Shown here piece by piece: positions 1 to 64,000 of a stretch of 64,000 nucleotides of DNA. The stretch is from a virus. A program made the position numbers and the translations under genes. Each line of letters begins with the position of its first letter. Position 1 is the first letter of the stretch. Where the stretch lies: IMG/VR virus record IMGVR_UViG_3300043773_000921, positions 24,549 through 88,548 of that record; one strand, written 5' to 3'. The notes beneath the pieces were generated by a model that saw only the letters and a program-made list of their open reading frames with translations, searched no databases and was not told where the DNA came from.

Positions 1-23
1 TGTCATTTTGTTATTTTTTTATG

Positions 24-608
24 TTATGAAAGTGTTGTTCCTGTTACTGTAAAAGTGCGACAAACTAAATATGCATTATTTGTAGATTTTGCTGCACTTA
101 ATACAAGACTACTATTACCTGTCCATACGTAGATATTATTTGTTGTAATTGCCATATCAGTATTTGATGTATGATATTGGTTAGATGCTAAATTAAAAGG
201 CGAATAATTTAACCTTGCTGTTAATTGCCAATTAAAAATAGATAAATACTCCATAACATTTGGAAGCCTCCAACCCGTAGTAAATGGTGGAATACTAACT
301 AATAATGCTCCACTAACTGCACCTGCCCAAGGGGAAGTTGATGCTGTTCTTCTCCATCCTAAAACTGTGCTTCCATTATAGGTTGACCAATCAATTACAA
401 TATTTTTTGTATAAGTTTGTCCGCCTAATTCGTCCGTAAATCTGTTTGTATTGCCAAACACATTATTTTCTGCAAGTACTGTAAAACTTACATTTCTACC
501 TGCTTCAATATCTCCATCGTCACCTGTTGCATAAGACGTTGTTTGCCCTGTTTTCATTAGCTGTGCAGTGCTTCTACTTGGAGGAACTGCTTTTATATAT
601 GTGTCCAT
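24..608 (-). CDS. DUF1566/Lcl-C (C-type-lectin-like) domain protein, probable receptor-binding or tail accessory protein
   Basis: GQTTSYATGDDGD N-terminal motif, GWRLPNVMEYLSI (WRLPxxxEL-like), C-terminal YLVCR. Confidence 0.75.
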   Translation of the reverse strand: MDTYIKAVPPSRSTAQLMKTGQTTSYATGDDGDIEAGRNVSFTVLAENNVFGNTNRFTDELGGQTYTKNIVIDWSTYNGSTVLGWRRTASTSPWAGAVSGALLVSIPPFTTGWRLPNVMEYLSIFNWQLTARLNYSPFNLASNQYHTSNTDMAITTNNIYVWTGNSSLVLSAAKSTNNAYLVCRTFTVTGTTLS

Positions 609-610
609 AG

Positions 611-1963
611 TTATGCTTTTGTTATGTTAAGATTTGTAACCCCTGCAACCGATGCTGTTACCGTTATTTTACTACCTACTAAAATGGTATTAGTCAAGGT
701 ATAAGCAGCGCCATCGTCTTGAATAGTAATACTTGGAGCATTTTTGATATTTGTAGTTGTATTTATTTTTAGGTCATATGGAGCATAAAAATCCACCGTT
801 AATGCATCCATAAGCTCAATTGTATAAACTATGCCATTGTTAACCCAAAGTGTTCCGTTATACTCTAATGTATCTCCTTTTTGTGGAGATGTAATATTTA
901 CGTCGTGAAGTTCATCGAGTTCCCACCCGTTCATCACCTTGACATATATTTTTCCATGAACAGCATGTGCATATTCAACATATCCAACGACAACAATGTG
1001 ACCGGAACCGGTTGGTTTGACTTTTGTAATAGCACCAGCTGTGGTTGGACTTAAATAAAGAACATCACCATCTGCCCAAGTTTCTCCTTGAAGTGAGCCT
1101 GTAGTGTTTATTTCTTCTATTTGACCAACGCAAATGATAAATCCTTCTTGATTAGTAGCAATTGTTTCTGTAACTAATCCGATTGTGTCAGCAGAATTTG
1201 CATCATTATTTGCCTGTGCTAACTCAACTGCTAATTTTTGACCTTGTGCTCCTGAAACTCGAACTGCTTTATATCCTGCTTTAGTCAATGTTTGGTTTGG
1301 TGTAACTTTGTTTACTACGCGAGCAACTAAATCAACGCCATTTTTAAGTACAACAGAACCGCCTTTAAGCATAGTTTCTGAACTACCAAGTGTATTGTTC
1401 CATTGAGTAGAACCAACAGAAAGAGTACCGCTTGGAGATACGTTTAATGCAAGTTGATCTGCAATTAAATTATATGTTCCTAAATCTACGTTTGCTATAG
1501 CACCTGTATATGGAACAAAACTTGCTAATACCCAAACAGCAGCACCAGTAGTATTATCTGTACATACATAGGTAGTTCCGTCATCTAAAGACCATCTACT
1601 TCCAGTCAGGTAACCTAATGTTACATCATCAGTTACAGAAGGAGTTATAGTAAAGTTATACAAAGACCATCTAATGTAGATGCCATTACCATCCATAACA
1701 TATAGTCGCCCGGCTTCCCACTTTAACTCATAACCAACAGCACAAATCTGAGCAATACCTTTTTGACCACCAAGCATTGCATCGATTGTACCCTCTCTTA
1801 ATCGTGAATAATTGCTAAACAAAAGACCTTGTGTTGCATCAAAATTTATATCATTGGAACCTGATGTGTTACCATTTCCTAATACAGTTGATAGATCAGC
1901 AGAACCACTTCCTGCTTCGTAATAATCAAGCTTTCCAGTTACGGGGTTAAATTTATACGGCAT
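611..1963 (-). CDS. Tail fibre / virion structural protein
   Basis: 450 aa, Gly/Thr/Asn-rich beta-type sequence; MPYKFNPVTGKLDY start; GLVTETIAT...GDVLYLSPTTAG and ELDELHDV segments typical of phage fibre or decoration proteins. Confidence 0.6.
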   Translation of the reverse strand: MPYKFNPVTGKLDYYEAGSGSADLSTVLGNGNTSGSNDINFDATQGLLFSNYSRLREGTIDAMLGGQKGIAQICAVGYELKWEAGRLYVMDGNGIYIRWSLYNFTITPSVTDDVTLGYLTGSRWSLDDGTTYVCTDNTTGAAVWVLASFVPYTGAIANVDLGTYNLIADQLALNVSPSGTLSVGSTQWNNTLGSSETMLKGGSVVLKNGVDLVARVVNKVTPNQTLTKAGYKAVRVSGAQGQKLAVELAQANNDANSADTIGLVTETIATNQEGFIICVGQIEEINTTGSLQGETWADGDVLYLSPTTAGAITKVKPTGSGHIVVVGYVEYAHAVHGKIYVKVMNGWELDELHDVNITSPQKGDTLEYNGTLWVNNGIVYTIELMDALTVDFYAPYDLKINTTTNIKNAPSITIQDDGAAYTLTNTILVGSKITVTASVAGVTNLNITKA

Positions 1964-1964
1964 A

Positions 1965-2453
1965 TTAAGTTGTGATTACGCTAATAACATTATCAGCAGC
2001 ATTATACGATAAGGTTTTTGTCGCTACTAAAGTCGCACCAGTTGAATAAACAATAGTAAAAATGTTGTTAGTATTTCCACTAGGATTTCCAGCATCAACA
2101 CCAGGGTAATAAGTAATATCAATATTGTTACCCGGTATCATGTCAAAGTTAGCCAACACTGAAAGTTCATCTAGCATTGACGTAGTTGACAAGATAGGAT
2201 ATAGTAGTTCATACACATCAGCTCTTGTTGCGCCGTATGCCGTAGAAGTAATGTCTAATATATCATCAGCATATTCTACAGCAGCAATGTCTGTGCTATC
2301 TACTTCGCGCTCAAATAAAAAGCCTGATACTCCGTAGTTGCGTACCTTGACAGATCCTTTTGGAAATGCAGCAAATGGTGCCGGGTCTGCAGGAATTTTA
2401 AATACTATAGCGCCGTCCTGCTCGTACACCTGTATTGTTGAAAATAAACTCAT
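1965..2453 (-). CDS. Hypothetical virion protein
   Basis: 162 aa ORF tightly packed between fibre-like genes. Confidence 0.55.
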   Translation of the reverse strand: MSLFSTIQVYEQDGAIVFKIPADPAPFAAFPKGSVKVRNYGVSGFLFEREVDSTDIAAVEYADDILDITSTAYGATRADVYELLYPILSTTSMLDELSVLANFDMIPGNNIDITYYPGVDAGNPSGNTNNIFTIVYSTGATLVATKTLSYNAADNVISVITT

Positions 2454-2457
2454 ATGA

Positions 2458-3147
2458 TTATAGATTTATAACGCCCCACTGATTTGTTTTAATGTATTGA
2501 AATATCATTCCATCGCCATTTACCATACTAACAGAAGCTAAACTACCAACTATACTTTGTCCTACATTGGCATTGACTGTTGCCGTTAAATCTGTGCAGT
2601 ATATCTTATACATTTGTCCTAACACAGGAGTTGCAGGCAAAGTAAGAATAATTGCATCAGAATTTATTACTATGATATATTCAGTTAACTGCAACGTGCC
2701 AGAAGTATCATAGTAAACTAGATTATCTTCGCAGTAACATAATGGACCACGTACAGGAATAATTGGTGCTAAATCAACAGAAGTTATTACTTGCACTCCA
2801 TCGTGTTCGCCAGTTAGTTCAAGTGTTGTTCCATTTAATATTAACTCTAAATCATGATTATGAGTAATATCTATAGTGTTACTAAAAGGAATGCCGGCAT
2901 AAGTACCGGCAAGTGTAATAATATTTGTAGTAGGATTAAAAGTAAGGCCAATGGTTAATGGTTCTTGTAGATCTGTAAGGTTAACAGTTCTAGCTACAGT
3001 TGCATTATCGTAAATGTATGTTAATGTAAGTATGTTTGTTACGGGGTCATACGCTAGTTGTATATCTAGCGGACAACATGTTTCACAACCCGGAGGACAA
3101 GGGTTTGGAAACATTACTGAATCATTAAACTTATCAAACAATCCCAT
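2458..3147 (-). CDS. Short fibre-like structural protein
   Basis: Cys-rich N-terminus (CPPGCETCCP); three beta-repeats (LAYDPVTNILTL / LTFNPTTNIITL / LILNGTTLELT); C-terminal LTLPATPVLG...W module. Confidence 0.55.
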   Translation of the reverse strand: MGLFDKFNDSVMFPNPCPPGCETCCPLDIQLAYDPVTNILTLTYIYDNATVARTVNLTDLQEPLTIGLTFNPTTNIITLAGTYAGIPFSNTIDITHNHDLELILNGTTLELTGEHDGVQVITSVDLAPIIPVRGPLCYCEDNLVYYDTSGTLQLTEYIIVINSDAIILTLPATPVLGQMYKIYCTDLTATVNANVGQSIVGSLASVSMVNGDGMIFQYIKTNQWGVINL

Positions 3148-3148
3148 A

Positions 3149-3730
3149 TTAACTTATTTTCATTCTTGCGTGATACGGTTTTTTATTCTCAGGAATCTCA
3201 AATAAATACAATGACAATCCTTCCTGTTCCTCGTTACCAGTTTCCATTTCAGACTTTAGTTTAAACTCTTCGCATAACCTAGTAGATACCTCTAATGCTT
3301 TAGCTATCTGAATCTCATCATCGGGAGTATTGTCAAGACTCATTAACATCTTTCTCCAGTGCTCTGCTTTAGCCTTAAACATATCGACATTCAGATCGTT
3401 TTCAGACAACTGTATTCTTTTGTAGAAATCAATCAGGTTAATAACCTGTTCCGTTTTCTCTATGTTTTTCCAGTTGGACCAGTCTTTAAACAGTCCGTAG
3501 TTTGCAGTGACCTGCTCTCTTCTTTCTACCGGTGGCAGTTGCCAGTAAGGGTTATCTTTCTTGGTATAGACAAAGTAAATGTAAGTAATCACCTGTGCAA
3601 ACTTTACCTCTTTTGGAAACTCACCTTTTACAGCTATATATTCCGGTACCGTTTGCCCTGCAGGAGTAACACATACTTCTCCCATATTAAGATAAAACAT
3701 AGAATCGCTTTTATAGTGCGAACATAACAA
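3149..3730 (-). CDS. Hypothetical protein resembling a conserved crAss-like protein usually near the terminase (possible TerS)
   Basis: YIYFVY..DNPY....ER motif followed by helical region; family resemblance is from memory only. Confidence 0.35.
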   Translation of the reverse strand: MLCSHYKSDSMFYLNMGEVCVTPAGQTVPEYIAVKGEFPKEVKFAQVITYIYFVYTKKDNPYWQLPPVERREQVTANYGLFKDWSNWKNIEKTEQVINLIDFYKRIQLSENDLNVDMFKAKAEHWRKMLMSLDNTPDDEIQIAKALEVSTRLCEEFKLKSEMETGNEEQEGLSLYLFEIPENKKPYHARMKIS

Positions 3731-3746
3731 TATTATTTAATACCGC

Positions 3747-3776
3747 AAAAAAAATGCCCGAGTTTTTACTCAGGCA
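3747..3776 (-). terminator. Rho-independent terminator
   Basis: Minus strand TGCCTGAGT-AAAA-ACTCGGGCA followed by T8, just downstream of the rusA stop. Confidence 0.75.
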
Positions 3777-3800
3777 AATCGAAACACTTTTAAACCAAAA

Positions 3801-4211
3801 CTATATGACAACTTTAATATGTCCATGTAAACCCCAAACTTTTGTCATTTTACCAATGGTATGAACATGACTGTCTTCTTTCATCAAGGCATCCATAAAA
3901 GCTTTGAGCATATTGTCAATATCCGGCTTCATCTTATGCGGCATATTAATCCTTTCTAAACGCTCTTTCATTTTTGGCTTACTTAATGTAGAACTAATTG
4001 GTATTGTTACCACAAATGTGATGCTTTTTATCTCATCAAACTTAAACTCGTCTGGCTTTATTCCAAGTTTAATAAGTTCTGAGTTCCACAAGATCCTAAT
4101 ATCGTCTTTCCAGCCCATATATTTCTTGTATCGCTTGTCGGCATACATCTGTTTCTGTGTAGTCCTTACGGCACCCATCGGTTCAATGTCCAAATACAAA
4201 TCTAGTTCCAT
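3801..4211 (-). CDS. rusA: RusA-family Holliday junction resolvase
   Basis: KPDIDNMLKAFMDAL...EDSHV catalytic motif. Confidence 0.85.
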   Translation of the reverse strand: MELDLYLDIEPMGAVRTTQKQMYADKRYKKYMGWKDDIRILWNSELIKLGIKPDEFKFDEIKSITFVVTIPISSTLSKPKMKERLERINMPHKMKPDIDNMLKAFMDALMKEDSHVHTIGKMTKVWGLHGHIKVVI

Positions 4212-4214
4212 GTT

Positions 4215-4676
4215 TCACTTTAGTAAAATAGCTGTAGTAATAATCCCTGCTGCAAATCCTCCGATAATACCCCAGGTTGTCCCTATAAAGATACCTCTTT
4301 TTCGCTCATTTTTAGCATATTTAAGGCCCTGCTGCCAAAGATTATTTAACTCAGTTATTTTATCAGAACTCATATTGTACGCACGTTGGTAAGTACCTAC
4401 TCGTTCCTCTAAAGTTCGCTCTATACTCTTATGTTCTGCTATCTGGAAATCAAAAGATCTGATAGTATTTTCATTTTTATCAATGATACTCTTGTAGTCA
4501 CCAATAGTTTTTTCCTTAGACTTGATAATTCCAATCACATCATTCCACTTCTTAGTAGATATAAGCACCGTATCTTTTCTTGTCATATAGGATATGCTAA
4601 TATCGCCATAAACATGAACTGTATCAAACTGACTAAATGCCAGTATCGGAAGCAGTAAAAACAATATTACTTTCAT
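4215..4676 (-). CDS. Exported/membrane coiled-coil protein (possible spanin-like lysis accessory)
   Basis: Signal peptide MKVILFLLLPILAFS|Q, central coiled coil, C-terminal hydrophobic helix. Confidence 0.5.
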   Translation of the reverse strand: MKVILFLLLPILAFSQFDTVHVYGDISISYMTRKDTVLISTKKWNDVIGIIKSKEKTIGDYKSIIDKNENTIRSFDFQIAEHKSIERTLEERVGTYQRAYNMSSDKITELNNLWQQGLKYAKNERKRGIFIGTTWGIIGGFAAGIITTAILLK

Positions 4677-5509
4677 ATCCGGACATCCTGTATTTTGTTT
4701 TCAAACTCTTTGATGTTCCAGGCTCTTGCCAATCTAGTCATTCCGATGCCACCACCAAAACGATCAAAGAACTTATGCTGCAAAAACTTATCTAGTTCAG
4801 CAACAACTCTTTTCTCGGTAAACAACTCAAACAATTTCTCGGCATACTTGCCACCTTCAATCGTATAAAAGTTCTCACGCATCTTCTCTGGATCACTGCT
4901 TCTCTGTGCCGAGCCAATAGTTTCCTGCCCATACATGATGACATCACACTTAGCATAAATATCAGCATACTTGCAGTACATGTTCCAGAAAGGATTAGTA
5001 CGTAATGGGAAGTTTTTCAAGAATACTACATCACCCTGCTCATCTCTCAACCTTGACTCATGCTCATTCTCGATAATCTCAGTACCATAGGCAACACAAA
5101 TATCGTTATAGTCAACATCAACACCAGTGCTAAACCCTAAATGCTGCAACAAATCCTTTTCAAGCTCTAGCATCACATTCATATCCCCCTTACTCTCAAA
5201 CTCAAACATAGGAAATATCAACTCATGCCGGCCAGGTATCGGATTCTTCTCCTGCCTGTAACTAGTACTAATACAATACACCCCATCCCAGTCAGGATTA
5301 TTAAGCAACTCATGCTCAAGCCACATCTGTCCAGTCTGTGGTAAAGGCCAGACATCTCTATTATAATCAAACACAGCAATACTATGCGGATTCTCACATG
5401 CCGCAAGTATCGATAACCTTGATTGAGTAGGAACTTCCTTGAACCCTCTGCCCCTAAAAAAAGCCCGCATCTTAGTTACGAGCAAATCATAAACCTTAGT
5501 TTCGTACAT
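4673..5509 (-). CDS. Class II aaRS (Asp/Asn/Lys) catalytic-domain-only paralog (AsnRS-like / asparagine-synthetase-like)
   Basis: Motif 1 FFRGRGFKEVPT; LPQTGQMWLE; motif 2 YRQEKNPIPGRHELIFPMFEFE; motif 3 GGGIGMTRL; 278 aa with no anticodon-binding OB domain. Confidence 0.85.
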   Translation of the reverse strand: MYETKVYDLLVTKMRAFFRGRGFKEVPTQSRLSILAACENPHSIAVFDYNRDVWPLPQTGQMWLEHELLNNPDWDGVYCISTSYRQEKNPIPGRHELIFPMFEFESKGDMNVMLELEKDLLQHLGFSTGVDVDYNDICVAYGTEIIENEHESRLRDEQGDVVFLKNFPLRTNPFWNMYCKYADIYAKCDVIMYGQETIGSAQRSSDPEKMRENFYTIEGGKYAEKLFELFTEKRVVAELDKFLQHKFFDRFGGGIGMTRLARAWNIKEFENKIQDVRI

Positions 5510-5540
5510 AATACATTTATTTAAAAGTGAACAATAAATA

Positions 5541-5873
5541 CTACCATCTTAACAAGTCATCTTTCAAATCCTCTATCTCCTTAATGTCATCTAAAATAAC
5601 ATCATGTAAACTATCAATCTGCTTCTGGTTCATCTTACGAATCTCTGTCAGTTCCTCTATCTTCCGATAACTACTCTCAATACTCTTAACCAACATGCTA
5701 TCCCTCATCCTAACCTCAGTATTTAACACAAGCAAATCAGTGTTAATCTTGTCGATTTTATCCTGTAACTGATCATTCCTTACAATGCTATATCTAGTAA
5801 AGGCTATCTGCAACATCATAAAAAATAAACTAACAGCAGTAATGCCGCCATAAACAAGCATAGACCTATTCAT
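5541..5873 (-). CDS. Membrane-anchored coiled-coil protein (i-spanin-like topology)
   Basis: N-terminal TM helix followed by heptad-rich helix; ATG at 5873 preferred as start. Confidence 0.5.
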   Translation of the reverse strand: MNRSMLVYGGITAVSLFFMMLQIAFTRYSIVRNDQLQDKIDKINTDLLVLNTEVRMRDSMLVKSIESSYRKIEELTEIRKMNQKQIDSLHDVILDDIKEIEDLKDDLLRW

Positions 5874-6168
5874 TACAAGCCCCTCCCCTCTGACTACCAA
5901 CAATCACTTCCTCATAAGACACCCCCGGCTCATTATAAACATAATGATTACTGACATTCTCAACAACAGACTTACAATAAAGCAAGTAATCTACAACCAA
6001 TGCAGCAAACTTCTCATAGCGACCATCAGCACTACTACTCAACTCCCTCCAGCCATCATAACTCCTGCCCATACAATGAGCATCCTCCCAACCAATCCAC
6101 CACATACGCTCCTCATGGTCATCAACATTAACACCCCGCCATTCTAAATATTCCAATATAGACATCAT
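5866..6168 (-). CDS. Hypothetical protein
   Basis: 100 aa ORF packed between neighbours on the same strand. Confidence 0.55.
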   Translation of the reverse strand: MMSILEYLEWRGVNVDDHEERMWWIGWEDAHCMGRSYDGWRELSSSADGRYEKFAALVVDYLLYCKSVVENVSNHYVYNEPGVSYEEVIVGSQRGGACNE

Positions 6169-6172
6169 AATC

Positions 6173-6679
6173 CTACTTCTTTAACTTGTTAACAATCAAT
6201 TCTACCAACTCTGCCTTACTTAACCTACCATCGCCATCATCACCCAACAACTCCAGCAACTCAGCCTTCTTCATCTTACTATAATCAGGCTCTTTCAACA
6301 CACCAATACTCTCACTCGGAGCAGCACCAGCCTCATCCGCCTCAACAACCTCATCCCCAATAACCGGTGCAACATACTTATACCCCCCTATCTTCGGTAC
6401 AACAAACAACTTAATATCAATACTATCATCATACCTCAAACTCATAGACTGACTAGTATGACTAACAACAAAATCATACACACTCTCACTAGGAATACCA
6501 GGGCCATCAACAACCATCTTCCCATTAACCTCATAACAGTTCCACCCATCTACACCCAACAATCTTCCAACCTCCTCAACTACCCCCGGTACCCGACAAT
6601 CTTTAGTCGTAACCAAAGTACCCAACTTTACATGACCACCAGCAGCAGTCTTTACATAATAATTTATCCTTGTCTGCAT
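6173..6679 (-). CDS. Protein with C-terminal Rho-N/HeH-like nucleic-acid-binding motif
   Basis: DYSKMKKAELLELL...RLSKAELVELI at C-terminus. Confidence 0.6.
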   Translation of the reverse strand: MQTRINYYVKTAAGGHVKLGTLVTTKDCRVPGVVEEVGRLLGVDGWNCYEVNGKMVVDGPGIPSESVYDFVVSHTSQSMSLRYDDSIDIKLFVVPKIGGYKYVAPVIGDEVVEADEAGAAPSESIGVLKEPDYSKMKKAELLELLGDDGDGRLSKAELVELIVNKLKK

Positions 6680-6715
6680 AATAATATAGTTTTAATAGTG
6701 AACGAATAATGGCAC

Positions 6716-6744
6716 AATATACACAGATAGTACGTTTTATGCAA
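6716..6744 (-). promoter_or_regulatory. Putative host-type promoter for the leftward operon
   Basis: Minus strand TTGCAT-N17-TATATT(GTGC), 37 nt upstream of the 6679 ATG. Confidence 0.5.
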
Positions 6745-6839
6745 GTTTTTGGTAGGGGAAAAAGAAAAAAGACGGGAGGGCACTTAATGTATCGTACCCC
6801 CGCGTTAAATCATTATCTAACTTTTTAATTTCATGTATT

Positions 6840-7217
6840 ATGAGCAAAGTTTCATTGGGAAAAGTAAGTGAAATCATTGAAAGAGGTGAGAAAAACTCTC
6901 CACTTTTCATGAAAGAAGGAGAACATCTTGTTAAATTGTTGGGAAAAGGCACTTGGGGGCAGAAAGCTTCGCAGTGTATCTTGACTGATAAGGGTACCAT
7001 TGGTGCCTATCAGTTGATAGACCAAATGAGAAAGGATGGTATCCTGGAAGATTTCCTGGACGAAGCAGAGTTTGTGTTTGAAACTGGTGAAGAGTTATTC
7101 GTCACCATAAATGCAAAAGCTGTAGTAGAAACTCGACTTCCTGACGAAGAAGAAGAGGAGGAAGAAGACGAAGAAGAAGTCGTCGTCGTCAAGAAGAAAA
7201 CTTCTACAAAGAAGTAA
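6840..7217 (+). CDS. First rightward gene; small protein with poly-acidic then basic tail
   Basis: DEEEEEEEDEEE-VVVV-KKKTSTKK tail; followed by its own terminator. Confidence 0.7.
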   Translation: MSKVSLGKVSEIIERGEKNSPLFMKEGEHLVKLLGKGTWGQKASQCILTDKGTIGAYQLIDQMRKDGILEDFLDEAEFVFETGEELFVTINAKAVVETRLPDEEEEEEEDEEEVVVVKKKTSTKK

Positions 7218-7224
7218 GAAAGAT

Positions 7225-7253
7225 CCCTGCGCCTTCGGGCGTGGGGTTTTTTT
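7225..7253 (+). terminator. Strong Rho-independent terminator
   Basis: CCCTGCGCC-TTCG-GGCGTGGGG followed by T7; cUUCGg tetraloop. Confidence 0.9.
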
Positions 7254-7339
7254 CAGATGTGCCTACTACTGTTAGTAAGAGGCACAACTATTAGATAATG
7301 ATTTACATATAGCGTTGACTGTCAGACTGTTAGTGCTAT

Positions 7340-7355
7340 TGTTCCACGTGGAACA
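7340..7355. promoter_or_regulatory. parS: parS centromere-like site
   Basis: Perfect 16-bp palindrome TGTTCCACGTGGAACA matching the bacterial chromosomal parS consensus; intergenic. Confidence 0.85.
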
Positions 7356-7512
7356 TGATAGAGGAAAGGTGTGAGTGGCTACCATCTGCTGCGCATTACT
7401 CTACTCTACATCACATCGCACAACTCTATTAGTGTTATACATACTGATACTGTGAGTGATTGCGTGGGTTTTATTATAGGTGAGATTATTAACAATCAAA
7501 TATATTATTATT

Positions 7513-7806
7513 ATGGAGAGTACATTCAGTGTATATCAAGTCAGGACATATAACTATAATAGCAGAGAGCATAGCTTAGATCTTTCTTACAGCACATTAG
7601 ACAAAGCCAAAGAAAGATTATTTGAATACTGTGAGAGTAAAAATACTCACACGGAAACTGTTGACCTGGAAGGTAGGTGTGAAACATATCCTCATAATGA
7701 GGATGTTGATAACTGGATAAGTAGAGGAAAAGCGTCAATATATTATTTTTCTAAATATGGAAACTACAAATGTGTAGTTTACGTACAGGAAATATTTGTG
7801 TATTGA
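7513..7806 (+). CDS. Hypothetical early protein
   Basis: ATG after A/T-rich leader; short YSTLDKAKERL helix. Confidence 0.6.
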   Translation: MESTFSVYQVRTYNYNSREHSLDLSYSTLDKAKERLFEYCESKNTHTETVDLEGRCETYPHNEDVDNWISRGKASIYYFSKYGNYKCVVYVQEIFVY

Positions 7807-7813
7807 TTTCATT

Positions 7814-7850
7814 GCGGGCATGCTATTGTAGTGTGCCTGCTTATTATATT
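7814..7850 (+). terminator. Hairpin / probable terminator
   Basis: GCGGGCATGCTA-TTG-TAGTGTGCCTGC followed by T-rich run. Confidence 0.55.
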
Positions 7851-7910
7851 TATTTACTGCCTCCGATATAATGTTGTAGGCATTTCTTTAACACTTAAAA
7901 AACTTTACTA

Positions 7911-8159
7911 ATGAAAAACTTGTCAAAAAAACATTTGCTTCGCTGGCTTATGGATCAGCAGCACAAGTTCACTCAAGGCAATAACCTCGAGGAGACAGAA
8001 CTTATTGTAGGATACTTTAACGGTGTATTGAGTGCAGAGTTTATATGCCGTAATGGCTATGGCTCTGTATGGAGTACTAACAGATATTTGTCTGTTAAGT
8101 GTCCGAAATGTTTTACTCATTTGTTTGCGGACAATAGTCCAATAACATTTGATTTATAA
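7911..8159 (+). CDS. Hypothetical early protein
   Basis: 82 aa, A-rich leader, CPKC motif. Confidence 0.55.
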   Translation: MKNLSKKHLLRWLMDQQHKFTQGNNLEETELIVGYFNGVLSAEFICRNGYGSVWSTNRYLSVKCPKCFTHLFADNSPITFDL

Positions 8160-8501
8160 GATTTACAACCTGAGTTTACAGGTGCGAGGATAGTATGTAC
8201 TATCCGTTATTAACAATTATTTATAACCATTAAATGTAATCCCGTAAGATTACAACTACTATGAGCTTTTAAGCAAAAGTAAAGTGCCTTTTAGTACGTT
8301 GAGTTCCTTAAGTCCTAGGCAAGGTCTATTCGATATTGAATAGTAGGGTAAGACTCAACCAGGTATTCTCATTATCTGCCACAAAACAAGTTCCTAATCC
8401 TATAAGAGAAATGGATGGGAACATTTTAAAACAAATATTATTATAAAACAAGTATGCGTGTAGAGCTCGAGCACGTGTAAGGATGACAAGAGTATATAGT
8501 T

Positions 8502-8741
8502 ATGTGGGTAACACAAAATCAAATGGATGATACTACATTGAACAAAATGTTTAGTCGTTGGAATCAAGCATTAGCTAATGGAGAGATAACTGACATTGAT
8601 AATACTACAGAAATGTGGTATGGTGAGTTAGTTATGACACACGAAGATGGTATAGATTATATAACAGCACCTATACAGAAATATGATAAAGAAGGGTATA
8701 TAGATTTTGTTGTTAATGTTTCAATACCATTTGAAATATGA
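8502..8741 (+). CDS. Hypothetical acidic early protein
   Basis: 79 aa ORF with ATGA overlap to the next gene. Confidence 0.55.
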   Translation: MWVTQNQMDDTTLNKMFSRWNQALANGEITDIDNTTEMWYGELVMTHEDGIDYITAPIQKYDKEGYIDFVVNVSIPFEI

Positions 8742-8884
8742 AGCAGTTTATTTCTAACAACTGGGGGATGCTTATGACATTAGTGTTATCAGTGTTCCTC
8801 TATTATTACTGGACTCAACTGCCTACATTAGTAGGTTTTGTACTTGGGTTCTTCGCATGCATTGGTCCGGCATGCAAGAACTAG
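8738..8884 (+). CDS. Small two-TM membrane protein (48 aa, not in the ORF track)
   Basis: MKQFISNNWGMLMTLVLSVFLYYYWTQLPTLVGFVLGFFACIGPACKN*; ATGA-coupled to the upstream stop and fills the gap to the next gene. Confidence 0.6.
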   Translation: MKQFISNNWGMLMTLVLSVFLYYYWTQLPTLVGFVLGFFACIGPACKN

Positions 8885-9423
8885 ACGATATAATAAAGAA
8901 ATGCTCTACATTATTCTTGGCTAGTGATGTGGAGCTATCTTTGTTGTTATTGCAATCGATTATTGATAGTAGCGATAGAAAGATACTGTATGAGTATGCT
9001 GTTACATCATACTTAAGTTTCATAGCTGATGAGTTGGTATCTCATGCAATTAAATGTAGTGAGATAACATCTGATGATGAGTATAGTCTTGAATATTTTA
9101 ATGGTGATATCAAACATTTTGTTTATGATTGTATTCACTACGATATTAAAGATGACTATGACTACTCTACAGATTTTGAAAGTGGAAGTAGAATAATAAT
9201 ACATGAGCGTATGTCAGTTGTACTTACCATCTGGTTTAACTCATCTTACAGATTATTATTTTCACTTGATATAGTAAGAAGCTATGACAAATATAGGTCT
9301 GATTTGAACTTACATCAATGTTGTTATGAGATCCAAGATGGAGATATAACGACATCAGTTACTGGCGATACGTTTATTCAAAACATTCTTTTATTTTTAA
9401 AACAAAGTTATGTTAGACATTAG
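8857..9423 (+). CDS. Hypothetical early protein
   Basis: 188 aa acidic ORF; true start may be 8872. Confidence 0.6.
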   Translation: MHWSGMQELDDIIKKCSTLFLASDVELSLLLLQSIIDSSDRKILYEYAVTSYLSFIADELVSHAIKCSEITSDDEYSLEYFNGDIKHFVYDCIHYDIKDDYDYSTDFESGSRIIIHERMSVVLTIWFNSSYRLLFSLDIVRSYDKYRSDLNLHQCCYEIQDGDITTSVTGDTFIQNILLFLKQSYVRH

Positions 9424-10027
9424 TATGATTGTTGAACTTATGTTTTCTTATGATGACAACAAAAAAGGATATGCTGAGATGCTGGCAAAAGAGCAGTTTG
9501 GTTATGAAGAAGGCACCAACAAAGGTGATTTTAATTATGACTTAACTAAATCATTTGCTATCAAGATCATGGAGCATATGTTTGATTTATACAGCAAAGA
9601 AATACTTGTATCTTTTTATTCACTTGAAGAGTTATATAGAGATAACAGAGAGAGTGTTTTTAACTGCCCAGGTTTTCTATGCACAGCTAAACCAATAGAA
9701 AGAGGTTACACTAAATCTTTTGATGGTAGCACTGAAAAGATTGACATTAAGTTTAAAGTAAGCAAGTTTGTTAATGTATCACATTTACTTGTTGATAACA
9801 TATATGAACATATGTTTAGCTTTAACTTAGTTGTTAAGAAACACACATTGTCTAATTTTATTTGTTGTGAAGCTTCTATTCCAAATCATTGGAGTGATGT
9901 TCACAACGATGAGTTGACATACAGTATAGATGACTTAAGCTACTCTAGAGGTACATATATGATGACCTTTAAAAACAAGTACGACGTAATGGAAAAATTA
10001 TTTAAGCACTTTTTAATAAATAAATAA
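9410..10027 (+). CDS. Hypothetical early protein
   Basis: 205 aa ORF overlapping the previous gene. Confidence 0.6.
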   Translation: MLDISMIVELMFSYDDNKKGYAEMLAKEQFGYEEGTNKGDFNYDLTKSFAIKIMEHMFDLYSKEILVSFYSLEELYRDNRESVFNCPGFLCTAKPIERGYTKSFDGSTEKIDIKFKVSKFVNVSHLLVDNIYEHMFSFNLVVKKHTLSNFICCEASIPNHWSDVHNDELTYSIDDLSYSRGTYMMTFKNKYDVMEKLFKHFLINK

Positions 10028-10225
10028 ATGAAAACAGAACTATTAGTAAAAATATTCATGACTATTATGGGTATGTTCTTTGGCTATATATCATTCGTTT
10101 TTGCCACAAAATTACATGAAACTACTATCTATGTAAACTTTATAACAAAAGTATTAGTGTTTGTTGGTTTACTTATCATGATGACATTGTGTTTTTGTGT
10201 TTCTCATCTTTATAAAGAAGATTAA
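10028..10225 (+). CDS. Small two-TM membrane protein
   Basis: 65 aa with two hydrophobic helices. Confidence 0.6.
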   Translation: MKTELLVKIFMTIMGMFFGYISFVFATKLHETTIYVNFITKVLVFVGLLIMMTLCFCVSHLYKED

Positions 10226-10227
10226 CT

Positions 10228-10569
10228 ATGAGAGCAATATTTATTGATAGTAATGACAGAAATGTCTATGAAGCTAGAATTAAAGGCAATGACTTTCGTG
10301 AGATTTGCAGTCTTATAGGCTGTAATATTATAACTGGAGGCTATAGCTTTGAAAATGGCGACTACATGTATGTTGATGATGAAGCAATTTTTACAACAAA
10401 TAGAAATGGTTTTATCATTAGTGTACCAGGTAATAGCTGGGGTGCACAACAGCTGATTGGCAATGCTCTTATCATCGGCAGTAGTAAAGACGATGATGGC
10501 AGTGATGCTGATGCAGTGAGTAGTATTGAAGAGATTAAAAATCTTATTTCATTTAAAACATTTATCTAA
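10228..10569 (+). CDS. DUF3846-like protein
   Basis: SLIGCNII...MYVDDEA...LIGNALIIG pattern. Confidence 0.6.
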   Translation: MRAIFIDSNDRNVYEARIKGNDFREICSLIGCNIITGGYSFENGDYMYVDDEAIFTTNRNGFIISVPGNSWGAQQLIGNALIIGSSKDDDGSDADAVSSIEEIKNLISFKTFI

Positions 10570-10570
10570 C

Positions 10571-10972
10571 ATGAAAAAGTTATTAGTTTTATTATTCGTA
10601 ACGTCTTTTGCATTTGGTCAAGCAGAGGATCCGGAACAGTTTGACCAACAGATAAGATATAGCAGTCTTGCTGATTTGTGTGACTGCACATCTTATGCTG
10701 AGGCATTGTCTACGTTGTATGATGTAAGGCCTAGCGATGTATTAAATGATATGAAAAACTATGTCAATGATTACATCATTACATTTCAGCTAGCTGGTTA
10801 TTCTTACGAACCAGATGAAGATGTATTAAATAAAAAAGTATACTTTAACAAGTCAGGTTATGTTATACCATACGATTGCGTGTTAAACATAATCAATGGT
10901 AACAAAACTGATGTAAAGATAATGCGTGATGATGAGTACCAGCGTGTACACCATTACGATATTAAGGATTAG
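10571..10972 (+). CDS. Secreted protein
   Basis: Signal peptide MKKLLVLLFVTSFAFG|Q; ATG at 10571. Confidence 0.65.
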   Translation: MKKLLVLLFVTSFAFGQAEDPEQFDQQIRYSSLADLCDCTSYAEALSTLYDVRPSDVLNDMKNYVNDYIITFQLAGYSYEPDEDVLNKKVYFNKSGYVIPYDCVLNIINGNKTDVKIMRDDEYQRVHHYDIKD

Positions 10973-10994
10973 ACTAGTGTTTTATTAAGTGTTG

Positions 10995-11020
10995 GGGCAG
11001 CTGTGGTGGCTGCCCTTTTT
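10995..11020 (+). terminator. Rho-independent terminator
   Basis: GGGCAGCT...GGCTGCCC followed by T5. Confidence 0.7.
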
Positions 11021-11044
11021 ATTTCATCATTAAAATTCTTCATC

Positions 11045-11644
11045 GTGAACGATATTAAAGAAACAATCGATAAGTTCTCAGCTCAGCTTATCGAGGCTAA
11101 AGAAACCTTCGAAGGTGAGCTGGCTACTAAAGAAGAGAAGCAAGTTATTGTTGATGCATGCTCTGCTATCGTTCGTAAGTTTGCCGGCTTGCAAGCAAAG
11201 CATAGGAACTTTTTCCATTACAAATGGGACTATGAGTACCAAGGAAGACAGTTTGGCTTTAGCTATCTATCTCATTATATTTCTGCACTGTTCGTTGAAC
11301 TAGCACGTAAGAGATATGAACCCATCAGTAAAAAGAATATGAGCGCTGTGATGACTATAGCACATAGTTATAAGCGTAATGGTAAAGAGCTTAGTGCTGC
11401 TATGACCAAAGCATATACTGTTGTAGATAGAACAGGTTCGTTGAAAACAGAAAGCATCCAGGAAGAATGCAATGTTATAAGTAACAGTTGTATATTAGGC
11501 CTCTGGAATACAAAGATGCCATCATATCCTTCATTAAACAAAGGATTAAATGGATTAGATGACAACGCTAGACCCAAAGCTAAAGCTGTTATGCTTGTAG
11601 CTGATATATTGGGACCTCTATGCGCAATGATTGGTTACAGATAA
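11045..11644 (+). CDS. Hypothetical protein
   Basis: GTG start downstream of the terminator preferred over 11003; helical 199 aa. Confidence 0.6.
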   Translation: MNDIKETIDKFSAQLIEAKETFEGELATKEEKQVIVDACSAIVRKFAGLQAKHRNFFHYKWDYEYQGRQFGFSYLSHYISALFVELARKRYEPISKKNMSAVMTIAHSYKRNGKELSAAMTKAYTVVDRTGSLKTESIQEECNVISNSCILGLWNTKMPSYPSLNKGLNGLDDNARPKAKAVMLVADILGPLCAMIGYR

Positions 11645-11853
11645 TGGACAAAAGAACAGTAACAATGTTTGCAGATAATATGATTAAACAATATCCTGAA
11701 TTATTTAATGATATTATAGATTTCATTTATCTTGCAATAGATGAAATAGATGAAGGCGGATCTCCTACGCATGAGTGGGAGCTTGCTTATAACTCTATTG
11801 ATGAACTAGTTCAAGAACATATTAAAAACAAACAAAATGAAAGTATTAATTAG
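11644..11853 (+). CDS. Hypothetical acidic protein
   Basis: TAATG-coupled start. Confidence 0.6.
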   Translation: MDKRTVTMFADNMIKQYPELFNDIIDFIYLAIDEIDEGGSPTHEWELAYNSIDELVQEHIKNKQNESIN

Positions 11854-12325
11854 TATTTTTATGCTTATGTCGGCATCATTATTTGCACAAGATTGCGATA
11901 TGCTAGATGTCCATTACGATAAGATGGATGACAAAAAGACAAAAACTATTAAGAAACGCATTGCAGTATCTGAATCCGGTGATAAAGGGTTTATAATAGA
12001 CTTTTTAAAACCTAGTGTTATTATTTGGAGTATTGATGTTATAGGCGGGCCGAGTAAATGCATAGAGAAAGGTGCAAAGTTACAGGTATTGTTTGATGAT
12101 GACACAAGACTTACCATGACCAATAACAATGATTTTAACTGCAAAGGTAGCTTTGTTATTTATTTTGGTGCTAACTTTGGCAATGAATACAATCTTATTC
12201 AGTTTAGAACTAAAAAGATAATAACCATGCGTGTGTACACAAGCAGTGGTTACCACGAAGAAGATCTAAGCGATGAAGTTGCTACAAAGCTGATGAACAC
12301 GTTTGATTGCATCAGCAAGAACTAA
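11837..12325 (+). CDS. Secreted protein
   Basis: Signal peptide MKVLISIFMLMSASLFA|Q; four Cys in the mature beta-rich domain. Confidence 0.7.
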   Translation: MKVLISIFMLMSASLFAQDCDMLDVHYDKMDDKKTKTIKKRIAVSESGDKGFIIDFLKPSVIIWSIDVIGGPSKCIEKGAKLQVLFDDDTRLTMTNNNDFNCKGSFVIYFGANFGNEYNLIQFRTKKIITMRVYTSSGYHEEDLSDEVATKLMNTFDCISKN

Positions 12326-12340
12326 ATTATTTTATAACCT

Positions 12341-12374
12341 ATGCCTGTAGATCTAACGAGTCTGCAGGCATTTT
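12341..12374 (+). terminator. Hairpin / terminator
   Basis: ATGCCTGTAGA-N9-TCTGCAGGCAT followed by TTT. Confidence 0.65.
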
Positions 12375-12392
12375 CATTAACAATAATCAATT

Positions 12393-12734
12393 ATGGAAAA
12401 GTTTAAAGCATCGGAATTATCTGAAAGAAACTACAGAGAGGGCGATCGAGTCTTTTTGTCCTTTGAAATTAAAAGCCTTAAGATGAGTACAGATGATGAA
12501 CTCTGGCTACATTCAAGTGATAACAATAACAATGTCTGGCTTAAACAGGATGCTGTTGTTTATGGTGTGCCATACAGATATCGTGATGGTGACATCGTTA
12601 ATTACAATGGTAGACTTAGTAAAATTGTTAGCGGATTTAACGATGACTGGCATGTTTTGACTTCAGATGGAACTATGTTTGATTTGAATCCAGCATTAAT
12701 TAACACAGTAATCACAGAAAACAACGTACTGTAA
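12393..12734 (+). CDS. Hypothetical protein (possible tandem SH3/KOW-like beta domains)
   Basis: YREGDRVF and YRDGDIVN repeated motifs. Confidence 0.55.
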   Translation: MEKFKASELSERNYREGDRVFLSFEIKSLKMSTDDELWLHSSDNNNNVWLKQDAVVYGVPYRYRDGDIVNYNGRLSKIVSGFNDDWHVLTSDGTMFDLNPALINTVITENNVL

Positions 12735-13216
12735 TGGCAAAGAATCTTTTTAATATCAACGAAGAAATGTTCCGATTGCATCAGCAGATCGAAGAAAATG
12801 GTGGTGATTTAACACCAGAACTTGAAGAACAACTAACAATAACTGAACATGACAGAGAAAGTAAATGTGAGGGATATGTTAGCGTCATTAGACAGCTTAA
12901 GTCAAAGTCTGAGCTCCTTAAAAGCGAAGCAAAACGACTTCTTGATGCAGCTAGAACATATGACAAGTCAGTTGAACGACTTGAAGATAACTTACTATCA
13001 TCTATTGTTCAGCTTGGAAACATTAAGACAAACTTCGTCAGCATCTCAACAAGAAGAAACAAATCCGTAGAGATTGCAGATGATGTTGAAATACCGCTGC
13101 AGTACCAACGTGTAAAAATCGAAGCAAACAAAACTGCTATTAAAGAGGCCATAGAATCAGGCATTGATGTCCCTGGCGCTACAATAGTAGAGAAGTTTTC
13201 ATTACTAATCAGATAA
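12734..13216 (+). CDS. Siphovirus Gp157 family (Mu Gam-like) protein
   Basis: ENGGDLTPELEEQL; long coiled coil; KTAIKEAIESGIDVPGATIVEKFSLLIR C-terminus. Confidence 0.85.
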   Translation: MAKNLFNINEEMFRLHQQIEENGGDLTPELEEQLTITEHDRESKCEGYVSVIRQLKSKSELLKSEAKRLLDAARTYDKSVERLEDNLLSSIVQLGNIKTNFVSISTRRNKSVEIADDVEIPLQYQRVKIEANKTAIKEAIESGIDVPGATIVEKFSLLIR

Positions 13217-13218
13217 CA

Positions 13219-14052
13219 ATGAAAAAGCAAGAACAGAAAAGAATAGCTGAAGTCCTTGCATCGTTTATGGGTGATACCGAGCGCGGTGATCACTTCTCTA
13301 TCAGTCAGAATCTTATTGGGTTTCAGACTGACAACGCTGCAAGACTATTAGAAACTTACATCAGCCTACAACCGGAAGAGATGCTTACTTGGGAAAACTC
13401 TCTTGCTGGTGTAGACCCAATATATTACTCACAGTCAGAGCATACAGCACATACAGCTAGACATCTATTAGAAACAGATGATGCAGAAAATGTATTAAGT
13501 GTTTCGGGCCAGGAGCAGCAACTGAAAGAGATGAACTTCTTACCTACGTTTGAGCTTATCGCTCGTATGGGTAACACATCAGGCAAATGCTTTCGTATGG
13601 CTATGCAACTAGAGAACTACTACGAAAAAGTAGCAACCAAGCCAGTAACACTTGGTGTGCTAAAGCTAGCAGTAAACTTGTTGTACAAGATGTCTGAGCA
13701 AACACAGAATAACATTCAGCTTATTCGTAATAGGTTGATGTATACCATGGATATGCAACTGAACTTCGAAGGCAAAAAGCTTGAACTATTGAAGTCTAAG
13801 AAAGCACACTTAGTGCCAAACATAGATAACTTCTTTAAGCTTCGTGAGCATAAGCAGATACGTTATTTCGACCCGCTTAACTGGTACTTCGAAATATACA
13901 AAGATACGCTGAAAGACATACCTCATAAGCTTTACCAAGATGTCAAGCATCACAAGGAAGCGCAACAGGCTATTACAACTTATAGCAGTATCATAGAACA
14001 TATCAAGTCGGCACACAATGTCGTTACGGGAGTTACTAAAACTCCTTTCTGA
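13219..14052 (+). CDS. Hypothetical protein
   Basis: 277 aa ORF in operon. Confidence 0.65.
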   Translation: MKKQEQKRIAEVLASFMGDTERGDHFSISQNLIGFQTDNAARLLETYISLQPEEMLTWENSLAGVDPIYYSQSEHTAHTARHLLETDDAENVLSVSGQEQQLKEMNFLPTFELIARMGNTSGKCFRMAMQLENYYEKVATKPVTLGVLKLAVNLLYKMSEQTQNNIQLIRNRLMYTMDMQLNFEGKKLELLKSKKAHLVPNIDNFFKLREHKQIRYFDPLNWYFEIYKDTLKDIPHKLYQDVKHHKEAQQAITTYSSIIEHIKSAHNVVTGVTKTPF

Positions 14053-14746
14053 GAAAAACGTCATTCCATTAGACGCAGCAGAGCGGAACTCTTTGCTGCG
14101 TTCTTTTGGTTTTGATTGCATAAGAACATTTCAACAGCTTGATAATCTTATTGCTATGTTATTCTTAGAAAAGGTATATCTTATCGCTCCTTGGACTATT
14201 AAGGTAAGGTATGCAGATCCAGTATTCAAAGTAGCACTATGTGATATCTATTTCGAACCAATAGAAACTGTTGTTCCTATGTGGTTATGTATTGACAGTA
14301 TCATAGAAGCAGGCAAGGCACCGTTGTTTAGCGTTGACAATAAAGAAATACAGGACATGGCTTTTATCACACCACAGCAGGAGTCTGACATACTTAGCTG
14401 TATGTTTTATCCAGCTGTCAAAGATGAAGAAGGTGAGTTGTATTATCCTGAGTTGTCATTTCATATTCAGTATGTACTTGATGTGATATATGGCATCAGA
14501 GGCTATGATAGTCCTAAAGGCCTGATATATGTAGCTACTGATCTAAAACTAGCAGACAAATGGCGGTTAGCTATCTGTGCTGAAGGCAAGCGTAAAATGA
14601 AAAAGCTTGTCGGTACACAGCGCTACACTATGTTTGTTGCCGGTATAGATAACTTGAATACAGTAAGAAAGGAAACTTCACCAGTGTTTGCTGAAGAACG
14701 CGAGAAGAGTTCCAATTCCTTAACAGCTTTAATGGCAAAGTTATGA
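14018..14746 (+). CDS. Hypothetical protein
   Basis: 242 aa ORF in operon. Confidence 0.65.
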   Translation: MSLRELLKLLSEKNVIPLDAAERNSLLRSFGFDCIRTFQQLDNLIAMLFLEKVYLIAPWTIKVRYADPVFKVALCDIYFEPIETVVPMWLCIDSIIEAGKAPLFSVDNKEIQDMAFITPQQESDILSCMFYPAVKDEEGELYYPELSFHIQYVLDVIYGIRGYDSPKGLIYVATDLKLADKWRLAICAEGKRKMKKLVGTQRYTMFVAGIDNLNTVRKETSPVFAEEREKSSNSLTALMAKL

Positions 14747-15603
14747 AAACATTCAATGTGTCTTTATTTATGCTAGTAGTTACTATTGTAGCTTACTGCA
14801 TAGTAGAAAGACCAAGAGAAAAAGCAATAGATTACAAGACTAGCGTATCTGAAAGAAGTCATTCCAGTGGAAAAATGATTAGCAGAGAACCTGTCGAACA
14901 TAAACACATACATGCTGGGGCCGATGAGTTATATCCTGATGTTGGATATGATGAAGATGGCTGGTCTAAACGTGGTTATATGTCAACTAGTGAATTTCAA
15001 GGCAGTCATTTAAAAGGTGATCAAGAAAAGCTAGCAAAGCTAAAAACTAGAATAGGCAAAGAAAGACAAGCATTTGTAGATGACATATCTAAGAATGCTA
15101 AAGATTTGTCTGCTAAGTTTAATATTCCTGCTAGTATCATTGCTGCACAGGCTATTCTTGAATCAGGTTACGGCACTAGTAGACTAGCTGTTGTTGCTAA
15201 TAATCTATTTGGTCACATGGGAGGCAAAACTAAAGACTCTCGCGGAATAACAGGTAGCATTAAAGCATACGATAAAAACATCAATGGACATACTATTAGT
15301 TATGGATTTAGGATATATGAATCCAAATGGTGGTCCATGTGGAATCACGTACAGCTGCTGAATAAGACTTATGCACCAAGACTAATAAACATTCCAAACA
15401 AAAGAGAAGCCTGGCTTGCTGCTATTTGTGGATGTAGTGACAGTCGTATGCTTGCATCGGACTCCAAAAGACTTGCTGATAAAGGTGGTTATCTTTATGC
15501 AAGTGCTTGTGCTTGGCCGGCAAGCGATGGCGTTACTAGCAGATATGTAGCTGAGTTGAGGCATATTATTAACTCTTACAATCTATCAAAACTTGATGAA
15601 TAG
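14743..15603 (+). CDS. GH73/FlgJ-type glucosaminidase with N-terminal membrane anchor
   Basis: IPASIIAAQAILESGYGTSRLAVVANNLFG, FRIYES, C-terminal YNLSKLD; hydrophobic N-terminus. Confidence 0.85.
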   Translation: MKTFNVSLFMLVVTIVAYCIVERPREKAIDYKTSVSERSHSSGKMISREPVEHKHIHAGADELYPDVGYDEDGWSKRGYMSTSEFQGSHLKGDQEKLAKLKTRIGKERQAFVDDISKNAKDLSAKFNIPASIIAAQAILESGYGTSRLAVVANNLFGHMGGKTKDSRGITGSIKAYDKNINGHTISYGFRIYESKWWSMWNHVQLLNKTYAPRLINIPNKREAWLAAICGCSDSRMLASDSKRLADKGGYLYASACAWPASDGVTSRYVAELRHIINSYNLSKLDE

Positions 15604-16468
15604 TATTGTTTATAGCGCAAGTAATTGTACAAAAGGGCATGTATCACTAAAAAGATATAATGCCCTTTACTTTTTTTCAATTATTGTAGATGAAAAAGCA
15701 GAGCATAAAACAGAAGATGTTGTTATGTCTATCTGCCAAAAGTTTGATGTAAAGTTTGATAATAATTATGGTACTGTAGAAAATAATCTGTACAATTATT
15801 TTATCAAAAACAAACTTGTTACCTGTCAAAAAGACCTATACTGGACATCAGAAATAGAGGGCATTGTTGATATTTACTATCAGTACATCGGACTAAAATA
15901 CATACCGGAAGCCAAAGATTGTGAATACCATTACAAATATGATGAGTATGCCTATCTTGTTATCAATGAGAATACTATTGAGTTTTCTGATTGGTATCAG
16001 GATAAAATAGAAACATTTGTTGATGACATTGAAACGCTATTCAACATAAAACCTACTAAAGATTATAGAAAGCCAGGCGAAATAGTTCGTTTGTTTGCGC
16101 TTGCTTGGTCTAGGTTTGAGAAAGGCGATAAATGGGCAACTAAAGATATTATGATCAATGCAGCATTACGTATAAACGGAGCTACAAATAGCACTGGCAA
16201 AGAACGTGATGATGCACAGTACAATGGATTTTTATTTATCATTAAGAAATGGTTTTTGTATCTTTGGGAATGTAAAGATAGTAATACTCCTGACGAGTAT
16301 ATCTTGTCGTTAAAAGGTTTTATTCAGAAGAATCTAGAATCTTGGATAAATGACAAAGAAAATATCTTAATTACTAATAAGATATACACTCCTGAACATG
16401 CCGAAATAAAGAAAATGTTTGTTAACGAACCAATAAGTTTCTATAAAGCACTATGGGACTTGATATGA
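15596..16468 (+). CDS. Hypothetical protein
   Basis: 290 aa ORF in operon. Confidence 0.65.
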   Translation: MNSIVYSASNCTKGHVSLKRYNALYFFSIIVDEKAEHKTEDVVMSICQKFDVKFDNNYGTVENNLYNYFIKNKLVTCQKDLYWTSEIEGIVDIYYQYIGLKYIPEAKDCEYHYKYDEYAYLVINENTIEFSDWYQDKIETFVDDIETLFNIKPTKDYRKPGEIVRLFALAWSRFEKGDKWATKDIMINAALRINGATNSTGKERDDAQYNGFLFIIKKWFLYLWECKDSNTPDEYILSLKGFIQKNLESWINDKENILITNKIYTPEHAEIKKMFVNEPISFYKALWDLI

Positions 16469-16809
16469 TACGCCGTAGACTGGCAAGGTCTAATCATGCT
16501 GAGATGCCGGCACGCGAGTACGGAAAGTATTTGTATGCCAAGCACAAAGATAAGTTTGAAAGACTTTTCCTAAACTACGATATGCTTGTGCCTGACAAAG
16601 ACATGGAAAATATATGTAGCGTTATGCTGCATGATATCTTTAAGTCTGTATCTCATTGCATCAGGAACAATGTTGAAGTGTCATTTACCGCAATGAAGAA
16701 TTCTAAAATTAAATATTTCACAATTAGTTACGCAAGAAGATATGGCGAAGACAGAAATATTGAAACAATCATCAGAAGAAGAAAAGACACCAGAGATACA
16801 ACTGATTGA
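16453..16809 (+). CDS. Basic protein, weak HU/IHF-like resemblance
   Basis: DIFKSVSHCIRNNVEVSF segment loosely like HU helix 2/beta 1; Arg-rich C-terminus. Confidence 0.35.
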   Translation: MGLDMIRRRLARSNHAEMPAREYGKYLYAKHKDKFERLFLNYDMLVPDKDMENICSVMLHDIFKSVSHCIRNNVEVSFTAMKNSKIKYFTISYARRYGEDRNIETIIRRRKDTRDTTD

Positions 16810-17554
16810 GGCAGTCCTCAATGTAATGTCTGAGGTAAACTATCTTCAGAAAGATGATACTGTTGGCACTGGCTCTGGTTCTTACAAGGGCATCTCAGAT
16901 GAAAAAGTAAGAAATGAGATAAGAAAATCAATGATAACGCATGGTCTTATCTGTGTCCCTATTAAAATAGAAAAGGAGACCAAGCACGAGCGTTGGCAAG
17001 AACTAGATCCATATTCTAAAACTGGTGCTGTAAAGCAGAAGCAACAAATATTCTCTGATATTGTGTTTACTTTTAGGCTTTATCACACATCAGGTGCACA
17101 CATTGAGGGCCAATCATCGGGCCATGGCATTGACTCGCAGGATAAATCACCGGGTAAGGCAATGACATATGCTATGAAGTATTTCTTGTTAAATATCTTT
17201 ATGGTGCCAACTGGCGAAGACACCGACAAGATTCATAGCATGGACATTGAAACGCCAAAGATATCACCAAAGACTGAGGTAGTTACATTGCCTAAGCCTA
17301 CAGTTGATGTTCCAGAGCGCATTAACCCACAATATCCAACTGAAGAAGCTATACAAACTATGCTTTATGGAGGCGATGGTGTAATAATAGCTACTCATAT
17401 GGACGGTATACTTGCTAACTGGAAAAAGAATGGTGCTACACTTCTGTATGGCAAGTACATTTATACTTACACACAAGGTAAATTCAATTATTTTGTTGTA
17501 GATGACATCAGAAGAGAGCATATTGTAAAGCAAGCCAAGTATAAGCATGGGTAG
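16742..17554 (+). CDS. erf: ERF-family single-strand annealing protein
   Basis: GHGIDSQDKSPGKAMTYAMKYFLLNIFMVPTGEDTD signature. Confidence 0.9.
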   Translation: MAKTEILKQSSEEEKTPEIQLIEAVLNVMSEVNYLQKDDTVGTGSGSYKGISDEKVRNEIRKSMITHGLICVPIKIEKETKHERWQELDPYSKTGAVKQKQQIFSDIVFTFRLYHTSGAHIEGQSSGHGIDSQDKSPGKAMTYAMKYFLLNIFMVPTGEDTDKIHSMDIETPKISPKTEVVTLPKPTVDVPERINPQYPTEEAIQTMLYGGDGVIIATHMDGILANWKKNGATLLYGKYIYTYTQGKFNYFVVDDIRREHIVKQAKYKHG

Positions 17555-18455
17555 AAAGCCTGCTGAAAAGCCGAAGGTAGTAAAAGAGCCAAAGCCTAAG
17601 ATAGTAAAAGATTCTATGCTTAGGAGCTTCACAAAGCAATACAGACATAAGTTTATTGGAGGACATTTGTACATCGAATGTCCTCTTGTTTGTAGCTCTT
17701 ACATACTTGCATGTAACTGGGTGCCAAAAGATGAGTTTATAGCGGAAACAAATATAGAACTCAATAAGATTGGCAGAACAATTACCATGGCCTGTGTATT
17801 CTCTAAAGCTGATATGTGCTACTATGTTGTGTCACACCTTTGGCTTGCACAGATGTACACCTGGTGTAACTACGACATGAAGTTGTATCTCGAGAAGATA
17901 TTTACTACAATGCTAAAGAATGCATATCGTAAAGATATTGTAGAAACAACAGTAATAGTACCTCAGACTTATGTTGAGAAGCAGAAAGATGTTGAAGAAG
18001 ATAAAGATTTGAAGAATAAAAGATCTAAACTGCTTGATAGAATACATACTGAGGTCGAAGAAGATTCATTTTACAGAGAGTACGGACTAACCATAAAGAC
18101 CTACCGTGCTATGTGCGAAGACAGTAAAACTATTGTTGAGAACTTTGAAAAAGACACCCATGTGCTAGATTTTCATAAGTTCTTGTTCAATAAGTACAAA
18201 GTATTGCTGCGAGATACAATGAAAGTATTGGTAGAGCATGGCATCATTATACAAGATATGAATGATGCAAACTACAAGAACAACTACTTTCTTGCTAAAG
18301 AGTTTGTAGCCTATGGCTTTGGCGTCAATATACATGATGCAGACAAAAACACAACCTACCCATCATTTACAAGAAGAGGACTATTTACAGTGCTTCTTTT
18401 ATTACACGATGCTGGCGTATTATCTAAACAAGTTATTCCAAATTTAATATTTTAA
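17547..18455 (+). CDS. DNA-binding protein with degenerate C-terminal antirepressor (KilA-C/ANT-like) domain
   Basis: LVEHGII...NNYF...EFVAYGFG...TTYPSFTRRGLFTVLLLL resembles the ANT C-terminus. Confidence 0.4.
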   Translation: MGRKPAEKPKVVKEPKPKIVKDSMLRSFTKQYRHKFIGGHLYIECPLVCSSYILACNWVPKDEFIAETNIELNKIGRTITMACVFSKADMCYYVVSHLWLAQMYTWCNYDMKLYLEKIFTTMLKNAYRKDIVETTVIVPQTYVEKQKDVEEDKDLKNKRSKLLDRIHTEVEEDSFYREYGLTIKTYRAMCEDSKTIVENFEKDTHVLDFHKFLFNKYKVLLRDTMKVLVEHGIIIQDMNDANYKNNYFLAKEFVAYGFGVNIHDADKNTTYPSFTRRGLFTVLLLLHDAGVLSKQVIPNLIF

Positions 18456-18457
18456 TC

Positions 18458-18859
18458 ATGAAAACACAGAAGTATCTCCCTGGCACACAGTTGTCGGGTA
18501 AAATTCTTGACACTAAAGTAGAAGATTTCTCAACTGAAAGAGGCCCGGGAGTAAAGTTTGTTATCCTCATCAAAGATGTCTGGAAAGACAAGGAAGGTAA
18601 CAAGCAGGAAAGTGAGCCATATTATGCTAACTGCATTGCCTATGGTGAAAAGCTTGTAAGACAAGTGAAAGACATCGTAATGCAAAAGCAGATGGCTGTT
18701 GTTCGCGTATTGCCAAAGCTTGAGAAGTGGACTGACAATAATACTAAGCTTGAAAAGTCTACTGTTCGCTACAAAGCAACATGGGTTGAAGGTTGGTATT
18801 TTGAATCAGGTTCTTGGATTTGCTCACAAGAAGAACCTGTTGGCGACCTACCGTTCTAA
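18458..18859 (+). CDS. ssb: Single-stranded DNA-binding protein
   Basis: WKDKEGNKQE, CIAYG, KWTD OB-fold motifs; C-terminal DLPF. Confidence 0.85.
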   Translation: MKTQKYLPGTQLSGKILDTKVEDFSTERGPGVKFVILIKDVWKDKEGNKQESEPYYANCIAYGEKLVRQVKDIVMQKQMAVVRVLPKLEKWTDNNTKLEKSTVRYKATWVEGWYFESGSWICSQEEPVGDLPF

Positions 18860-18874
18860 ATATTATTTCACTAT

Positions 18875-18909
18875 GCCTGCACAAGGAAACTGTGTGCAGG
18901 CTACTTTTT
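18875..18909 (+). terminator. Hairpin / terminator
   Basis: GCCTGCACA-N9-TGTGCAGGC followed by TACTTTTT. Confidence 0.65.
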
Positions 18910-18920
18910 AAACTATTTGT

Positions 18921-20960
18921 ATGGCTTCTAATATTAAAATTAAAAACGAAATGTTAAAAGTAACTCCAGATTTGCTTGACTTTTCTATACCTAACCCTAG
19001 GTTTGCTGGCATAGATTATGACGTAAACGATGCTACTCCATATGGTGATGCTATTGATAAAATGTATGGTTCGATGGTTGAGACCTATAAAAAGACAGGT
19101 TCTTTATTGCTGCAGCCAATCATATGCGAGCAAGTAAAAGGTAAGTATGTTGTTCGTGCCGGCTACACTAGAGCAATGACTTTTGTTACTCGTTATGAAG
19201 ATTTGTGTAAGGAGATTGGCGCTACTGCAGAAATACCAGTTTATATCATGGATGGCATTAACATTGTCGATTCATTGACTGAGAATGTATTGCGTAGTGA
19301 GCAACACTTTATTACATTGGCCCATGCAATCAGACAGGCTGTTGCTGTTAAAGGCGTGACACTACCAAAGATTGCTAGTCAGCTTGGCATTTCTGTAAAT
19401 AGAGCAACATCACTTCGCAAGATAGCTGCACTGAACAAAGAAGCTATCAAGCTTTGCTTTGAAGGTGTTATCGATGAGTCTGGTGCCACTGCATTGTGCG
19501 ATATGCCTGATGCTATACAGAAGATGATTATTGACGAGATTTATGATCGTGATTTGCACACAGAAGGAGAAGCACTTGATGACAGAGAAATAGTGAGATT
19601 GTCTAACTATTGCATGCCGGAAATATCTGAAAGTGTTCCAGAAGAAAGCTTTGTTGATTTGTATGGTAATGTGCATCCAAATATCAAAGAAGAAAAATGG
19701 TACATCAACGTAGGTAATATGTTTGATAGGCCTAGAACATCTGATAGCGATGCAACAAAAGCTAGAGCAAGAGCATACTGGGAAAAGTTTATCGAAGAAA
19801 ACAAACTCAAAGTTGTTGACAGATATGACATCATGGGCTATATATCATGCGATATGGGTACTCATCCTGAAGAAGTTGCCTGCTGGGATTATGATGGCAA
19901 CATCAGGTTCTTTGTTAAGCCATCTTTGATTGAAAGCGTTAAAGCAGAAGAAAGCTATGTTGAGAAAAAGCAAGATGCTGCTATTGAGCGTGTCAATCGT
20001 AAGATTACTAGCTTAAAAGAACAAGCAAGAAAAGATGTTGTATTCAGATTGATGAAACAATTAAATCAAGATGGAGCATCACTAGATTATGCTGTACTTG
20101 CTTTCTTTAAAGGTATGCATATCAACAATGCTTTAAGGACTTGTATCGAGCATTTACTTGGTGACAGCATTAGTAATGGCGCAGACCTTGTTGATAAAGC
20201 TGGTGCATCTTATGCAATGACTGTGTTTCTTCAGGCCAATCTGATGACTATGGCATCTTATACTCCTAATGTTCTTAGTATGTTCTTTAAAGACAATAAC
20301 ATTGATTTGGAGAAAGAATACGAGAATGAATACAGTTCTATAGAGCTTAAGCGTGCAGATATGACTGAGAAAGCAACAGAAAGATCTGAAGAGATTGATG
20401 ATGATGCTAAAGCAAGACGCAAGTTTGTTGTAGATATGTGCTACACTAATGTCTATGAAACAGGCAAGAGTGTCTACAATTCTATCGATGAAGCTGATGA
20501 AGCATTGCTTACTTACATCTGCAAGAACATTGGTATTCCATACAAGGGTAGTGAGTTTATCATGAGAATGCGTGTTAAGAATCTAGTAAATCAGATACTA
20601 AACACTATTGACGATGATGCTGATGCTGAAAGTATGCTTGCTGGACTTAAAATGCTAGATACTTGTAAGTCTAGATCTATTAGAATGTTTAACGACGCTA
20701 CAAAAGAAGAAACTCTTAACGGTACAGACTTAAACACTGAACTAAAAGAACTTGCTTCAATCCTGCATGAATATGACTTTGTCAGTGCAAATGCAATGTT
20801 GCAGACATTTGATATCAAAGGCATCATAAAGTCTAGTGATACAGAGCAGAGAAGAAAAGCAATGTTTGTTTCGTTCTTTACGAAAGTGAAAGAATGCTTT
20901 AACTTCAAAACAGCATTTGCTTACAAAAACGATAAGAATAAATACCAAGTTATTAGCTAA
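18921..20960 (+). CDS. parB: ParB/Spo0J-family protein with long C-terminal extension
   Basis: NPR; LLQPII...YVVRAGYTR; ENVLR; HTH TLPKIASQLGISVNRA; GVIDESGATALCDMP. Confidence 0.85.
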   Translation: MASNIKIKNEMLKVTPDLLDFSIPNPRFAGIDYDVNDATPYGDAIDKMYGSMVETYKKTGSLLLQPIICEQVKGKYVVRAGYTRAMTFVTRYEDLCKEIGATAEIPVYIMDGINIVDSLTENVLRSEQHFITLAHAIRQAVAVKGVTLPKIASQLGISVNRATSLRKIAALNKEAIKLCFEGVIDESGATALCDMPDAIQKMIIDEIYDRDLHTEGEALDDREIVRLSNYCMPEISESVPEESFVDLYGNVHPNIKEEKWYINVGNMFDRPRTSDSDATKARARAYWEKFIEENKLKVVDRYDIMGYISCDMGTHPEEVACWDYDGNIRFFVKPSLIESVKAEESYVEKKQDAAIERVNRKITSLKEQARKDVVFRLMKQLNQDGASLDYAVLAFFKGMHINNALRTCIEHLLGDSISNGADLVDKAGASYAMTVFLQANLMTMASYTPNVLSMFFKDNNIDLEKEYENEYSSIELKRADMTEKATERSEEIDDDAKARRKFVVDMCYTNVYETGKSVYNSIDEADEALLTYICKNIGIPYKGSEFIMRMRVKNLVNQILNTIDDDADAESMLAGLKMLDTCKSRSIRMFNDATKEETLNGTDLNTELKELASILHEYDFVSANAMLQTFDIKGIIKSSDTEQRRKAMFVSFFTKVKECFNFKTAFAYKNDKNKYQVIS

Positions 20961-21586
20961 TGGACGCATTTCCTTTTAACAAGTTTCAAAATAGAAATAT
21001 TGCTGTGGCTGTCGTTGTATACGGCGGCCCAGCTGTTTCTTTTGATGGCTTGTCAGTATTTCAGCAGAACTTGTTTCTCAATCAATTATTCGAAAAGAAT
21101 ATCAGGGATTTTGAGAACTACATTACGCAACATACAGATCCCCGGGATTGGTATCTTCATTATGTACATCACACATCAATAGCAACTCCTGTTTACATAG
21201 TTGTTGTTAGAGGTGGTAGTATTGTAATGAGCGCACCAGTTACCAACGTGCAGGACATGGCATCTAAGTTTGCCAGTGTTACTGATGGTGTAAATGTGTT
21301 TGCGTACAGCAAAGAAGATAGCAGAAACTTTAATCGGTATGTGCTTAACAAATGCTTTTCTGGAGAGATCATAAGCGACAATCATATCAGAACCAAACCA
21401 TACGTGGAGTTGGTTCATGATGAGGCTACATTTGATACACTTGATGAGCATATCTGTTATTTGAACATGAAAACTGGTGAATTTGTCAATTCTCCTCATT
21501 ATCTTTACATTAACGCTGTTGAAAGACTAAAAGAGTCAACAGAGGAAAAAGCATTATCATTTTGGAAGATTTCACAGGAGTTATGA
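20960..21586 (+). CDS. Hypothetical protein
   Basis: 208 aa, translationally coupled to parB and radC. Confidence 0.65.
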   Translation: MDAFPFNKFQNRNIAVAVVVYGGPAVSFDGLSVFQQNLFLNQLFEKNIRDFENYITQHTDPRDWYLHYVHHTSIATPVYIVVVRGGSIVMSAPVTNVQDMASKFASVTDGVNVFAYSKEDSRNFNRYVLNKCFSGEIISDNHIRTKPYVELVHDEATFDTLDEHICYLNMKTGEFVNSPHYLYINAVERLKESTEEKALSFWKISQEL

Positions 21587-22182
21587 TATTTAGAGAAAGC
21601 GAAGCAGACTACAAAAAGCCAAACAAAGAACTTATCCAAGAGCTTATCGGCGTCAAGGATACTGAAAAGCTATATGGCTATTTTCCTAATGAGTATGTTG
21701 CTTTGATTGCATCTGAAGAAGATTATATAAAGATTGGACTGAGTAAGACCGGTGCCAGAAAGCTACACATAGCAAAGAATATTGTGCCTGCTGATATAAA
21801 TAATGCTCAGATAACTAGAAGTCAAGATTGTTATCAATACTTTAAGTTTATGGGCCTATTGAATCATGAAGAGTTTTATTTCTTACCATTAACTAGAAAT
21901 AATGTTGCTCTTTGCAAACCAATACAACTTTCTAAAGGTGGTGTTTCTGCAACAATAGTTGACACAAAGATATTGTTCAAAAAGATATTAGAACACAATC
22001 GTGTGTCTAGTTTTATCATTGCGCACAATCATCCTAGTGGTAGTTTAAATCCATCGCAAGACGATATTACTCTTACAAGAAAGATAAAAGACGCTGCTTT
22101 ATTACTTGATTTAAAGTTACTAGAACATTTGATTATTACTATTGATGGGTATTATTCTTTTGTCGATAATAGTATTATATAA
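21583..22182 (+). CDS. radC: RadC-like JAB domain protein
   Basis: HEEFY; LSKGGVSATIVD; IIAHNHPSGSLNPSQDDITLT; LLEHLII. Confidence 0.92.
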   Translation: MIFRESEADYKKPNKELIQELIGVKDTEKLYGYFPNEYVALIASEEDYIKIGLSKTGARKLHIAKNIVPADINNAQITRSQDCYQYFKFMGLLNHEEFYFLPLTRNNVALCKPIQLSKGGVSATIVDTKILFKKILEHNRVSSFIIAHNHPSGSLNPSQDDITLTRKIKDAALLLDLKLLEHLIITIDGYYSFVDNSII

Positions 22183-22262
22183 TCACCTACAATGAATAAA
22201 ACAGCAAAAAGATTATTAATATTTGCTCTAATGATATTTTATATATTAGTCTTTTTGTATTG

Positions 22263-22270
22263 TATATTTG
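22263..22270 (+). promoter_or_regulatory. Putative Bacteroidetes -7 promoter element (TAnnTTTG)
   Basis: TATATTTG in an AT-rich intergenic gap 4 nt before ATG 22275. Confidence 0.45.
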
Positions 22271-22274
22271 TAGG

Positions 22275-22550
22275 ATGAACTTACGTCAATATAGAGATAA
22301 ATGTTATAAAATAGCTAAAGCCACAGGGGTTTATCTGAAAGTCAAAGGGCATGGCACAGGTAAACCCAAATGTGGCAGATTACTTAGAGCTTATGAAATA
22401 AATGACAACGAATGTCTGCTTGATATGTTTTTTGATAAAGGCTATGAAATGTATGATCTCAAAGATGTTATCTGTTGGGTAAAAAATGGTAAGGAATATC
22501 CCTGGCCAGTATTCAAGCCTGAATCAAAAGACTTGTTTTCAGATGTTTAA
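22275..22550 (+). CDS. Hypothetical protein
   Basis: ATG at 22275 preferred over TTG 22260. Confidence 0.6.
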   Translation: MNLRQYRDKCYKIAKATGVYLKVKGHGTGKPKCGRLLRAYEINDNECLLDMFFDKGYEMYDLKDVICWVKNGKEYPWPVFKPESKDLFSDV

Positions 22551-22561
22551 CACAATGTTTA

Positions 22562-23011
22562 ATGCGATATATTAACTTAAAAAAATACATTGAATCGGAG
22601 AAAACTGTCGATGACTTTATCGACTTTATGTACTATGTTAAGCTTGTTGGCTACGAAGCTGTAACAGATGAAGCCTGGGAGATAAGCTCATTTAATATTA
22701 TGCGGCACGATACTCCAGATTGTGTAATCAATGAAGTAGAGATGTGGTCACAGTCTTTTACATTTGACAAAGGTTACTTTGAAGTCATGACATACAAACC
22801 AAAAGACGGTCGTGATTATATGGCATGCTGGTATATGTTACGAGCAAACAACACAGTTTATGGATCTGCTGATTTTGTTGAGTTTCCCGGAGAACACAAA
22901 GAATGGTTTGTTAAAAACTTTTTACATTTTATAAAAGAATATTATGAGCAAAAGCCAGATGGAAAACCACAAGATGCTACAAACTTGGAAAGAAACATTA
23001 ACTTATCTTGA
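22562..23011 (+). CDS. Hypothetical protein
   Basis: 149 aa ORF in operon. Confidence 0.6.
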   Translation: MRYINLKKYIESEKTVDDFIDFMYYVKLVGYEAVTDEAWEISSFNIMRHDTPDCVINEVEMWSQSFTFDKGYFEVMTYKPKDGRDYMACWYMLRANNTVYGSADFVEFPGEHKEWFVKNFLHFIKEYYEQKPDGKPQDATNLERNINLS

Positions 23012-23177
23012 AGGTAAAATGCGCGGATTGCAAACTTTGATTGGTTTGATTAGCGATGATGCAGATAAAGTTATAGAACTTCACAAAGAAAAAGTAAGAA
23101 GAGATATTGATTTTGCTTACGATAAAGTAGAGCAATACACACAAGAGTTATTAAAAAATGAACGTAAGGAAGGGTAA
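22944..23177 (+). CDS. Hypothetical coiled-coil protein
   Basis: 77 aa ORF in operon. Confidence 0.5.
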   Translation: MSKSQMENHKMLQTWKETLTYLEGKMRGLQTLIGLISDDADKVIELHKEKVRRDIDFAYDKVEQYTQELLKNERKEG

Positions 23178-23697
23178 TGTCTATTGCGTAAAAGATTCAA
23201 CAAGCTCTAAACAAAAGCTTGTCATTGCCACTGGTAAGAATAAGAAAGTGAGTAAAAGCAATAAAAGCGAAACAACTACTCTCTTTGAAAGCTTTCTTAT
23301 ATCTTACACTTATACAGATACTTTTGATACTAATAAGATAATGATTTCTTCCGGCCAGGAACATCTGTTTTCTAAAGATGATATTTTATACGAGTGTGGC
23401 ACCAAAAAAGGCATAAGTAAGTTACTTGATAATCTTAACAAGGTATTGTCGGAAAACAACGAGCAATACTTTGAAATAGGTTCTGTGGTTTATTATGTTA
23501 CTGAAATGACAGAAATATTATTGTACGAGGTTAAGCGATACAAGTATGAAATATTGGAAGAGCAAACTGATGTTTACCTAGTAAACCCTTTGAACAATAG
23601 TGATTACATTATCCTATGTGAATCAACCTGGAGGAATCCAATGCGTCTTAACAAATCAATCAGCAATCTTAAAAAGTTATGGGAACATACAAAGTAA
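23158..23697 (+). CDS. Hypothetical protein
   Basis: 179 aa ORF in operon. Confidence 0.6.
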   Translation: MNVRKGNVYCVKDSTSSKQKLVIATGKNKKVSKSNKSETTTLFESFLISYTYTDTFDTNKIMISSGQEHLFSKDDILYECGTKKGISKLLDNLNKVLSENNEQYFEIGSVVYYVTEMTEILLYEVKRYKYEILEEQTDVYLVNPLNNSDYIILCESTWRNPMRLNKSISNLKKLWEHTK

Positions 23698-23891
23698 AAG
23701 TTAGGTACACTTTCAATGTAGAATACACATTTGTAGGTCCCGAGTCATTAGACGAAGCAAAAGAATGGGCAGAAAAACATGTCGCTATGTCTTCTTCGGG
23801 CCTAACAACATCATTGCCACATGATCAATGCGATTGGAAAAATAGTGTTTATGCAGAAAAAACTATTGTTAGAGTAATAAAAGAAAAGTAA
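23679..23891 (+). CDS. Hypothetical protein
   Basis: 70 aa; YKVKV...ESLDEAKEWAE pattern common in small phage proteins. Confidence 0.6.
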   Translation: MGTYKVKVRYTFNVEYTFVGPESLDEAKEWAEKHVAMSSSGLTTSLPHDQCDWKNSVYAEKTIVRVIKEK

Positions 23892-24160
23892 TGCTAAAAA
23901 TTAAAGCTGTAGAAATAAGCCTTTTAAAACCAGCTTATTTTGACGAGAGGTCTCTAATCAACAATATATCGGCGTTTCGACGTGATATGGAAGAGTCATC
24001 CGCTAACATTGGAGTGACTATTGAGGACATTTATCTTGACGAATCTACTGGAGATTTTGTGGTGAGATTTGAAATAACAGATAGTGAAGAGTTTGTTGGG
24101 CAATATAGATTAACAGCTTGGATGGGTAGGATTGCAAAGAAACACTTAAAGTATGAGTAA
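23891..24160 (+). CDS. Hypothetical protein
   Basis: TAATG-coupled ORF. Confidence 0.6.
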   Translation: MLKIKAVEISLLKPAYFDERSLINNISAFRRDMEESSANIGVTIEDIYLDESTGDFVVRFEITDSEEFVGQYRLTAWMGRIAKKHLKYE

Positions 24161-24563
24161 GTTAGTAGCAAAAAGAGTTAAAGTAAAAGTTGAGCTAACA
24201 AAAGAAGAATATCAAATAAGAAAAGAGCATTACTACATGCTACTTACATCATTAAACACTGTTAAATATTGTATTGCACAGATTGGTGTAGATACATTAA
24301 AACATGAGCATAAAATGATGTTCAAAAACATGCAGATGAATGCTACTTATTTCCTAGATAACATTTTTGCTAAAGCAACAAAACAACAAGACATTGATAT
24401 TTTGCAGGACATATCGTTTAATAACGTAGCCGCTGCAACAACGGTATTTGGTTTGATATCCAAGATGCCACAAGAACAAATAGATTGGTTCACAGAAGAA
24501 TGTGTTAAGCTGTCTTATGTAGCTTATAACAGACAAAATATGCAGAAAAATGAAAAGTTATAA
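24153..24563 (+). CDS. Hypothetical protein
   Basis: 136 aa ORF in operon. Confidence 0.6.
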   Translation: MSKLVAKRVKVKVELTKEEYQIRKEHYYMLLTSLNTVKYCIAQIGVDTLKHEHKMMFKNMQMNATYFLDNIFAKATKQQDIDILQDISFNNVAAATTVFGLISKMPQEQIDWFTEECVKLSYVAYNRQNMQKNEKL

Positions 24564-24825
24564 ATCGGAAGCAATATTCTACAAAGAAGATGTAAACGGA
24601 GTAGAAAGAAAGATTAGTTTTGATTATCAATATCATCCATTTTGTAAAGGTTATCGCGATAGTTTAGGCGTACCTGAAGAACCAGATGAAGAAGCATACT
24701 TTGAGATTCTTGACTTCTATGTAGATGGAGAGTACAAGACAGATCAAGAAGCAGAAAACATATTCGGAATGGACTGGGAGGCTATGGATGAATGGCTACA
24801 GGAAGCATTATTAGATGAACAATAA
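24550..24825 (+). CDS. Hypothetical acidic protein
   Basis: GYRDSLGVPEEPDEEAYFEI motif. Confidence 0.6.
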   Translation: MKSYKSEAIFYKEDVNGVERKISFDYQYHPFCKGYRDSLGVPEEPDEEAYFEILDFYVDGEYKTDQEAENIFGMDWEAMDEWLQEALLDEQ

Positions 24826-24836
24826 AACTATTAGTT

Positions 24837-25061
24837 ATGCCTAAACAAACAGCAGTAGAATGGCTAGCTGCCCATCTTAATGCAGACTCATTTATATCTA
24901 CATACGTTAATCCGGAGATGATAAATAGAGCTATTGAAATGGAAAAAGAGCAGATAGAAGACGCTTTTAATGCCGGTGTTAATAGCGAAGACTATTTTTA
25001 TCCACCTTTTGAACTTTCAGAAAGTGATTATTATTACAATCAAACGTATAAAAAGCCTTAA
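24837..25061 (+). CDS. Small phage protein of the 'KQTAVEWL...EMEKEQI' family
   Basis: Motif I recognise from environmental Bacteroidetes phages; function unknown. Confidence 0.65.
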   Translation: MPKQTAVEWLAAHLNADSFISTYVNPEMINRAIEMEKEQIEDAFNAGVNSEDYFYPPFELSESDYYYNQTYKKP

Positions 25062-25068
25062 CGATACT

Positions 25069-25140
25069 TGGTTTTGGTAGTTCCAGAAGGGCAGGCCGCT
25101 AAACAAAAACCACCTGACAGCTGGAAAGACAGCATTTTTT
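25069..25140 (+). ncRNA. Candidate structured RNA element
   Basis: TGGTTTT/AAAACCA stem, GCTG-GAAAGA-CAGC hairpin followed by T6, alternative TTCCAG/CTGGAA pairing; intergenic. Confidence 0.35.
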
Positions 25141-25160
25141 AACTTTAAGACAAACACACA

Positions 25161-25346
25161 ATGGAAGAACTAACAATTGAAATGGCAAACCAAATGCCTT
25201 ACATTGATTGGGTTAAACATTTTAGGCCCGAATGGACAGATGAGCAATGTGAGTTCTATATTTGGGAGTATACTTGTTTTCCATTTGTAATTAAAAAGGT
25301 AATTAAGCAACTTAATGAGCAACTTAATGAGCAACTTGAAGACTAA
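25161..25346 (+). CDS. Hypothetical protein
   Basis: 61 aa with IWEYTCFPF motif; A-rich leader. Confidence 0.6.
   Translation: MEELTIEMANQMPYIDWVKHFRPEWTDEQCEFYIWEYTCFPFVIKKVIKQLNEQLNEQLED
25307..25337 (+). repeat. 12-bp tandem repeat (GCAACTTAATGA) x2.6
   Basis: Read directly; lies across a gene overlap. Confidence 0.85.
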
Positions 25347-25605
25347 ATACAAAAACATTGTAGAAGCATATATGGATGCGTTCTGCGAAAAACAAGACAT
25401 GATTCTAGAGTCATGGGTAGCTAATGAAATCGGTACAATAGCATGCTTTGGCGATGTTATGTATTTTGGATTTGATGACATACGTTATGACGTAGATACT
25501 AAGCAACCGGCAGGAAGAATACTTGATTGGCTTTACAATACTATTGATCATCCCGAAACTCACATGAACTACAAAAATTGGTGTAAAAGCTTTAAATACA
25601 ATTAA
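25327..25605 (+). CDS. Hypothetical protein
   Basis: Start at 25315 or 25327 (duplicated by the repeat). Confidence 0.6.
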   Translation: MSNLKTKYKNIVEAYMDAFCEKQDMILESWVANEIGTIACFGDVMYFGFDDIRYDVDTKQPAGRILDWLYNTIDHPETHMNYKNWCKSFKYN

Positions 25606-25608
25606 AAT

Positions 25609-26025
25609 ATGATAGAAGTACGCAGAAAAACTTACACATTGCTACTTAGTTTTAATCCTTGTGAAATCTTTGACTACTATGGTGAAAGAGAGATGCACGG
25701 TTTGAAATATGACGAATGTGTAATGCACAAAAACAACAAACAGCAGGCATACATTGCAGGCTTTTCTAACTATGTTCCTGTACATTTAACAGAAGCAGAA
25801 AAAGATGATTTTGAGTACGAGCATGGTGATGATTTCTTTGTCTTTATTAATCTTAGCAGATGTAATAGTACAGTTGAAACTGTAAGACTTATCTTTCATG
25901 AACTAATGCACAGATCATTTGAACTACATGACTGGGATATTAATAAGGAAGAAGAGATTATTACTTGGGCAGACGAAGAAACAGAGGAAGTATTCAAGAT
26001 TGTAAAAGAAAACCTAAAGCTATGA
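25609..26025 (+). CDS. Zincin-like HExxH metallopeptidase-fold protein
   Basis: VFINL...LIFHELMH...EEE. Confidence 0.6.
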   Translation: MIEVRRKTYTLLLSFNPCEIFDYYGEREMHGLKYDECVMHKNNKQQAYIAGFSNYVPVHLTEAEKDDFEYEHGDDFFVFINLSRCNSTVETVRLIFHELMHRSFELHDWDINKEEEIITWADEETEEVFKIVKENLKL

Positions 26026-26885
26026 TTACAAAAGTAGTTAGAAAAGCATTAGATATAAAACCATCTGGAAGGAGTAGTGATTTCATTACTCCTTCTTTCA
26101 TTCATGGGTGTTTATATAAGTGCCATTATTGTTACATGCGCCGTAATAAACCAGAAGGATTGTCTGTGGCTACCAACGTAGATGAAATACTAGATGTAAT
26201 TAACAAGCATGCTTTATTTACTCCAGTTACAAAGCCTAACCAGACGCATCCAGTGTACATCACCTACGATATTTCTTGCAACGAAGACTTTGCCTTGCAC
26301 TTGAAGTATCACGAATGGCAGAAGATATTTGATTTCTTTGTAGAGCATCCTATTGCCATGGCTACATTTGCTACAAAGTATGTAAATCAAAAGCTGCTAG
26401 AATACAATCCAAATAGAAAGATACGGATTAGGTTTTCTCTAATGCCTCAATCACTATCCAACATATTAGAGCCAGACACATCAAGGATTATAGACCGCAT
26501 TAAGGCTATCAATGATTTTTATGCTGCAGGCTATGACGTTCACATTAACTTTAGCCCTATACTGGCATTGGCAGAATCAAAAGCTTTATACACAGAGCTG
26601 TTTGAACAAGTCAATGACATTGTAGATGATGAAATAAAAAAGCACGTTCTCGCAGAATGTATCATGCTAACTCATAACGAGAAAATGCATATACATAACT
26701 TAGGGAACGCGCCGGCTGACGTGGAAAATCTATTATGGAATCCAGAATGGCAAGAGAATAAAACTAGTTCTTTTGGGTCTGAGAATATCAGGTATCGTCA
26801 CGACTTGAAAGCAAAACTTGTCAATCGTTTTGTATCTTTACATGATAGCATCATCCCTTGGAACAAAATACGCTACATCTTTTAA
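26022..26885 (+). CDS. Spore-photoproduct-lyase-like radical SAM protein
   Basis: GCLYKCHYCY (CxxxCxxC); ISCNED; FATKYVN; RIRFSLMP; RIKAINDFYAAGYDVHINFSP; start ATG 26022. Confidence 0.85.
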   Translation: MITKVVRKALDIKPSGRSSDFITPSFIHGCLYKCHYCYMRRNKPEGLSVATNVDEILDVINKHALFTPVTKPNQTHPVYITYDISCNEDFALHLKYHEWQKIFDFFVEHPIAMATFATKYVNQKLLEYNPNRKIRIRFSLMPQSLSNILEPDTSRIIDRIKAINDFYAAGYDVHINFSPILALAESKALYTELFEQVNDIVDDEIKKHVLAECIMLTHNEKMHIHNLGNAPADVENLLWNPEWQENKTSSFGSENIRYRHDLKAKLVNRFVSLHDSIIPWNKIRYIF

Positions 26886-26891
26886 ACATCA

Positions 26892-27839
26892 CTACAAAGA
26901 TAGAATCATTTCAATCATACGAGGGTCCGGGTATATATCGTTTTTACCTTGAAACACATTGCCATGGGTGTATATGCCCGGCACTCTGTTTGCGTAATCG
27001 AGTATGTACCCGAATGCCTTTTCTACTCCATACTTTCTGATATGCTCGGCAAGTCCGGCTTTTACATTCATTCCATATTCATCGCGACAATGCTCTGCTA
27101 TTATTCTACATTGCTCTATCTGTTTGTCGGAATACTTATGGAAATACCTATGGAATCTATATGTCCATCCCAAATCATAAACTTGTGATTCAGACACTAC
27201 ATTGCCATAAGCAGTATAGTAAGAGTTTGTTTGTCCTGCTATCCAAGTATGCTTTCCATTTACTATTGTATAGTACCCACCTTTTGTCAGTCCTCCCATA
27301 CTACATATCTCTACACCAATAGACTCTCTGTGTAGCGGAGTATTACCTACTGACGCATGCCAGGCATATGATCCTTTTGGCATACAACGGACAGTTATCC
27401 CATCATGTCCGTTATCTCTCCCACTAATATGAACACCACCAACTACAAACTCGGTAGCAATAGAGTTTGAATCATTACTCCAAAAATCTACTGTAGCTTT
27501 TGGATTATCCCATCCGGCAGTATGATGAAACATCAACCATTTCTTTTGGAAAGGGCCTGGATAATAGTTTGGAATCCATTTGTCTTTTTCCTGCTTACCT
27601 TTTGTTAGCATGTATTCAACAAACTCAGTTTCTTTACCAACACTAGTATCACCTGTACCTTGTAATGCTGCCCAAGTAATAGGTCCTACAATACCATCGG
27701 CAATAAGACCGTATTGTTTTTGAAATGATATTACTGCATCGTGTGTATCAGCGCCAAAGAATCCATCTACGGCAATTTCTAGTATTTTTTGAAGCGTTAT
27801 AACATCTTGTCCTTCGCTTCCTATTTTTATTGTTGTCAT
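26892..27839 (-). CDS. Endolysin: PG-binding domain plus N-acetylmuramoyl-L-alanine amidase
   Basis: GSEGQDVITLQ...VDGFFG...FQKQYGLIADGIVGPITW; HHTAG; AWHA; SIGVEIC; TH...KND. Confidence 0.9.
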   Translation of the reverse strand: MTTIKIGSEGQDVITLQKILEIAVDGFFGADTHDAVISFQKQYGLIADGIVGPITWAALQGTGDTSVGKETEFVEYMLTKGKQEKDKWIPNYYPGPFQKKWLMFHHTAGWDNPKATVDFWSNDSNSIATEFVVGGVHISGRDNGHDGITVRCMPKGSYAWHASVGNTPLHRESIGVEICSMGGLTKGGYYTIVNGKHTWIAGQTNSYYTAYGNVVSESQVYDLGWTYRFHRYFHKYSDKQIEQCRIIAEHCRDEYGMNVKAGLAEHIRKYGVEKAFGYILDYANRVPGIYTHGNVFQGKNDIYPDPRMIEMILSL

Positions 27840-28990
27840 TATTTTACGCGCATTTTAAGAAAGAAATTAGTGTATCTAGGAGTTACTGATGTAGCAATGT
27901 TCCATACTGGATCTGGCGATATTTCTCCCCATGAATCAGTAGTTCCTGTTACTGTATGTGTGTGAGTCCCAGCATTATTAGTGTTTGTAGTGTTTGGCGT
28001 TCCTCCATCTCCATCACTTTCAATAAAACTACCAGTTCCAGGACCTGGATAAACATTTACAACGTGATTATGATCTCCACTTGGTAATGTAGTAGCAGAA
28101 AAAGTATGAGTATGATCTGGAATATCTAAATCTCCTAATGTTCTTGTTGCTTGACCGCCATTTAATGTAAAAAGTAATCCACCTTGTGTTTGCTTTGCTC
28201 TAAAATAGTTTTCCTGCTGTACTAAATCAGGTATCTTAAAATAGCCAGGTGCAGCAGCTCCGTAAGTATTTGTAAATAAAGCGTACAATTGTAGATGGTC
28301 TGCTATTAAAAGGTCTTGTCCTAATGGTTCTGCCCAGTTAGTTCCCCAATAACTAGGCGGAGTAACAGTTAAAATAACATCGCCTAATGCTACTTGTGTA
28401 TCTTGCGAATTACATAAAGCATCTGCAAGTTCTATTATTTTTACATTTGCATTATGTATTGCATTTTCCAATGTTTGCAATTGTACGTTTAATGGCGTTG
28501 TTGCTGGATTATTAACTACTATTTCAGACAAATTACATATTCCTACACCATCTACTATTCTTGTATCGTAATCTTGATGTAGTTCTACGGTTTGTGTTGT
28601 TTCAACTGGATCTACTGGAAATTGTACAGTTGCTCTCCAGTCTTCAATACCTACACCTGTATCTGTGTTAGTTGCACCGCCTCTTGGTACTTTAGTCCAG
28701 GTTATTGATGGGCTATCAAGTATTTTTGGTATCTGTGCTGGTCGAACAAATGATGTAAATCCTAATGGAGATACACCGGCCGCATCTACATTAACACCAG
28801 TATTTATCTTTGCATCAGTTGTAGTCTTTGCAATACCGGCTCTTGTAAGCTGTGCGCGGTCTGTTATTTCTTTTATAAATGGTACTGAATCGCACCAGTC
28901 AGACATTGTTTGCTCTGTTGGTATGTCTTGAGAGTTAAACCTATCTGCGTTTCCTGCGTCGAAAAAATAAGTTCTTTGTCGTAATGCCAT
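27839..28990 (-). CDS. Tail fibre with tail-collar domain and His-rich tip
   Basis: DIPTEQ..SDWCDS N-motif; GQDL...LYALFTNTYG...FKIPDL collar; HTH/HNH/HTH metal-binding repeats. Confidence 0.8.
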   Translation of the reverse strand: MALRQRTYFFDAGNADRFNSQDIPTEQTMSDWCDSVPFIKEITDRAQLTRAGIAKTTTDAKINTGVNVDAAGVSPLGFTSFVRPAQIPKILDSPSITWTKVPRGGATNTDTGVGIEDWRATVQFPVDPVETTQTVELHQDYDTRIVDGVGICNLSEIVVNNPATTPLNVQLQTLENAIHNANVKIIELADALCNSQDTQVALGDVILTVTPPSYWGTNWAEPLGQDLLIADHLQLYALFTNTYGAAAPGYFKIPDLVQQENYFRAKQTQGGLLFTLNGGQATRTLGDLDIPDHTHTFSATTLPSGDHNHVVNVYPGPGTGSFIESDGDGGTPNTTNTNNAGTHTHTVTGTTDSWGEISPDPVWNIATSVTPRYTNFFLKMRVK

Positions 28991-29006
28991 GGCTTTATAT
29001 TTTTAG

Positions 29007-29474
29007 TTATACGAAATCAGTTCCATAAGGTTTATCAATTTGAAATAGTCTATTGTCGCAAGGTGGATTACCACTTTCAATGTGCATGTAATCAATACCA
29101 TCTGGCTTACCTTCCAATGGCAGTACACCAAACTTTCTTAGTATTGTTCTGATGTCTATGCCTTGGCAATGAAAGTGCTTTACTATGCAGTCTACAAACT
29201 TTTCATCTACAAAGTTACCCGGGTATTTCCACTCAGGGCAATTGTTTTCATCGTATGTAAGGTTATATGTGTTATGCTCCATTGCTTTCCACTCTAACAT
29301 AGCAAGAAACAAATATAGCACTCCCATATCTTGAAGCATTAGCATCTGTTTGCCATTACTGGTTATGCCCCATTTACCAAGTTCGTAGTAGGAACATGCC
29401 CAGTTTTGTGTTACTTTGTTGGCAATCTCATATACATTGCCTACTCGTCTATCGAAGTCTGTTATTACTTGCAT
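29007..29474 (-). CDS. Structural protein
   Basis: In virion block; GIDYMHIE C-terminal motif. Confidence 0.55.
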   Translation of the reverse strand: MQVITDFDRRVGNVYEIANKVTQNWACSYYELGKWGITSNGKQMLMLQDMGVLYLFLAMLEWKAMEHNTYNLTYDENNCPEWKYPGNFVDEKFVDCIVKHFHCQGIDIRTILRKFGVLPLEGKPDGIDYMHIESGNPPCDNRLFQIDKPYGTDFV

Positions 29475-30751
29475 CCGCAGGGAGTTGATGGGTTAGAAGG
29501 AGAAGGTGCATAGCTATATCCGTTACATGGTTGGCAGTCGCCGCAGTTATCCGGGCATCCACATCCGCAGTCAAAGCCACAGTTTTTAACATAGTCGCGC
29601 ATCTTTTTGTAAAGCTCTAATATGTTATTGACATTGCATAGTCTTTGGTCCGATATATCCCAGTTTCCAAGATACCAAAGTCTGTCTGTTGTTACTAATG
29701 GCATTAGCGCGTGAAAGAACATAGTGCTTAGTTCTACTGCCTTGCGCCTTGCTTCTTCGTAAGATTCTCCAGCGGCCGTACATTTGTCAGCGCATGGGTC
29801 TTGGCATAGCCAACGATTCATTAACCGAGATAGGCAAGCATACAAATCACAGAACTCGTAAATGTAATCGCATTGTGTTTCGCCCGGGCCTAACTCTACA
29901 GCAGTAAGTTCTATGTCGTCACAAACTATTTCAGGGCTTGGATTTGTTATATAAATCTTTAAAGACAAAATATCTGCTACTGAATAACCATTATTTCCTA
30001 AAAATGTGTTAATAGTTGTTTCTGCCTCAGTTGTTCCTTGTACGGTTGACATATTCCATACAGTATTTACAGGTACTACTTCAAAACCATCTATTATAAG
30101 TGATGATACGTATTGCTTGTTTTCGTCAAATACATATTCATAAGCGCAATACAAATTTGCATCAGATGTATTTTCAAGTTGACCTGGAGGATAGCTTTCA
30201 TTTACAGATGCTAAGTAAACATCATTTGCTTGAACTACAAGTTGATATGCATTATTATTAGCTGGAACATTTGGTAAAGAACTACCAGGAGCAAGCATTG
30301 TAACTGTTCCACCACCATTTGCCGTAACATATCCTTGCAAATCATCAACAAAATCTTGATAGGATGCAGGCACAGAATTAAATAAACCTGGAGTAGGAAT
30401 AAATACAGTATAACTTGTATCATAAAATCTTACTGAAACTAGATTTAATCCAGGTGTTGATGAAGTTAAAAATCCTATAACAGACAACCTACCATTTGTT
30501 GTTTCTAGTTCTTCTGGATTAAGTGGTAAATCAAATGCATAGGCACATAACTTAAACACACCATCGCCAGGCAAAATTATAGTGTTTATCCCATCAGGAG
30601 CAAGATTAAATGTTTCTGTATACGTACCAGTTTCATCTGTTATGACTACGTTGGCATTATAAACACTTGATATGTTTGATATGGTATACTGGTTACATTC
30701 CGTCTTGTCCCAGCGTATAGCATAGTTTTCGTTTGAGATTAAAGTTGGCAT
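29465..30751 (-). CDS. Cys-rich structural (tail/adaptor-like) protein
   Basis: Beta-rich N-terminal part, helical C-terminal part ending CGFDCGCGCPDNCGDCQPC...CGCK. Confidence 0.55.
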   Translation of the reverse strand: MPTLISNENYAIRWDKTECNQYTISNISSVYNANVVITDETGTYTETFNLAPDGINTIILPGDGVFKLCAYAFDLPLNPEELETTNGRLSVIGFLTSSTPGLNLVSVRFYDTSYTVFIPTPGLFNSVPASYQDFVDDLQGYVTANGGGTVTMLAPGSSLPNVPANNNAYQLVVQANDVYLASVNESYPPGQLENTSDANLYCAYEYVFDENKQYVSSLIIDGFEVVPVNTVWNMSTVQGTTEAETTINTFLGNNGYSVADILSLKIYITNPSPEIVCDDIELTAVELGPGETQCDYIYEFCDLYACLSRLMNRWLCQDPCADKCTAAGESYEEARRKAVELSTMFFHALMPLVTTDRLWYLGNWDISDQRLCNVNNILELYKKMRDYVKNCGFDCGCGCPDNCGDCQPCNGYSYAPSPSNPSTPCGCK

Positions 30752-30754
30752 ATT

Positions 30755-33700
30755 TTATTTTTTAGTTGATTCACCGATATAATTTAACATGTAATCGTAA
30801 GTGTCATGTACATCCCTATAACCACCACCAAGAGGCATATTCTTACTTAAATCGTAGAAATATTCATCAAGTTCATTAGTAATGCCTTCGATATCTTGCT
30901 GTTGATATAATGTCCAAGGCAACATCAATGTAGAAACAAATGTTTGAGCTACATTATCAGCTTGCATAATATGAGTTGATGGCATATTGCCTATGTCTTG
31001 GAACATTCTATATGGAGATACATAAGACAACTGTTCTTCAACACCTTTTAAAAGTATGTTTTTGGCAAACATTTCAGTCATAGACAAATCACCTTTTAAT
31101 GGCATATCATATTTTGTATCATACAACATAGATAGTAATCTTTCAGAAATCCAAGGCTCATCAATATCTACTCTTTTACGTTTACCTGTTTTAGGGTCTT
31201 TTTCATAACGGTATTTTTTAACTTTCTTTCTATCTTCATCATATAACATTGAATCTGCAAGAAGATAAACACCGGCCATGATACCAGTAAACGTAGCCAT
31301 TGCTATAAGATTACGCTTTTGAAAACTAGACATGTTTTTATAATCATCAAATGTACCTGTTTTTACAAAATTTCTCAAACCTTTAGCACAATATATTAAT
31401 GTGTTGATCATACCCTCTGTAAGTTCCGGTGCCCAAACAGGTTCTTTTTTACCATCAATTTCAATTACTTTAAAATCACCAAGATGTACTGTTTGGCTAG
31501 GGTTTTTCCACCATGCTTGTGCTACATTGTACATGTAACTTCTCATTGATGAAGCAGCGCGAACAAATGAATAACTTGATGCTAAGTTTTTGTATTTAGG
31601 ATCAGTTAACTCACCAACAAATCTTTGCACTTGCAATTTTACATGGTTCTCTTGTCTTTGAGTGTATGCGTGTGTCATTTTGCCATTATCAAGAACATGA
31701 TATCCTTCTTTGTATTGTTGTTCAATAATAGCATTTTTGATGTACTCACCATCTTCACCAACAAATCTTTTGTCTTTGGTTTCATCGTAGTTTCCTTCAT
31801 CGTCGTGTGCATCATAAGTACCATCATTAATCATTTGAGCGATACCGCCAATAAGTTGATTGTAATAATCACCAAACCAGTTAAGAATCATTTGAGCATC
31901 TGGCTCAGTAGCATTTGCTTTACTTATTACATGTTGAAAGTGATTGATTAAATCTTTTTCGCTCATGTTTACAAACTGATACTTTTCATTTAATGCTCGT
32001 ATTTTTTCACCATTAGAAAACATTTGCTCTACAGCGCGAGTAACATTAGCAATATTAAAATTCTTGCCTGAAATCTGATTTATTAAAGCATTGATTAAAA
32101 GTTTAGATGTTGTAGCTACTACGTTTTTCATTGCAACACCAGGCTTAACAGCAAGGTGTGCCATATTTATAAATCTGTTACTAGCATCTAACATATAGTC
32201 AATATTTACAGATATGTTGCCAAGCATTACTTTAGGCATTTCTGGAAGATTACCATAAATCTGTCTGTTAATATAATTTTCTACATGTTCTCTTGCATCT
32301 TTAGTATTTACACCACGCATTGCTTCTTCACCTCTAAGCATATCCATTGCAATATTTGCAGATGCTACTGCTCTTTGCATGTACTTTGTGCGCTTAGATG
32401 CCATCATGGTATAGTTACCTATATTCTGAAGGTTATATGACAATGAGTTTTGTAGTTCAGGAGCGATTACTTCAAGAGATCTATCTTGATTTCTAACCTT
32501 TAGATCTAGTCCAAGAAGTTTCATTCTAAATGAACCGCCGTATAGTTCTGCATTTTGGAACTGATTCCAGAATGGCGACATAAGTTTTCTGAATGATTCT
32601 TTTTGGTACTCCGCATCTTCTGTTTGTGTAAACTCTTCATACAATGCACCTCCAATAAATCTACCAGCATTTTTCATGTACATATTTAATGCATCCATCA
32701 ATTTGCCTTCACTTAAAGCAGAACCTGTAGAACGTATAAATACAGGCATCATACCTCTTTTGTATCGTCTTGCTACTTCATTTTCTGCTGCTGCTCTAAG
32801 CTCTACCTCGGTCATATTTGCGCGCTGTGATATGTTTTTGCGTTCAACGGTCATTACGTACTGAACAAACTCTTCATACATGCTATCGGCTAACCATTTA
32901 CCAAACTCTAATTGCTCTGTAGTTATTTCTCTATTAGCTAATGCTCTTGCAGTTTCAGCATCATTTATATCACAATGTATTTCGTGAGTTGATATTGGAA
33001 CTTCTTTACCATTTTGATCATAACCAGTTGCTTTTTTAAATAATGGTTTAAATAAATCATGTGATTTGTCAAGACCATAACTTAAAATATTACCAGAAAG
33101 TGTGTTTAATGTTTTTGTTCTTTTGTTCAACTCTTTGTTAAACGGCACCATTTCATCAACACCTTTTCTAGAAGCAAGATCAACTTGGTCAAATAACCAT
33201 GTTCTTATTTGTCCTGTCCAGCGATCGGCAGTCTGTATTAGCTTTTCATCAAATGAAAGTTCGTTAAATCTTTGAGTATTAATCTCATTGTACCCAGTTA
33301 ACTCTCTATACGTTTGTAGTAAAAACTGATATTCTTCGTTGGCAGCCTTTGCTACATCGCTATCTAGTTCTTCGGCTAAATGCATTATTCTACCAAATAC
33401 AGCTTTTTGAATATCTTGGTAAAATGAGTTATCACCATTTTCAAATACTTTAATACCTTGATCTATTGTGTTTTGTACACTTTTTTTATAGTTATCATTA
33501 GGCTTTAAAGTAGATATTAGCGTTCTAAAATAGTTGAGCAGTCTAGTTCCAACAGGTACTTTGTATAAGTTCATGTTGTACAAAGTTTTATCGGATACAA
33601 TATCTCTTATATCCACTTCTAGATTATCACGCAATTGCGGAACATTGTCAACAAGCAACTCAATCTGTCTTACAGTGTCATCCACATCACGACTTCTTAC

Positions 33701-36700
33701 AGATATGTTACTACCATTTACATGCATAGCACCTACTTTTCTAATGACTGTACCAGGACTAGATTTTTTAATAGCCATAGCAATTATAGCTGTTTTAACT
33801 GCTTCAATATGGCCGTTATCATTAGATAAAGTTACGTTTTGTAATTTTTTAGCACGTTTCTTTTCTTTATTAGTCAAGTTTTCTCCAATAAATGCTGCAG
33901 CAATATTGTTTTTTTCCACACCATGATTACTAAGGTACTCTGGAGAAACATTTAATATTGATATTTCTTGTGCCGGCTTTCCAATGTTATGAACAATTAC
34001 AATTGTGTTATCAAGCTTTACTCCATTTGGCAACTTTAATCCAAGTGTTTGTTCTGCTTCACTTAGCATCATTGCTTTGTCAAGATTTGGATTGTAGCCA
34101 AGTTTATTCATCATTTTTATTACGTTCTGAGTAAGTTGCTCTTTCTGTACTTCTGTAGCATTAGGCAAATCATAACGCTTATTCCAAGATGCAAATAAAG
34201 ATTGTTTTGCTGCAGCTAATGGTTCAAGATCTTTAAGTTCGTCTAAGAACTGAATGATGTTTTTTTCAATACCACCATAGAACGCCATTTCATTTTCAAC
34301 TATTTGAGCAATAAACTTTTCTTTACGTTTTTGATCGTAATTACCATTAGGGTCATAGAAATCTTTGTTTCTCATGGTCAAGTCATAAGTACCTGACAAT
34401 CCAGAAAATGTATTACCTTGAATAGAATCCATTATTTGTCTTCTAGCCTTGTCATCCTTTGTATTGTGCGACTTTCGCTGAAATAACGTATCTATATTTG
34501 TTAAGTTTATATTCTTAACCGATGAAGCAGATGATGCCCTCATTGTATATGGCAAGAACCTGGCAATATTAAATGCTTCTTTGTTTCTGACTACAAACTC
34601 CTTGCCTTTTAGCATATCATTTAAGATAGCATCAGATATAGAGTTAAGGTCAGCAGTTTTAAAATCAACATTGTCAATACTTGATTCTGCATTTACATCA
34701 CCAATTAACGCTTCTTTAAATATAGAACCAGCCTCAGCAAAAAACATTTCCCAGTTTGCTCTTTCTTCTGGTGACATTTCGTGCGCCAATCTTGCGTAAT
34801 ACCTAAACTGAATGTATGTTGGTATTGCTTCAAGTATCATTGCTTCTTCTGTATCAAGATCATCCTTGTACATTTTTCTAACATAGTCCATTACACTAGA
34901 TTGAGAAACCTGTTGTGCTATTGCGTTAAATAGTTCAGGTTTTTCTATCTGCATTGCCAATGTTAATGGATGCGCAAACTCGTGAATAGCGACACCTCTA
35001 TCAGCTTTATCTACATTTATGTAAACAATACCATCCTGGTAGAAAGATACGCTGTCATGTTCAGATCTTTGTATTTGACGGGCTTCTTCGTCATTAACAT
35101 ATCTATACTCAACATTTGGCATAATGCCGGCTATTGTTCTAACAAAACCATCAAGTGCAAACCTTGTGTTGTTTTTCTGCATGATGTTTTCTAGACTAAC
35201 AACAGCTCTTTGTGCATTGAATATGTTTCTATTGTCTGTAAGCTTATGGTTAATAACATAGTTTACATTGTTTTCTGATGTAACATTAATGACAATACCA
35301 ACTATACCATCAGGAAAATGTATCATATCGCCAACTTCATATGGTGTTTCTTGATACCTTTGCAATGTTTCTACAGTTGATTTTATAGAGCCAAAAAGTT
35401 CAGTTATTTTTCCTTCTGCAATACTCTTATTGATGTTGTGATATTTAGTAGAATGTCTTTTACTTATATCTTCATCAATATTCCTATCAACATGTTTGTA
35501 ATATGTTTTAAATGCAACTTCTTTTAATAAATCTATATTGCTTGTAGATACAGTCGATAATGAGTTTATTCTATTTTTCATATTAGCTGTAGACATTCCT
35601 ATAGAATCAGCTATAAGAATATTAGCAAGCAATGTATTAAGTTGATCGTTCTTTAAACTTGTATCTTGAAATATTTCTTTTGCTGCTTCGTAGAACAAGT
35701 CTTTTGTTCCTACTCCGTTTGGACCTTTCATGTTTACAGCAACAACATAACCAGAATCTCTAGCATTTTCTCTAGTAAAGTAATTGCCAAAAGTACCAAG
35801 TAAGTTTACTAACGGAGCATCTTCGTTTGATTGAACTCCATACGTATCGCTAAATATTTCTATTGATGGTATAGATTCTATTGCTCTAAGATTTTCTATA
35901 GTAAAAGGTTTGCCTTCAGCTTTAAGCATATTTAATGCAGCGTGCAATGTATACGATGGAGCTATATCGCTATAGTAGTATTCATCTTTTAGCATTTTAC
36001 CATCTAAAGACTGCAATACAGCATCAGCATTTGGACCATGTTTCTGTAAAATAGAGTTAACAGTAAGGTTGAAAACATTGTTTCTAATCATGTTTTCCAT
36101 ATCCATTGCAGTTTCTTTATCTTGCAATGCAGGAATACCTTTTTTGTTATAAACATTGTTTAAATCCCTTGACATTACATCATTAACTATCTGCAATACA
36201 TCTTGTGGAGTAAGTTCTACGCCTTCTTGTGTCTGCCTTTTAATAGCTTTTTGTATGTCATTTTCTAAATGTCCATGCAATATATTTTTGATGTAAGCAT
36301 GTGGCCTTAAATTTAATGCAAATGACATTGGTATATTTAAGTTTCTTAGTATTGTCGGAGTGTAACTAAGTGATATCGTAATAGGATTACCCATTGCATC
36401 TGTATCGTTATACATATTGATAACAGAATCAAATGGAACTACATTAGACAATGATGTTCTAGTTGCAGAACCCTGAGTAAGTGCAACGCCATTTATACCA
36501 TTGGTAGTAGCAAGAGCATAAGTTCTTATTGTTGTGCCTACTTTAGATTTTTGCGTTTGTATTGTTTTCTTATAATGCTTTGCTACGCCATACCAGGCTG
36601 ATGGGGCCTGTGAAAACTCTTTACCATCTTTGTAAATGCGTTTTTCATTTTTAAGCAAATCAAGACTTGTGTTAGACAAAATCATGTCTGAAATGTTATT

Positions 36701-39700
36701 CAAATCCTGACTTATTTCTTTAGTAGGCAATACTTCTTTTAAAAACTTAGAGTAATCGATAAGAAACTTTTTAGGCAATACTTCACCAAAAAACGATCTA
36801 CTTGTGTCAAACTGATTCTTAAGAATATGGTACAATGCCAACAATGTTTGTGTTTCATTTGACAACTTATTAAAGCCATCTCTAAGCATTTCATTTTCAT
36901 TAGCGTTTTGCACTCTTGACTTTTGAACTTCAAGATAATCCATACGGTTGTATGAATACTTTTCTATTCTATCTATAAACTCATACGCAGATTCAAGATC
37001 TTGTGCAGTAAACTTACTACCCATTTCTTTCAACCTTTGCATTTCTGATTGTCTTATGACTTGATCAAAAAACTCAGGGAAGTTTGAAATAAAGTTTCTT
37101 ACACCAATAGGATTACCAATATTATGCATCATTCCATTTGACGTTGCCGAACCAGATGTCATTGGAAGCGTAAGAATGTTAAACTTTTCTAATGCTTTAA
37201 ATATATCTTCTTTTACTTCTGATTCAAAACCATTGTTGTTGATTTCGGAAAGATACAAATGGACAAAATACTTACTAATCTCTTCTTTTAAAACTATGCT
37301 TTTAGCTTCTGGAAGTATATCGTAAGCAATGTTATCTGTTATGGTGTCTATCATAGATTGTATTTCCGTAGACTCTATGTTAAATATTGAAGAGTTAATG
37401 TCTTTAAACATTTGCGATGCTCTAAAACTTTCCATTACATCTGGCCTAGAAAGCAATATAGATGCAAAATCAAATATCTTGTGGTAGTCTTCGTAGTAGT
37501 TTATTACTTCTCCGGTTACAGGCGACTCTATACTATCTCTCATATAAGAAAAATCAACCTGAGCCATAGTATTGGCTTTTGTTTTAAAAGCTGTTTCTCT
37601 TACTGCTTCAATAGGTTTTTTCTCATTAGGGTTAGCATCAAAATAATCACCTATTGTACTGCTTGCTCCATTGTCTTTTTTCCAACTGTTAAATCTGTCA
37701 TAGATACCAATAAGTTCATCAATAGTATAACCAGTGGCAAATGTAAAATCGTTTTCAAACTTCTTTTGATCATAAGCTTTAGATTGTTTAAACTGATTGA
37801 TATTAGCAACCTTAACTAAATCGCTCATAATATCACCAAGCATAGCATATTTTGTAACAAGATATACTTCATTGATATAATTAGGATCTGTTTTTCTAGA
37901 AAGGTTTCTATTTTTATCAAGATTGTCTTTATAAGATTTTAGGTCTTTGAAAAACTTCTTATACTTTTCAGACAATAACTTGCTTTCATTATTTATATTT
38001 ACTAGGTTATCAGCAGGCGACATACTAGCTATACTAGTAACAATATCATATGATGCTTGAACATCTTTAGAGTTAAGCGCTTTTTCTATTTCAGCTTTAA
38101 ACTCATTATCTGTAATTTCATCAAGATTGTTTTTAATAAAGTTGTCTAGTACGTTTTTAAGGATATTGTGTTTTTTAGAAATTTCTTTACTAATATTATT
38201 AATATTGATATTTCTAATCATAGATAACAAAACATCACCTTTGTTTTCTGTTTGAGCAGTTGCTATTGCTGTATTTATAAATGCCTCATCATATCCTACA
38301 TCATTGATAAGAAATGAAACCATACTATCAAAAATATCACTATTTTTATTTAAGTTATTTTTGTATTGTTCTTCATATTCTGAACCATGAGCTTGTAGTT
38401 TTTTGTAATAGTTGTATGCCGTATTGTAGTAAGATCTTGAAAATCCACCATTGTACATACCTGAGTTTGATTTGACATAATTAAATATGTCTTTATTTGC
38501 ATCAAGTTTCAAGAAGTTTAATACTGCATCCACTTCATTCATATTTTCATTACCGGGTATTGATCTCATGTAATCATGAATATCCTTTGGCGCAAACATC
38601 ATAGCAGATGCCATATCAGCATTATTCATTGTAATATTCATGGCGCCTAAAATCAACAACTTTGGATTATCCGTAGCTGCATTTATAAGCATCTCCATAT
38701 ACACTGGAACTTTGCTGTATTCATCTTCTAACTGGCCGATAGCATTTTCTACTTTGTTAATCTTAAAGTTGTAAATACTTGAATCTATGCCTCTTCTTTG
38801 GTTCATACTATAACCAGAATAAAGCAATGTTTGTAGTTTCTGAGCATTAGCAAACGGACCTACTGCTTGTCCATCCATTGCAATATTTCTATACACAAAT
38901 GAATGTCCAATGTTATGAGCTAAGTCACCATCTTTAAACAATTCTCTATATGTACCATCTGCAGCTTTTTTAACCGGGTCAAGGTCAATAGCGGCCATAG
39001 TAAGCTCAGCATTTAATGGGTCTGAATAGTATCTTTGAAGGTGTCTGATTAGTCTGTTGTTAATAACCTTAGCTTCTTCATTAGATAATGCATCGTAGTT
39101 GCCATCTTTCTTTTGCTTATCTTTCCAGTTGTTGTATTCCAAAATAGACATCTTACCAGAGTCAAGCATTGTACTTGACAAATAGTAGATTGTAAACTGG
39201 TCAACGTCTTGGTCAGAACCATCAATAAGGTTTTTGATAGTATTTACATAACCAACAGAACTAGCATCATTTATAAACCCTACAATGTTGTTAATAAAAC
39301 CAGAACCTGGTCCTGATGGAGTACGCATGCCAATGTTATCTTTTAGCGTTATGGCTACAGATGTTATAGCATCGGTATATTTGTCAACTAAGTTTGCTAT
39401 TTCAGATTGAGCAAAAGCAGTAGACTCTTCAGCCAGTCTTGTTCTTAGTTCTTGCTTAATATCTTCTACAGATTTTTCAAGTGAACCTTCTTTCATAGCT
39501 CTATATGAGTCGCCATGCTTTAGCTCCATTTCCTTGTCAACCTTAGCATAAATACTCCCAAACTTTTTATAGTTGTCTTTGAGGTACTTGTTTAACCCAT
39601 CAACAAACATCATTTCAAAGTAAGTATTTAATCCTGATTGGTTTTCGTTGTACAGTACTTCAACTCTAGGCTTACCATTGCTATTGTATTTCATTTCAAA

Positions 39701-42700
39701 AGAAATGTTATCATTTACAAAGCTCTGTATAAGTTCTTTTGTCGCATTGTAGTCTGAACTAGCTTCCATTAGATTGGTCTCATTGACAATACCATCTTTT
39801 TTACCATACAATCTAAATATCTCATTTAGTCCAACATTGCTAGGTATGTTAAACTTTTTGAACATTACTGCCGGAACAATAGCTTCTCCTTTTGATACAT
39901 CTAGTAGGTTTTGCTCTGCTAGATATTTCATTTTAATCCTTGAAAAATCTTTTCTAATCTGCTTTTCATTGGATGGATTTTCCGCTATTGCCTGATTCAT
40001 AACTGTATCAATAGCTCTAACCTGTGCTAGTTGTTCTACTGATAAGTCAGGTTTAGTGTCAATTGTAGTATGCTTTAATCCTCTTACAGAGTTTACATCA
40101 AAAAGAGAATCAAAACTTACACCCATTTTTGCAGCATGCTTATATGCTTCTGCTAACATAAATACTTCACCAGTTTCTTTATGTTCCACTATGTCAATAA
40201 AGTTTCCGGCAACTTGTACCAGACGCATCGCATCAACCTTTCTTTTAACAGCTTCTTTTCTTAGGAATGCTGCTACGTATTGCTGGGCCCTAGTTACTGC
40301 ACCATGAGAAACATTTAAACTTATTTGGTCGTCACTAATGATCTCTGATAGCATTGTCGTGTCATCAGATTGCGACATAGACTTTTTAATTTTACTTTTT
40401 ACAAAGTTTTCAATAGTTGCTATTTCTTTATTAGATAAACCAACACCAGTTTCAGATGTAATAGCACCTGTTTGTATTTTTAAATCCTTTATTCTTTGGT
40501 CTACGTCTTCACTCCATTTACCTTCATTTGTTATGAAGCGCATTACATTTTCTAATCCTACGCGCATTAGAGAAGATAATTCTGTTGCTATTTCTTGTGC
40601 AAGACCTGTATTTAAACTATTTGGGTTTGCAAGAATAATAGACATTGCCTGAACCATTGGCGATTCTTCATTATCATCTATTTCTCTTTCAGGATTTAAC
40701 TGTGTTATTTCCTGTGTATTGTCAAACATGTATGTCCATTTATCATAAGGAGCATCTTCTGTTTGGTTTTTCCAGTAATCAACAAGTTCGTAAAAGTTAG
40801 TAGGTGCAGCGTCGCCATCTTTAACAAACATTGGCATAGGCCTGCCCTGGTTAAATTGACCATTTGCATCAGAATGCGTTGCTCCTGCGGATTTATTAAA
40901 TGCAACAAACGGCATCTCAAAATCTTTAGTTTGGTCCTTTTTGTTACCAGTAAACTGTATTGATGATAAATATGGATATTTTGTTTTGTATGTATCAGGA
41001 TTTTTGGCTCTGTATTCAGCGTAGAAATCAACAAGCATTTCAATAGCTCTACTATGGTCTTTTTCTCCCTCTTGTGACAGCATACCTTGATTGTTGGTGT
41101 CTGCTAATACTTTACCAATGAAATCGTATTGACCTACAATAGTATCATTAAACTGACTGTTTTTCCAATCTGACAAAATAGAATCAACGGCCGGAGCATT
41201 GTTTTTGTATTTAATGCTACCTTCAAGCATGGTTTTAAGATTACCAAACTTACTGTTGATATTACTAAGCGTTTGCTTTAATGCAGTTTCAGTAGCAGTT
41301 TGATCAAAATAAATCAAATACCTTTGATATAAGTTATCATTAGCCAGGTTATCAATATCAGATTTTTTCAAGAATGATATTTTATTTAAATCTTCACCTT
41401 TAATGACTAGTCTTAGCGCTGGATTTAACATGTATTCAAACATGTTAGCCATATCTACACTTGAATCAATAATAGTTTTTGATAATATTACACCGTTATG
41501 TTTTTTAAGGAATGTAGAACCATTGCGATAGTTAAATTGCTGTGCTATTGATTTTTGTATTCTTCTATTTAAGCTACCATTATTTCCGCCAATACTATTA
41601 AAATACATTTCCATGTAAAATGGATTATTCAAACTCTGACCATCTGCAACTATGTGATCTTTATTTATTTCTCCATTTAAAGTATTTATAGAAGCATTGA
41701 CTTTTAAATCTTTGATAACAAGTATTCTAGTTTCTTCATCCATACCATTATGTGTCTTAAATGAAGGAGTAAAACCTGTAGAAGTATGCGATAAAGCACG
41801 TTTATTTCTATTTACACCATAAGCCAATGGGCCAGATTCGTTTTCATATACAACGCTGGAAAGGTGATTTGCTTCTGTACCCTCTATAGCATGATCGGAA
41901 AAATAGTTAACCATAGCATGTCCAATAATAAGACCTTTCCAAATAACAGATGGAGTAGTGCCATAAATATTGATACCATCTACTACTTTTATATTGTCTT
42001 CGTATGGATATAAATCAAACACGTTTTCACTGGTCATTTTATAACCATCTGCTAATGCTATTTCATTAGTTTCTTTATAATGCTTTTCAAACAAAGAATC
42101 TACAATCTTTTGTAAATCATCGTCTGTAAACATATATGTTTGCGTCAAACCTAGATTATCTATGTAGTTTACATAAATCTGCTCATTATTAAAATCGTCT
42201 GTTCTTAATACTTCGTGTAGTTTAAATGTTATTTGATTATTATCGTCAACATCTATTGTTACATCGTTATTATAATTAGAATAGTTAAATAATTGTTGTG
42301 CAATACTTCTAAACTTAAGTGACCCATCTTCATTTCTAGTAAGCACTTTATTCATCATAGAAGCATCATGACCTAAGTGCAATCTGCCTCCTCTATCATT
42401 TTTATTGGCTTTGATTATTAAGAAATCAGAACCTAATCTCAGTCCACTACCCTCAAATCCAACTACATCATCTTCAATTATCCAAGCGTCATAATTTTTT
42501 AAATATTCAACTAATGCAGGAACTGTTGCATCACGTTGTGCTTTCCACCCAGGCATAGTTGTATCGATTGGTGATAAGCCTAATCCTAGTGAAGCAAAAT
42601 AAGAACTTGCATTATTAGTAACTTTATTGTTAGCTGGGTTCATTAAAAAGTTCATCCATCTGTTAATACTATGAACTTGTGCTTCTTCTTTTATAGCAAA

Positions 42701-45700
42701 ACCACGTTTAAGTTGACTGGTAATATTTCTTACATCAAGCTTAAATGTATCAACATTATCAATGGTTTGCTTTGTCAAAAATCCATTTCCATTACCATTA
42801 AAATGACCTAGTCTAACTTCAAACAAATGTTGTCTGCCACGATTACCACCATTATTTACTGGTATTAAAACTGGAGATATGTTGTACGTTAATGCTTTTT
42901 GATTTTCATTTTTGGTAAAGTTTGCTAATGCAGCATGTAGGTTGTCTTGTACGGTCATATTTTTCAACTCGGCAGTTTTACCTGTTGAGTCTATACCCAT
43001 CATGTATGGCGTTGAAGTTATTACTCCTTTTCTTTCAAGAATTGGATTTAATATCTTACCTCCTCTAGCATTTGGATTTGTATGTGGACCCTTTACTACT
43101 TCTTCAAACTTTTCAACAAGTGAATCATTTTTACCATTAGAAAACTTGTAGTTAAAGTTGTGAGAGTTTCCAATAGTATATAGCTTTCTTCTACCATCAA
43201 GACTTAAAATTGTTGGATTGTTTTCATTGTAAGTCATGATTTCAGCAAGTGCCTGAAGCTCTTTATAGAATCCAGTTGGGAAGAAATACTCTTCACCATC
43301 TTTTAATATATTAGATCCTGCATCTTTATCTAAAATGCTATCTATAGTAGCATCGGTTATTTTGCCATAGTTTTCTTTTTGTCCAGAATCCTTTGCAGCG
43401 TTTGCTAGTGCTTGTAAATATAATGGATATACAGGCTGTGTTGCTAAAATCTTGTTTGGATCTACGGTTCTTTCAACAGTATATACATACATTGAAGCTA
43501 TAAGTGGAGCAAGTACATCACTAAGATTTTCTATTCCATGTGAATTGCTACCTACTTTTGGAACAGACAATACTTTAGCTGCATTTTTAGCTGTACTTGA
43601 CTTACTCATATTGAAGAAATCAGTAAATACTTTTCTGATTATACCACTAATATTTGTTTGTGCGTTTTTAGCGTATTGTGTAAGTTTATTTATTTCATCT
43701 GGTTTCATGTTTCTAAACTTACCATTTTCCAAAGGCATTATTATTACACCTAAATCAGATGGATCATTTGTTTTATGTCTGTATCTGATACCTCTGTCTG
43801 TCATTGTAAAGTAAGAGTTTGATTTTTCTTGTCCTTCTTTTACTTTTAATGGCCTTTTTCTATTGATAAACAAATCAACATACCTATCCGGCATTAAACC
43901 ACCATTGATTTGTAGGTTAGATATAATACTTTGTTCCAGTTTTAACTTTGTATCGTGAGCAGAACTTGATTGCTTGGCCATTGACACAAATGTAGTTCTT
44001 TTACCTTTGCCATATTTTTTTACATTCTCAAACTTATTAGATGTAAGAGAACCAAAATGCGTGATAACAGAGTTTAAGATTGTTTCTGACAACTTTGATC
44101 TTTTGGCAATATTTAACTCAAACTCATCTTTTGTTAATAGAGTCTGTTTTCTAATAGTTTCGTCAGATTCTTTTTCTGTATTTACAGCAGTTAAGTATTC
44201 AGCGTAAAATCTATCAAGAGCATCCTGATAATCTTTAGTTCCTCTGGTTTTAGTTGATAACTGTTTGTTCCAGTTATAAATCCTTGTGTGAGATGGATAA
44301 TAATACCTGTCTGTACTTTGTTTTGCTTGTGGATCAAAATATGTTTTATAAATTGAGTATGCACTTATAAACTTAGCATCAGAGTTTAATTCAGTTGGAT
44401 TTGTATTGTTCATCATTTTATATTCAATGAACATTTTCATGCTTTTAGCAAAAGCTTCTATTCCGTCTTGACTATTACCAATCCAAAGATTACTATGAAT
44501 GTCAGTAAGTATTTTGTTAGCTACTTCATAGTTTAGTTTTTTACCACGCATTTCAACAACACTACCATCAGGTGAAAAATGATATACCGGGATAGTATTA
44601 AGCATCAGTTTCATTATATCCGATTGCTTATCCATTGGATTTAACTCCTCTTCATTTTTTCTAATATTAGCATCCTGTACTCTAATAAGAGATTCTAGAA
44701 TATCACTGTATCTTACCTGGCCATCTCTATTTATAATCGTATCAACATCAAGAGAAGGAAATATTCTATTAATCATTGCTTTAAATACTTTTCTATTAAG
44801 TAGCATTGCATTTTTATACAGAACCTTATCTTTATTGCTGATGATACCTTTAAGTTTCATCTTGCCTTCTACTGTCTTGTCGACAACGCTTACAAGGCCG
44901 TTTACTGTTTCTATTTCAAACTCATCAACAGACTTTTGTAGCAATCTTCTAAACTCTTCTCTCTGTCTTTTTTCAGTAAAAAATATACCCTGAGAGTTTG
45001 GAACTGCAGTTTTATATCCTTTAATACTTTCATCGTAATATTGCAAATGCAGACCGGTTACTGAGTTTCCATTTTCATCAGTAGCATTATAGTTCCAGCG
45101 TAAAAATGGTTTAGTGTAATCAACAGTAAGTTCTCTGATTACTGGCAAAAACATTGATTTACCATTTATTATTTGTTCTTTATAAATCGTATTGCCGTTT
45201 TCATCAGTATCATACATGACCTTTTCTCTAGAATTGTTTTCAATCCTATTGATCATATCTGTAAATGACATGGCACCATCTAAAAACATACGTCTGTTCA
45301 TGGATGGCATAATAACTTCTTTAGCAGCTATTTCTGCAACATTATTAGCTACCTGTCTTGCTATCTGGTTATCGTAAAAAAAGTTATTAGCTACAGTATT
45401 AAAAGATGAATCGTCATATATTATTCTTGAATAAAGACTATCATACGGCATTTCATCTCTAACAGTATTTAATGCCATTCCAGATAGTGATTTATACTTT
45501 TTGGCTACATATAAATCATAGTAAAAATCATTTATTTTGTCATTGATAATGCCTATCCTTGACATAAATCTATTAAACCAGTCAAAGAAAGACCTCATTA
45601 CTTTTGAAATACCTTTAAGGTTTCTTCTGTCTGATTTATATCTTTCTCCGTCATCAGCAAGATGCTCTGCAACAGTTCTTCTTGCATCAAGGTCATTTCT

Positions 45701-48700
45701 CCAATTGCCTTGTTTTTGTGTTACTCCATACTTTTTATCGACTTCATCAAATAATTCAGCTTGCTTTTCATCAGTTAGCAAAAATTCTGATACATAGTGC
45801 GATATTTCGTGGCTTAATGTTTTAGGATTAAATGCGCCATTATGCATGTTCATGTGTATCTTTCCAAGCTTGTCTACAAAACCATGATATAAATCTGATT
45901 TTATAATGCCAAGTTGAATGCCTTCACCAAGGATATCTTCAAGTTCTGATTGTATTTCGGCAAATGAGCTAGTATAGTTTTCTAGTTCTTGTTGATTTGT
46001 TATTTTAGAAGCAAGACCTTTTGTATCGTCAAGTAGTATGCCGGCAGAAATATCTATTACAGGCATTCTTAAAAATAGTCCTTTAACAGTTGACATGTAC
46101 TCAATGCCAGTTACTTCTTTTCCGCCTTGCATTTTTGTATTTAATCTAAACTGAGATACTAAACTTTCATACTTATATTTATAGTCTGCATCTTTTACTG
46201 GAGATAAAAATGCAGCTAAATCGTTTAGAACTTCAAGTCTTATTTTAATCCTTTCGTTTATTGTTGTTTCGTTTTCTGCATCTTTTTCGGTGTAAAGCTT
46301 TTGAGCTATTACTGAATTATATCGTAGTGAAAAAGAGTTGTTAAATGCAAATATAGAATCGGTACCTTGAAGTGCTTGTTTGTTTACAGCTTCATTTGGT
46401 TTTTTCTGGTTAACAGCATTTTGCAAAATACCACGCATTCTATTTACTTCGTTGAGCATAAGATTTTTCTGCTCATCGTTCATATTGCTTGCAGTAACAG
46501 ACTGGAATATTATTTTCTGCCCATTGTCTTTATTTCCAAAATGTGCTATTGCGTAAGTTTCCGCTATACCATCTTTATTAACTCCCTGGAAAGTTTCTGT
46601 AATTTCCATACCATACATACCAACCATATCTTTTACTTGGCTGTATGACATTACCGGTATGTCTTTATGGAATCCAATAAATGACGATGCGCTAATATTG
46701 TTTTTATTGGCAGATGTATAAAACTCAGTTCTATTTGCGTTGTATAACTTTTCTACTATTCCAAATAATGTATTGTTGTACACTTCAAGATTTTCTTGTT
46801 GTGGGTTATCTGGTACGGTTTTATTTGCTCTTTCTGGATTTTGTAAGTAGTGTGTTGTAAAATATTTAAATCCATCACCATTGTCAATAGACACTTGAAG
46901 TACGTATGGAAATGCTGTATTTACACTACCATTCCAATCTACTGTAGGCATGTTTTTAACAATCTCAATTTTTACTTCAAATCTTTGACCAAGATTTTTG
47001 TAGAGCATTGCCGTTGCATTAGCCATTTCTTGGTACTTAGCAGCTAATGTCTTCTTGTCTGTTAACGGCCCCATTGCAGGAGTATAACCAATAGTTTTAC
47101 CAAACAATGTCAATATGCCTGATTGAGTAAATGATATTAAAGCATTTTCATACTTGTCTAAAATATCAATAGAAGGAGATAATGCAAGTTCACTAAATTT
47201 TTCTAATGGTATTACCATTTTTAATTTATCTGTTTTTACAGAATATGTGCCATCGTCATTTGATATTATTCTAGTTACTTTTATTATTTCTCCATCTGGC
47301 TTTCTATAAGTACCACCAACAACAACAACAAATGGATTACCATTTACAAAAGTTGTAACTAGATTTACATTGTTTTCGCCTGTTTTAAGTGTTAATCCAA
47401 ACTCGCCATTATCAATAGTTGATTCAATATTAGAATGGTCTGTATCTGTATCTTGATTACCGTCTAAGTTGTCTAGTTCATCTTCTGACATATCACCCTG
47501 ATTGCTTACGTTTTGCTCGTATGCAGTTACCGGTTCGTTTGTTTCTTCTTCAAGCGCTTCTTGTTGTTCCTCGTATTGCTTTTTATTTTTGTTTGTTGTT
47601 TTACGCTTTTTGTTAGTTGATTTAACCTGTGTTGTTTTCTTTGGTTTTTTTGAGTTAGACTTTACACCTTTACCTTTTGTGTTATTTGATGCAGCATTTT
47701 TTTCAGGTTTTTCTTCCTCTTGATTTAAGTCTTCTGTTTGAACAACTGGTGCTTTTGGCTTATTTGTATTTCTTACTGGTAATGGTACAGGCTTTACAGC
47801 AGTAAGACCTTTTACCACACCAGATATTCTATTCCAAAGCTGTTGCTTTCTTTCAACTTTTGATTCAGCACTATCATCAAATGATTCTATTTTATCTTCA
47901 CTGACTTTAACAGAGTTTTTGTTGCCTAGTCCATCACCTGTGTAAACAGATACAAACTGAGAAGCACGGCTAACAGCAGTAAGCATATACATATTGTATA
48001 GCTTATTATTGTTATACTGGCTTTTAGTGTCAGTTGTACTATATGGCATATAAACATAAACCTCACCATCTAATGTTCTGCCTTGTGGCGATTTGCTTAA
48101 CTGAGTCATTAAAAATACTCTGTCGTGCTTATCAGGTGATATGTCATTTATTATTTCGTTGTACTCTTTTTCAGAGTGAACAATAATATAACCTATGCCA
48201 GATTCAACTGCAGCTTTTGATTCAGCCAAAAATCCATCCTTGTCATTATTTAACTTGACACCTTTTTTTACATTGTCATCTTCGCTATATGAATAACCAA
48301 ATAACTGCGGAGGGCCTAATTCATTATTTTTAGCATTTCTTCTAAACTCAGTTTGTATTTTATAGATTTCAATAAAGCTACTTCTTTTTACTGAAGTTAT
48401 ATTAAAACCATGTTGAGTAAACTGTTCTATTCTTGGTGAATTGTCATATATTTCACCAGATGGAGGTGCTTGTAATGTGTCGCCAAGCAGGAATACTGTG
48501 TTGGATTCATCAATAAAACCTACATTGTCTACGGTAGATATTTTTTTACCACCTATTTTGCTATAGTTAAATGCAATGGAGTTTTTCTCTTCATCGCTAT
48601 ACAATGATATTTCATCGGCAAATATTACATAGTCCTTGTATTGGTCTTGTTTTTTAACAAAATCACTAACAAGGTAAAATTCGGCATGAACGCCTTTAGG

Positions 48701-51700
48701 AAAGATATTTTTTACTGTGCTTTCAAGTATGTTTTTTTGCTCTATATTAGGCGCTATAAAAACAAAGTTCTTTTTACCTAATGATAATGCAATCTCAGAT
48801 AATGTTTTGATTATAAAAGTAGATTTACCTACACCACCATAACCAAAAAATGACATTACATTGTCTTTTATATGTTTACCATCTTTATTATATTTTCCAG
48901 TTGCAGAATTTTTTACTCTTTCATATAAACCTTTGGCTTTATTAAATCTGCCTTCTCTGCTTGCACCTATTTTCATGGTACTTTTCACATGATCTAATAA
49001 TTCTATAAATGCTACATCTGGATTTGCTTCATTTCTTTTTATATTTTCTGATAAGTGAGTAATACCTATCATTACGTTCATAATCTGTTCTGCGGTATGG
49101 TCGCCTGCAGGATATTTTGACTTATCAAGTTCAAACTTTTGACTAGCATCTACGGCATCAATAACATTACTTATAGCACCAAATGCAATCATTGGGTCTA
49201 CATTCATCATCATATTTATGGCATGATAATAAAATAGTTCTCTGTAAGAATTGTTTTTGTTATGATATTTACTCTTAGTATATCCATCTTTAAATGCTTC
49301 AAAATCAAGCATTAAATCAAATCCTTCAAGAAACATACCTTGTTCTTTTGCACTAGGTATAGAATCTTTACTTTCTACTTTAGTACTCCAAAACTTATCA
49401 AATGTTTTTTTGAATTCATTTTTCTGATCTGGTGTAAGATTTTGAATAAAATAATGCATCCACTGATATGCTTGCATTACTTCTGTTTCGCTTGAATCCA
49501 AAGATATTTCACCAGGAAACTTTACTGTTTGTCCATTAACAACAATGTCATCACCATTTAACTCAGCAACAAGTTCATTATAAACATGTGCCTGCATTTT
49601 AATGACGTTATCTTTTAAATCATTGAGTTTTTTATCTCGATCATCTTTTGATAATGTACTGATAGCAACATTCATAAAATAAGATCTATCTACTGCTATT
49701 TTATTTATATAAGCAGGTAGATTTATTTCATTAAATGTTTGCATATCCATATACTCTTCCTGTATAGGAGAAAGTATTTTATTTTCAGATAACATTTTTG
49801 CCCACTTATAAACAGATAACATTTCCTCTTGGTCTGTTATATTTTTGTTTATTTCTTTGAGCCTTTCTTTCATTTGAGCAGTAAGAACTTTTGTTTCATC
49901 ATACTCTTTTGAAATTTTATTAAGTTCTTCTCTTATATTCATGCCACCAACAGTAGGCATTTTCAAAAATAGTTCATTAACATCATCTATTTCTAAAAAG
50001 TCAAATAACTGGGAGTCATCTACTAGTGTACTTCTGTCAACTGCTTTTTTACCATCAACTTTAATCTGATTAGAGTCCTCGGCAATAAACATTTCTCCGT
50101 TGTACTCAAAAGAATCTTTGCCTTGTGCTTTTGCAGCATCCTGCATTGACACAAATGTCTTTTCATCTATTTCAGTTTCAACATCTTTGTTGACTTTTTT
50201 GTATTTTCTTTGGTTGGCTTGTTGGGTAAAATAATCACCATTATTCCATTCTCCAGTTCTTGTATCTATTCCTCCACCAGGAACATATTTTACTGAACCT
50301 CTATTTTTTAATAATAGTTTTGCATTTTTTATTTCATTGTCAACGCCATTAAGGCCGCTAAATCTTTCTACTTTGTCTTTATTTTTACCAAGTATTTCAT
50401 TGATGGCAGCATCTATTTCATCATTACCAGTTTTGTTGTATAAATCATCAAAAGTAACATCGTCAAATCCAAACTTTTCCCTTACTGAGTTAAAGTCAGT
50501 GTCAAGTTCATTTTGTATTTTTTCCCTTTCGTCATTGATTTTTTTGCTAATATCATCAATCTTTTTACCTACAATTTCTTCAAGATGATTACCATTTACT
50601 TTTTGCAATACATCTTTGATGCTATCAAGATTAGTAAAATCAATAGAATCAAACTCTCCTACAAAATCATTACTTTGCTTAGTTCTTTCTTCTATTGTAG
50701 CTTTTGACTGCTTGAACTGTTCTAGTATTTCTCTGCTATTATAAATAAGATTTAATGCTTTTTCCTGGTCTTTCCACAAATCTCGTTTTTGTGCATTATC
50801 AATAGAATCATTAAATGCTTTTTGCGCTTTTTGTCTTTTGACTTCTGGGTCAGTTTCACTTTCTATGCTACTATAAAGATTATTGTATTCATTATTTACT
50901 AACAAGCCACGAACAAATGTTTGCGCTCTATAGTTTTCAATAGCTTTTCCAGACAATACATCATCAGCGAGTTTACTTACTTGTTTTAAATCTACTTCTT
51001 TTTCTTGTATTTGCCTTTCTAGTTCTTTGTAGTTTACATCTTCAGGTTTTGTGTCTTGAAGTTGTTTTTTTAATCCTTCTATTTCTGTAGATAGTTTTCT
51101 TGCGTTAACAAGATTTTCTACTGTGTCATTTACTAATCTCATATCACCACCGGCAATACGAGCTATTTTATCAGCATCAGTAAGTTTAAATGTTTTAATG
51201 ATTTGACATGCAGCTCTAACGTCTTCAACTAACGATTCAAATGCTATATCGTTTCTACTTTTAATATCTTTTCTTTCTGACTCTGGATACATTGATAAAA
51301 AGTTATCACTAGGATCTGTTATCTTAGAATCAATTCCAACTCTTTCTTTCCAACTTACTAATGCATCATAAGCTTTGTCAAAATCACCGCCAAATTGCAG
51401 TGCATATTCTATTGCATTTTTATCAGAAAAGTTTCTTTTCATTCTACCGCCAAATATAGCACCCATGATACCACCACCAATAGCGCCAGCAAAAAACTCA
51501 TCATAAGGTTTTGAATGAACGGTATTGTCAAACATTCCTTTGCCAGGAGCAGCATATTGATCAGGTCCATCAATGCCAATCATGCCTGAATTATATGCTT
51601 CCTTAAACCAATAATTCATTTGTTTTTCTATCTCTTCTTCCCATCCTTCCTCGTAAGCAGATGCAAATGCTCCAAGTGCTCTACCTTTTAAAGATTTTGG

Positions 51701-53248
51701 TGCCGTAGTATAACCCCATCTTATTGGAAAACTTACTGCATATTGTAATTTTGATAAAGCTGCTTTGCCTAAATTTTTACCTAATACTCCTGCTGACACA
51801 GCAGCTTTCATACCATTAAGATAGTATCTTCCAAGTGTAGATGACGCTGCTTCTTTTGCTGCTTCTTTTTCTGCAGTAGAAGCTGTTTTAGATATTATAG
51901 TAGGAGCAAACCTTTTCATAACTTCTGCATATCCTTTTGTCATATTTTGCTCTACAATCTCTCTACTTGCTTTATTAGCAAATCCATCAGCTATACCTGT
52001 TGCACCAAGAAACTTTGAAGTAAACTTTTCAGCAGCAAACACAGATCCGCCAGCAAGTAAGTTCATAAACATTCTATCATTATCAGATAGTCCTGCAGCC
52101 TTACCTTCTTCGTTCATTCCATTTGCAGCGTAAATAGCACCAAATAAATATGGAGCGCCATTCATCATTCTAGCAGCAAACTGACCACCTTTTCCAATAG
52201 CTTGAACATACGCAGAAGCACCACCAGTCAAATATCCAATACCGGCCTGTACTGCAAGTTGTGGTAACATATTAGCTACTGTACCAAATCCTGCTCTCCA
52301 AGAACCAAACATACCTTCATTCTCAGCAGCTTCAGATATTTTTGATTTTTGTGCATTACCATAGTTTTGAACAGATCTACCCCATTTTTGCCATGAGTTT
52401 ACATCATCGCTACCTGACATAAACTTACCCATAGTACCCATAGTTTCAATCATACTACCCCACATGTTAGATGTTAAATCTACAGTGCCGTTATAAAAAC
52501 TATCAGATATATGTTGAAAAAATCCAGAATCTTTTTCTTTAGTGCCCCATGTTGATCTTAACTGATTACCAGCAATAACATCATCTTCGTCAACTTCAAC
52601 CCACATTTTGTTAGCATTATCCATTACTAACATTTTCTTTGTTCCATCTTCTGCATATCTATATGGAGAGCCAAAGTAATTAGATTGTTGATACACTTCA
52701 ATACTTTTAAATTCTCCAAGCCCACCATTAGCTTTTGGATCAAAATATTTTTTTCTTGATTCTGCTATCTGGTCATTATTTAAAACTTGTCTTCTAGTAC
52801 CACGAAGTCCATATTCATATCCTATTTCAGAAAGTCTTTTTTGTGAATCTACATATTGATATTTCCATGCATTTTCAGGACTTACGCTCCATGATTTAGG
52901 ATGTGCTTGTATTGGCAATCCAGGTTTAGACTCTGCTGGGGTTCTTATAGATTGTAAAAAATCATAACTTGCATCTCTGTTTTGATCATACCTTCTACTC
53001 AAAGCTGCTTCGTACATATCTTCTTCCATATATGTGCGATATAGCTTTTGGTATTGGAATGGACTCATGTTTCCAATAGAAGGTTGATTTACTCTATAAC
53101 TTTCTTCAAGAGTCATAGGAACAACAGTTAAACCTTGTTCTTTAGCTTCGTACTCTGTTATATTGTTAAGCTTAAGAGTAATAGGATCAATAAATTGTTG
53201 TTTTTGCGGTTCTGGTGTATTGCCAATAATTGGATCTTCTCCTGCCAT
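30755..53248 (-). CDS. Giant virion polyprotein: SF1 helicase + zincin proteases + crAss-type two-barrel RNA polymerase
   Basis: 7497 aa uninterrupted; GYGGVGKST/ADEIS/GDTLQAPP/SPQG/TAVSRA; HEISH; ADGQ..QKS..KKH; MRTPS...GSDQDVD; HEFAH. Confidence 0.85.
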   Translation of the reverse strand: MAGEDPIIGNTPEPQKQQFIDPITLKLNNITEYEAKEQGLTVVPMTLEESYRVNQPSIGNMSPFQYQKLYRTYMEEDMYEAALSRRYDQNRDASYDFLQSIRTPAESKPGLPIQAHPKSWSVSPENAWKYQYVDSQKRLSEIGYEYGLRGTRRQVLNNDQIAESRKKYFDPKANGGLGEFKSIEVYQQSNYFGSPYRYAEDGTKKMLVMDNANKMWVEVDEDDVIAGNQLRSTWGTKEKDSGFFQHISDSFYNGTVDLTSNMWGSMIETMGTMGKFMSGSDDVNSWQKWGRSVQNYGNAQKSKISEAAENEGMFGSWRAGFGTVANMLPQLAVQAGIGYLTGGASAYVQAIGKGGQFAARMMNGAPYLFGAIYAANGMNEEGKAAGLSDNDRMFMNLLAGGSVFAAEKFTSKFLGATGIADGFANKASREIVEQNMTKGYAEVMKRFAPTIISKTASTAEKEAAKEAASSTLGRYYLNGMKAAVSAGVLGKNLGKAALSKLQYAVSFPIRWGYTTAPKSLKGRALGAFASAYEEGWEEEIEKQMNYWFKEAYNSGMIGIDGPDQYAAPGKGMFDNTVHSKPYDEFFAGAIGGGIMGAIFGGRMKRNFSDKNAIEYALQFGGDFDKAYDALVSWKERVGIDSKITDPSDNFLSMYPESERKDIKSRNDIAFESLVEDVRAACQIIKTFKLTDADKIARIAGGDMRLVNDTVENLVNARKLSTEIEGLKKQLQDTKPEDVNYKELERQIQEKEVDLKQVSKLADDVLSGKAIENYRAQTFVRGLLVNNEYNNLYSSIESETDPEVKRQKAQKAFNDSIDNAQKRDLWKDQEKALNLIYNSREILEQFKQSKATIEERTKQSNDFVGEFDSIDFTNLDSIKDVLQKVNGNHLEEIVGKKIDDISKKINDEREKIQNELDTDFNSVREKFGFDDVTFDDLYNKTGNDEIDAAINEILGKNKDKVERFSGLNGVDNEIKNAKLLLKNRGSVKYVPGGGIDTRTGEWNNGDYFTQQANQRKYKKVNKDVETEIDEKTFVSMQDAAKAQGKDSFEYNGEMFIAEDSNQIKVDGKKAVDRSTLVDDSQLFDFLEIDDVNELFLKMPTVGGMNIREELNKISKEYDETKVLTAQMKERLKEINKNITDQEEMLSVYKWAKMLSENKILSPIQEEYMDMQTFNEINLPAYINKIAVDRSYFMNVAISTLSKDDRDKKLNDLKDNVIKMQAHVYNELVAELNGDDIVVNGQTVKFPGEISLDSSETEVMQAYQWMHYFIQNLTPDQKNEFKKTFDKFWSTKVESKDSIPSAKEQGMFLEGFDLMLDFEAFKDGYTKSKYHNKNNSYRELFYYHAINMMMNVDPMIAFGAISNVIDAVDASQKFELDKSKYPAGDHTAEQIMNVMIGITHLSENIKRNEANPDVAFIELLDHVKSTMKIGASREGRFNKAKGLYERVKNSATGKYNKDGKHIKDNVMSFFGYGGVGKSTFIIKTLSEIALSLGKKNFVFIAPNIEQKNILESTVKNIFPKGVHAEFYLVSDFVKKQDQYKDYVIFADEISLYSDEEKNSIAFNYSKIGGKKISTVDNVGFIDESNTVFLLGDTLQAPPSGEIYDNSPRIEQFTQHGFNITSVKRSSFIEIYKIQTEFRRNAKNNELGPPQLFGYSYSEDDNVKKGVKLNNDKDGFLAESKAAVESGIGYIIVHSEKEYNEIINDISPDKHDRVFLMTQLSKSPQGRTLDGEVYVYMPYSTTDTKSQYNNNKLYNMYMLTAVSRASQFVSVYTGDGLGNKNSVKVSEDKIESFDDSAESKVERKQQLWNRISGVVKGLTAVKPVPLPVRNTNKPKAPVVQTEDLNQEEEKPEKNAASNNTKGKGVKSNSKKPKKTTQVKSTNKKRKTTNKNKKQYEEQQEALEEETNEPVTAYEQNVSNQGDMSEDELDNLDGNQDTDTDHSNIESTIDNGEFGLTLKTGENNVNLVTTFVNGNPFVVVVGGTYRKPDGEIIKVTRIISNDDGTYSVKTDKLKMVIPLEKFSELALSPSIDILDKYENALISFTQSGILTLFGKTIGYTPAMGPLTDKKTLAAKYQEMANATAMLYKNLGQRFEVKIEIVKNMPTVDWNGSVNTAFPYVLQVSIDNGDGFKYFTTHYLQNPERANKTVPDNPQQENLEVYNNTLFGIVEKLYNANRTEFYTSANKNNISASSFIGFHKDIPVMSYSQVKDMVGMYGMEITETFQGVNKDGIAETYAIAHFGNKDNGQKIIFQSVTASNMNDEQKNLMLNEVNRMRGILQNAVNQKKPNEAVNKQALQGTDSIFAFNNSFSLRYNSVIAQKLYTEKDAENETTINERIKIRLEVLNDLAAFLSPVKDADYKYKYESLVSQFRLNTKMQGGKEVTGIEYMSTVKGLFLRMPVIDISAGILLDDTKGLASKITNQQELENYTSSFAEIQSELEDILGEGIQLGIIKSDLYHGFVDKLGKIHMNMHNGAFNPKTLSHEISHYVSEFLLTDEKQAELFDEVDKKYGVTQKQGNWRNDLDARRTVAEHLADDGERYKSDRRNLKGISKVMRSFFDWFNRFMSRIGIINDKINDFYYDLYVAKKYKSLSGMALNTVRDEMPYDSLYSRIIYDDSSFNTVANNFFYDNQIARQVANNVAEIAAKEVIMPSMNRRMFLDGAMSFTDMINRIENNSREKVMYDTDENGNTIYKEQIINGKSMFLPVIRELTVDYTKPFLRWNYNATDENGNSVTGLHLQYYDESIKGYKTAVPNSQGIFFTEKRQREEFRRLLQKSVDEFEIETVNGLVSVVDKTVEGKMKLKGIISNKDKVLYKNAMLLNRKVFKAMINRIFPSLDVDTIINRDGQVRYSDILESLIRVQDANIRKNEEELNPMDKQSDIMKLMLNTIPVYHFSPDGSVVEMRGKKLNYEVANKILTDIHSNLWIGNSQDGIEAFAKSMKMFIEYKMMNNTNPTELNSDAKFISAYSIYKTYFDPQAKQSTDRYYYPSHTRIYNWNKQLSTKTRGTKDYQDALDRFYAEYLTAVNTEKESDETIRKQTLLTKDEFELNIAKRSKLSETILNSVITHFGSLTSNKFENVKKYGKGKRTTFVSMAKQSSSAHDTKLKLEQSIISNLQINGGLMPDRYVDLFINRKRPLKVKEGQEKSNSYFTMTDRGIRYRHKTNDPSDLGVIIMPLENGKFRNMKPDEINKLTQYAKNAQTNISGIIRKVFTDFFNMSKSSTAKNAAKVLSVPKVGSNSHGIENLSDVLAPLIASMYVYTVERTVDPNKILATQPVYPLYLQALANAAKDSGQKENYGKITDATIDSILDKDAGSNILKDGEEYFFPTGFYKELQALAEIMTYNENNPTILSLDGRRKLYTIGNSHNFNYKFSNGKNDSLVEKFEEVVKGPHTNPNARGGKILNPILERKGVITSTPYMMGIDSTGKTAELKNMTVQDNLHAALANFTKNENQKALTYNISPVLIPVNNGGNRGRQHLFEVRLGHFNGNGNGFLTKQTIDNVDTFKLDVRNITSQLKRGFAIKEEAQVHSINRWMNFLMNPANNKVTNNASSYFASLGLGLSPIDTTMPGWKAQRDATVPALVEYLKNYDAWIIEDDVVGFEGSGLRLGSDFLIIKANKNDRGGRLHLGHDASMMNKVLTRNEDGSLKFRSIAQQLFNYSNYNNDVTIDVDDNNQITFKLHEVLRTDDFNNEQIYVNYIDNLGLTQTYMFTDDDLQKIVDSLFEKHYKETNEIALADGYKMTSENVFDLYPYEDNIKVVDGINIYGTTPSVIWKGLIIGHAMVNYFSDHAIEGTEANHLSSVVYENESGPLAYGVNRNKRALSHTSTGFTPSFKTHNGMDEETRILVIKDLKVNASINTLNGEINKDHIVADGQSLNNPFYMEMYFNSIGGNNGSLNRRIQKSIAQQFNYRNGSTFLKKHNGVILSKTIIDSSVDMANMFEYMLNPALRLVIKGEDLNKISFLKKSDIDNLANDNLYQRYLIYFDQTATETALKQTLSNINSKFGNLKTMLEGSIKYKNNAPAVDSILSDWKNSQFNDTIVGQYDFIGKVLADTNNQGMLSQEGEKDHSRAIEMLVDFYAEYRAKNPDTYKTKYPYLSSIQFTGNKKDQTKDFEMPFVAFNKSAGATHSDANGQFNQGRPMPMFVKDGDAAPTNFYELVDYWKNQTEDAPYDKWTYMFDNTQEITQLNPEREIDDNEESPMVQAMSIILANPNSLNTGLAQEIATELSSLMRVGLENVMRFITNEGKWSEDVDQRIKDLKIQTGAITSETGVGLSNKEIATIENFVKSKIKKSMSQSDDTTMLSEIISDDQISLNVSHGAVTRAQQYVAAFLRKEAVKRKVDAMRLVQVAGNFIDIVEHKETGEVFMLAEAYKHAAKMGVSFDSLFDVNSVRGLKHTTIDTKPDLSVEQLAQVRAIDTVMNQAIAENPSNEKQIRKDFSRIKMKYLAEQNLLDVSKGEAIVPAVMFKKFNIPSNVGLNEIFRLYGKKDGIVNETNLMEASSDYNATKELIQSFVNDNISFEMKYNSNGKPRVEVLYNENQSGLNTYFEMMFVDGLNKYLKDNYKKFGSIYAKVDKEMELKHGDSYRAMKEGSLEKSVEDIKQELRTRLAEESTAFAQSEIANLVDKYTDAITSVAITLKDNIGMRTPSGPGSGFINNIVGFINDASSVGYVNTIKNLIDGSDQDVDQFTIYYLSSTMLDSGKMSILEYNNWKDKQKKDGNYDALSNEEAKVINNRLIRHLQRYYSDPLNAELTMAAIDLDPVKKAADGTYRELFKDGDLAHNIGHSFVYRNIAMDGQAVGPFANAQKLQTLLYSGYSMNQRRGIDSSIYNFKINKVENAIGQLEDEYSKVPVYMEMLINAATDNPKLLILGAMNITMNNADMASAMMFAPKDIHDYMRSIPGNENMNEVDAVLNFLKLDANKDIFNYVKSNSGMYNGGFSRSYYNTAYNYYKKLQAHGSEYEEQYKNNLNKNSDIFDSMVSFLINDVGYDEAFINTAIATAQTENKGDVLLSMIRNININNISKEISKKHNILKNVLDNFIKNNLDEITDNEFKAEIEKALNSKDVQASYDIVTSIASMSPADNLVNINNESKLLSEKYKKFFKDLKSYKDNLDKNRNLSRKTDPNYINEVYLVTKYAMLGDIMSDLVKVANINQFKQSKAYDQKKFENDFTFATGYTIDELIGIYDRFNSWKKDNGASSTIGDYFDANPNEKKPIEAVRETAFKTKANTMAQVDFSYMRDSIESPVTGEVINYYEDYHKIFDFASILLSRPDVMESFRASQMFKDINSSIFNIESTEIQSMIDTITDNIAYDILPEAKSIVLKEEISKYFVHLYLSEINNNGFESEVKEDIFKALEKFNILTLPMTSGSATSNGMMHNIGNPIGVRNFISNFPEFFDQVIRQSEMQRLKEMGSKFTAQDLESAYEFIDRIEKYSYNRMDYLEVQKSRVQNANENEMLRDGFNKLSNETQTLLALYHILKNQFDTSRSFFGEVLPKKFLIDYSKFLKEVLPTKEISQDLNNISDMILSNTSLDLLKNEKRIYKDGKEFSQAPSAWYGVAKHYKKTIQTQKSKVGTTIRTYALATTNGINGVALTQGSATRTSLSNVVPFDSVINMYNDTDAMGNPITISLSYTPTILRNLNIPMSFALNLRPHAYIKNILHGHLENDIQKAIKRQTQEGVELTPQDVLQIVNDVMSRDLNNVYNKKGIPALQDKETAMDMENMIRNNVFNLTVNSILQKHGPNADAVLQSLDGKMLKDEYYYSDIAPSYTLHAALNMLKAEGKPFTIENLRAIESIPSIEIFSDTYGVQSNEDAPLVNLLGTFGNYFTRENARDSGYVVAVNMKGPNGVGTKDLFYEAAKEIFQDTSLKNDQLNTLLANILIADSIGMSTANMKNRINSLSTVSTSNIDLLKEVAFKTYYKHVDRNIDEDISKRHSTKYHNINKSIAEGKITELFGSIKSTVETLQRYQETPYEVGDMIHFPDGIVGIVINVTSENNVNYVINHKLTDNRNIFNAQRAVVSLENIMQKNNTRFALDGFVRTIAGIMPNVEYRYVNDEEARQIQRSEHDSVSFYQDGIVYINVDKADRGVAIHEFAHPLTLAMQIEKPELFNAIAQQVSQSSVMDYVRKMYKDDLDTEEAMILEAIPTYIQFRYYARLAHEMSPEERANWEMFFAEAGSIFKEALIGDVNAESSIDNVDFKTADLNSISDAILNDMLKGKEFVVRNKEAFNIARFLPYTMRASSASSVKNINLTNIDTLFQRKSHNTKDDKARRQIMDSIQGNTFSGLSGTYDLTMRNKDFYDPNGNYDQKRKEKFIAQIVENEMAFYGGIEKNIIQFLDELKDLEPLAAAKQSLFASWNKRYDLPNATEVQKEQLTQNVIKMMNKLGYNPNLDKAMMLSEAEQTLGLKLPNGVKLDNTIVIVHNIGKPAQEISILNVSPEYLSNHGVEKNNIAAAFIGENLTNKEKKRAKKLQNVTLSNDNGHIEAVKTAIIAMAIKKSSPGTVIRKVGAMHVNGSNISVRSRDVDDTVRQIELLVDNVPQLRDNLEVDIRDIVSDKTLYNMNLYKVPVGTRLLNYFRTLISTLKPNDNYKKSVQNTIDQGIKVFENGDNSFYQDIQKAVFGRIMHLAEELDSDVAKAANEEYQFLLQTYRELTGYNEINTQRFNELSFDEKLIQTADRWTGQIRTWLFDQVDLASRKGVDEMVPFNKELNKRTKTLNTLSGNILSYGLDKSHDLFKPLFKKATGYDQNGKEVPISTHEIHCDINDAETARALANREITTEQLEFGKWLADSMYEEFVQYVMTVERKNISQRANMTEVELRAAAENEVARRYKRGMMPVFIRSTGSALSEGKLMDALNMYMKNAGRFIGGALYEEFTQTEDAEYQKESFRKLMSPFWNQFQNAELYGGSFRMKLLGLDLKVRNQDRSLEVIAPELQNSLSYNLQNIGNYTMMASKRTKYMQRAVASANIAMDMLRGEEAMRGVNTKDAREHVENYINRQIYGNLPEMPKVMLGNISVNIDYMLDASNRFINMAHLAVKPGVAMKNVVATTSKLLINALINQISGKNFNIANVTRAVEQMFSNGEKIRALNEKYQFVNMSEKDLINHFQHVISKANATEPDAQMILNWFGDYYNQLIGGIAQMINDGTYDAHDDEGNYDETKDKRFVGEDGEYIKNAIIEQQYKEGYHVLDNGKMTHAYTQRQENHVKLQVQRFVGELTDPKYKNLASSYSFVRAASSMRSYMYNVAQAWWKNPSQTVHLGDFKVIEIDGKKEPVWAPELTEGMINTLIYCAKGLRNFVKTGTFDDYKNMSSFQKRNLIAMATFTGIMAGVYLLADSMLYDEDRKKVKKYRYEKDPKTGKRKRVDIDEPWISERLLSMLYDTKYDMPLKGDLSMTEMFAKNILLKGVEEQLSYVSPYRMFQDIGNMPSTHIMQADNVAQTFVSTLMLPWTLYQQQDIEGITNELDEYFYDLSKNMPLGGGYRDVHDTYDYMLNYIGESTKK

Positions 53249-53250
53249 AA

Positions 53251-56235
53251 TTATTTAGTTATTGGATTTGCTTTTATTTCTTTCTTTTCTGGTTGTGTCA
53301 TTGACCTTAAACGATTATTTTTATATGTAATAATCTTTTGTTCTGTTTTAGGTGCATTAGCAGCTGCCATTTGTGCTTGTATTTCTATAGCAGCAGTAGT
53401 TCTATATAATGTTTCTCCTTTACTATTTTTGTCTTCTTGTAAATATAGTTGAGTTTTTGCCCAATCTTTTACTTTGCCATTTGTTCCAACTATTGTTTCA
53501 TTTACAACTCTAGGCGATTTATCCCAGTTTGCATAACCTGTTTTACCATCACGAATAGATATTGCTTTTGCTAAAGTTTCTTGTATTTCTTGTCCTGATG
53601 CATTTTTTTTCAACATATATATTTCATCAAATGCTCTAGAACCTGGTTTTATATTTAATTTTTCAGCAAATACAGCATTTCTTTGTTCGTGATAATTTGG
53701 ATAATTTTCTTTATCGTGCCGAAATGATATTCTTGAAGTCTTTTCAGCTTCTTCCCATACTGCTTTTTTATCTTCATCTTGTGCATATGCAGGAAGTTGT
53801 CTTGCAAGAGTAGTTCCATTTTTTTGCCAATAAGCAATAACATCTTCTTTTTTACCTACAAGATTTACATTAGATGTAATAGATGTTCCACTTTCTGCTA
53901 TAGCATTTGCACCACCTGATTTATTTAGTTCAAATAATACTTTTTCAGAGTTTTTACCCATTCCTGCAACTCTTTTAGTTTTATCAGGATATCCATTAGT
54001 TGTAGCCATGCCATTTTGAATGTTCCAATATCCATTTGAACCATAGTCAACTTTAGTATTAAAGTCTTTTAATTGTTCTTCATTCATTTGATCAACTACA
54101 GATAAAGGAATGAATGCACCTTGTTTATATTCTTTGCCATTTATTGTCATTTTATACTTCGCTTTAGCTCCTGCATTAGACGCTATACCAAGATTTACAA
54201 ATGAATGTTCTTCTGATATTCCCTCAAATCTAAATACATTACCAAATAGTTGACCACCATTAACTACGGTTATACCTACTTGTGCAAGTTGATTGTTAAA
54301 TAGTTGGTCTGCTTGCTTTCCTACTTTATTACCTCCAATATCATCATACCATGCATTTTTAATGTAACTTAATAAATCTTCATCTTGATATACAATCGTA
54401 GCTTTGGTTCCATCGTATGATGTCATTCCTTGTATACCACGTGTTAAATAATTATCATTTAATGTTTTATGAGCATATTTAGCTTTTTTTGTTTTTTCTT
54501 CTGCGTATGCTTCTGCATCTTCTTCTGACATTTTTCTATCTCTAATAGCATATTCTTTTAATGATTCTTTATAAAGATCTATTTTTTCACCACTAAAGTC
54601 AGGATTTGGTAAATATGTAGTTTTGCCATTTTCGTCTTTATTTAAAATAAATGGAGATATACTTGCATATGTCATTTGATTTATATCAAAATCTGTTGTT
54701 GGTAAATCAGGTTTTGAAAGAAAATTATTTATTATATCTTCAAATGATCCATTACCAAGTGTAAGCCAATTTGCTAAATCATTAAACGCGCTTAAATCAT
54801 CTTCATTGTTTAATAATTTTTTAAATTCCTCTTCTGAAATACCAATATTATTTGCTACTGCCACAGAAAAATCTTCTTGGTTTGCTGCTAGCACTGCTGC
54901 TTCTGCTGCTTTTGCATCATTATATCCTTGCTGCCAAGTATCAAGTGCTGTGACAGTTTTATTTTGATCTGATTTAAAACTATCAACAGTAATCAATCTT
55001 TTATCATTTTCAGCTTCTACTATTTCTGTTACAAATCTTTCGTAATCACCTAATAAAGCATCTTGGTCTAATGTACCTCCAATGTCATTTCCTTTTTCAT
55101 CTTTAGTTCCTGCTTTAAAATAATACCCATCATGAGTTTCGTAATATTTTTTACCAGCTTCTTGATTTTTAGCATTCCAATCTTCTACAGCTTTTTTGTA
55201 TTCTGCTTCTTTTACTTTGCCATCTGTTCCTAAATAATCACCTTGATTTGGATATCCATCTGTAAATATATCTCCGTATGCTTTAGTTTGAAATATGGCT
55301 TTTACACTTTTATTACCTGGAAGACCTACTTTACTAGCAGGTACAGTTTCGGCTGTTAATGACAAAAACTTATTAGCAAATCCACTTTTCATGTCATCAC
55401 CTTCTACTCCGTTCATAAAACCACCACTAAAAGCTTTTTTTAATGCTTCTTGTTTTACTGCTTCTAGTTGTCCTTTTTGTGTTGGATTTTCACCGTAGAT
55501 GTTATTATTACTCTTTTGAGTAGTTACTGAAGTATTATGTTCAGTTACTAAAAACACCCAATCATCTTTCAAATCTTGTGTTATTTGATCAGAGCCACCA
55601 CCAGATGTAAACTCGCTTGTTCCTAAACCAGCATATCTTTCGCCTAATGCTTTTAATGCATCATCAAATGTTGCTATATGTGAAGTAAAAGAAAAATCTT
55701 CCATCCAAGCAAACTCACCAGGATTAGTTATTTGTAAACCTTCATTTGTTTGAGCTCTTTGCATTAAATATGACCAATCTGAATGTGCTATGCCTACGCC
55801 AGTTCTACCAAGCATATCCATGTTAATTAAACCAGATGCTCTTTTTTCTTTTACAGTTGCATCGTATGCATCAAGTCTTTCTTTATTGTTTAAAAGTCTT
55901 TGCTTGACAGCTGGATTAGTAATATCATTTTGTTGAATAATCAATCTTTTATATTCTGGTTGCGTAATAGCAACTTCAGGCCCAAACCAGTTTATAAGAT
56001 TTTTTATTTCTTGTTGATTTCTTTTATACTGATCATACCATTGTTCGGTTTGTCCAGTTGTACCTTTTATTTCTGGATCTTTTTCATCTCCTTTAGCAGT
56101 TGTTCCAGATGATGGTGATTTTTTATTCATCATTAACTGCTGTATAAGAGGGGTTAAATCAAGCGCCTTTCTTTCTAAAGGTACTGTTGGAATGTCGACT
56201 GTGCCGCCTGTTGTAACGAAAGATGGGAATGTCAT
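53251..56235 (-). CDS. Large internal virion (ejection/cargo) protein
   Basis: About 994 aa immediately upstream of the RNAP polyprotein; ATG 56235 preferred over TTG 56265. Confidence 0.55.
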   Translation of the reverse strand: MTFPSFVTTGGTVDIPTVPLERKALDLTPLIQQLMMNKKSPSSGTTAKGDEKDPEIKGTTGQTEQWYDQYKRNQQEIKNLINWFGPEVAITQPEYKRLIIQQNDITNPAVKQRLLNNKERLDAYDATVKEKRASGLINMDMLGRTGVGIAHSDWSYLMQRAQTNEGLQITNPGEFAWMEDFSFTSHIATFDDALKALGERYAGLGTSEFTSGGGSDQITQDLKDDWVFLVTEHNTSVTTQKSNNNIYGENPTQKGQLEAVKQEALKKAFSGGFMNGVEGDDMKSGFANKFLSLTAETVPASKVGLPGNKSVKAIFQTKAYGDIFTDGYPNQGDYLGTDGKVKEAEYKKAVEDWNAKNQEAGKKYYETHDGYYFKAGTKDEKGNDIGGTLDQDALLGDYERFVTEIVEAENDKRLITVDSFKSDQNKTVTALDTWQQGYNDAKAAEAAVLAANQEDFSVAVANNIGISEEEFKKLLNNEDDLSAFNDLANWLTLGNGSFEDIINNFLSKPDLPTTDFDINQMTYASISPFILNKDENGKTTYLPNPDFSGEKIDLYKESLKEYAIRDRKMSEEDAEAYAEEKTKKAKYAHKTLNDNYLTRGIQGMTSYDGTKATIVYQDEDLLSYIKNAWYDDIGGNKVGKQADQLFNNQLAQVGITVVNGGQLFGNVFRFEGISEEHSFVNLGIASNAGAKAKYKMTINGKEYKQGAFIPLSVVDQMNEEQLKDFNTKVDYGSNGYWNIQNGMATTNGYPDKTKRVAGMGKNSEKVLFELNKSGGANAIAESGTSITSNVNLVGKKEDVIAYWQKNGTTLARQLPAYAQDEDKKAVWEEAEKTSRISFRHDKENYPNYHEQRNAVFAEKLNIKPGSRAFDEIYMLKKNASGQEIQETLAKAISIRDGKTGYANWDKSPRVVNETIVGTNGKVKDWAKTQLYLQEDKNSKGETLYRTTAAIEIQAQMAAANAPKTEQKIITYKNNRLRSMTQPEKKEIKANPITK

Positions 56236-56249
56236 ATCTATATAAATAA

Positions 56250-56279
56250 AGGCTTGATCATTCAAAGATAAACAAGCCT
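56250..56279 (-). promoter_or_regulatory. Inverted repeat enclosing a TAnnTTTG element
   Basis: AGGCTTG-N16-CAAGCCT with minus-strand TATCTTTG (56263-56270) in the spacer. Confidence 0.4.
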
Positions 56280-56301
56280 GCGTTAATAAAAAAATATTTT
56301 A

Positions 56302-58044
56302 CTATATTTCTAATGATTGCTTACTTCGGTCCAATGCCTCTTGCACTGTTTTTAATAGCTGTTCTGTGGTGTAGTAACCCCTTCGCTGCATGTACTGGTC
56401 TGCAAATCTTTTTCGTTCACCAGATTCATCGCGTTCATTACCTATTTCAGTCCAAAATTGTTGCATCTGTTCGAACTGTTTGTATGATTTATCTTCATTA
56501 AATGCTTTACTATTTGCTTCTGCTTTTTGGAAGTCTGCAACCGCTTTATTGTAATCATCATCATTAGCATATTTTGATTTATCAGGAGCTACGCCACCGG
56601 GGTATAATCTTTGGAAGTTTTCATAATCATTTTTCTTTTGATAGTAGGATTTAGTAAATGTAGGATCCATTGCTATTCTTTGATAGTCACTATATCTTGG
56701 CGACATTTCACCATAATATTCTTTTAGTGCTCCAAACCTTTCGTCTTTGATTTTATCTGTAGACATTTGATCTAGTGTTTTAGTCCAATGTTGCGCCCAT
56801 GCAGATTTATATTCATCTGAATCCATTGCATCTTTATGCATTTGATATTGTAGCATTGCATTTTGAATGTCATTAGTAGATTGAATAGCAGCTTTATTTA
56901 CAGCATCTTGTTTACTAACAATATCTTTCATGTTTACATACTTTGCGTATGCACCGGCAGTATCACCAAGTCTTTGCAACTGAGCAGACACCATTTGGTC
57001 TTTGTATTGCTGTGCTTGTTGTTGTATCTGATAGTTAGTAGCAGTTTCTTGATTTAGCATTTGTGTTTGTTGCTGCTGCTCCTGCATAGATATCTGCTGA
57101 TTGATGCCTTGTATCTGTTGCTCGGCGCCAGCTTGTTGCATACCTACTTGCATTAGCCCTTGTTGAGTTCCGGATGTAACAGCTGCTAATCCTTTCATAA
57201 GGTCGCTTGCTTGAGATATATTTTCTCTTTGTAGTCTGTATGCCTGTGTCCCTTGGTCGCGCATTTGAGAGCGCATAGCATCGTATGGTTCCGGATTAAG
57301 TCTTTGCCTTTCGTAATGAGGTATTTTCATCTGCAAAGATGGTGGCTGTGGCTGTACCATATTATTGATAAGCGCAGTAGCATCAAGCATAGACTTGCCT
57401 AAATAGTATGCCTCTGGAGTGCCAAACTTGTTTTTAGGAGTTGTAGGATTTAATGGCGCAACATAAGACATATCTACATCGCCTTTTATGTTACTTTTGT
57501 CATCATATATTAATTCAAATCCTACATCATCTGTTGTATATGTTTTATTGTATGGGTTTTCTACAGTTATTTCAGGTTCTTCAGGTCTTTGAGCTCTAAT
57601 GTATTCTACTTCATCTTTATATGGTGAAATGTCTAAACTTACCTTAGGGCCTTCTGTATTAAGTCCAAAGTCTGGAAATACATTTTGGTCAAACTTTTTT
57701 TGAATAGGTAATCCTGTAAAAGGATCGTACTCTAACGGTTTTGGCCTAATTGATTCTATATCAGATTGATCAAATTCAAGTACATTGGTTATTTTTGGAT
57801 TTAATTTTGGTATATTTTGCAGTTTGTAACTTGATAACGGTATATCATCTTCAGTAACCATTTCAAATCCATCTTCGTATTGTGGCGGACCTCCGTATGG
57901 ATTTACATAAGGATTTTTTACACTACCTGGCAACATACTGCCTGGCATTCTTACATCAGCTTGTGGATTATGATAAGCGTAATCTGTTAGTCTTTTTTTT
58001 ACACTTTCTGGAAGATAAGAAAAAGGAAATGGAGGGTATGGCAT
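56302..58044 (-). CDS. Gln-rich internal virion / DNA-ejection protein
   Basis: Pro-rich N-terminus, long Q/A-rich helix (QQQQQTQMLNQE), position in cargo cluster. Confidence 0.55.
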   Translation of the reverse strand: MPYPPFPFSYLPESVKKRLTDYAYHNPQADVRMPGSMLPGSVKNPYVNPYGGPPQYEDGFEMVTEDDIPLSSYKLQNIPKLNPKITNVLEFDQSDIESIRPKPLEYDPFTGLPIQKKFDQNVFPDFGLNTEGPKVSLDISPYKDEVEYIRAQRPEEPEITVENPYNKTYTTDDVGFELIYDDKSNIKGDVDMSYVAPLNPTTPKNKFGTPEAYYLGKSMLDATALINNMVQPQPPSLQMKIPHYERQRLNPEPYDAMRSQMRDQGTQAYRLQRENISQASDLMKGLAAVTSGTQQGLMQVGMQQAGAEQQIQGINQQISMQEQQQQTQMLNQETATNYQIQQQAQQYKDQMVSAQLQRLGDTAGAYAKYVNMKDIVSKQDAVNKAAIQSTNDIQNAMLQYQMHKDAMDSDEYKSAWAQHWTKTLDQMSTDKIKDERFGALKEYYGEMSPRYSDYQRIAMDPTFTKSYYQKKNDYENFQRLYPGGVAPDKSKYANDDDYNKAVADFQKAEANSKAFNEDKSYKQFEQMQQFWTEIGNERDESGERKRFADQYMQRRGYYTTEQLLKTVQEALDRSKQSLEI

Positions 58045-58057
58045 AGTTGTAATTATT

Positions 58058-60904
58058 TTATATGTTTGTTAATGTGTATGGTCTTCTATTTGTGTTTAAT
58101 TTCCAAGAAGCTGCATTGTGATCATACGCTGCATTGTTTACGTTTCCTATTTTGCTAAAAACAGAAGAACCTTTTGGTTTCATAAGTATTACATTATTAA
58201 ATACATAAGTTACATTTTTGTCTTTTAATGTACTTGCTAAGTGTTTAAAATGTTCTTTAGTTTCTTCTGGATTCATCAATAAATCTATACTATTCGCTGA
58301 TCTTAAATATACATTTTCTTTGTCATTTAAATCTTTTGATTTTAATATTTGATCTATTGGAGTGTTATATGTAACTGGAACTTCTGAATAATCTATATCG
58401 TAAGCTTGTTTATTTCTTTGATGCATTTTAAATGTTTTGACTTCAGATGGAATATCTGTGGCTATTACTTTTATATTTTTTTTCTTTATAGATTGATTGC
58501 TTGCAAGTTCTTTTACTGAAATGCCAGCTAATGATGGATTTGTATTTCCTAGTGCGGATCCAATATCAATTATTACAGAATTTGGTTCTGCGTAATCTGC
58601 AAAAAAAGATTCAGAGTCTGCGTTTCTTTTTACATCAGTTCTATTTGCTATGTCTTTTCCTCTACTCATAAACTTGCCATACCTTTGATTGTCTGATGTT
58701 TGTCGACTGATTATTTCATTTTCCGTTTCAGGTGTTTCAAAGTTAGAAGATAAAGGTTTTTCTTTTTTATTTGTATTTGTCTTTCTAAACATAGATGGAG
58801 ATTCTAAATATTTAAAACCTCCTTTTTCTTCTGCTTGTTTATTTATTACTTTTTGTCTTTCTGACAATGTTCCTTCAGTAGGTATTATAGTTTTGCCAAA
58901 TATAGCTTCTCCTTCTACAACTCCAAGACTATCTAATGCATGAAATCTATCTGGATTATTAGGATCTTGTAGGTAAATATCCATTAAATCTCTACCATAA
59001 GTCTGTCCAGGTTTTGGTATTACAATAGCTTTAGATGATGATGATAACAACTTATCTATAAACTGTAATGATGTATTTATAGATCCATCTTTTGTTTTTG
59101 TTTGTTCTTTTTCTACGGCATCAAAAAAAGACAATGAATTGTCTCTACCTGTTGCCCTAACGCCTTTCTTGCTTTTTGATATTCCAGATATAGGAAAGTA
59201 TGTATCTAAATCTTTTCTTCTTAAATCTTTAGCATTTATTTCTATGCCACCTTCTTTTATCAATGCAGACTTTGGCCAGCCACTTGTTTTTTGAGAGTAT
59301 TTTTCTGCAGAGTATTTTGCAGCCATACTTTTAACTTTAGGCTTAGTTTCTTCTGGTCTTAACACTGTTCCATAACCAACTGGTTTGTTTGTAGGTTTTT
59401 GACTAAATGGGTTAAAGAAATTATACATTTCATCAAGCTGTGACTTGCTTTCTGCTTTTTGTTCGTTTTTGTTTTGGTATTTTTCAATAAACTCTCCAGC
59501 ACCTTGTATAAAATTACCAAATGCATTTACGCCATAATTGATTCCGCTTTGCACACCAGAAACAACATCTGACATTGATGGAAAATTAAATGATTCTTTT
59601 TCCTTAGGAGTTGTACTTGTATTTGTATTTGATTCTGCACCAAAATGTTTTTTAACCCAGTTAGAACTAAAAGTATTAGAAGATTCATTAGGGTTAAGAC
59701 TTTGCGTTTCTGTTTCCTGATTTTCTATCGATGATTTACTTTTTTGATTTTTATCCCATTGCTTTTTATACTCAGCAAGCCACTTATCTTTAAAACCCTC
59801 TGGTCTTGTGTAATTTCCACTTGATTCGTAAGCACGCATAGCTTTAAGTGTATTATCTCCTATTATATCATCTTCAACAAGTAAATCCATTTTTGCATTG
59901 CCAGTAGATATATCTTTTCTAATCAACTCATTTAACTTTATTTGCTCTTGTTTTGCATAACCCCAATTTGGCAATGACTTGTCAACAGTTTTTTTCTGGA
60001 ATGATTTTACTATATCTTTATATCCAAGTTGCTCTGTTCCTTGTGAAACATTATCGGTTACTTGCATAGGGCTTTTATTAGAAATAACACTTGCATTATA
60101 AGTTGGTTCTGGTGCATTAATAGCACCTTTACCTAACTGTATTTCTGTATCAGAAGTCATTAAAGTATTATCTGCAACTCCACCAAATTGATATTTTTTA
60201 GTAGGTTTTATATTGTCATTATAAATATCTTGAGATGAATCAATTGTATTGCCAAATAAACCTAAGCCATCATACCATTTATTGTATACTGTTTTGGGTG
60301 GAGCTCCTTTAAAAGCTTTAGTAATTTTGCCTAATCTACCTATCAACGGCAATGCTCCTAATGGTTCAGTAAAATCATTATAATCTAACTTTCCATCTGT
60401 CCATGTTTCATAAACATCAGGCCAAGAAGTTATACCTGTTGGATCTATTGCTTCAGCTATATTCCATTCTAAACTATGATTATACGGAACTTTGTTTTTG
60501 ATAGCATTTACGTCATATTCTTTATCAGGTTTATTATCATTTTCATACATACGGTCTATTGCATACTGTGTGTCAATGACACACTCTCCTTTTGCATTTA
60601 ATATATAACCAGGAGGACAGACTGGTTTTGTTATGCCACCTGATTTATATTTGCTTACATCATTTTTTTTTTTGGACCATCCAGTTTTACCACCAAACGT
60701 GTATTTTCCGCCACCGCACTTCATACAAGAACTTATAGTACCACCAGACTTGTGCATCTTACCACCGCATTTCATACAAGCCATGCCACCTGACTTATAC
60801 GTTTCTCCACCATTTGCCATTTTTTTTGGCGACATATCACATCCACATTTTGCACAGGTTTTACCACCAGCTTTCATTTGGCAACCGCTTTTACATTTTG
60901 TCAT
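58058..60904 (-). CDS. Multidomain cargo protein with xxxGG repeats and C-terminal SAM-methyltransferase-like domain
   Basis: ATG 60904 preferred; MKAGG/YKSGG/MKCGG repeats; DPTG..LGALPLIG; VIIDIGS...VIATDI...RSANSI. Confidence 0.6.
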   Translation of the reverse strand: MTKCKSGCQMKAGGKTCAKCGCDMSPKKMANGGETYKSGGMACMKCGGKMHKSGGTISSCMKCGGGKYTFGGKTGWSKKKNDVSKYKSGGITKPVCPPGYILNAKGECVIDTQYAIDRMYENDNKPDKEYDVNAIKNKVPYNHSLEWNIAEAIDPTGITSWPDVYETWTDGKLDYNDFTEPLGALPLIGRLGKITKAFKGAPPKTVYNKWYDGLGLFGNTIDSSQDIYNDNIKPTKKYQFGGVADNTLMTSDTEIQLGKGAINAPEPTYNASVISNKSPMQVTDNVSQGTEQLGYKDIVKSFQKKTVDKSLPNWGYAKQEQIKLNELIRKDISTGNAKMDLLVEDDIIGDNTLKAMRAYESSGNYTRPEGFKDKWLAEYKKQWDKNQKSKSSIENQETETQSLNPNESSNTFSSNWVKKHFGAESNTNTSTTPKEKESFNFPSMSDVVSGVQSGINYGVNAFGNFIQGAGEFIEKYQNKNEQKAESKSQLDEMYNFFNPFSQKPTNKPVGYGTVLRPEETKPKVKSMAAKYSAEKYSQKTSGWPKSALIKEGGIEINAKDLRRKDLDTYFPISGISKSKKGVRATGRDNSLSFFDAVEKEQTKTKDGSINTSLQFIDKLLSSSSKAIVIPKPGQTYGRDLMDIYLQDPNNPDRFHALDSLGVVEGEAIFGKTIIPTEGTLSERQKVINKQAEEKGGFKYLESPSMFRKTNTNKKEKPLSSNFETPETENEIISRQTSDNQRYGKFMSRGKDIANRTDVKRNADSESFFADYAEPNSVIIDIGSALGNTNPSLAGISVKELASNQSIKKKNIKVIATDIPSEVKTFKMHQRNKQAYDIDYSEVPVTYNTPIDQILKSKDLNDKENVYLRSANSIDLLMNPEETKEHFKHLASTLKDKNVTYVFNNVILMKPKGSSVFSKIGNVNNAAYDHNAASWKLNTNRRPYTLTNI

Positions 60905-60917
60905 GATTTTATATTTT

Positions 60918-63900
60918 TTATGCTGTATAATCTCTTCTACCACCTGATGAATAAGGCTCACCACGAAGATAAGCTTTTTCTGCGTTATCTAACATCTTCT
61001 CTTTGATTTTATTAAACTCTGGAAGTCCACTTGCGGCATCTAAGGCCTTATAATATTTCTTTGGAAATACTAGTGTGCCGGGTCTAAGATGTAGCTTTAC
61101 ACCGCCTTCTTCGTGCGTTGGAGCATCAGCAGGAATCTCTTTAAGTAAGTTACCTTTTGAGTCGTAAATGCGCTCGCTACGTTCTACTTCTACAGGTACC
61201 AAATCAGACTCACCGCCTTTTTTATATTTTCCCCAGTTTGTCATTAGTGGCGCTACTTTTTTATAATTTTCATTTGAAAAATATTCAGCATCACTTTCAG
61301 TTTCAAACTTCATAGATTCTAAATCAGATGGACTAGCATTTTCATTAAAATACAAACTTCCGTCTTTTTTTTGTTGTATGAATGGTACGGCATATTGACC
61401 CATAGATGACATAAAATGTGTTCCGGTTGCCCCAGCTGGAACTCCAACTTCTTCACCATATATTTTTTCATTACCGGTAAACATATATGGATTTACAAAT
61501 GGAGATGTTAACCTTTTTGCAGCAGCATTCCCAAACTCTGCATCAGTTGCTATTCTTGCTTTCATCATTCCATTCATAGCAGCTGTATAATCATCAGACA
61601 CTGGATTATAATCAGAAAACATATTTGTTGAAGCTTTAGGTAAGTTTACTTCTAACCCATATTGTCCTTTAGCGTAACTATTATCGTTACCGCATTTGTG
61701 GCATTTGTAAGGGTCACTACCTCCATCAGAAATATCCCACGACCAACCACAATCACAGTTTACTTTTTTATTTGATGATTTAACGTAGGTTCCAGAACGT
61801 GCTTGCAAATATGGGTTAATTACACCTCCAAACTTTTTATATTCCCATCTAACTCCTTGAAGAGCTCTCCATTCATCTTCTTTATCAGCTCTAGGAACAC
61901 CTCTTTTAAAATCATTTTGATTTTCAAAAAAATAATCTATCCATTCTTTCTTTTTATCTCCTTGAATGGCATTGAATGTTTTATCAATTAATGCTTTTTT
62001 TTCTGGAGTTGCTTCAATTAAATTAACTCTACCTTTTTTAAAATCATGAATATATCTTATTCTTCCTGGAGGTAAATGATTAGTAGAACTTTGCATTTTT
62101 CCTCCTTGTTCTTTTAATGTTTTTTTAACCGCTTGAACTACTTCTGCTCCAAGGCCAGTATCTGCAGATTCAAGTAGAGGTTTATTAGAATATGGAAAAT
62201 CTAAACCTTTATAAAGTATAGGTCCAACTTGTTCTTCTTTTTTTCCTTTAAAAATATCGGCTATTCCTTCTGTAAATGTTTTTTGTTTTGATTGTATTCC
62301 TGGCGATAATTCACTAAAACTTATATCACCCATTAAAGAATATGATCCATCTGCTTCTTTAATAAATATATCATATCTTCCACCAGCATACCCTTGTCTT
62401 CCACTAGCTTTTACATATATTTCATCATTTGTTTTTTTAATACCTAATCCTTCTTTAAGCATTTCATTTATTCTTTTTTCGGAATCAGTAAATGTCCAGT
62501 CCGTTTTTTTAGGAAAAAATTTCTTACCTAATGATTGATTAATATTAGTAACTACATTACCTATTGATGATAATGCATTGTTTATTCTTCCTTGTAAAGT
62601 AGTAGTAGTTAGTCCTCGTAATGTTTGTGGATTTATAGAGTTTATTATTTGACTATTAAAATTTTGTCCTGTTAAAGAACTAGGTATATTTATTGTTGTT
62701 GGAGGTGCTGCTAGTTGATTTGATAAGTTGTTAGGTACATTTTGTAATCCTTGAATATAATTTTGAAATTGGCCTGCATATTGATTATTTGTATTAGTTC
62801 CTACAGTTAAGTTATCAAAATCATTTACTGATAATAGTGATGGTCTATTTTGAAAATAACTTTGAACATTACTAAGTTGATCTGCTATTTCATTTTGAGT
62901 ATAACTAGAACCGGGTCTTAATAATGGCAAACGATTTTCCATTTCTTGTAATAACATACTAACATTATCAAGATATTTTTCATTAGCTACATTACCTACA
63001 TTTGGATTATTTAATGGTGCATATAATTTTCCTCTTTGTACAAATCTTCCGTATTCATCTGCATTAACTCCTTGTGGCACTACATTCAATATTGCATTTG
63101 CTTCAAGTTGATCATAAATAGAGTGATCAATAATACCTCTATTAAATAGATCAGCATGATAATTTCTAGATTCATTTATTTCTTGCAACGTTCTTCTATT
63201 AAAAGGAATAGTAACAGGAGGAGTAACTTGTGAATTTATTGGTAATACTGGTTCTGTAGGTATTCTTGGCCTAAAGTTTAATATATCTAAAATACTATTA
63301 GTTGATGCATTTTGATATTGTTCAGGAAGTTGATTTTTTGTTAATGATTTACTAGCATTATTGAAAAAACGCATTGGATTGTCTATTGCATTTGTTAATC
63401 CTGTTGCTTTTGGTGTGTTTTTAATAGCGTTAGTAGTATTCATTGCTTTTCCTAATGCAGCTATAGGCAATGTAGGAGTAAGAATATCACCAAGTAATGC
63501 ACCATAAGGATTTGTTACTCTGTCTATTCCAATTACATCAGTTAATGTTTTTTGTTGTTCTTTTACTAAATCACTGTTACCAGATAAGTTTAATGCTATT
63601 CGTGTAGGATCAGGTAATGCGCTTTGATAGTTCGCAGATTTTCCACTTAAATCTCTAAAAGATTCGTTAGCAAGTGCAAAAGGAGTATTAAATAGTTCTC
63701 CAGTAGAACTTAATATAAAAGAACCAACATCTCCAACTGCTTTGTTTGCTGTTTGCAATAATTGATTACCAGGCATAATATTATTATAATCTCCTTTAAA
63801 ACCAACTTTAGAAGGTTGTGTTTGACTGTGGCCAGAACCATATGTTTCTACAACTTGTGTAGGCATAGATGGACCCCATGAATAGCCACCTGTATTTGGT

Positions 63901-64000
63901 TGTTGAGTTGGTACTTGTTGATATTTCTTTAAAGTTTCTCCTGCAGTACCAAGAGCGTTTAATGCATTTGCTCCTTGCGATAATCCATAGTTTAAACCTT
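60918..64000 (-). CDS. Multidomain cargo protein, 5'-truncated by the window edge
   Basis: Frame stays open from 63866 to the window end; KKFGG/YKKGG; Zn-ribbon CDCGWSW...CHKC; VEVE...THEEGG motif resembling crAss-like cargo proteins. Confidence 0.6.
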   Translation of the reverse strand, partial: GLNYGLSQGANALNALGTAGETLKKYQQVPTQQPNTGGYSWGPSMPTQVVETYGSGHSQTQPSKVGFKGDYNNIMPGNQLLQTANKAVGDVGSFILSSTGELFNTPFALANESFRDLSGKSANYQSALPDPTRIALNLSGNSDLVKEQQKTLTDVIGIDRVTNPYGALLGDILTPTLPIAALGKAMNTTNAIKNTPKATGLTNAIDNPMRFFNNASKSLTKNQLPEQYQNASTNSILDILNFRPRIPTEPVLPINSQVTPPVTIPFNRRTLQEINESRNYHADLFNRGIIDHSIYDQLEANAILNVVPQGVNADEYGRFVQRGKLYAPLNNPNVGNVANEKYLDNVSMLLQEMENRLPLLRPGSSYTQNEIADQLSNVQSYFQNRPSLLSVNDFDNLTVGTNTNNQYAGQFQNYIQGLQNVPNNLSNQLAAPPTTINIPSSLTGQNFNSQIINSINPQTLRGLTTTTLQGRINNALSSIGNVVTNINQSLGKKFFPKKTDWTFTDSEKRINEMLKEGLGIKKTNDEIYVKASGRQGYAGGRYDIFIKEADGSYSLMGDISFSELSPGIQSKQKTFTEGIADIFKGKKEEQVGPILYKGLDFPYSNKPLLESADTGLGAEVVQAVKKTLKEQGGKMQSSTNHLPPGRIRYIHDFKKGRVNLIEATPEKKALIDKTFNAIQGDKKKEWIDYFFENQNDFKRGVPRADKEDEWRALQGVRWEYKKFGGVINPYLQARSGTYVKSSNKKVNCDCGWSWDISDGGSDPYKCHKCGNDNSYAKGQYGLEVNLPKASTNMFSDYNPVSDDYTAAMNGMMKARIATDAEFGNAAAKRLTSPFVNPYMFTGNEKIYGEEVGVPAGATGTHFMSSMGQYAVPFIQQKKDGSLYFNENASPSDLESMKFETESDAEYFSNENYKKVAPLMTNWGKYKKGGESDLVPVEVERSERIYDSKGNLLKEIPADAPTHEEGGVKLHLRPGTLVFPKKYYKALDAASGLPEFNKIKEKMLDNAEKAYLRGEPYSSGGRRDYTA

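Follow-up and report, generated by a model that had tools for sequence, protein, structure and literature searches.

Host-type parS sites on phage DNA are described for Bacillus phage phi29, which carries five of them and uses them through the host Spo0J/ParB for spore entrapment; the same source also names phage Nf (PMC2731898, citing Meijer et al. 2005). In the literature that we searched, the phi29 work was the only account of host-type parS on a phage, and no account of parS in crAss-like phages was found in the main texts covered, for which the keyword matching was partly loose. In bacterial chromosomes the site belongs to the ParABS centromere. Table 1 of PMC7022226 assigns the string TGTTCCACGTGGAACA to the chromosome of Pseudomonas putida as its parS and gives essentially the same site for P. 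aeruginosa, and a single parS is reported as able to suffice in P. aeruginosa (PMC4368675). Two further kinds of system are relevant for comparison, namely the phage partition systems of P1 (ParAB-parS), N15 (Sop) and mycobacteriophages (parABS; see PMC7157519), and the KorB-OB pair of the IncP plasmid RK2.

Here we describe a locus at which the Pseudomonas string lies on a crAss-like lake phage. The window, meaning the whole stretch of DNA that was analyzed, has 64,000 nucleotides and corresponds to bases 24549-88548 of an 88,548-bp IMG/VR record (IMGVR_UViG_3300043773_000921). Like phi29, this is an integrase-less, virulent-looking tailed phage with the parS of the host chromosome, and its presumed reader is host ParB. 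It is set apart from phi29, with its five sites, sporulation use and lack of a ParB gene, by a single parS placed in a conserved block of the early region, by a gene for a divergent ParB/Noc-like protein that is not accompanied by ParA, and by being a crAss-like phage with probably non-sporulating hosts. Bacteroidota, the likely hosts, are not known to sporulate.

Compared with the chromosomal ParABS centromere, the 16-bp sequence is identical (parS of Pseudomonas as given in PMC7022226 and PMC4368675), whereas the present site is on a phage, is unclustered, lacks ParA and has no known link to an origin. P1, N15 and the mycobacteriophages share with it a centromere on phage DNA; however, these have their own ParA and ParB and a private parS, while the present phage lacks ParA and its site is the chromosomal consensus. 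The KorB-OB pair is similar in combining a ParB-family protein with a palindrome placed over a promoter-like sequence, but KorB has many operators of its own sequence and the present phage a single host-type site. On balance, we consider it probable, with moderate confidence, that the 16-mer functions as a parS at which ParB docks, its reader being at least the ParB of the host and perhaps also the phage's own ParB/Noc-like protein.

The 16-mer, its surroundings and its conservation in relatives

The following features of the locus are referred to below, with positions counted in the window.

7340..7355, no strand: parS palindrome TGTTCCACGTGGAACA, an exact match, identical in contigs L122, L123, L124, L325 and L346
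7337..7462, + strand: the most conserved non-coding core, parS plus ~107 nt rightward, delimited by the contig of run X13 and by binned identity
7221..7485, + strand: the conserved intergenic block in full, reaching from the terminator as far as the variable early genes, delimited by alignments A1 and A2 and by sliding identity
7225..7253, + strand: intrinsic-terminator-like hairpin and T run (stem 7225-7246) that ends the unit of ORF 6840-7217, kept in A1/A2
7315..7342, + strand: sigma-70-like sequence TTGACT-16 nt-TATTGT, its second hexamer preceded by TG, a consensus match only
6840..7217, + strand: first rightward ORF, 125 aa with an acidic tail, without a family, diverged between lineages
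7513..7806, + strand: first ORF right of the block, non-homologous and different in each of four lineages, a mosaic boundary
6806..6820 (- strand) and 7291..7305 (+ strand): 15-nt perfect inverted pair TTAGATAATGATTTA, which brackets ORF 6840-7217 and has its second arm inside the block

The initial annotation had described an exact 16-bp palindrome, intergenic, seen in one copy and lying some 600 bp away from the strand switch. The sequence search bore out this description. The palindrome occupies window positions 7340-7355 and fits the chromosomal parS pattern TGTTNCACGTGNAACA exactly, as its GG/CC variant. The proposed identification as the chromosomal-type parS of bacteria also gained support, the same string being the Pseudomonas parS published in PMC7022226. 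When up to 2 mismatches were allowed across the whole 88,548-bp record, the full-genome scan that had been suggested returned this site as the sole match; at up to 3 mismatches, the window contains one further match, with 3 mismatches, at position 60035. The site lies 123 nt 3' of the stop of ORF 6840-7217 and 157 nt 5' of the ATG at 7513, and the terminator of the former ORF ends ~90 nt to its left. The strand switch falls between 6679, where the last leftward gene begins, and 6840, which places parS 500-660 bp away. Cumulative GC skew is lowest in the 6001-8000 bin; it tracks gene orientation and therefore cannot mark an origin by itself.

On base composition, 9e-6 exact copies of TGTTCCACGTGGAACA are expected per genome. 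The record contains one perfect 16-bp palindrome, which is this site, against 2.6 expected for palindromes of any sequence, and three perfect 14-bp palindromes, of which the two besides the parS palindrome are AT-only. Half-sites showed no enrichment (GTTCCAC, 8 observed vs 5.8 +/- 2.4; GTTTCAC, 6 vs 10.6 +/- 3.1). The TTAGATAATGATTTA pair has just two exact copies in the record. That only a single site is found here, against five in phi29 and clusters in chromosomes, was counted against the reading of the 16-mer as a working docking site.

The initial annotation had also proposed a search for the site at this locus in related phages, and exact parS was found at the syntenic position in 5/5 related contigs that cover it, L122, L123, L124 and L325 from IMG/VR and L346 from JGI. 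The sliding-identity profile of L123 follows that of L122, and the profile of L346 that of L124, so these contigs represent ~3 lineages besides the window. Exactly one parS was present in each of the three relative records searched whole. All relatives that carry parS are close, their ParB-like proteins being 90-94% identical. L347, on metagenome contig Ga0181349_1000146, with a ParB-like protein that is 49% identical and a syntenic early arm, ends ~1.5 kb short of the site and is outside this conservation count. No parS was found at up to 2 mismatches in the distant relative G305, whose TerL is 44% identical and whose 82.8-kb record CheckV rates 99% complete. Of six named crAss-like or related genomes, five from Suoliviridae plus that of FpV4, none matched TGTTNCACGTGNAACA with up to 1 mismatch allowed. 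Searches by other routes recovered no further informative relative: a 22-mer from the block matched only the four IMG/VR contigs named above, an alignment of a DUF3846 protein gave these four contigs plus one unrelated phage, the 125-aa product of ORF 6840-7217 had no relative in IMG/VR, and cultured phages contained nothing that blastn matched to 5500-9500. The close relative G306 (87,877 bp), one of the three records searched whole, has direct terminal repeats and is probably complete, which indicates a genome of ~88 kb and a present record that is near complete.

The terminase large subunit (TerL) matched only gut Crassvirales, Azobacteroides phage ProJPt-Bp1 and Flavobacterium phage FpV4, at 24-30% identity. 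PHROGs matches comprised TerL (phrog_6681), portal (phrog_6547) and capsid (phrog_11589), the annotations of the latter two being no more specific than portal protein and major head protein. Judged by its sequence, the phage is crAss-like and distant from the gut crAss phages. Shine-Dalgarno-like motifs precede 2/45 long ORFs, which equals the rate at random positions, and the upstream regions are A-rich. Such A-rich upstream regions without Shine-Dalgarno motifs fit Bacteroidota. A Bacteroidota host is presumed on the basis of the TerL kin, the portal and capsid PHROGs and the rarity of Shine-Dalgarno-like motifs, and the Bacteroidetes context assumed in the initial annotation is thus plausible. 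The runs that contain DNA of this phage are lake or freshwater metagenomes. As a side observation, one relative comes from IMG sample 3300044732, and the same identifier occurs in the name of a Daejeonella MAG with an exact parS, a co-occurrence only.

The record gave no match to the tyrosine integrase family PF00589, and the first 20 proteins of the early arm have almost no Pfam or PHROG families. A virion RNA polymerase was not confirmed, as residues 3417-5583 of the 7,497-aa ORF had no PDB match by phmmer and the ORF had no PHROG.

A ParB/Noc-like protein of the phage

The phage also encodes a candidate for a second reader of the site.

18921..20960, + strand: divergent ParB/Noc-like protein P0001, 679 aa, identified by remote profile matches

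Residues ~63-220 of P0001 align to ParB box II, where GERR is replaced by GYTR, to the ENxxR motif and to the helix-turn-helix; in this alignment LLQPI...AGYTRA is paired with LLQPV...AGERRL and ENVxR with ENIQR, and ~450 residues lie beyond the ParB-like part. A profile built from 10 homologs, 25-87% identical across the full-length alignment, matched four Noc structures in the PDB at E = 5e-6 to 1.4e-5 (7ng0, 5.2e-6), Helicobacter pylori ParB (4umk) at E = 2.8e-4 over positions 63-220 and Spo0J (6sdk) at E = 0.056. The ParB-like proteins P0010-P0014 are 34-59% identical. The KorB structures 1r71 and 8qa8 were not significant with the P0001 profile (E = 0.4-0.75). In the ESM Atlas, 24/30 matches to residues 1-240 were ParB_N/HTH_ParB clusters, with a top score of 0.95. 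Pfam HTH_ParB matched residues 129-212 at E = 0.013 under a relaxed threshold, below the cut-off, and P0001 was not detected by PF02195, by Pfam at E <= 0.01 or by PHROGs. The phage ParB to which the initial annotation referred is thus found as far as the remote but consistent Noc/ParB match of ORF 18921-20960 goes, while PF02195 itself misses it. From these matches, P0001 is a very divergent ParB/Noc-family protein with ~450 extra residues. With such a protein encoded by the phage, the parS site is not strictly an orphan.

A partner ATPase was searched for with PF13614 and PF01656, neither of which gave a match in the 88.5-kb record at E <= 0.01, whereas controls matched in 14/14 genomes. Since ParA is absent, active partition would need the ParA of the host.

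The gene raises an alternative, that parS is the cognate operator or centromere of P0001, a ParA-less KorB-like pair in which the phage clamp would repress or organize the early region and host ParB would be irrelevant or a competitor. We regard this as a tentative and rather doubtful explanation. Besides the ParB-family gene itself, it draws on the overlap of parS with a promoter-like -10, the usual place for an operator, and on the genome having no second 16-bp palindrome available as a site for P0001. Gene and site also occur together in 3/3 close relatives and are both missing from G305, all searched as whole records, but this parallel is confounded by close kinship. Furthermore, the exact host consensus is something that a private system need not keep. 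Record G356 (55.6 kb), one of 50 parS-bearing IMG/VR records that were searched whole, has a crAss-type terminase (E = 4.6e-68), an exact parS and a second site with 2 mismatches; neither PF02195 nor a homolog of P0001 was found in its 55.6 kb, which was counted against a private pair.

The residues tied to parS specificity were also considered. In parS-specific ParBs, residue 173 is described as an invariant arginine and residue 201 as small (PMC7383237). Both HMMER alignments place Val159 of P0001 at ParB R173 and Ser187, an allowed residue, at G201, in a register that is uncertain at ~20% identity. The valine at the R173 position argues weakly against P0001 as a canonical parS reader. In the preferred reading, in which at least host ParB reads the site, P0001 may also read parS or modulate the complex.

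The conserved non-coding block

The conserved unit is larger than parS, a point that the initial annotation did not make. In every IMG/VR or JGI relative, 45-50/50 bases are identical in each 50-nt bin of the core (7300-7449). In the left ORF identity drops to 33-38/50 in two lineages; the bins of 6850-7099 have 33-37/50 identical bases in the L122/L123 and L124 rows and 40-50/50 in L325, while L346 has no sequence there. Right of ~7500 the DNA is non-homologous and differs per lineage. A 22.7-kb Logan contig from run X13 matches 6032-6826 with 48 differences, continues with 514 unrelated letters, matches 7337-7462 with 1 difference somewhere in that stretch and then again becomes unrelated. 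The conserved core starts 3 nt left of parS and extends ~107 nt rightward, and the block region is more strongly constrained than the neighboring genes. The conserved unit is ~125-265 bp of non-coding DNA, and parS marks the left edge of its core. Because the whole block is conserved and not parS in particular, the conservation cannot be credited to the palindrome alone. Compared with other parS-bearing viral and bacterial loci, the block showed no similarity beyond the 16-20 nt of the site. Since only the 16-mer itself resembles other DNA, the block is not a fragment recently taken from a host.

A promoter or leader within the block was considered. The putative -10 of the sigma-70-like match shares the first 3 bases of parS, so that parS would cover -10 to ~+8. 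The region has 6 promoter-like sites against 4.5 in shuffles, and the match at 7315-7342 is not significant alone; its -35 part lies outside the segments in which the X13 contig reaches >=80% identity. In phi14:2, another crAss-like phage, early virion-polymerase transcripts are reported to lack a common upstream motif, middle promoters to look like -35/-10 elements and long early non-coding RNAs to originate in intergenic regions (10.1101/2020.03.07.982082). This transcription pattern makes a promoter or leader role for the block plausible.

Two candidate elements were set aside. A structured RNA at the block is unsupported, as Rfam on 6500-8600 gave no family near its gathering score and the fold of the 168-nt leader had z = -0.54 against shuffles. 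Promoters in the form of DNA hairpins, recognized by a virion RNA polymerase, are known in the style of N4. A hairpin promoter of this kind is unlikely here, with a DNA hairpin of -4.9 kcal/mol and no second similar palindrome.

Separately, two more short conserved islands were observed in the early arm, at 8156-8205 and 8447-8497, and these share a GTG[CT][AG]AG motif with the core. As the motif was defined after viewing the sequences, it serves as a lead only.

These properties bear on a further alternative, in which the palindrome would be part of an early promoter, a transcript start or an origin element with a non-ParB reader, such as the host RNA polymerase, the virion RNA polymerase acting through a hairpin, or another repressor, and its identity with parS would be incidental. 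The extent of the conserved unit (125-265 bp), which far exceeds parS, is in line with such an element, as are its location where the early arm begins, next to the strand switch and to the lowest cumulative GC skew, the sigma-70-like match, the two other conserved intergenic islands with their common motif and the intergenic origin of the long early non-coding transcripts described for phi14:2 (10.1101/2020.03.07.982082). We nonetheless consider it unlikely, given that only 9e-6 exact matches would be expected incidentally. A recurring element is also not apparent, with no similar hairpin elsewhere and AT-only sequence in the other two of the 3 perfect 14-bp palindromes; promoter-like matches do not exceed those in shuffles, and the DNA hairpin is weak (-4.9 kcal/mol). 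Moreover, a role of this kind would not exclude ParB binding.

parS in viruses and bacteria and the proposed role

Exact parS was found in at least 120 IMG/VR contigs, as opposed to 3 for the same letters written backwards, a control that is also a palindrome and has the same composition. This excess, at least 40-fold over the control palindrome, implies that at most a few percent of the viral copies are due to chance. Within the 120 listed loci, 53/123 sites lie outside ORFs of >=100 aa, compared with 465/2400 random positions, and the flanks of the viral sites show a symmetric A/A...T/T preference. None of these 120 listed loci belongs to kin of the present phage. A PF02195 ParB was present in 2/50 parS-bearing records searched whole and in 0/7 of those that are >=90% complete; PF02195 misses the ParB-like protein of the present phage, and the true share with a divergent ParB may therefore exceed 2/50. 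These frequencies suggest that borrowing of host ParB may be a widespread phage habit. The initial annotation had called the site unexpected in a phage carrying a virion RNA polymerase, which overstates the case in view of the phi29 precedent, as given in PMC2731898, and of the viral excess.

In bacteria, the scan for parS gave at least 120 matches in species genomes from many phyla, and many Bacteroidota are among the matches listed, including Bacteroidales, Flavobacterium soli, Chitinophaga and a Daejeonella MAG. In the phylum sample of Flavobacterium soli, the exact variant was found in 23/301 genomes and the backwards control in 0/301. All four Bacteroidota genomes that were checked have parS clusters, with 2-5 exact or one-mismatch sites in ~4 kb. 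A canonical ParB (E ~1e-32; one each) was detected in three of the four at a cut-off of E <= 1e-8; the genome in which none was detected is an incomplete assembly.

The weakest alternative takes parS to be a neutral passenger without effect, either host-derived or palindromic by chance, in a block conserved for other reasons. It agrees with the single copy and with the absence of the site from G305 and 6 named crAss-like or related genomes, the sharers all being close, but it is improbable, since binding is expected at any perfect host ParB site inside a cell with ParB, 'intended' or not, the viral excess over the control and outside ORFs (53/123 vs 465/2400) argues for selection in viruses, and the block has no similarity to other DNA beyond the 16-mer.

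In the preferred reading of the 16-mer as a docking site, parS would be kept under selection at the head of the rightward early region. Host ParB should nucleate on it because the site is letter for letter the chromosomal consensus, and would then load CTP-dependent clamps that spread over the neighboring phage DNA. Binding by host ParB is inferred from the conservation of ParB-parS specificity across bacteria, as described in PMC7383237, together with the use of this site in the presumed host phylum. We infer the purpose to be persistence, positioning or early-gene control. The likeliest uses would be the tethering or partitioning of phage DNA with the host chromosome in a non-lysogenic persistent state and/or the damping of the neighboring early transcription unit; parS overlaps the putative -10/+1 of that unit. 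The uses put forward in the initial annotation, namely SMC recruitment, segregation or protection of phage DNA and titration of host ParB, are hypothetical.

A more far-reaching version can be proposed, although we think it unlikely. In this clade of freshwater crAss-like phages, the one host-type parS and the phage's own ParA-less ParB/Noc-like clamp would together make up a minimal centromere, with which the genome would ride the ParA/SMC machinery of the host as an episome without lysogeny, and the complex on the first early promoter would act as a switch between dormancy and lytic growth.

crAss-like phages are described as persisting for long periods in their hosts without lysogeny by means that are still open (PMC8375218). 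Host-ParB borrowing by phages has so far been documented only for phi29. The site could help in host prediction, because a host would need ParABS. A host-type centromere conserved at the head of the early genes, together with a phage ParB-like protein, offers a concrete hypothesis of persistence that is accessible to mutational tests, and if the minimal centromere were true, it would explain at the molecular level how crAss-like phages persist for so long without lysogeny.

Conserved islands and a variable cassette in the early arm

The conserved intergenic block (window 7221-7485) that carries the exact parS palindrome is followed directly by a hypervariable early cassette at 7500-8850, in which the first genes are non-homologous and different in each of the four lineages. 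Comparison with a 22.7-kb Logan contig that matches parts of the early arm identified three short intergenic islands, at 7337-7462, 8156-8205 and 8447-8497, that are near-unchanged (0-2 differences), and the DNA separating them is replaced. Each island contains GTG[CT][AG]AG, a motif set post hoc, after the sequences had been seen, which occurs four times on the plus strand of window 6601-27000, three of these inside the islands. Possible roles for the islands are as early promoters or as recombination boundaries. Additionally, the ORF at 6840-7217 is flanked by a perfect 15-nt inverted pair, TTAGATAATGATTTA, with one arm in the divergent promoter region (6806-6820, minus strand) and the other within the conserved block (7291-7305, plus strand), these being the only exact copies in the whole record.

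Further into the early arm, window 12734-26885 codes for Gp157, ERF, an SSB-like protein, RadC and a spore-photoproduct-lyase-like radical-SAM protein; the RusA gene lies in the left arm. A Pfam scan of 30 early-arm proteins gave no match to DNA polymerase, primase or helicase families.

Record ends, a tRNA-ligase-like protein and host clues

ORFs on the same strand remain open at both record ends (L202 1-1638 and window 60918-63998, both minus strand), and the record may represent a circularly permuted genome opened within a single gene of roughly 1,570 aa. Direct terminal repeats were found in a relative of 87,877 bp. One further protein, 48-50% identical to its counterparts in Prochlorococcus phages P-SSM2 and P-SSM7, belongs to a family whose members in those phages carry the annotation "tRNA ligase":

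window 4673-5509, minus strand, phrog_29758 protein of 278 aa

At least 598 stretches of IMG/VR, most of them from unrelated phages, carry this protein; in the close relative L325 no copy was detected.

Of the 45 ORFs of at least 150 aa in the whole record, only 2 have a Shine-Dalgarno-like motif upstream, a rate equal to that at random positions, and the regions upstream of ORFs contain 45% A. A Bacteroidota MAG assigned to Daejeonella (L235 / G002) bears in its name the IMG sample id 3300044732, shared with the related contig L122, and by this co-occurrence only is considered a candidate host lineage. The MAG encodes a canonical ParB, and its contig C167 harbors an exact parS adjoining a one-mismatch site (56739-56808).

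Host-type parS sites in other viral contigs

A second crAss-type example is G356 (L049), a 55.6-kb viral contig unrelated to the window phage, whose terminase matched phrog_6681 (E = 4.6e-68). Two parS sites lie on this contig, one exact and the other carrying two mismatches, and no ParB was detected within the 55.6-kb fragment. The features, by record position, are as follows:

9555-11492, crAss-type terminase
14961-14976, parS site
23236-23251, parS site

More broadly, the exact chromosomal parS was found in at least 120 IMG/VR contigs (L002-L121), compared to three (L338-L340) for a reversed-letter control. Sites in the IMG/VR loci fell outside ORFs of at least 100 aa in 53 of 123 cases, against 465 of 2400 for random positions, and a PF02195 ParB was encoded in only 2 of 50 parS-bearing records. 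Host-type parS accompanied by no recognisable ParB looks widespread among viral contigs.
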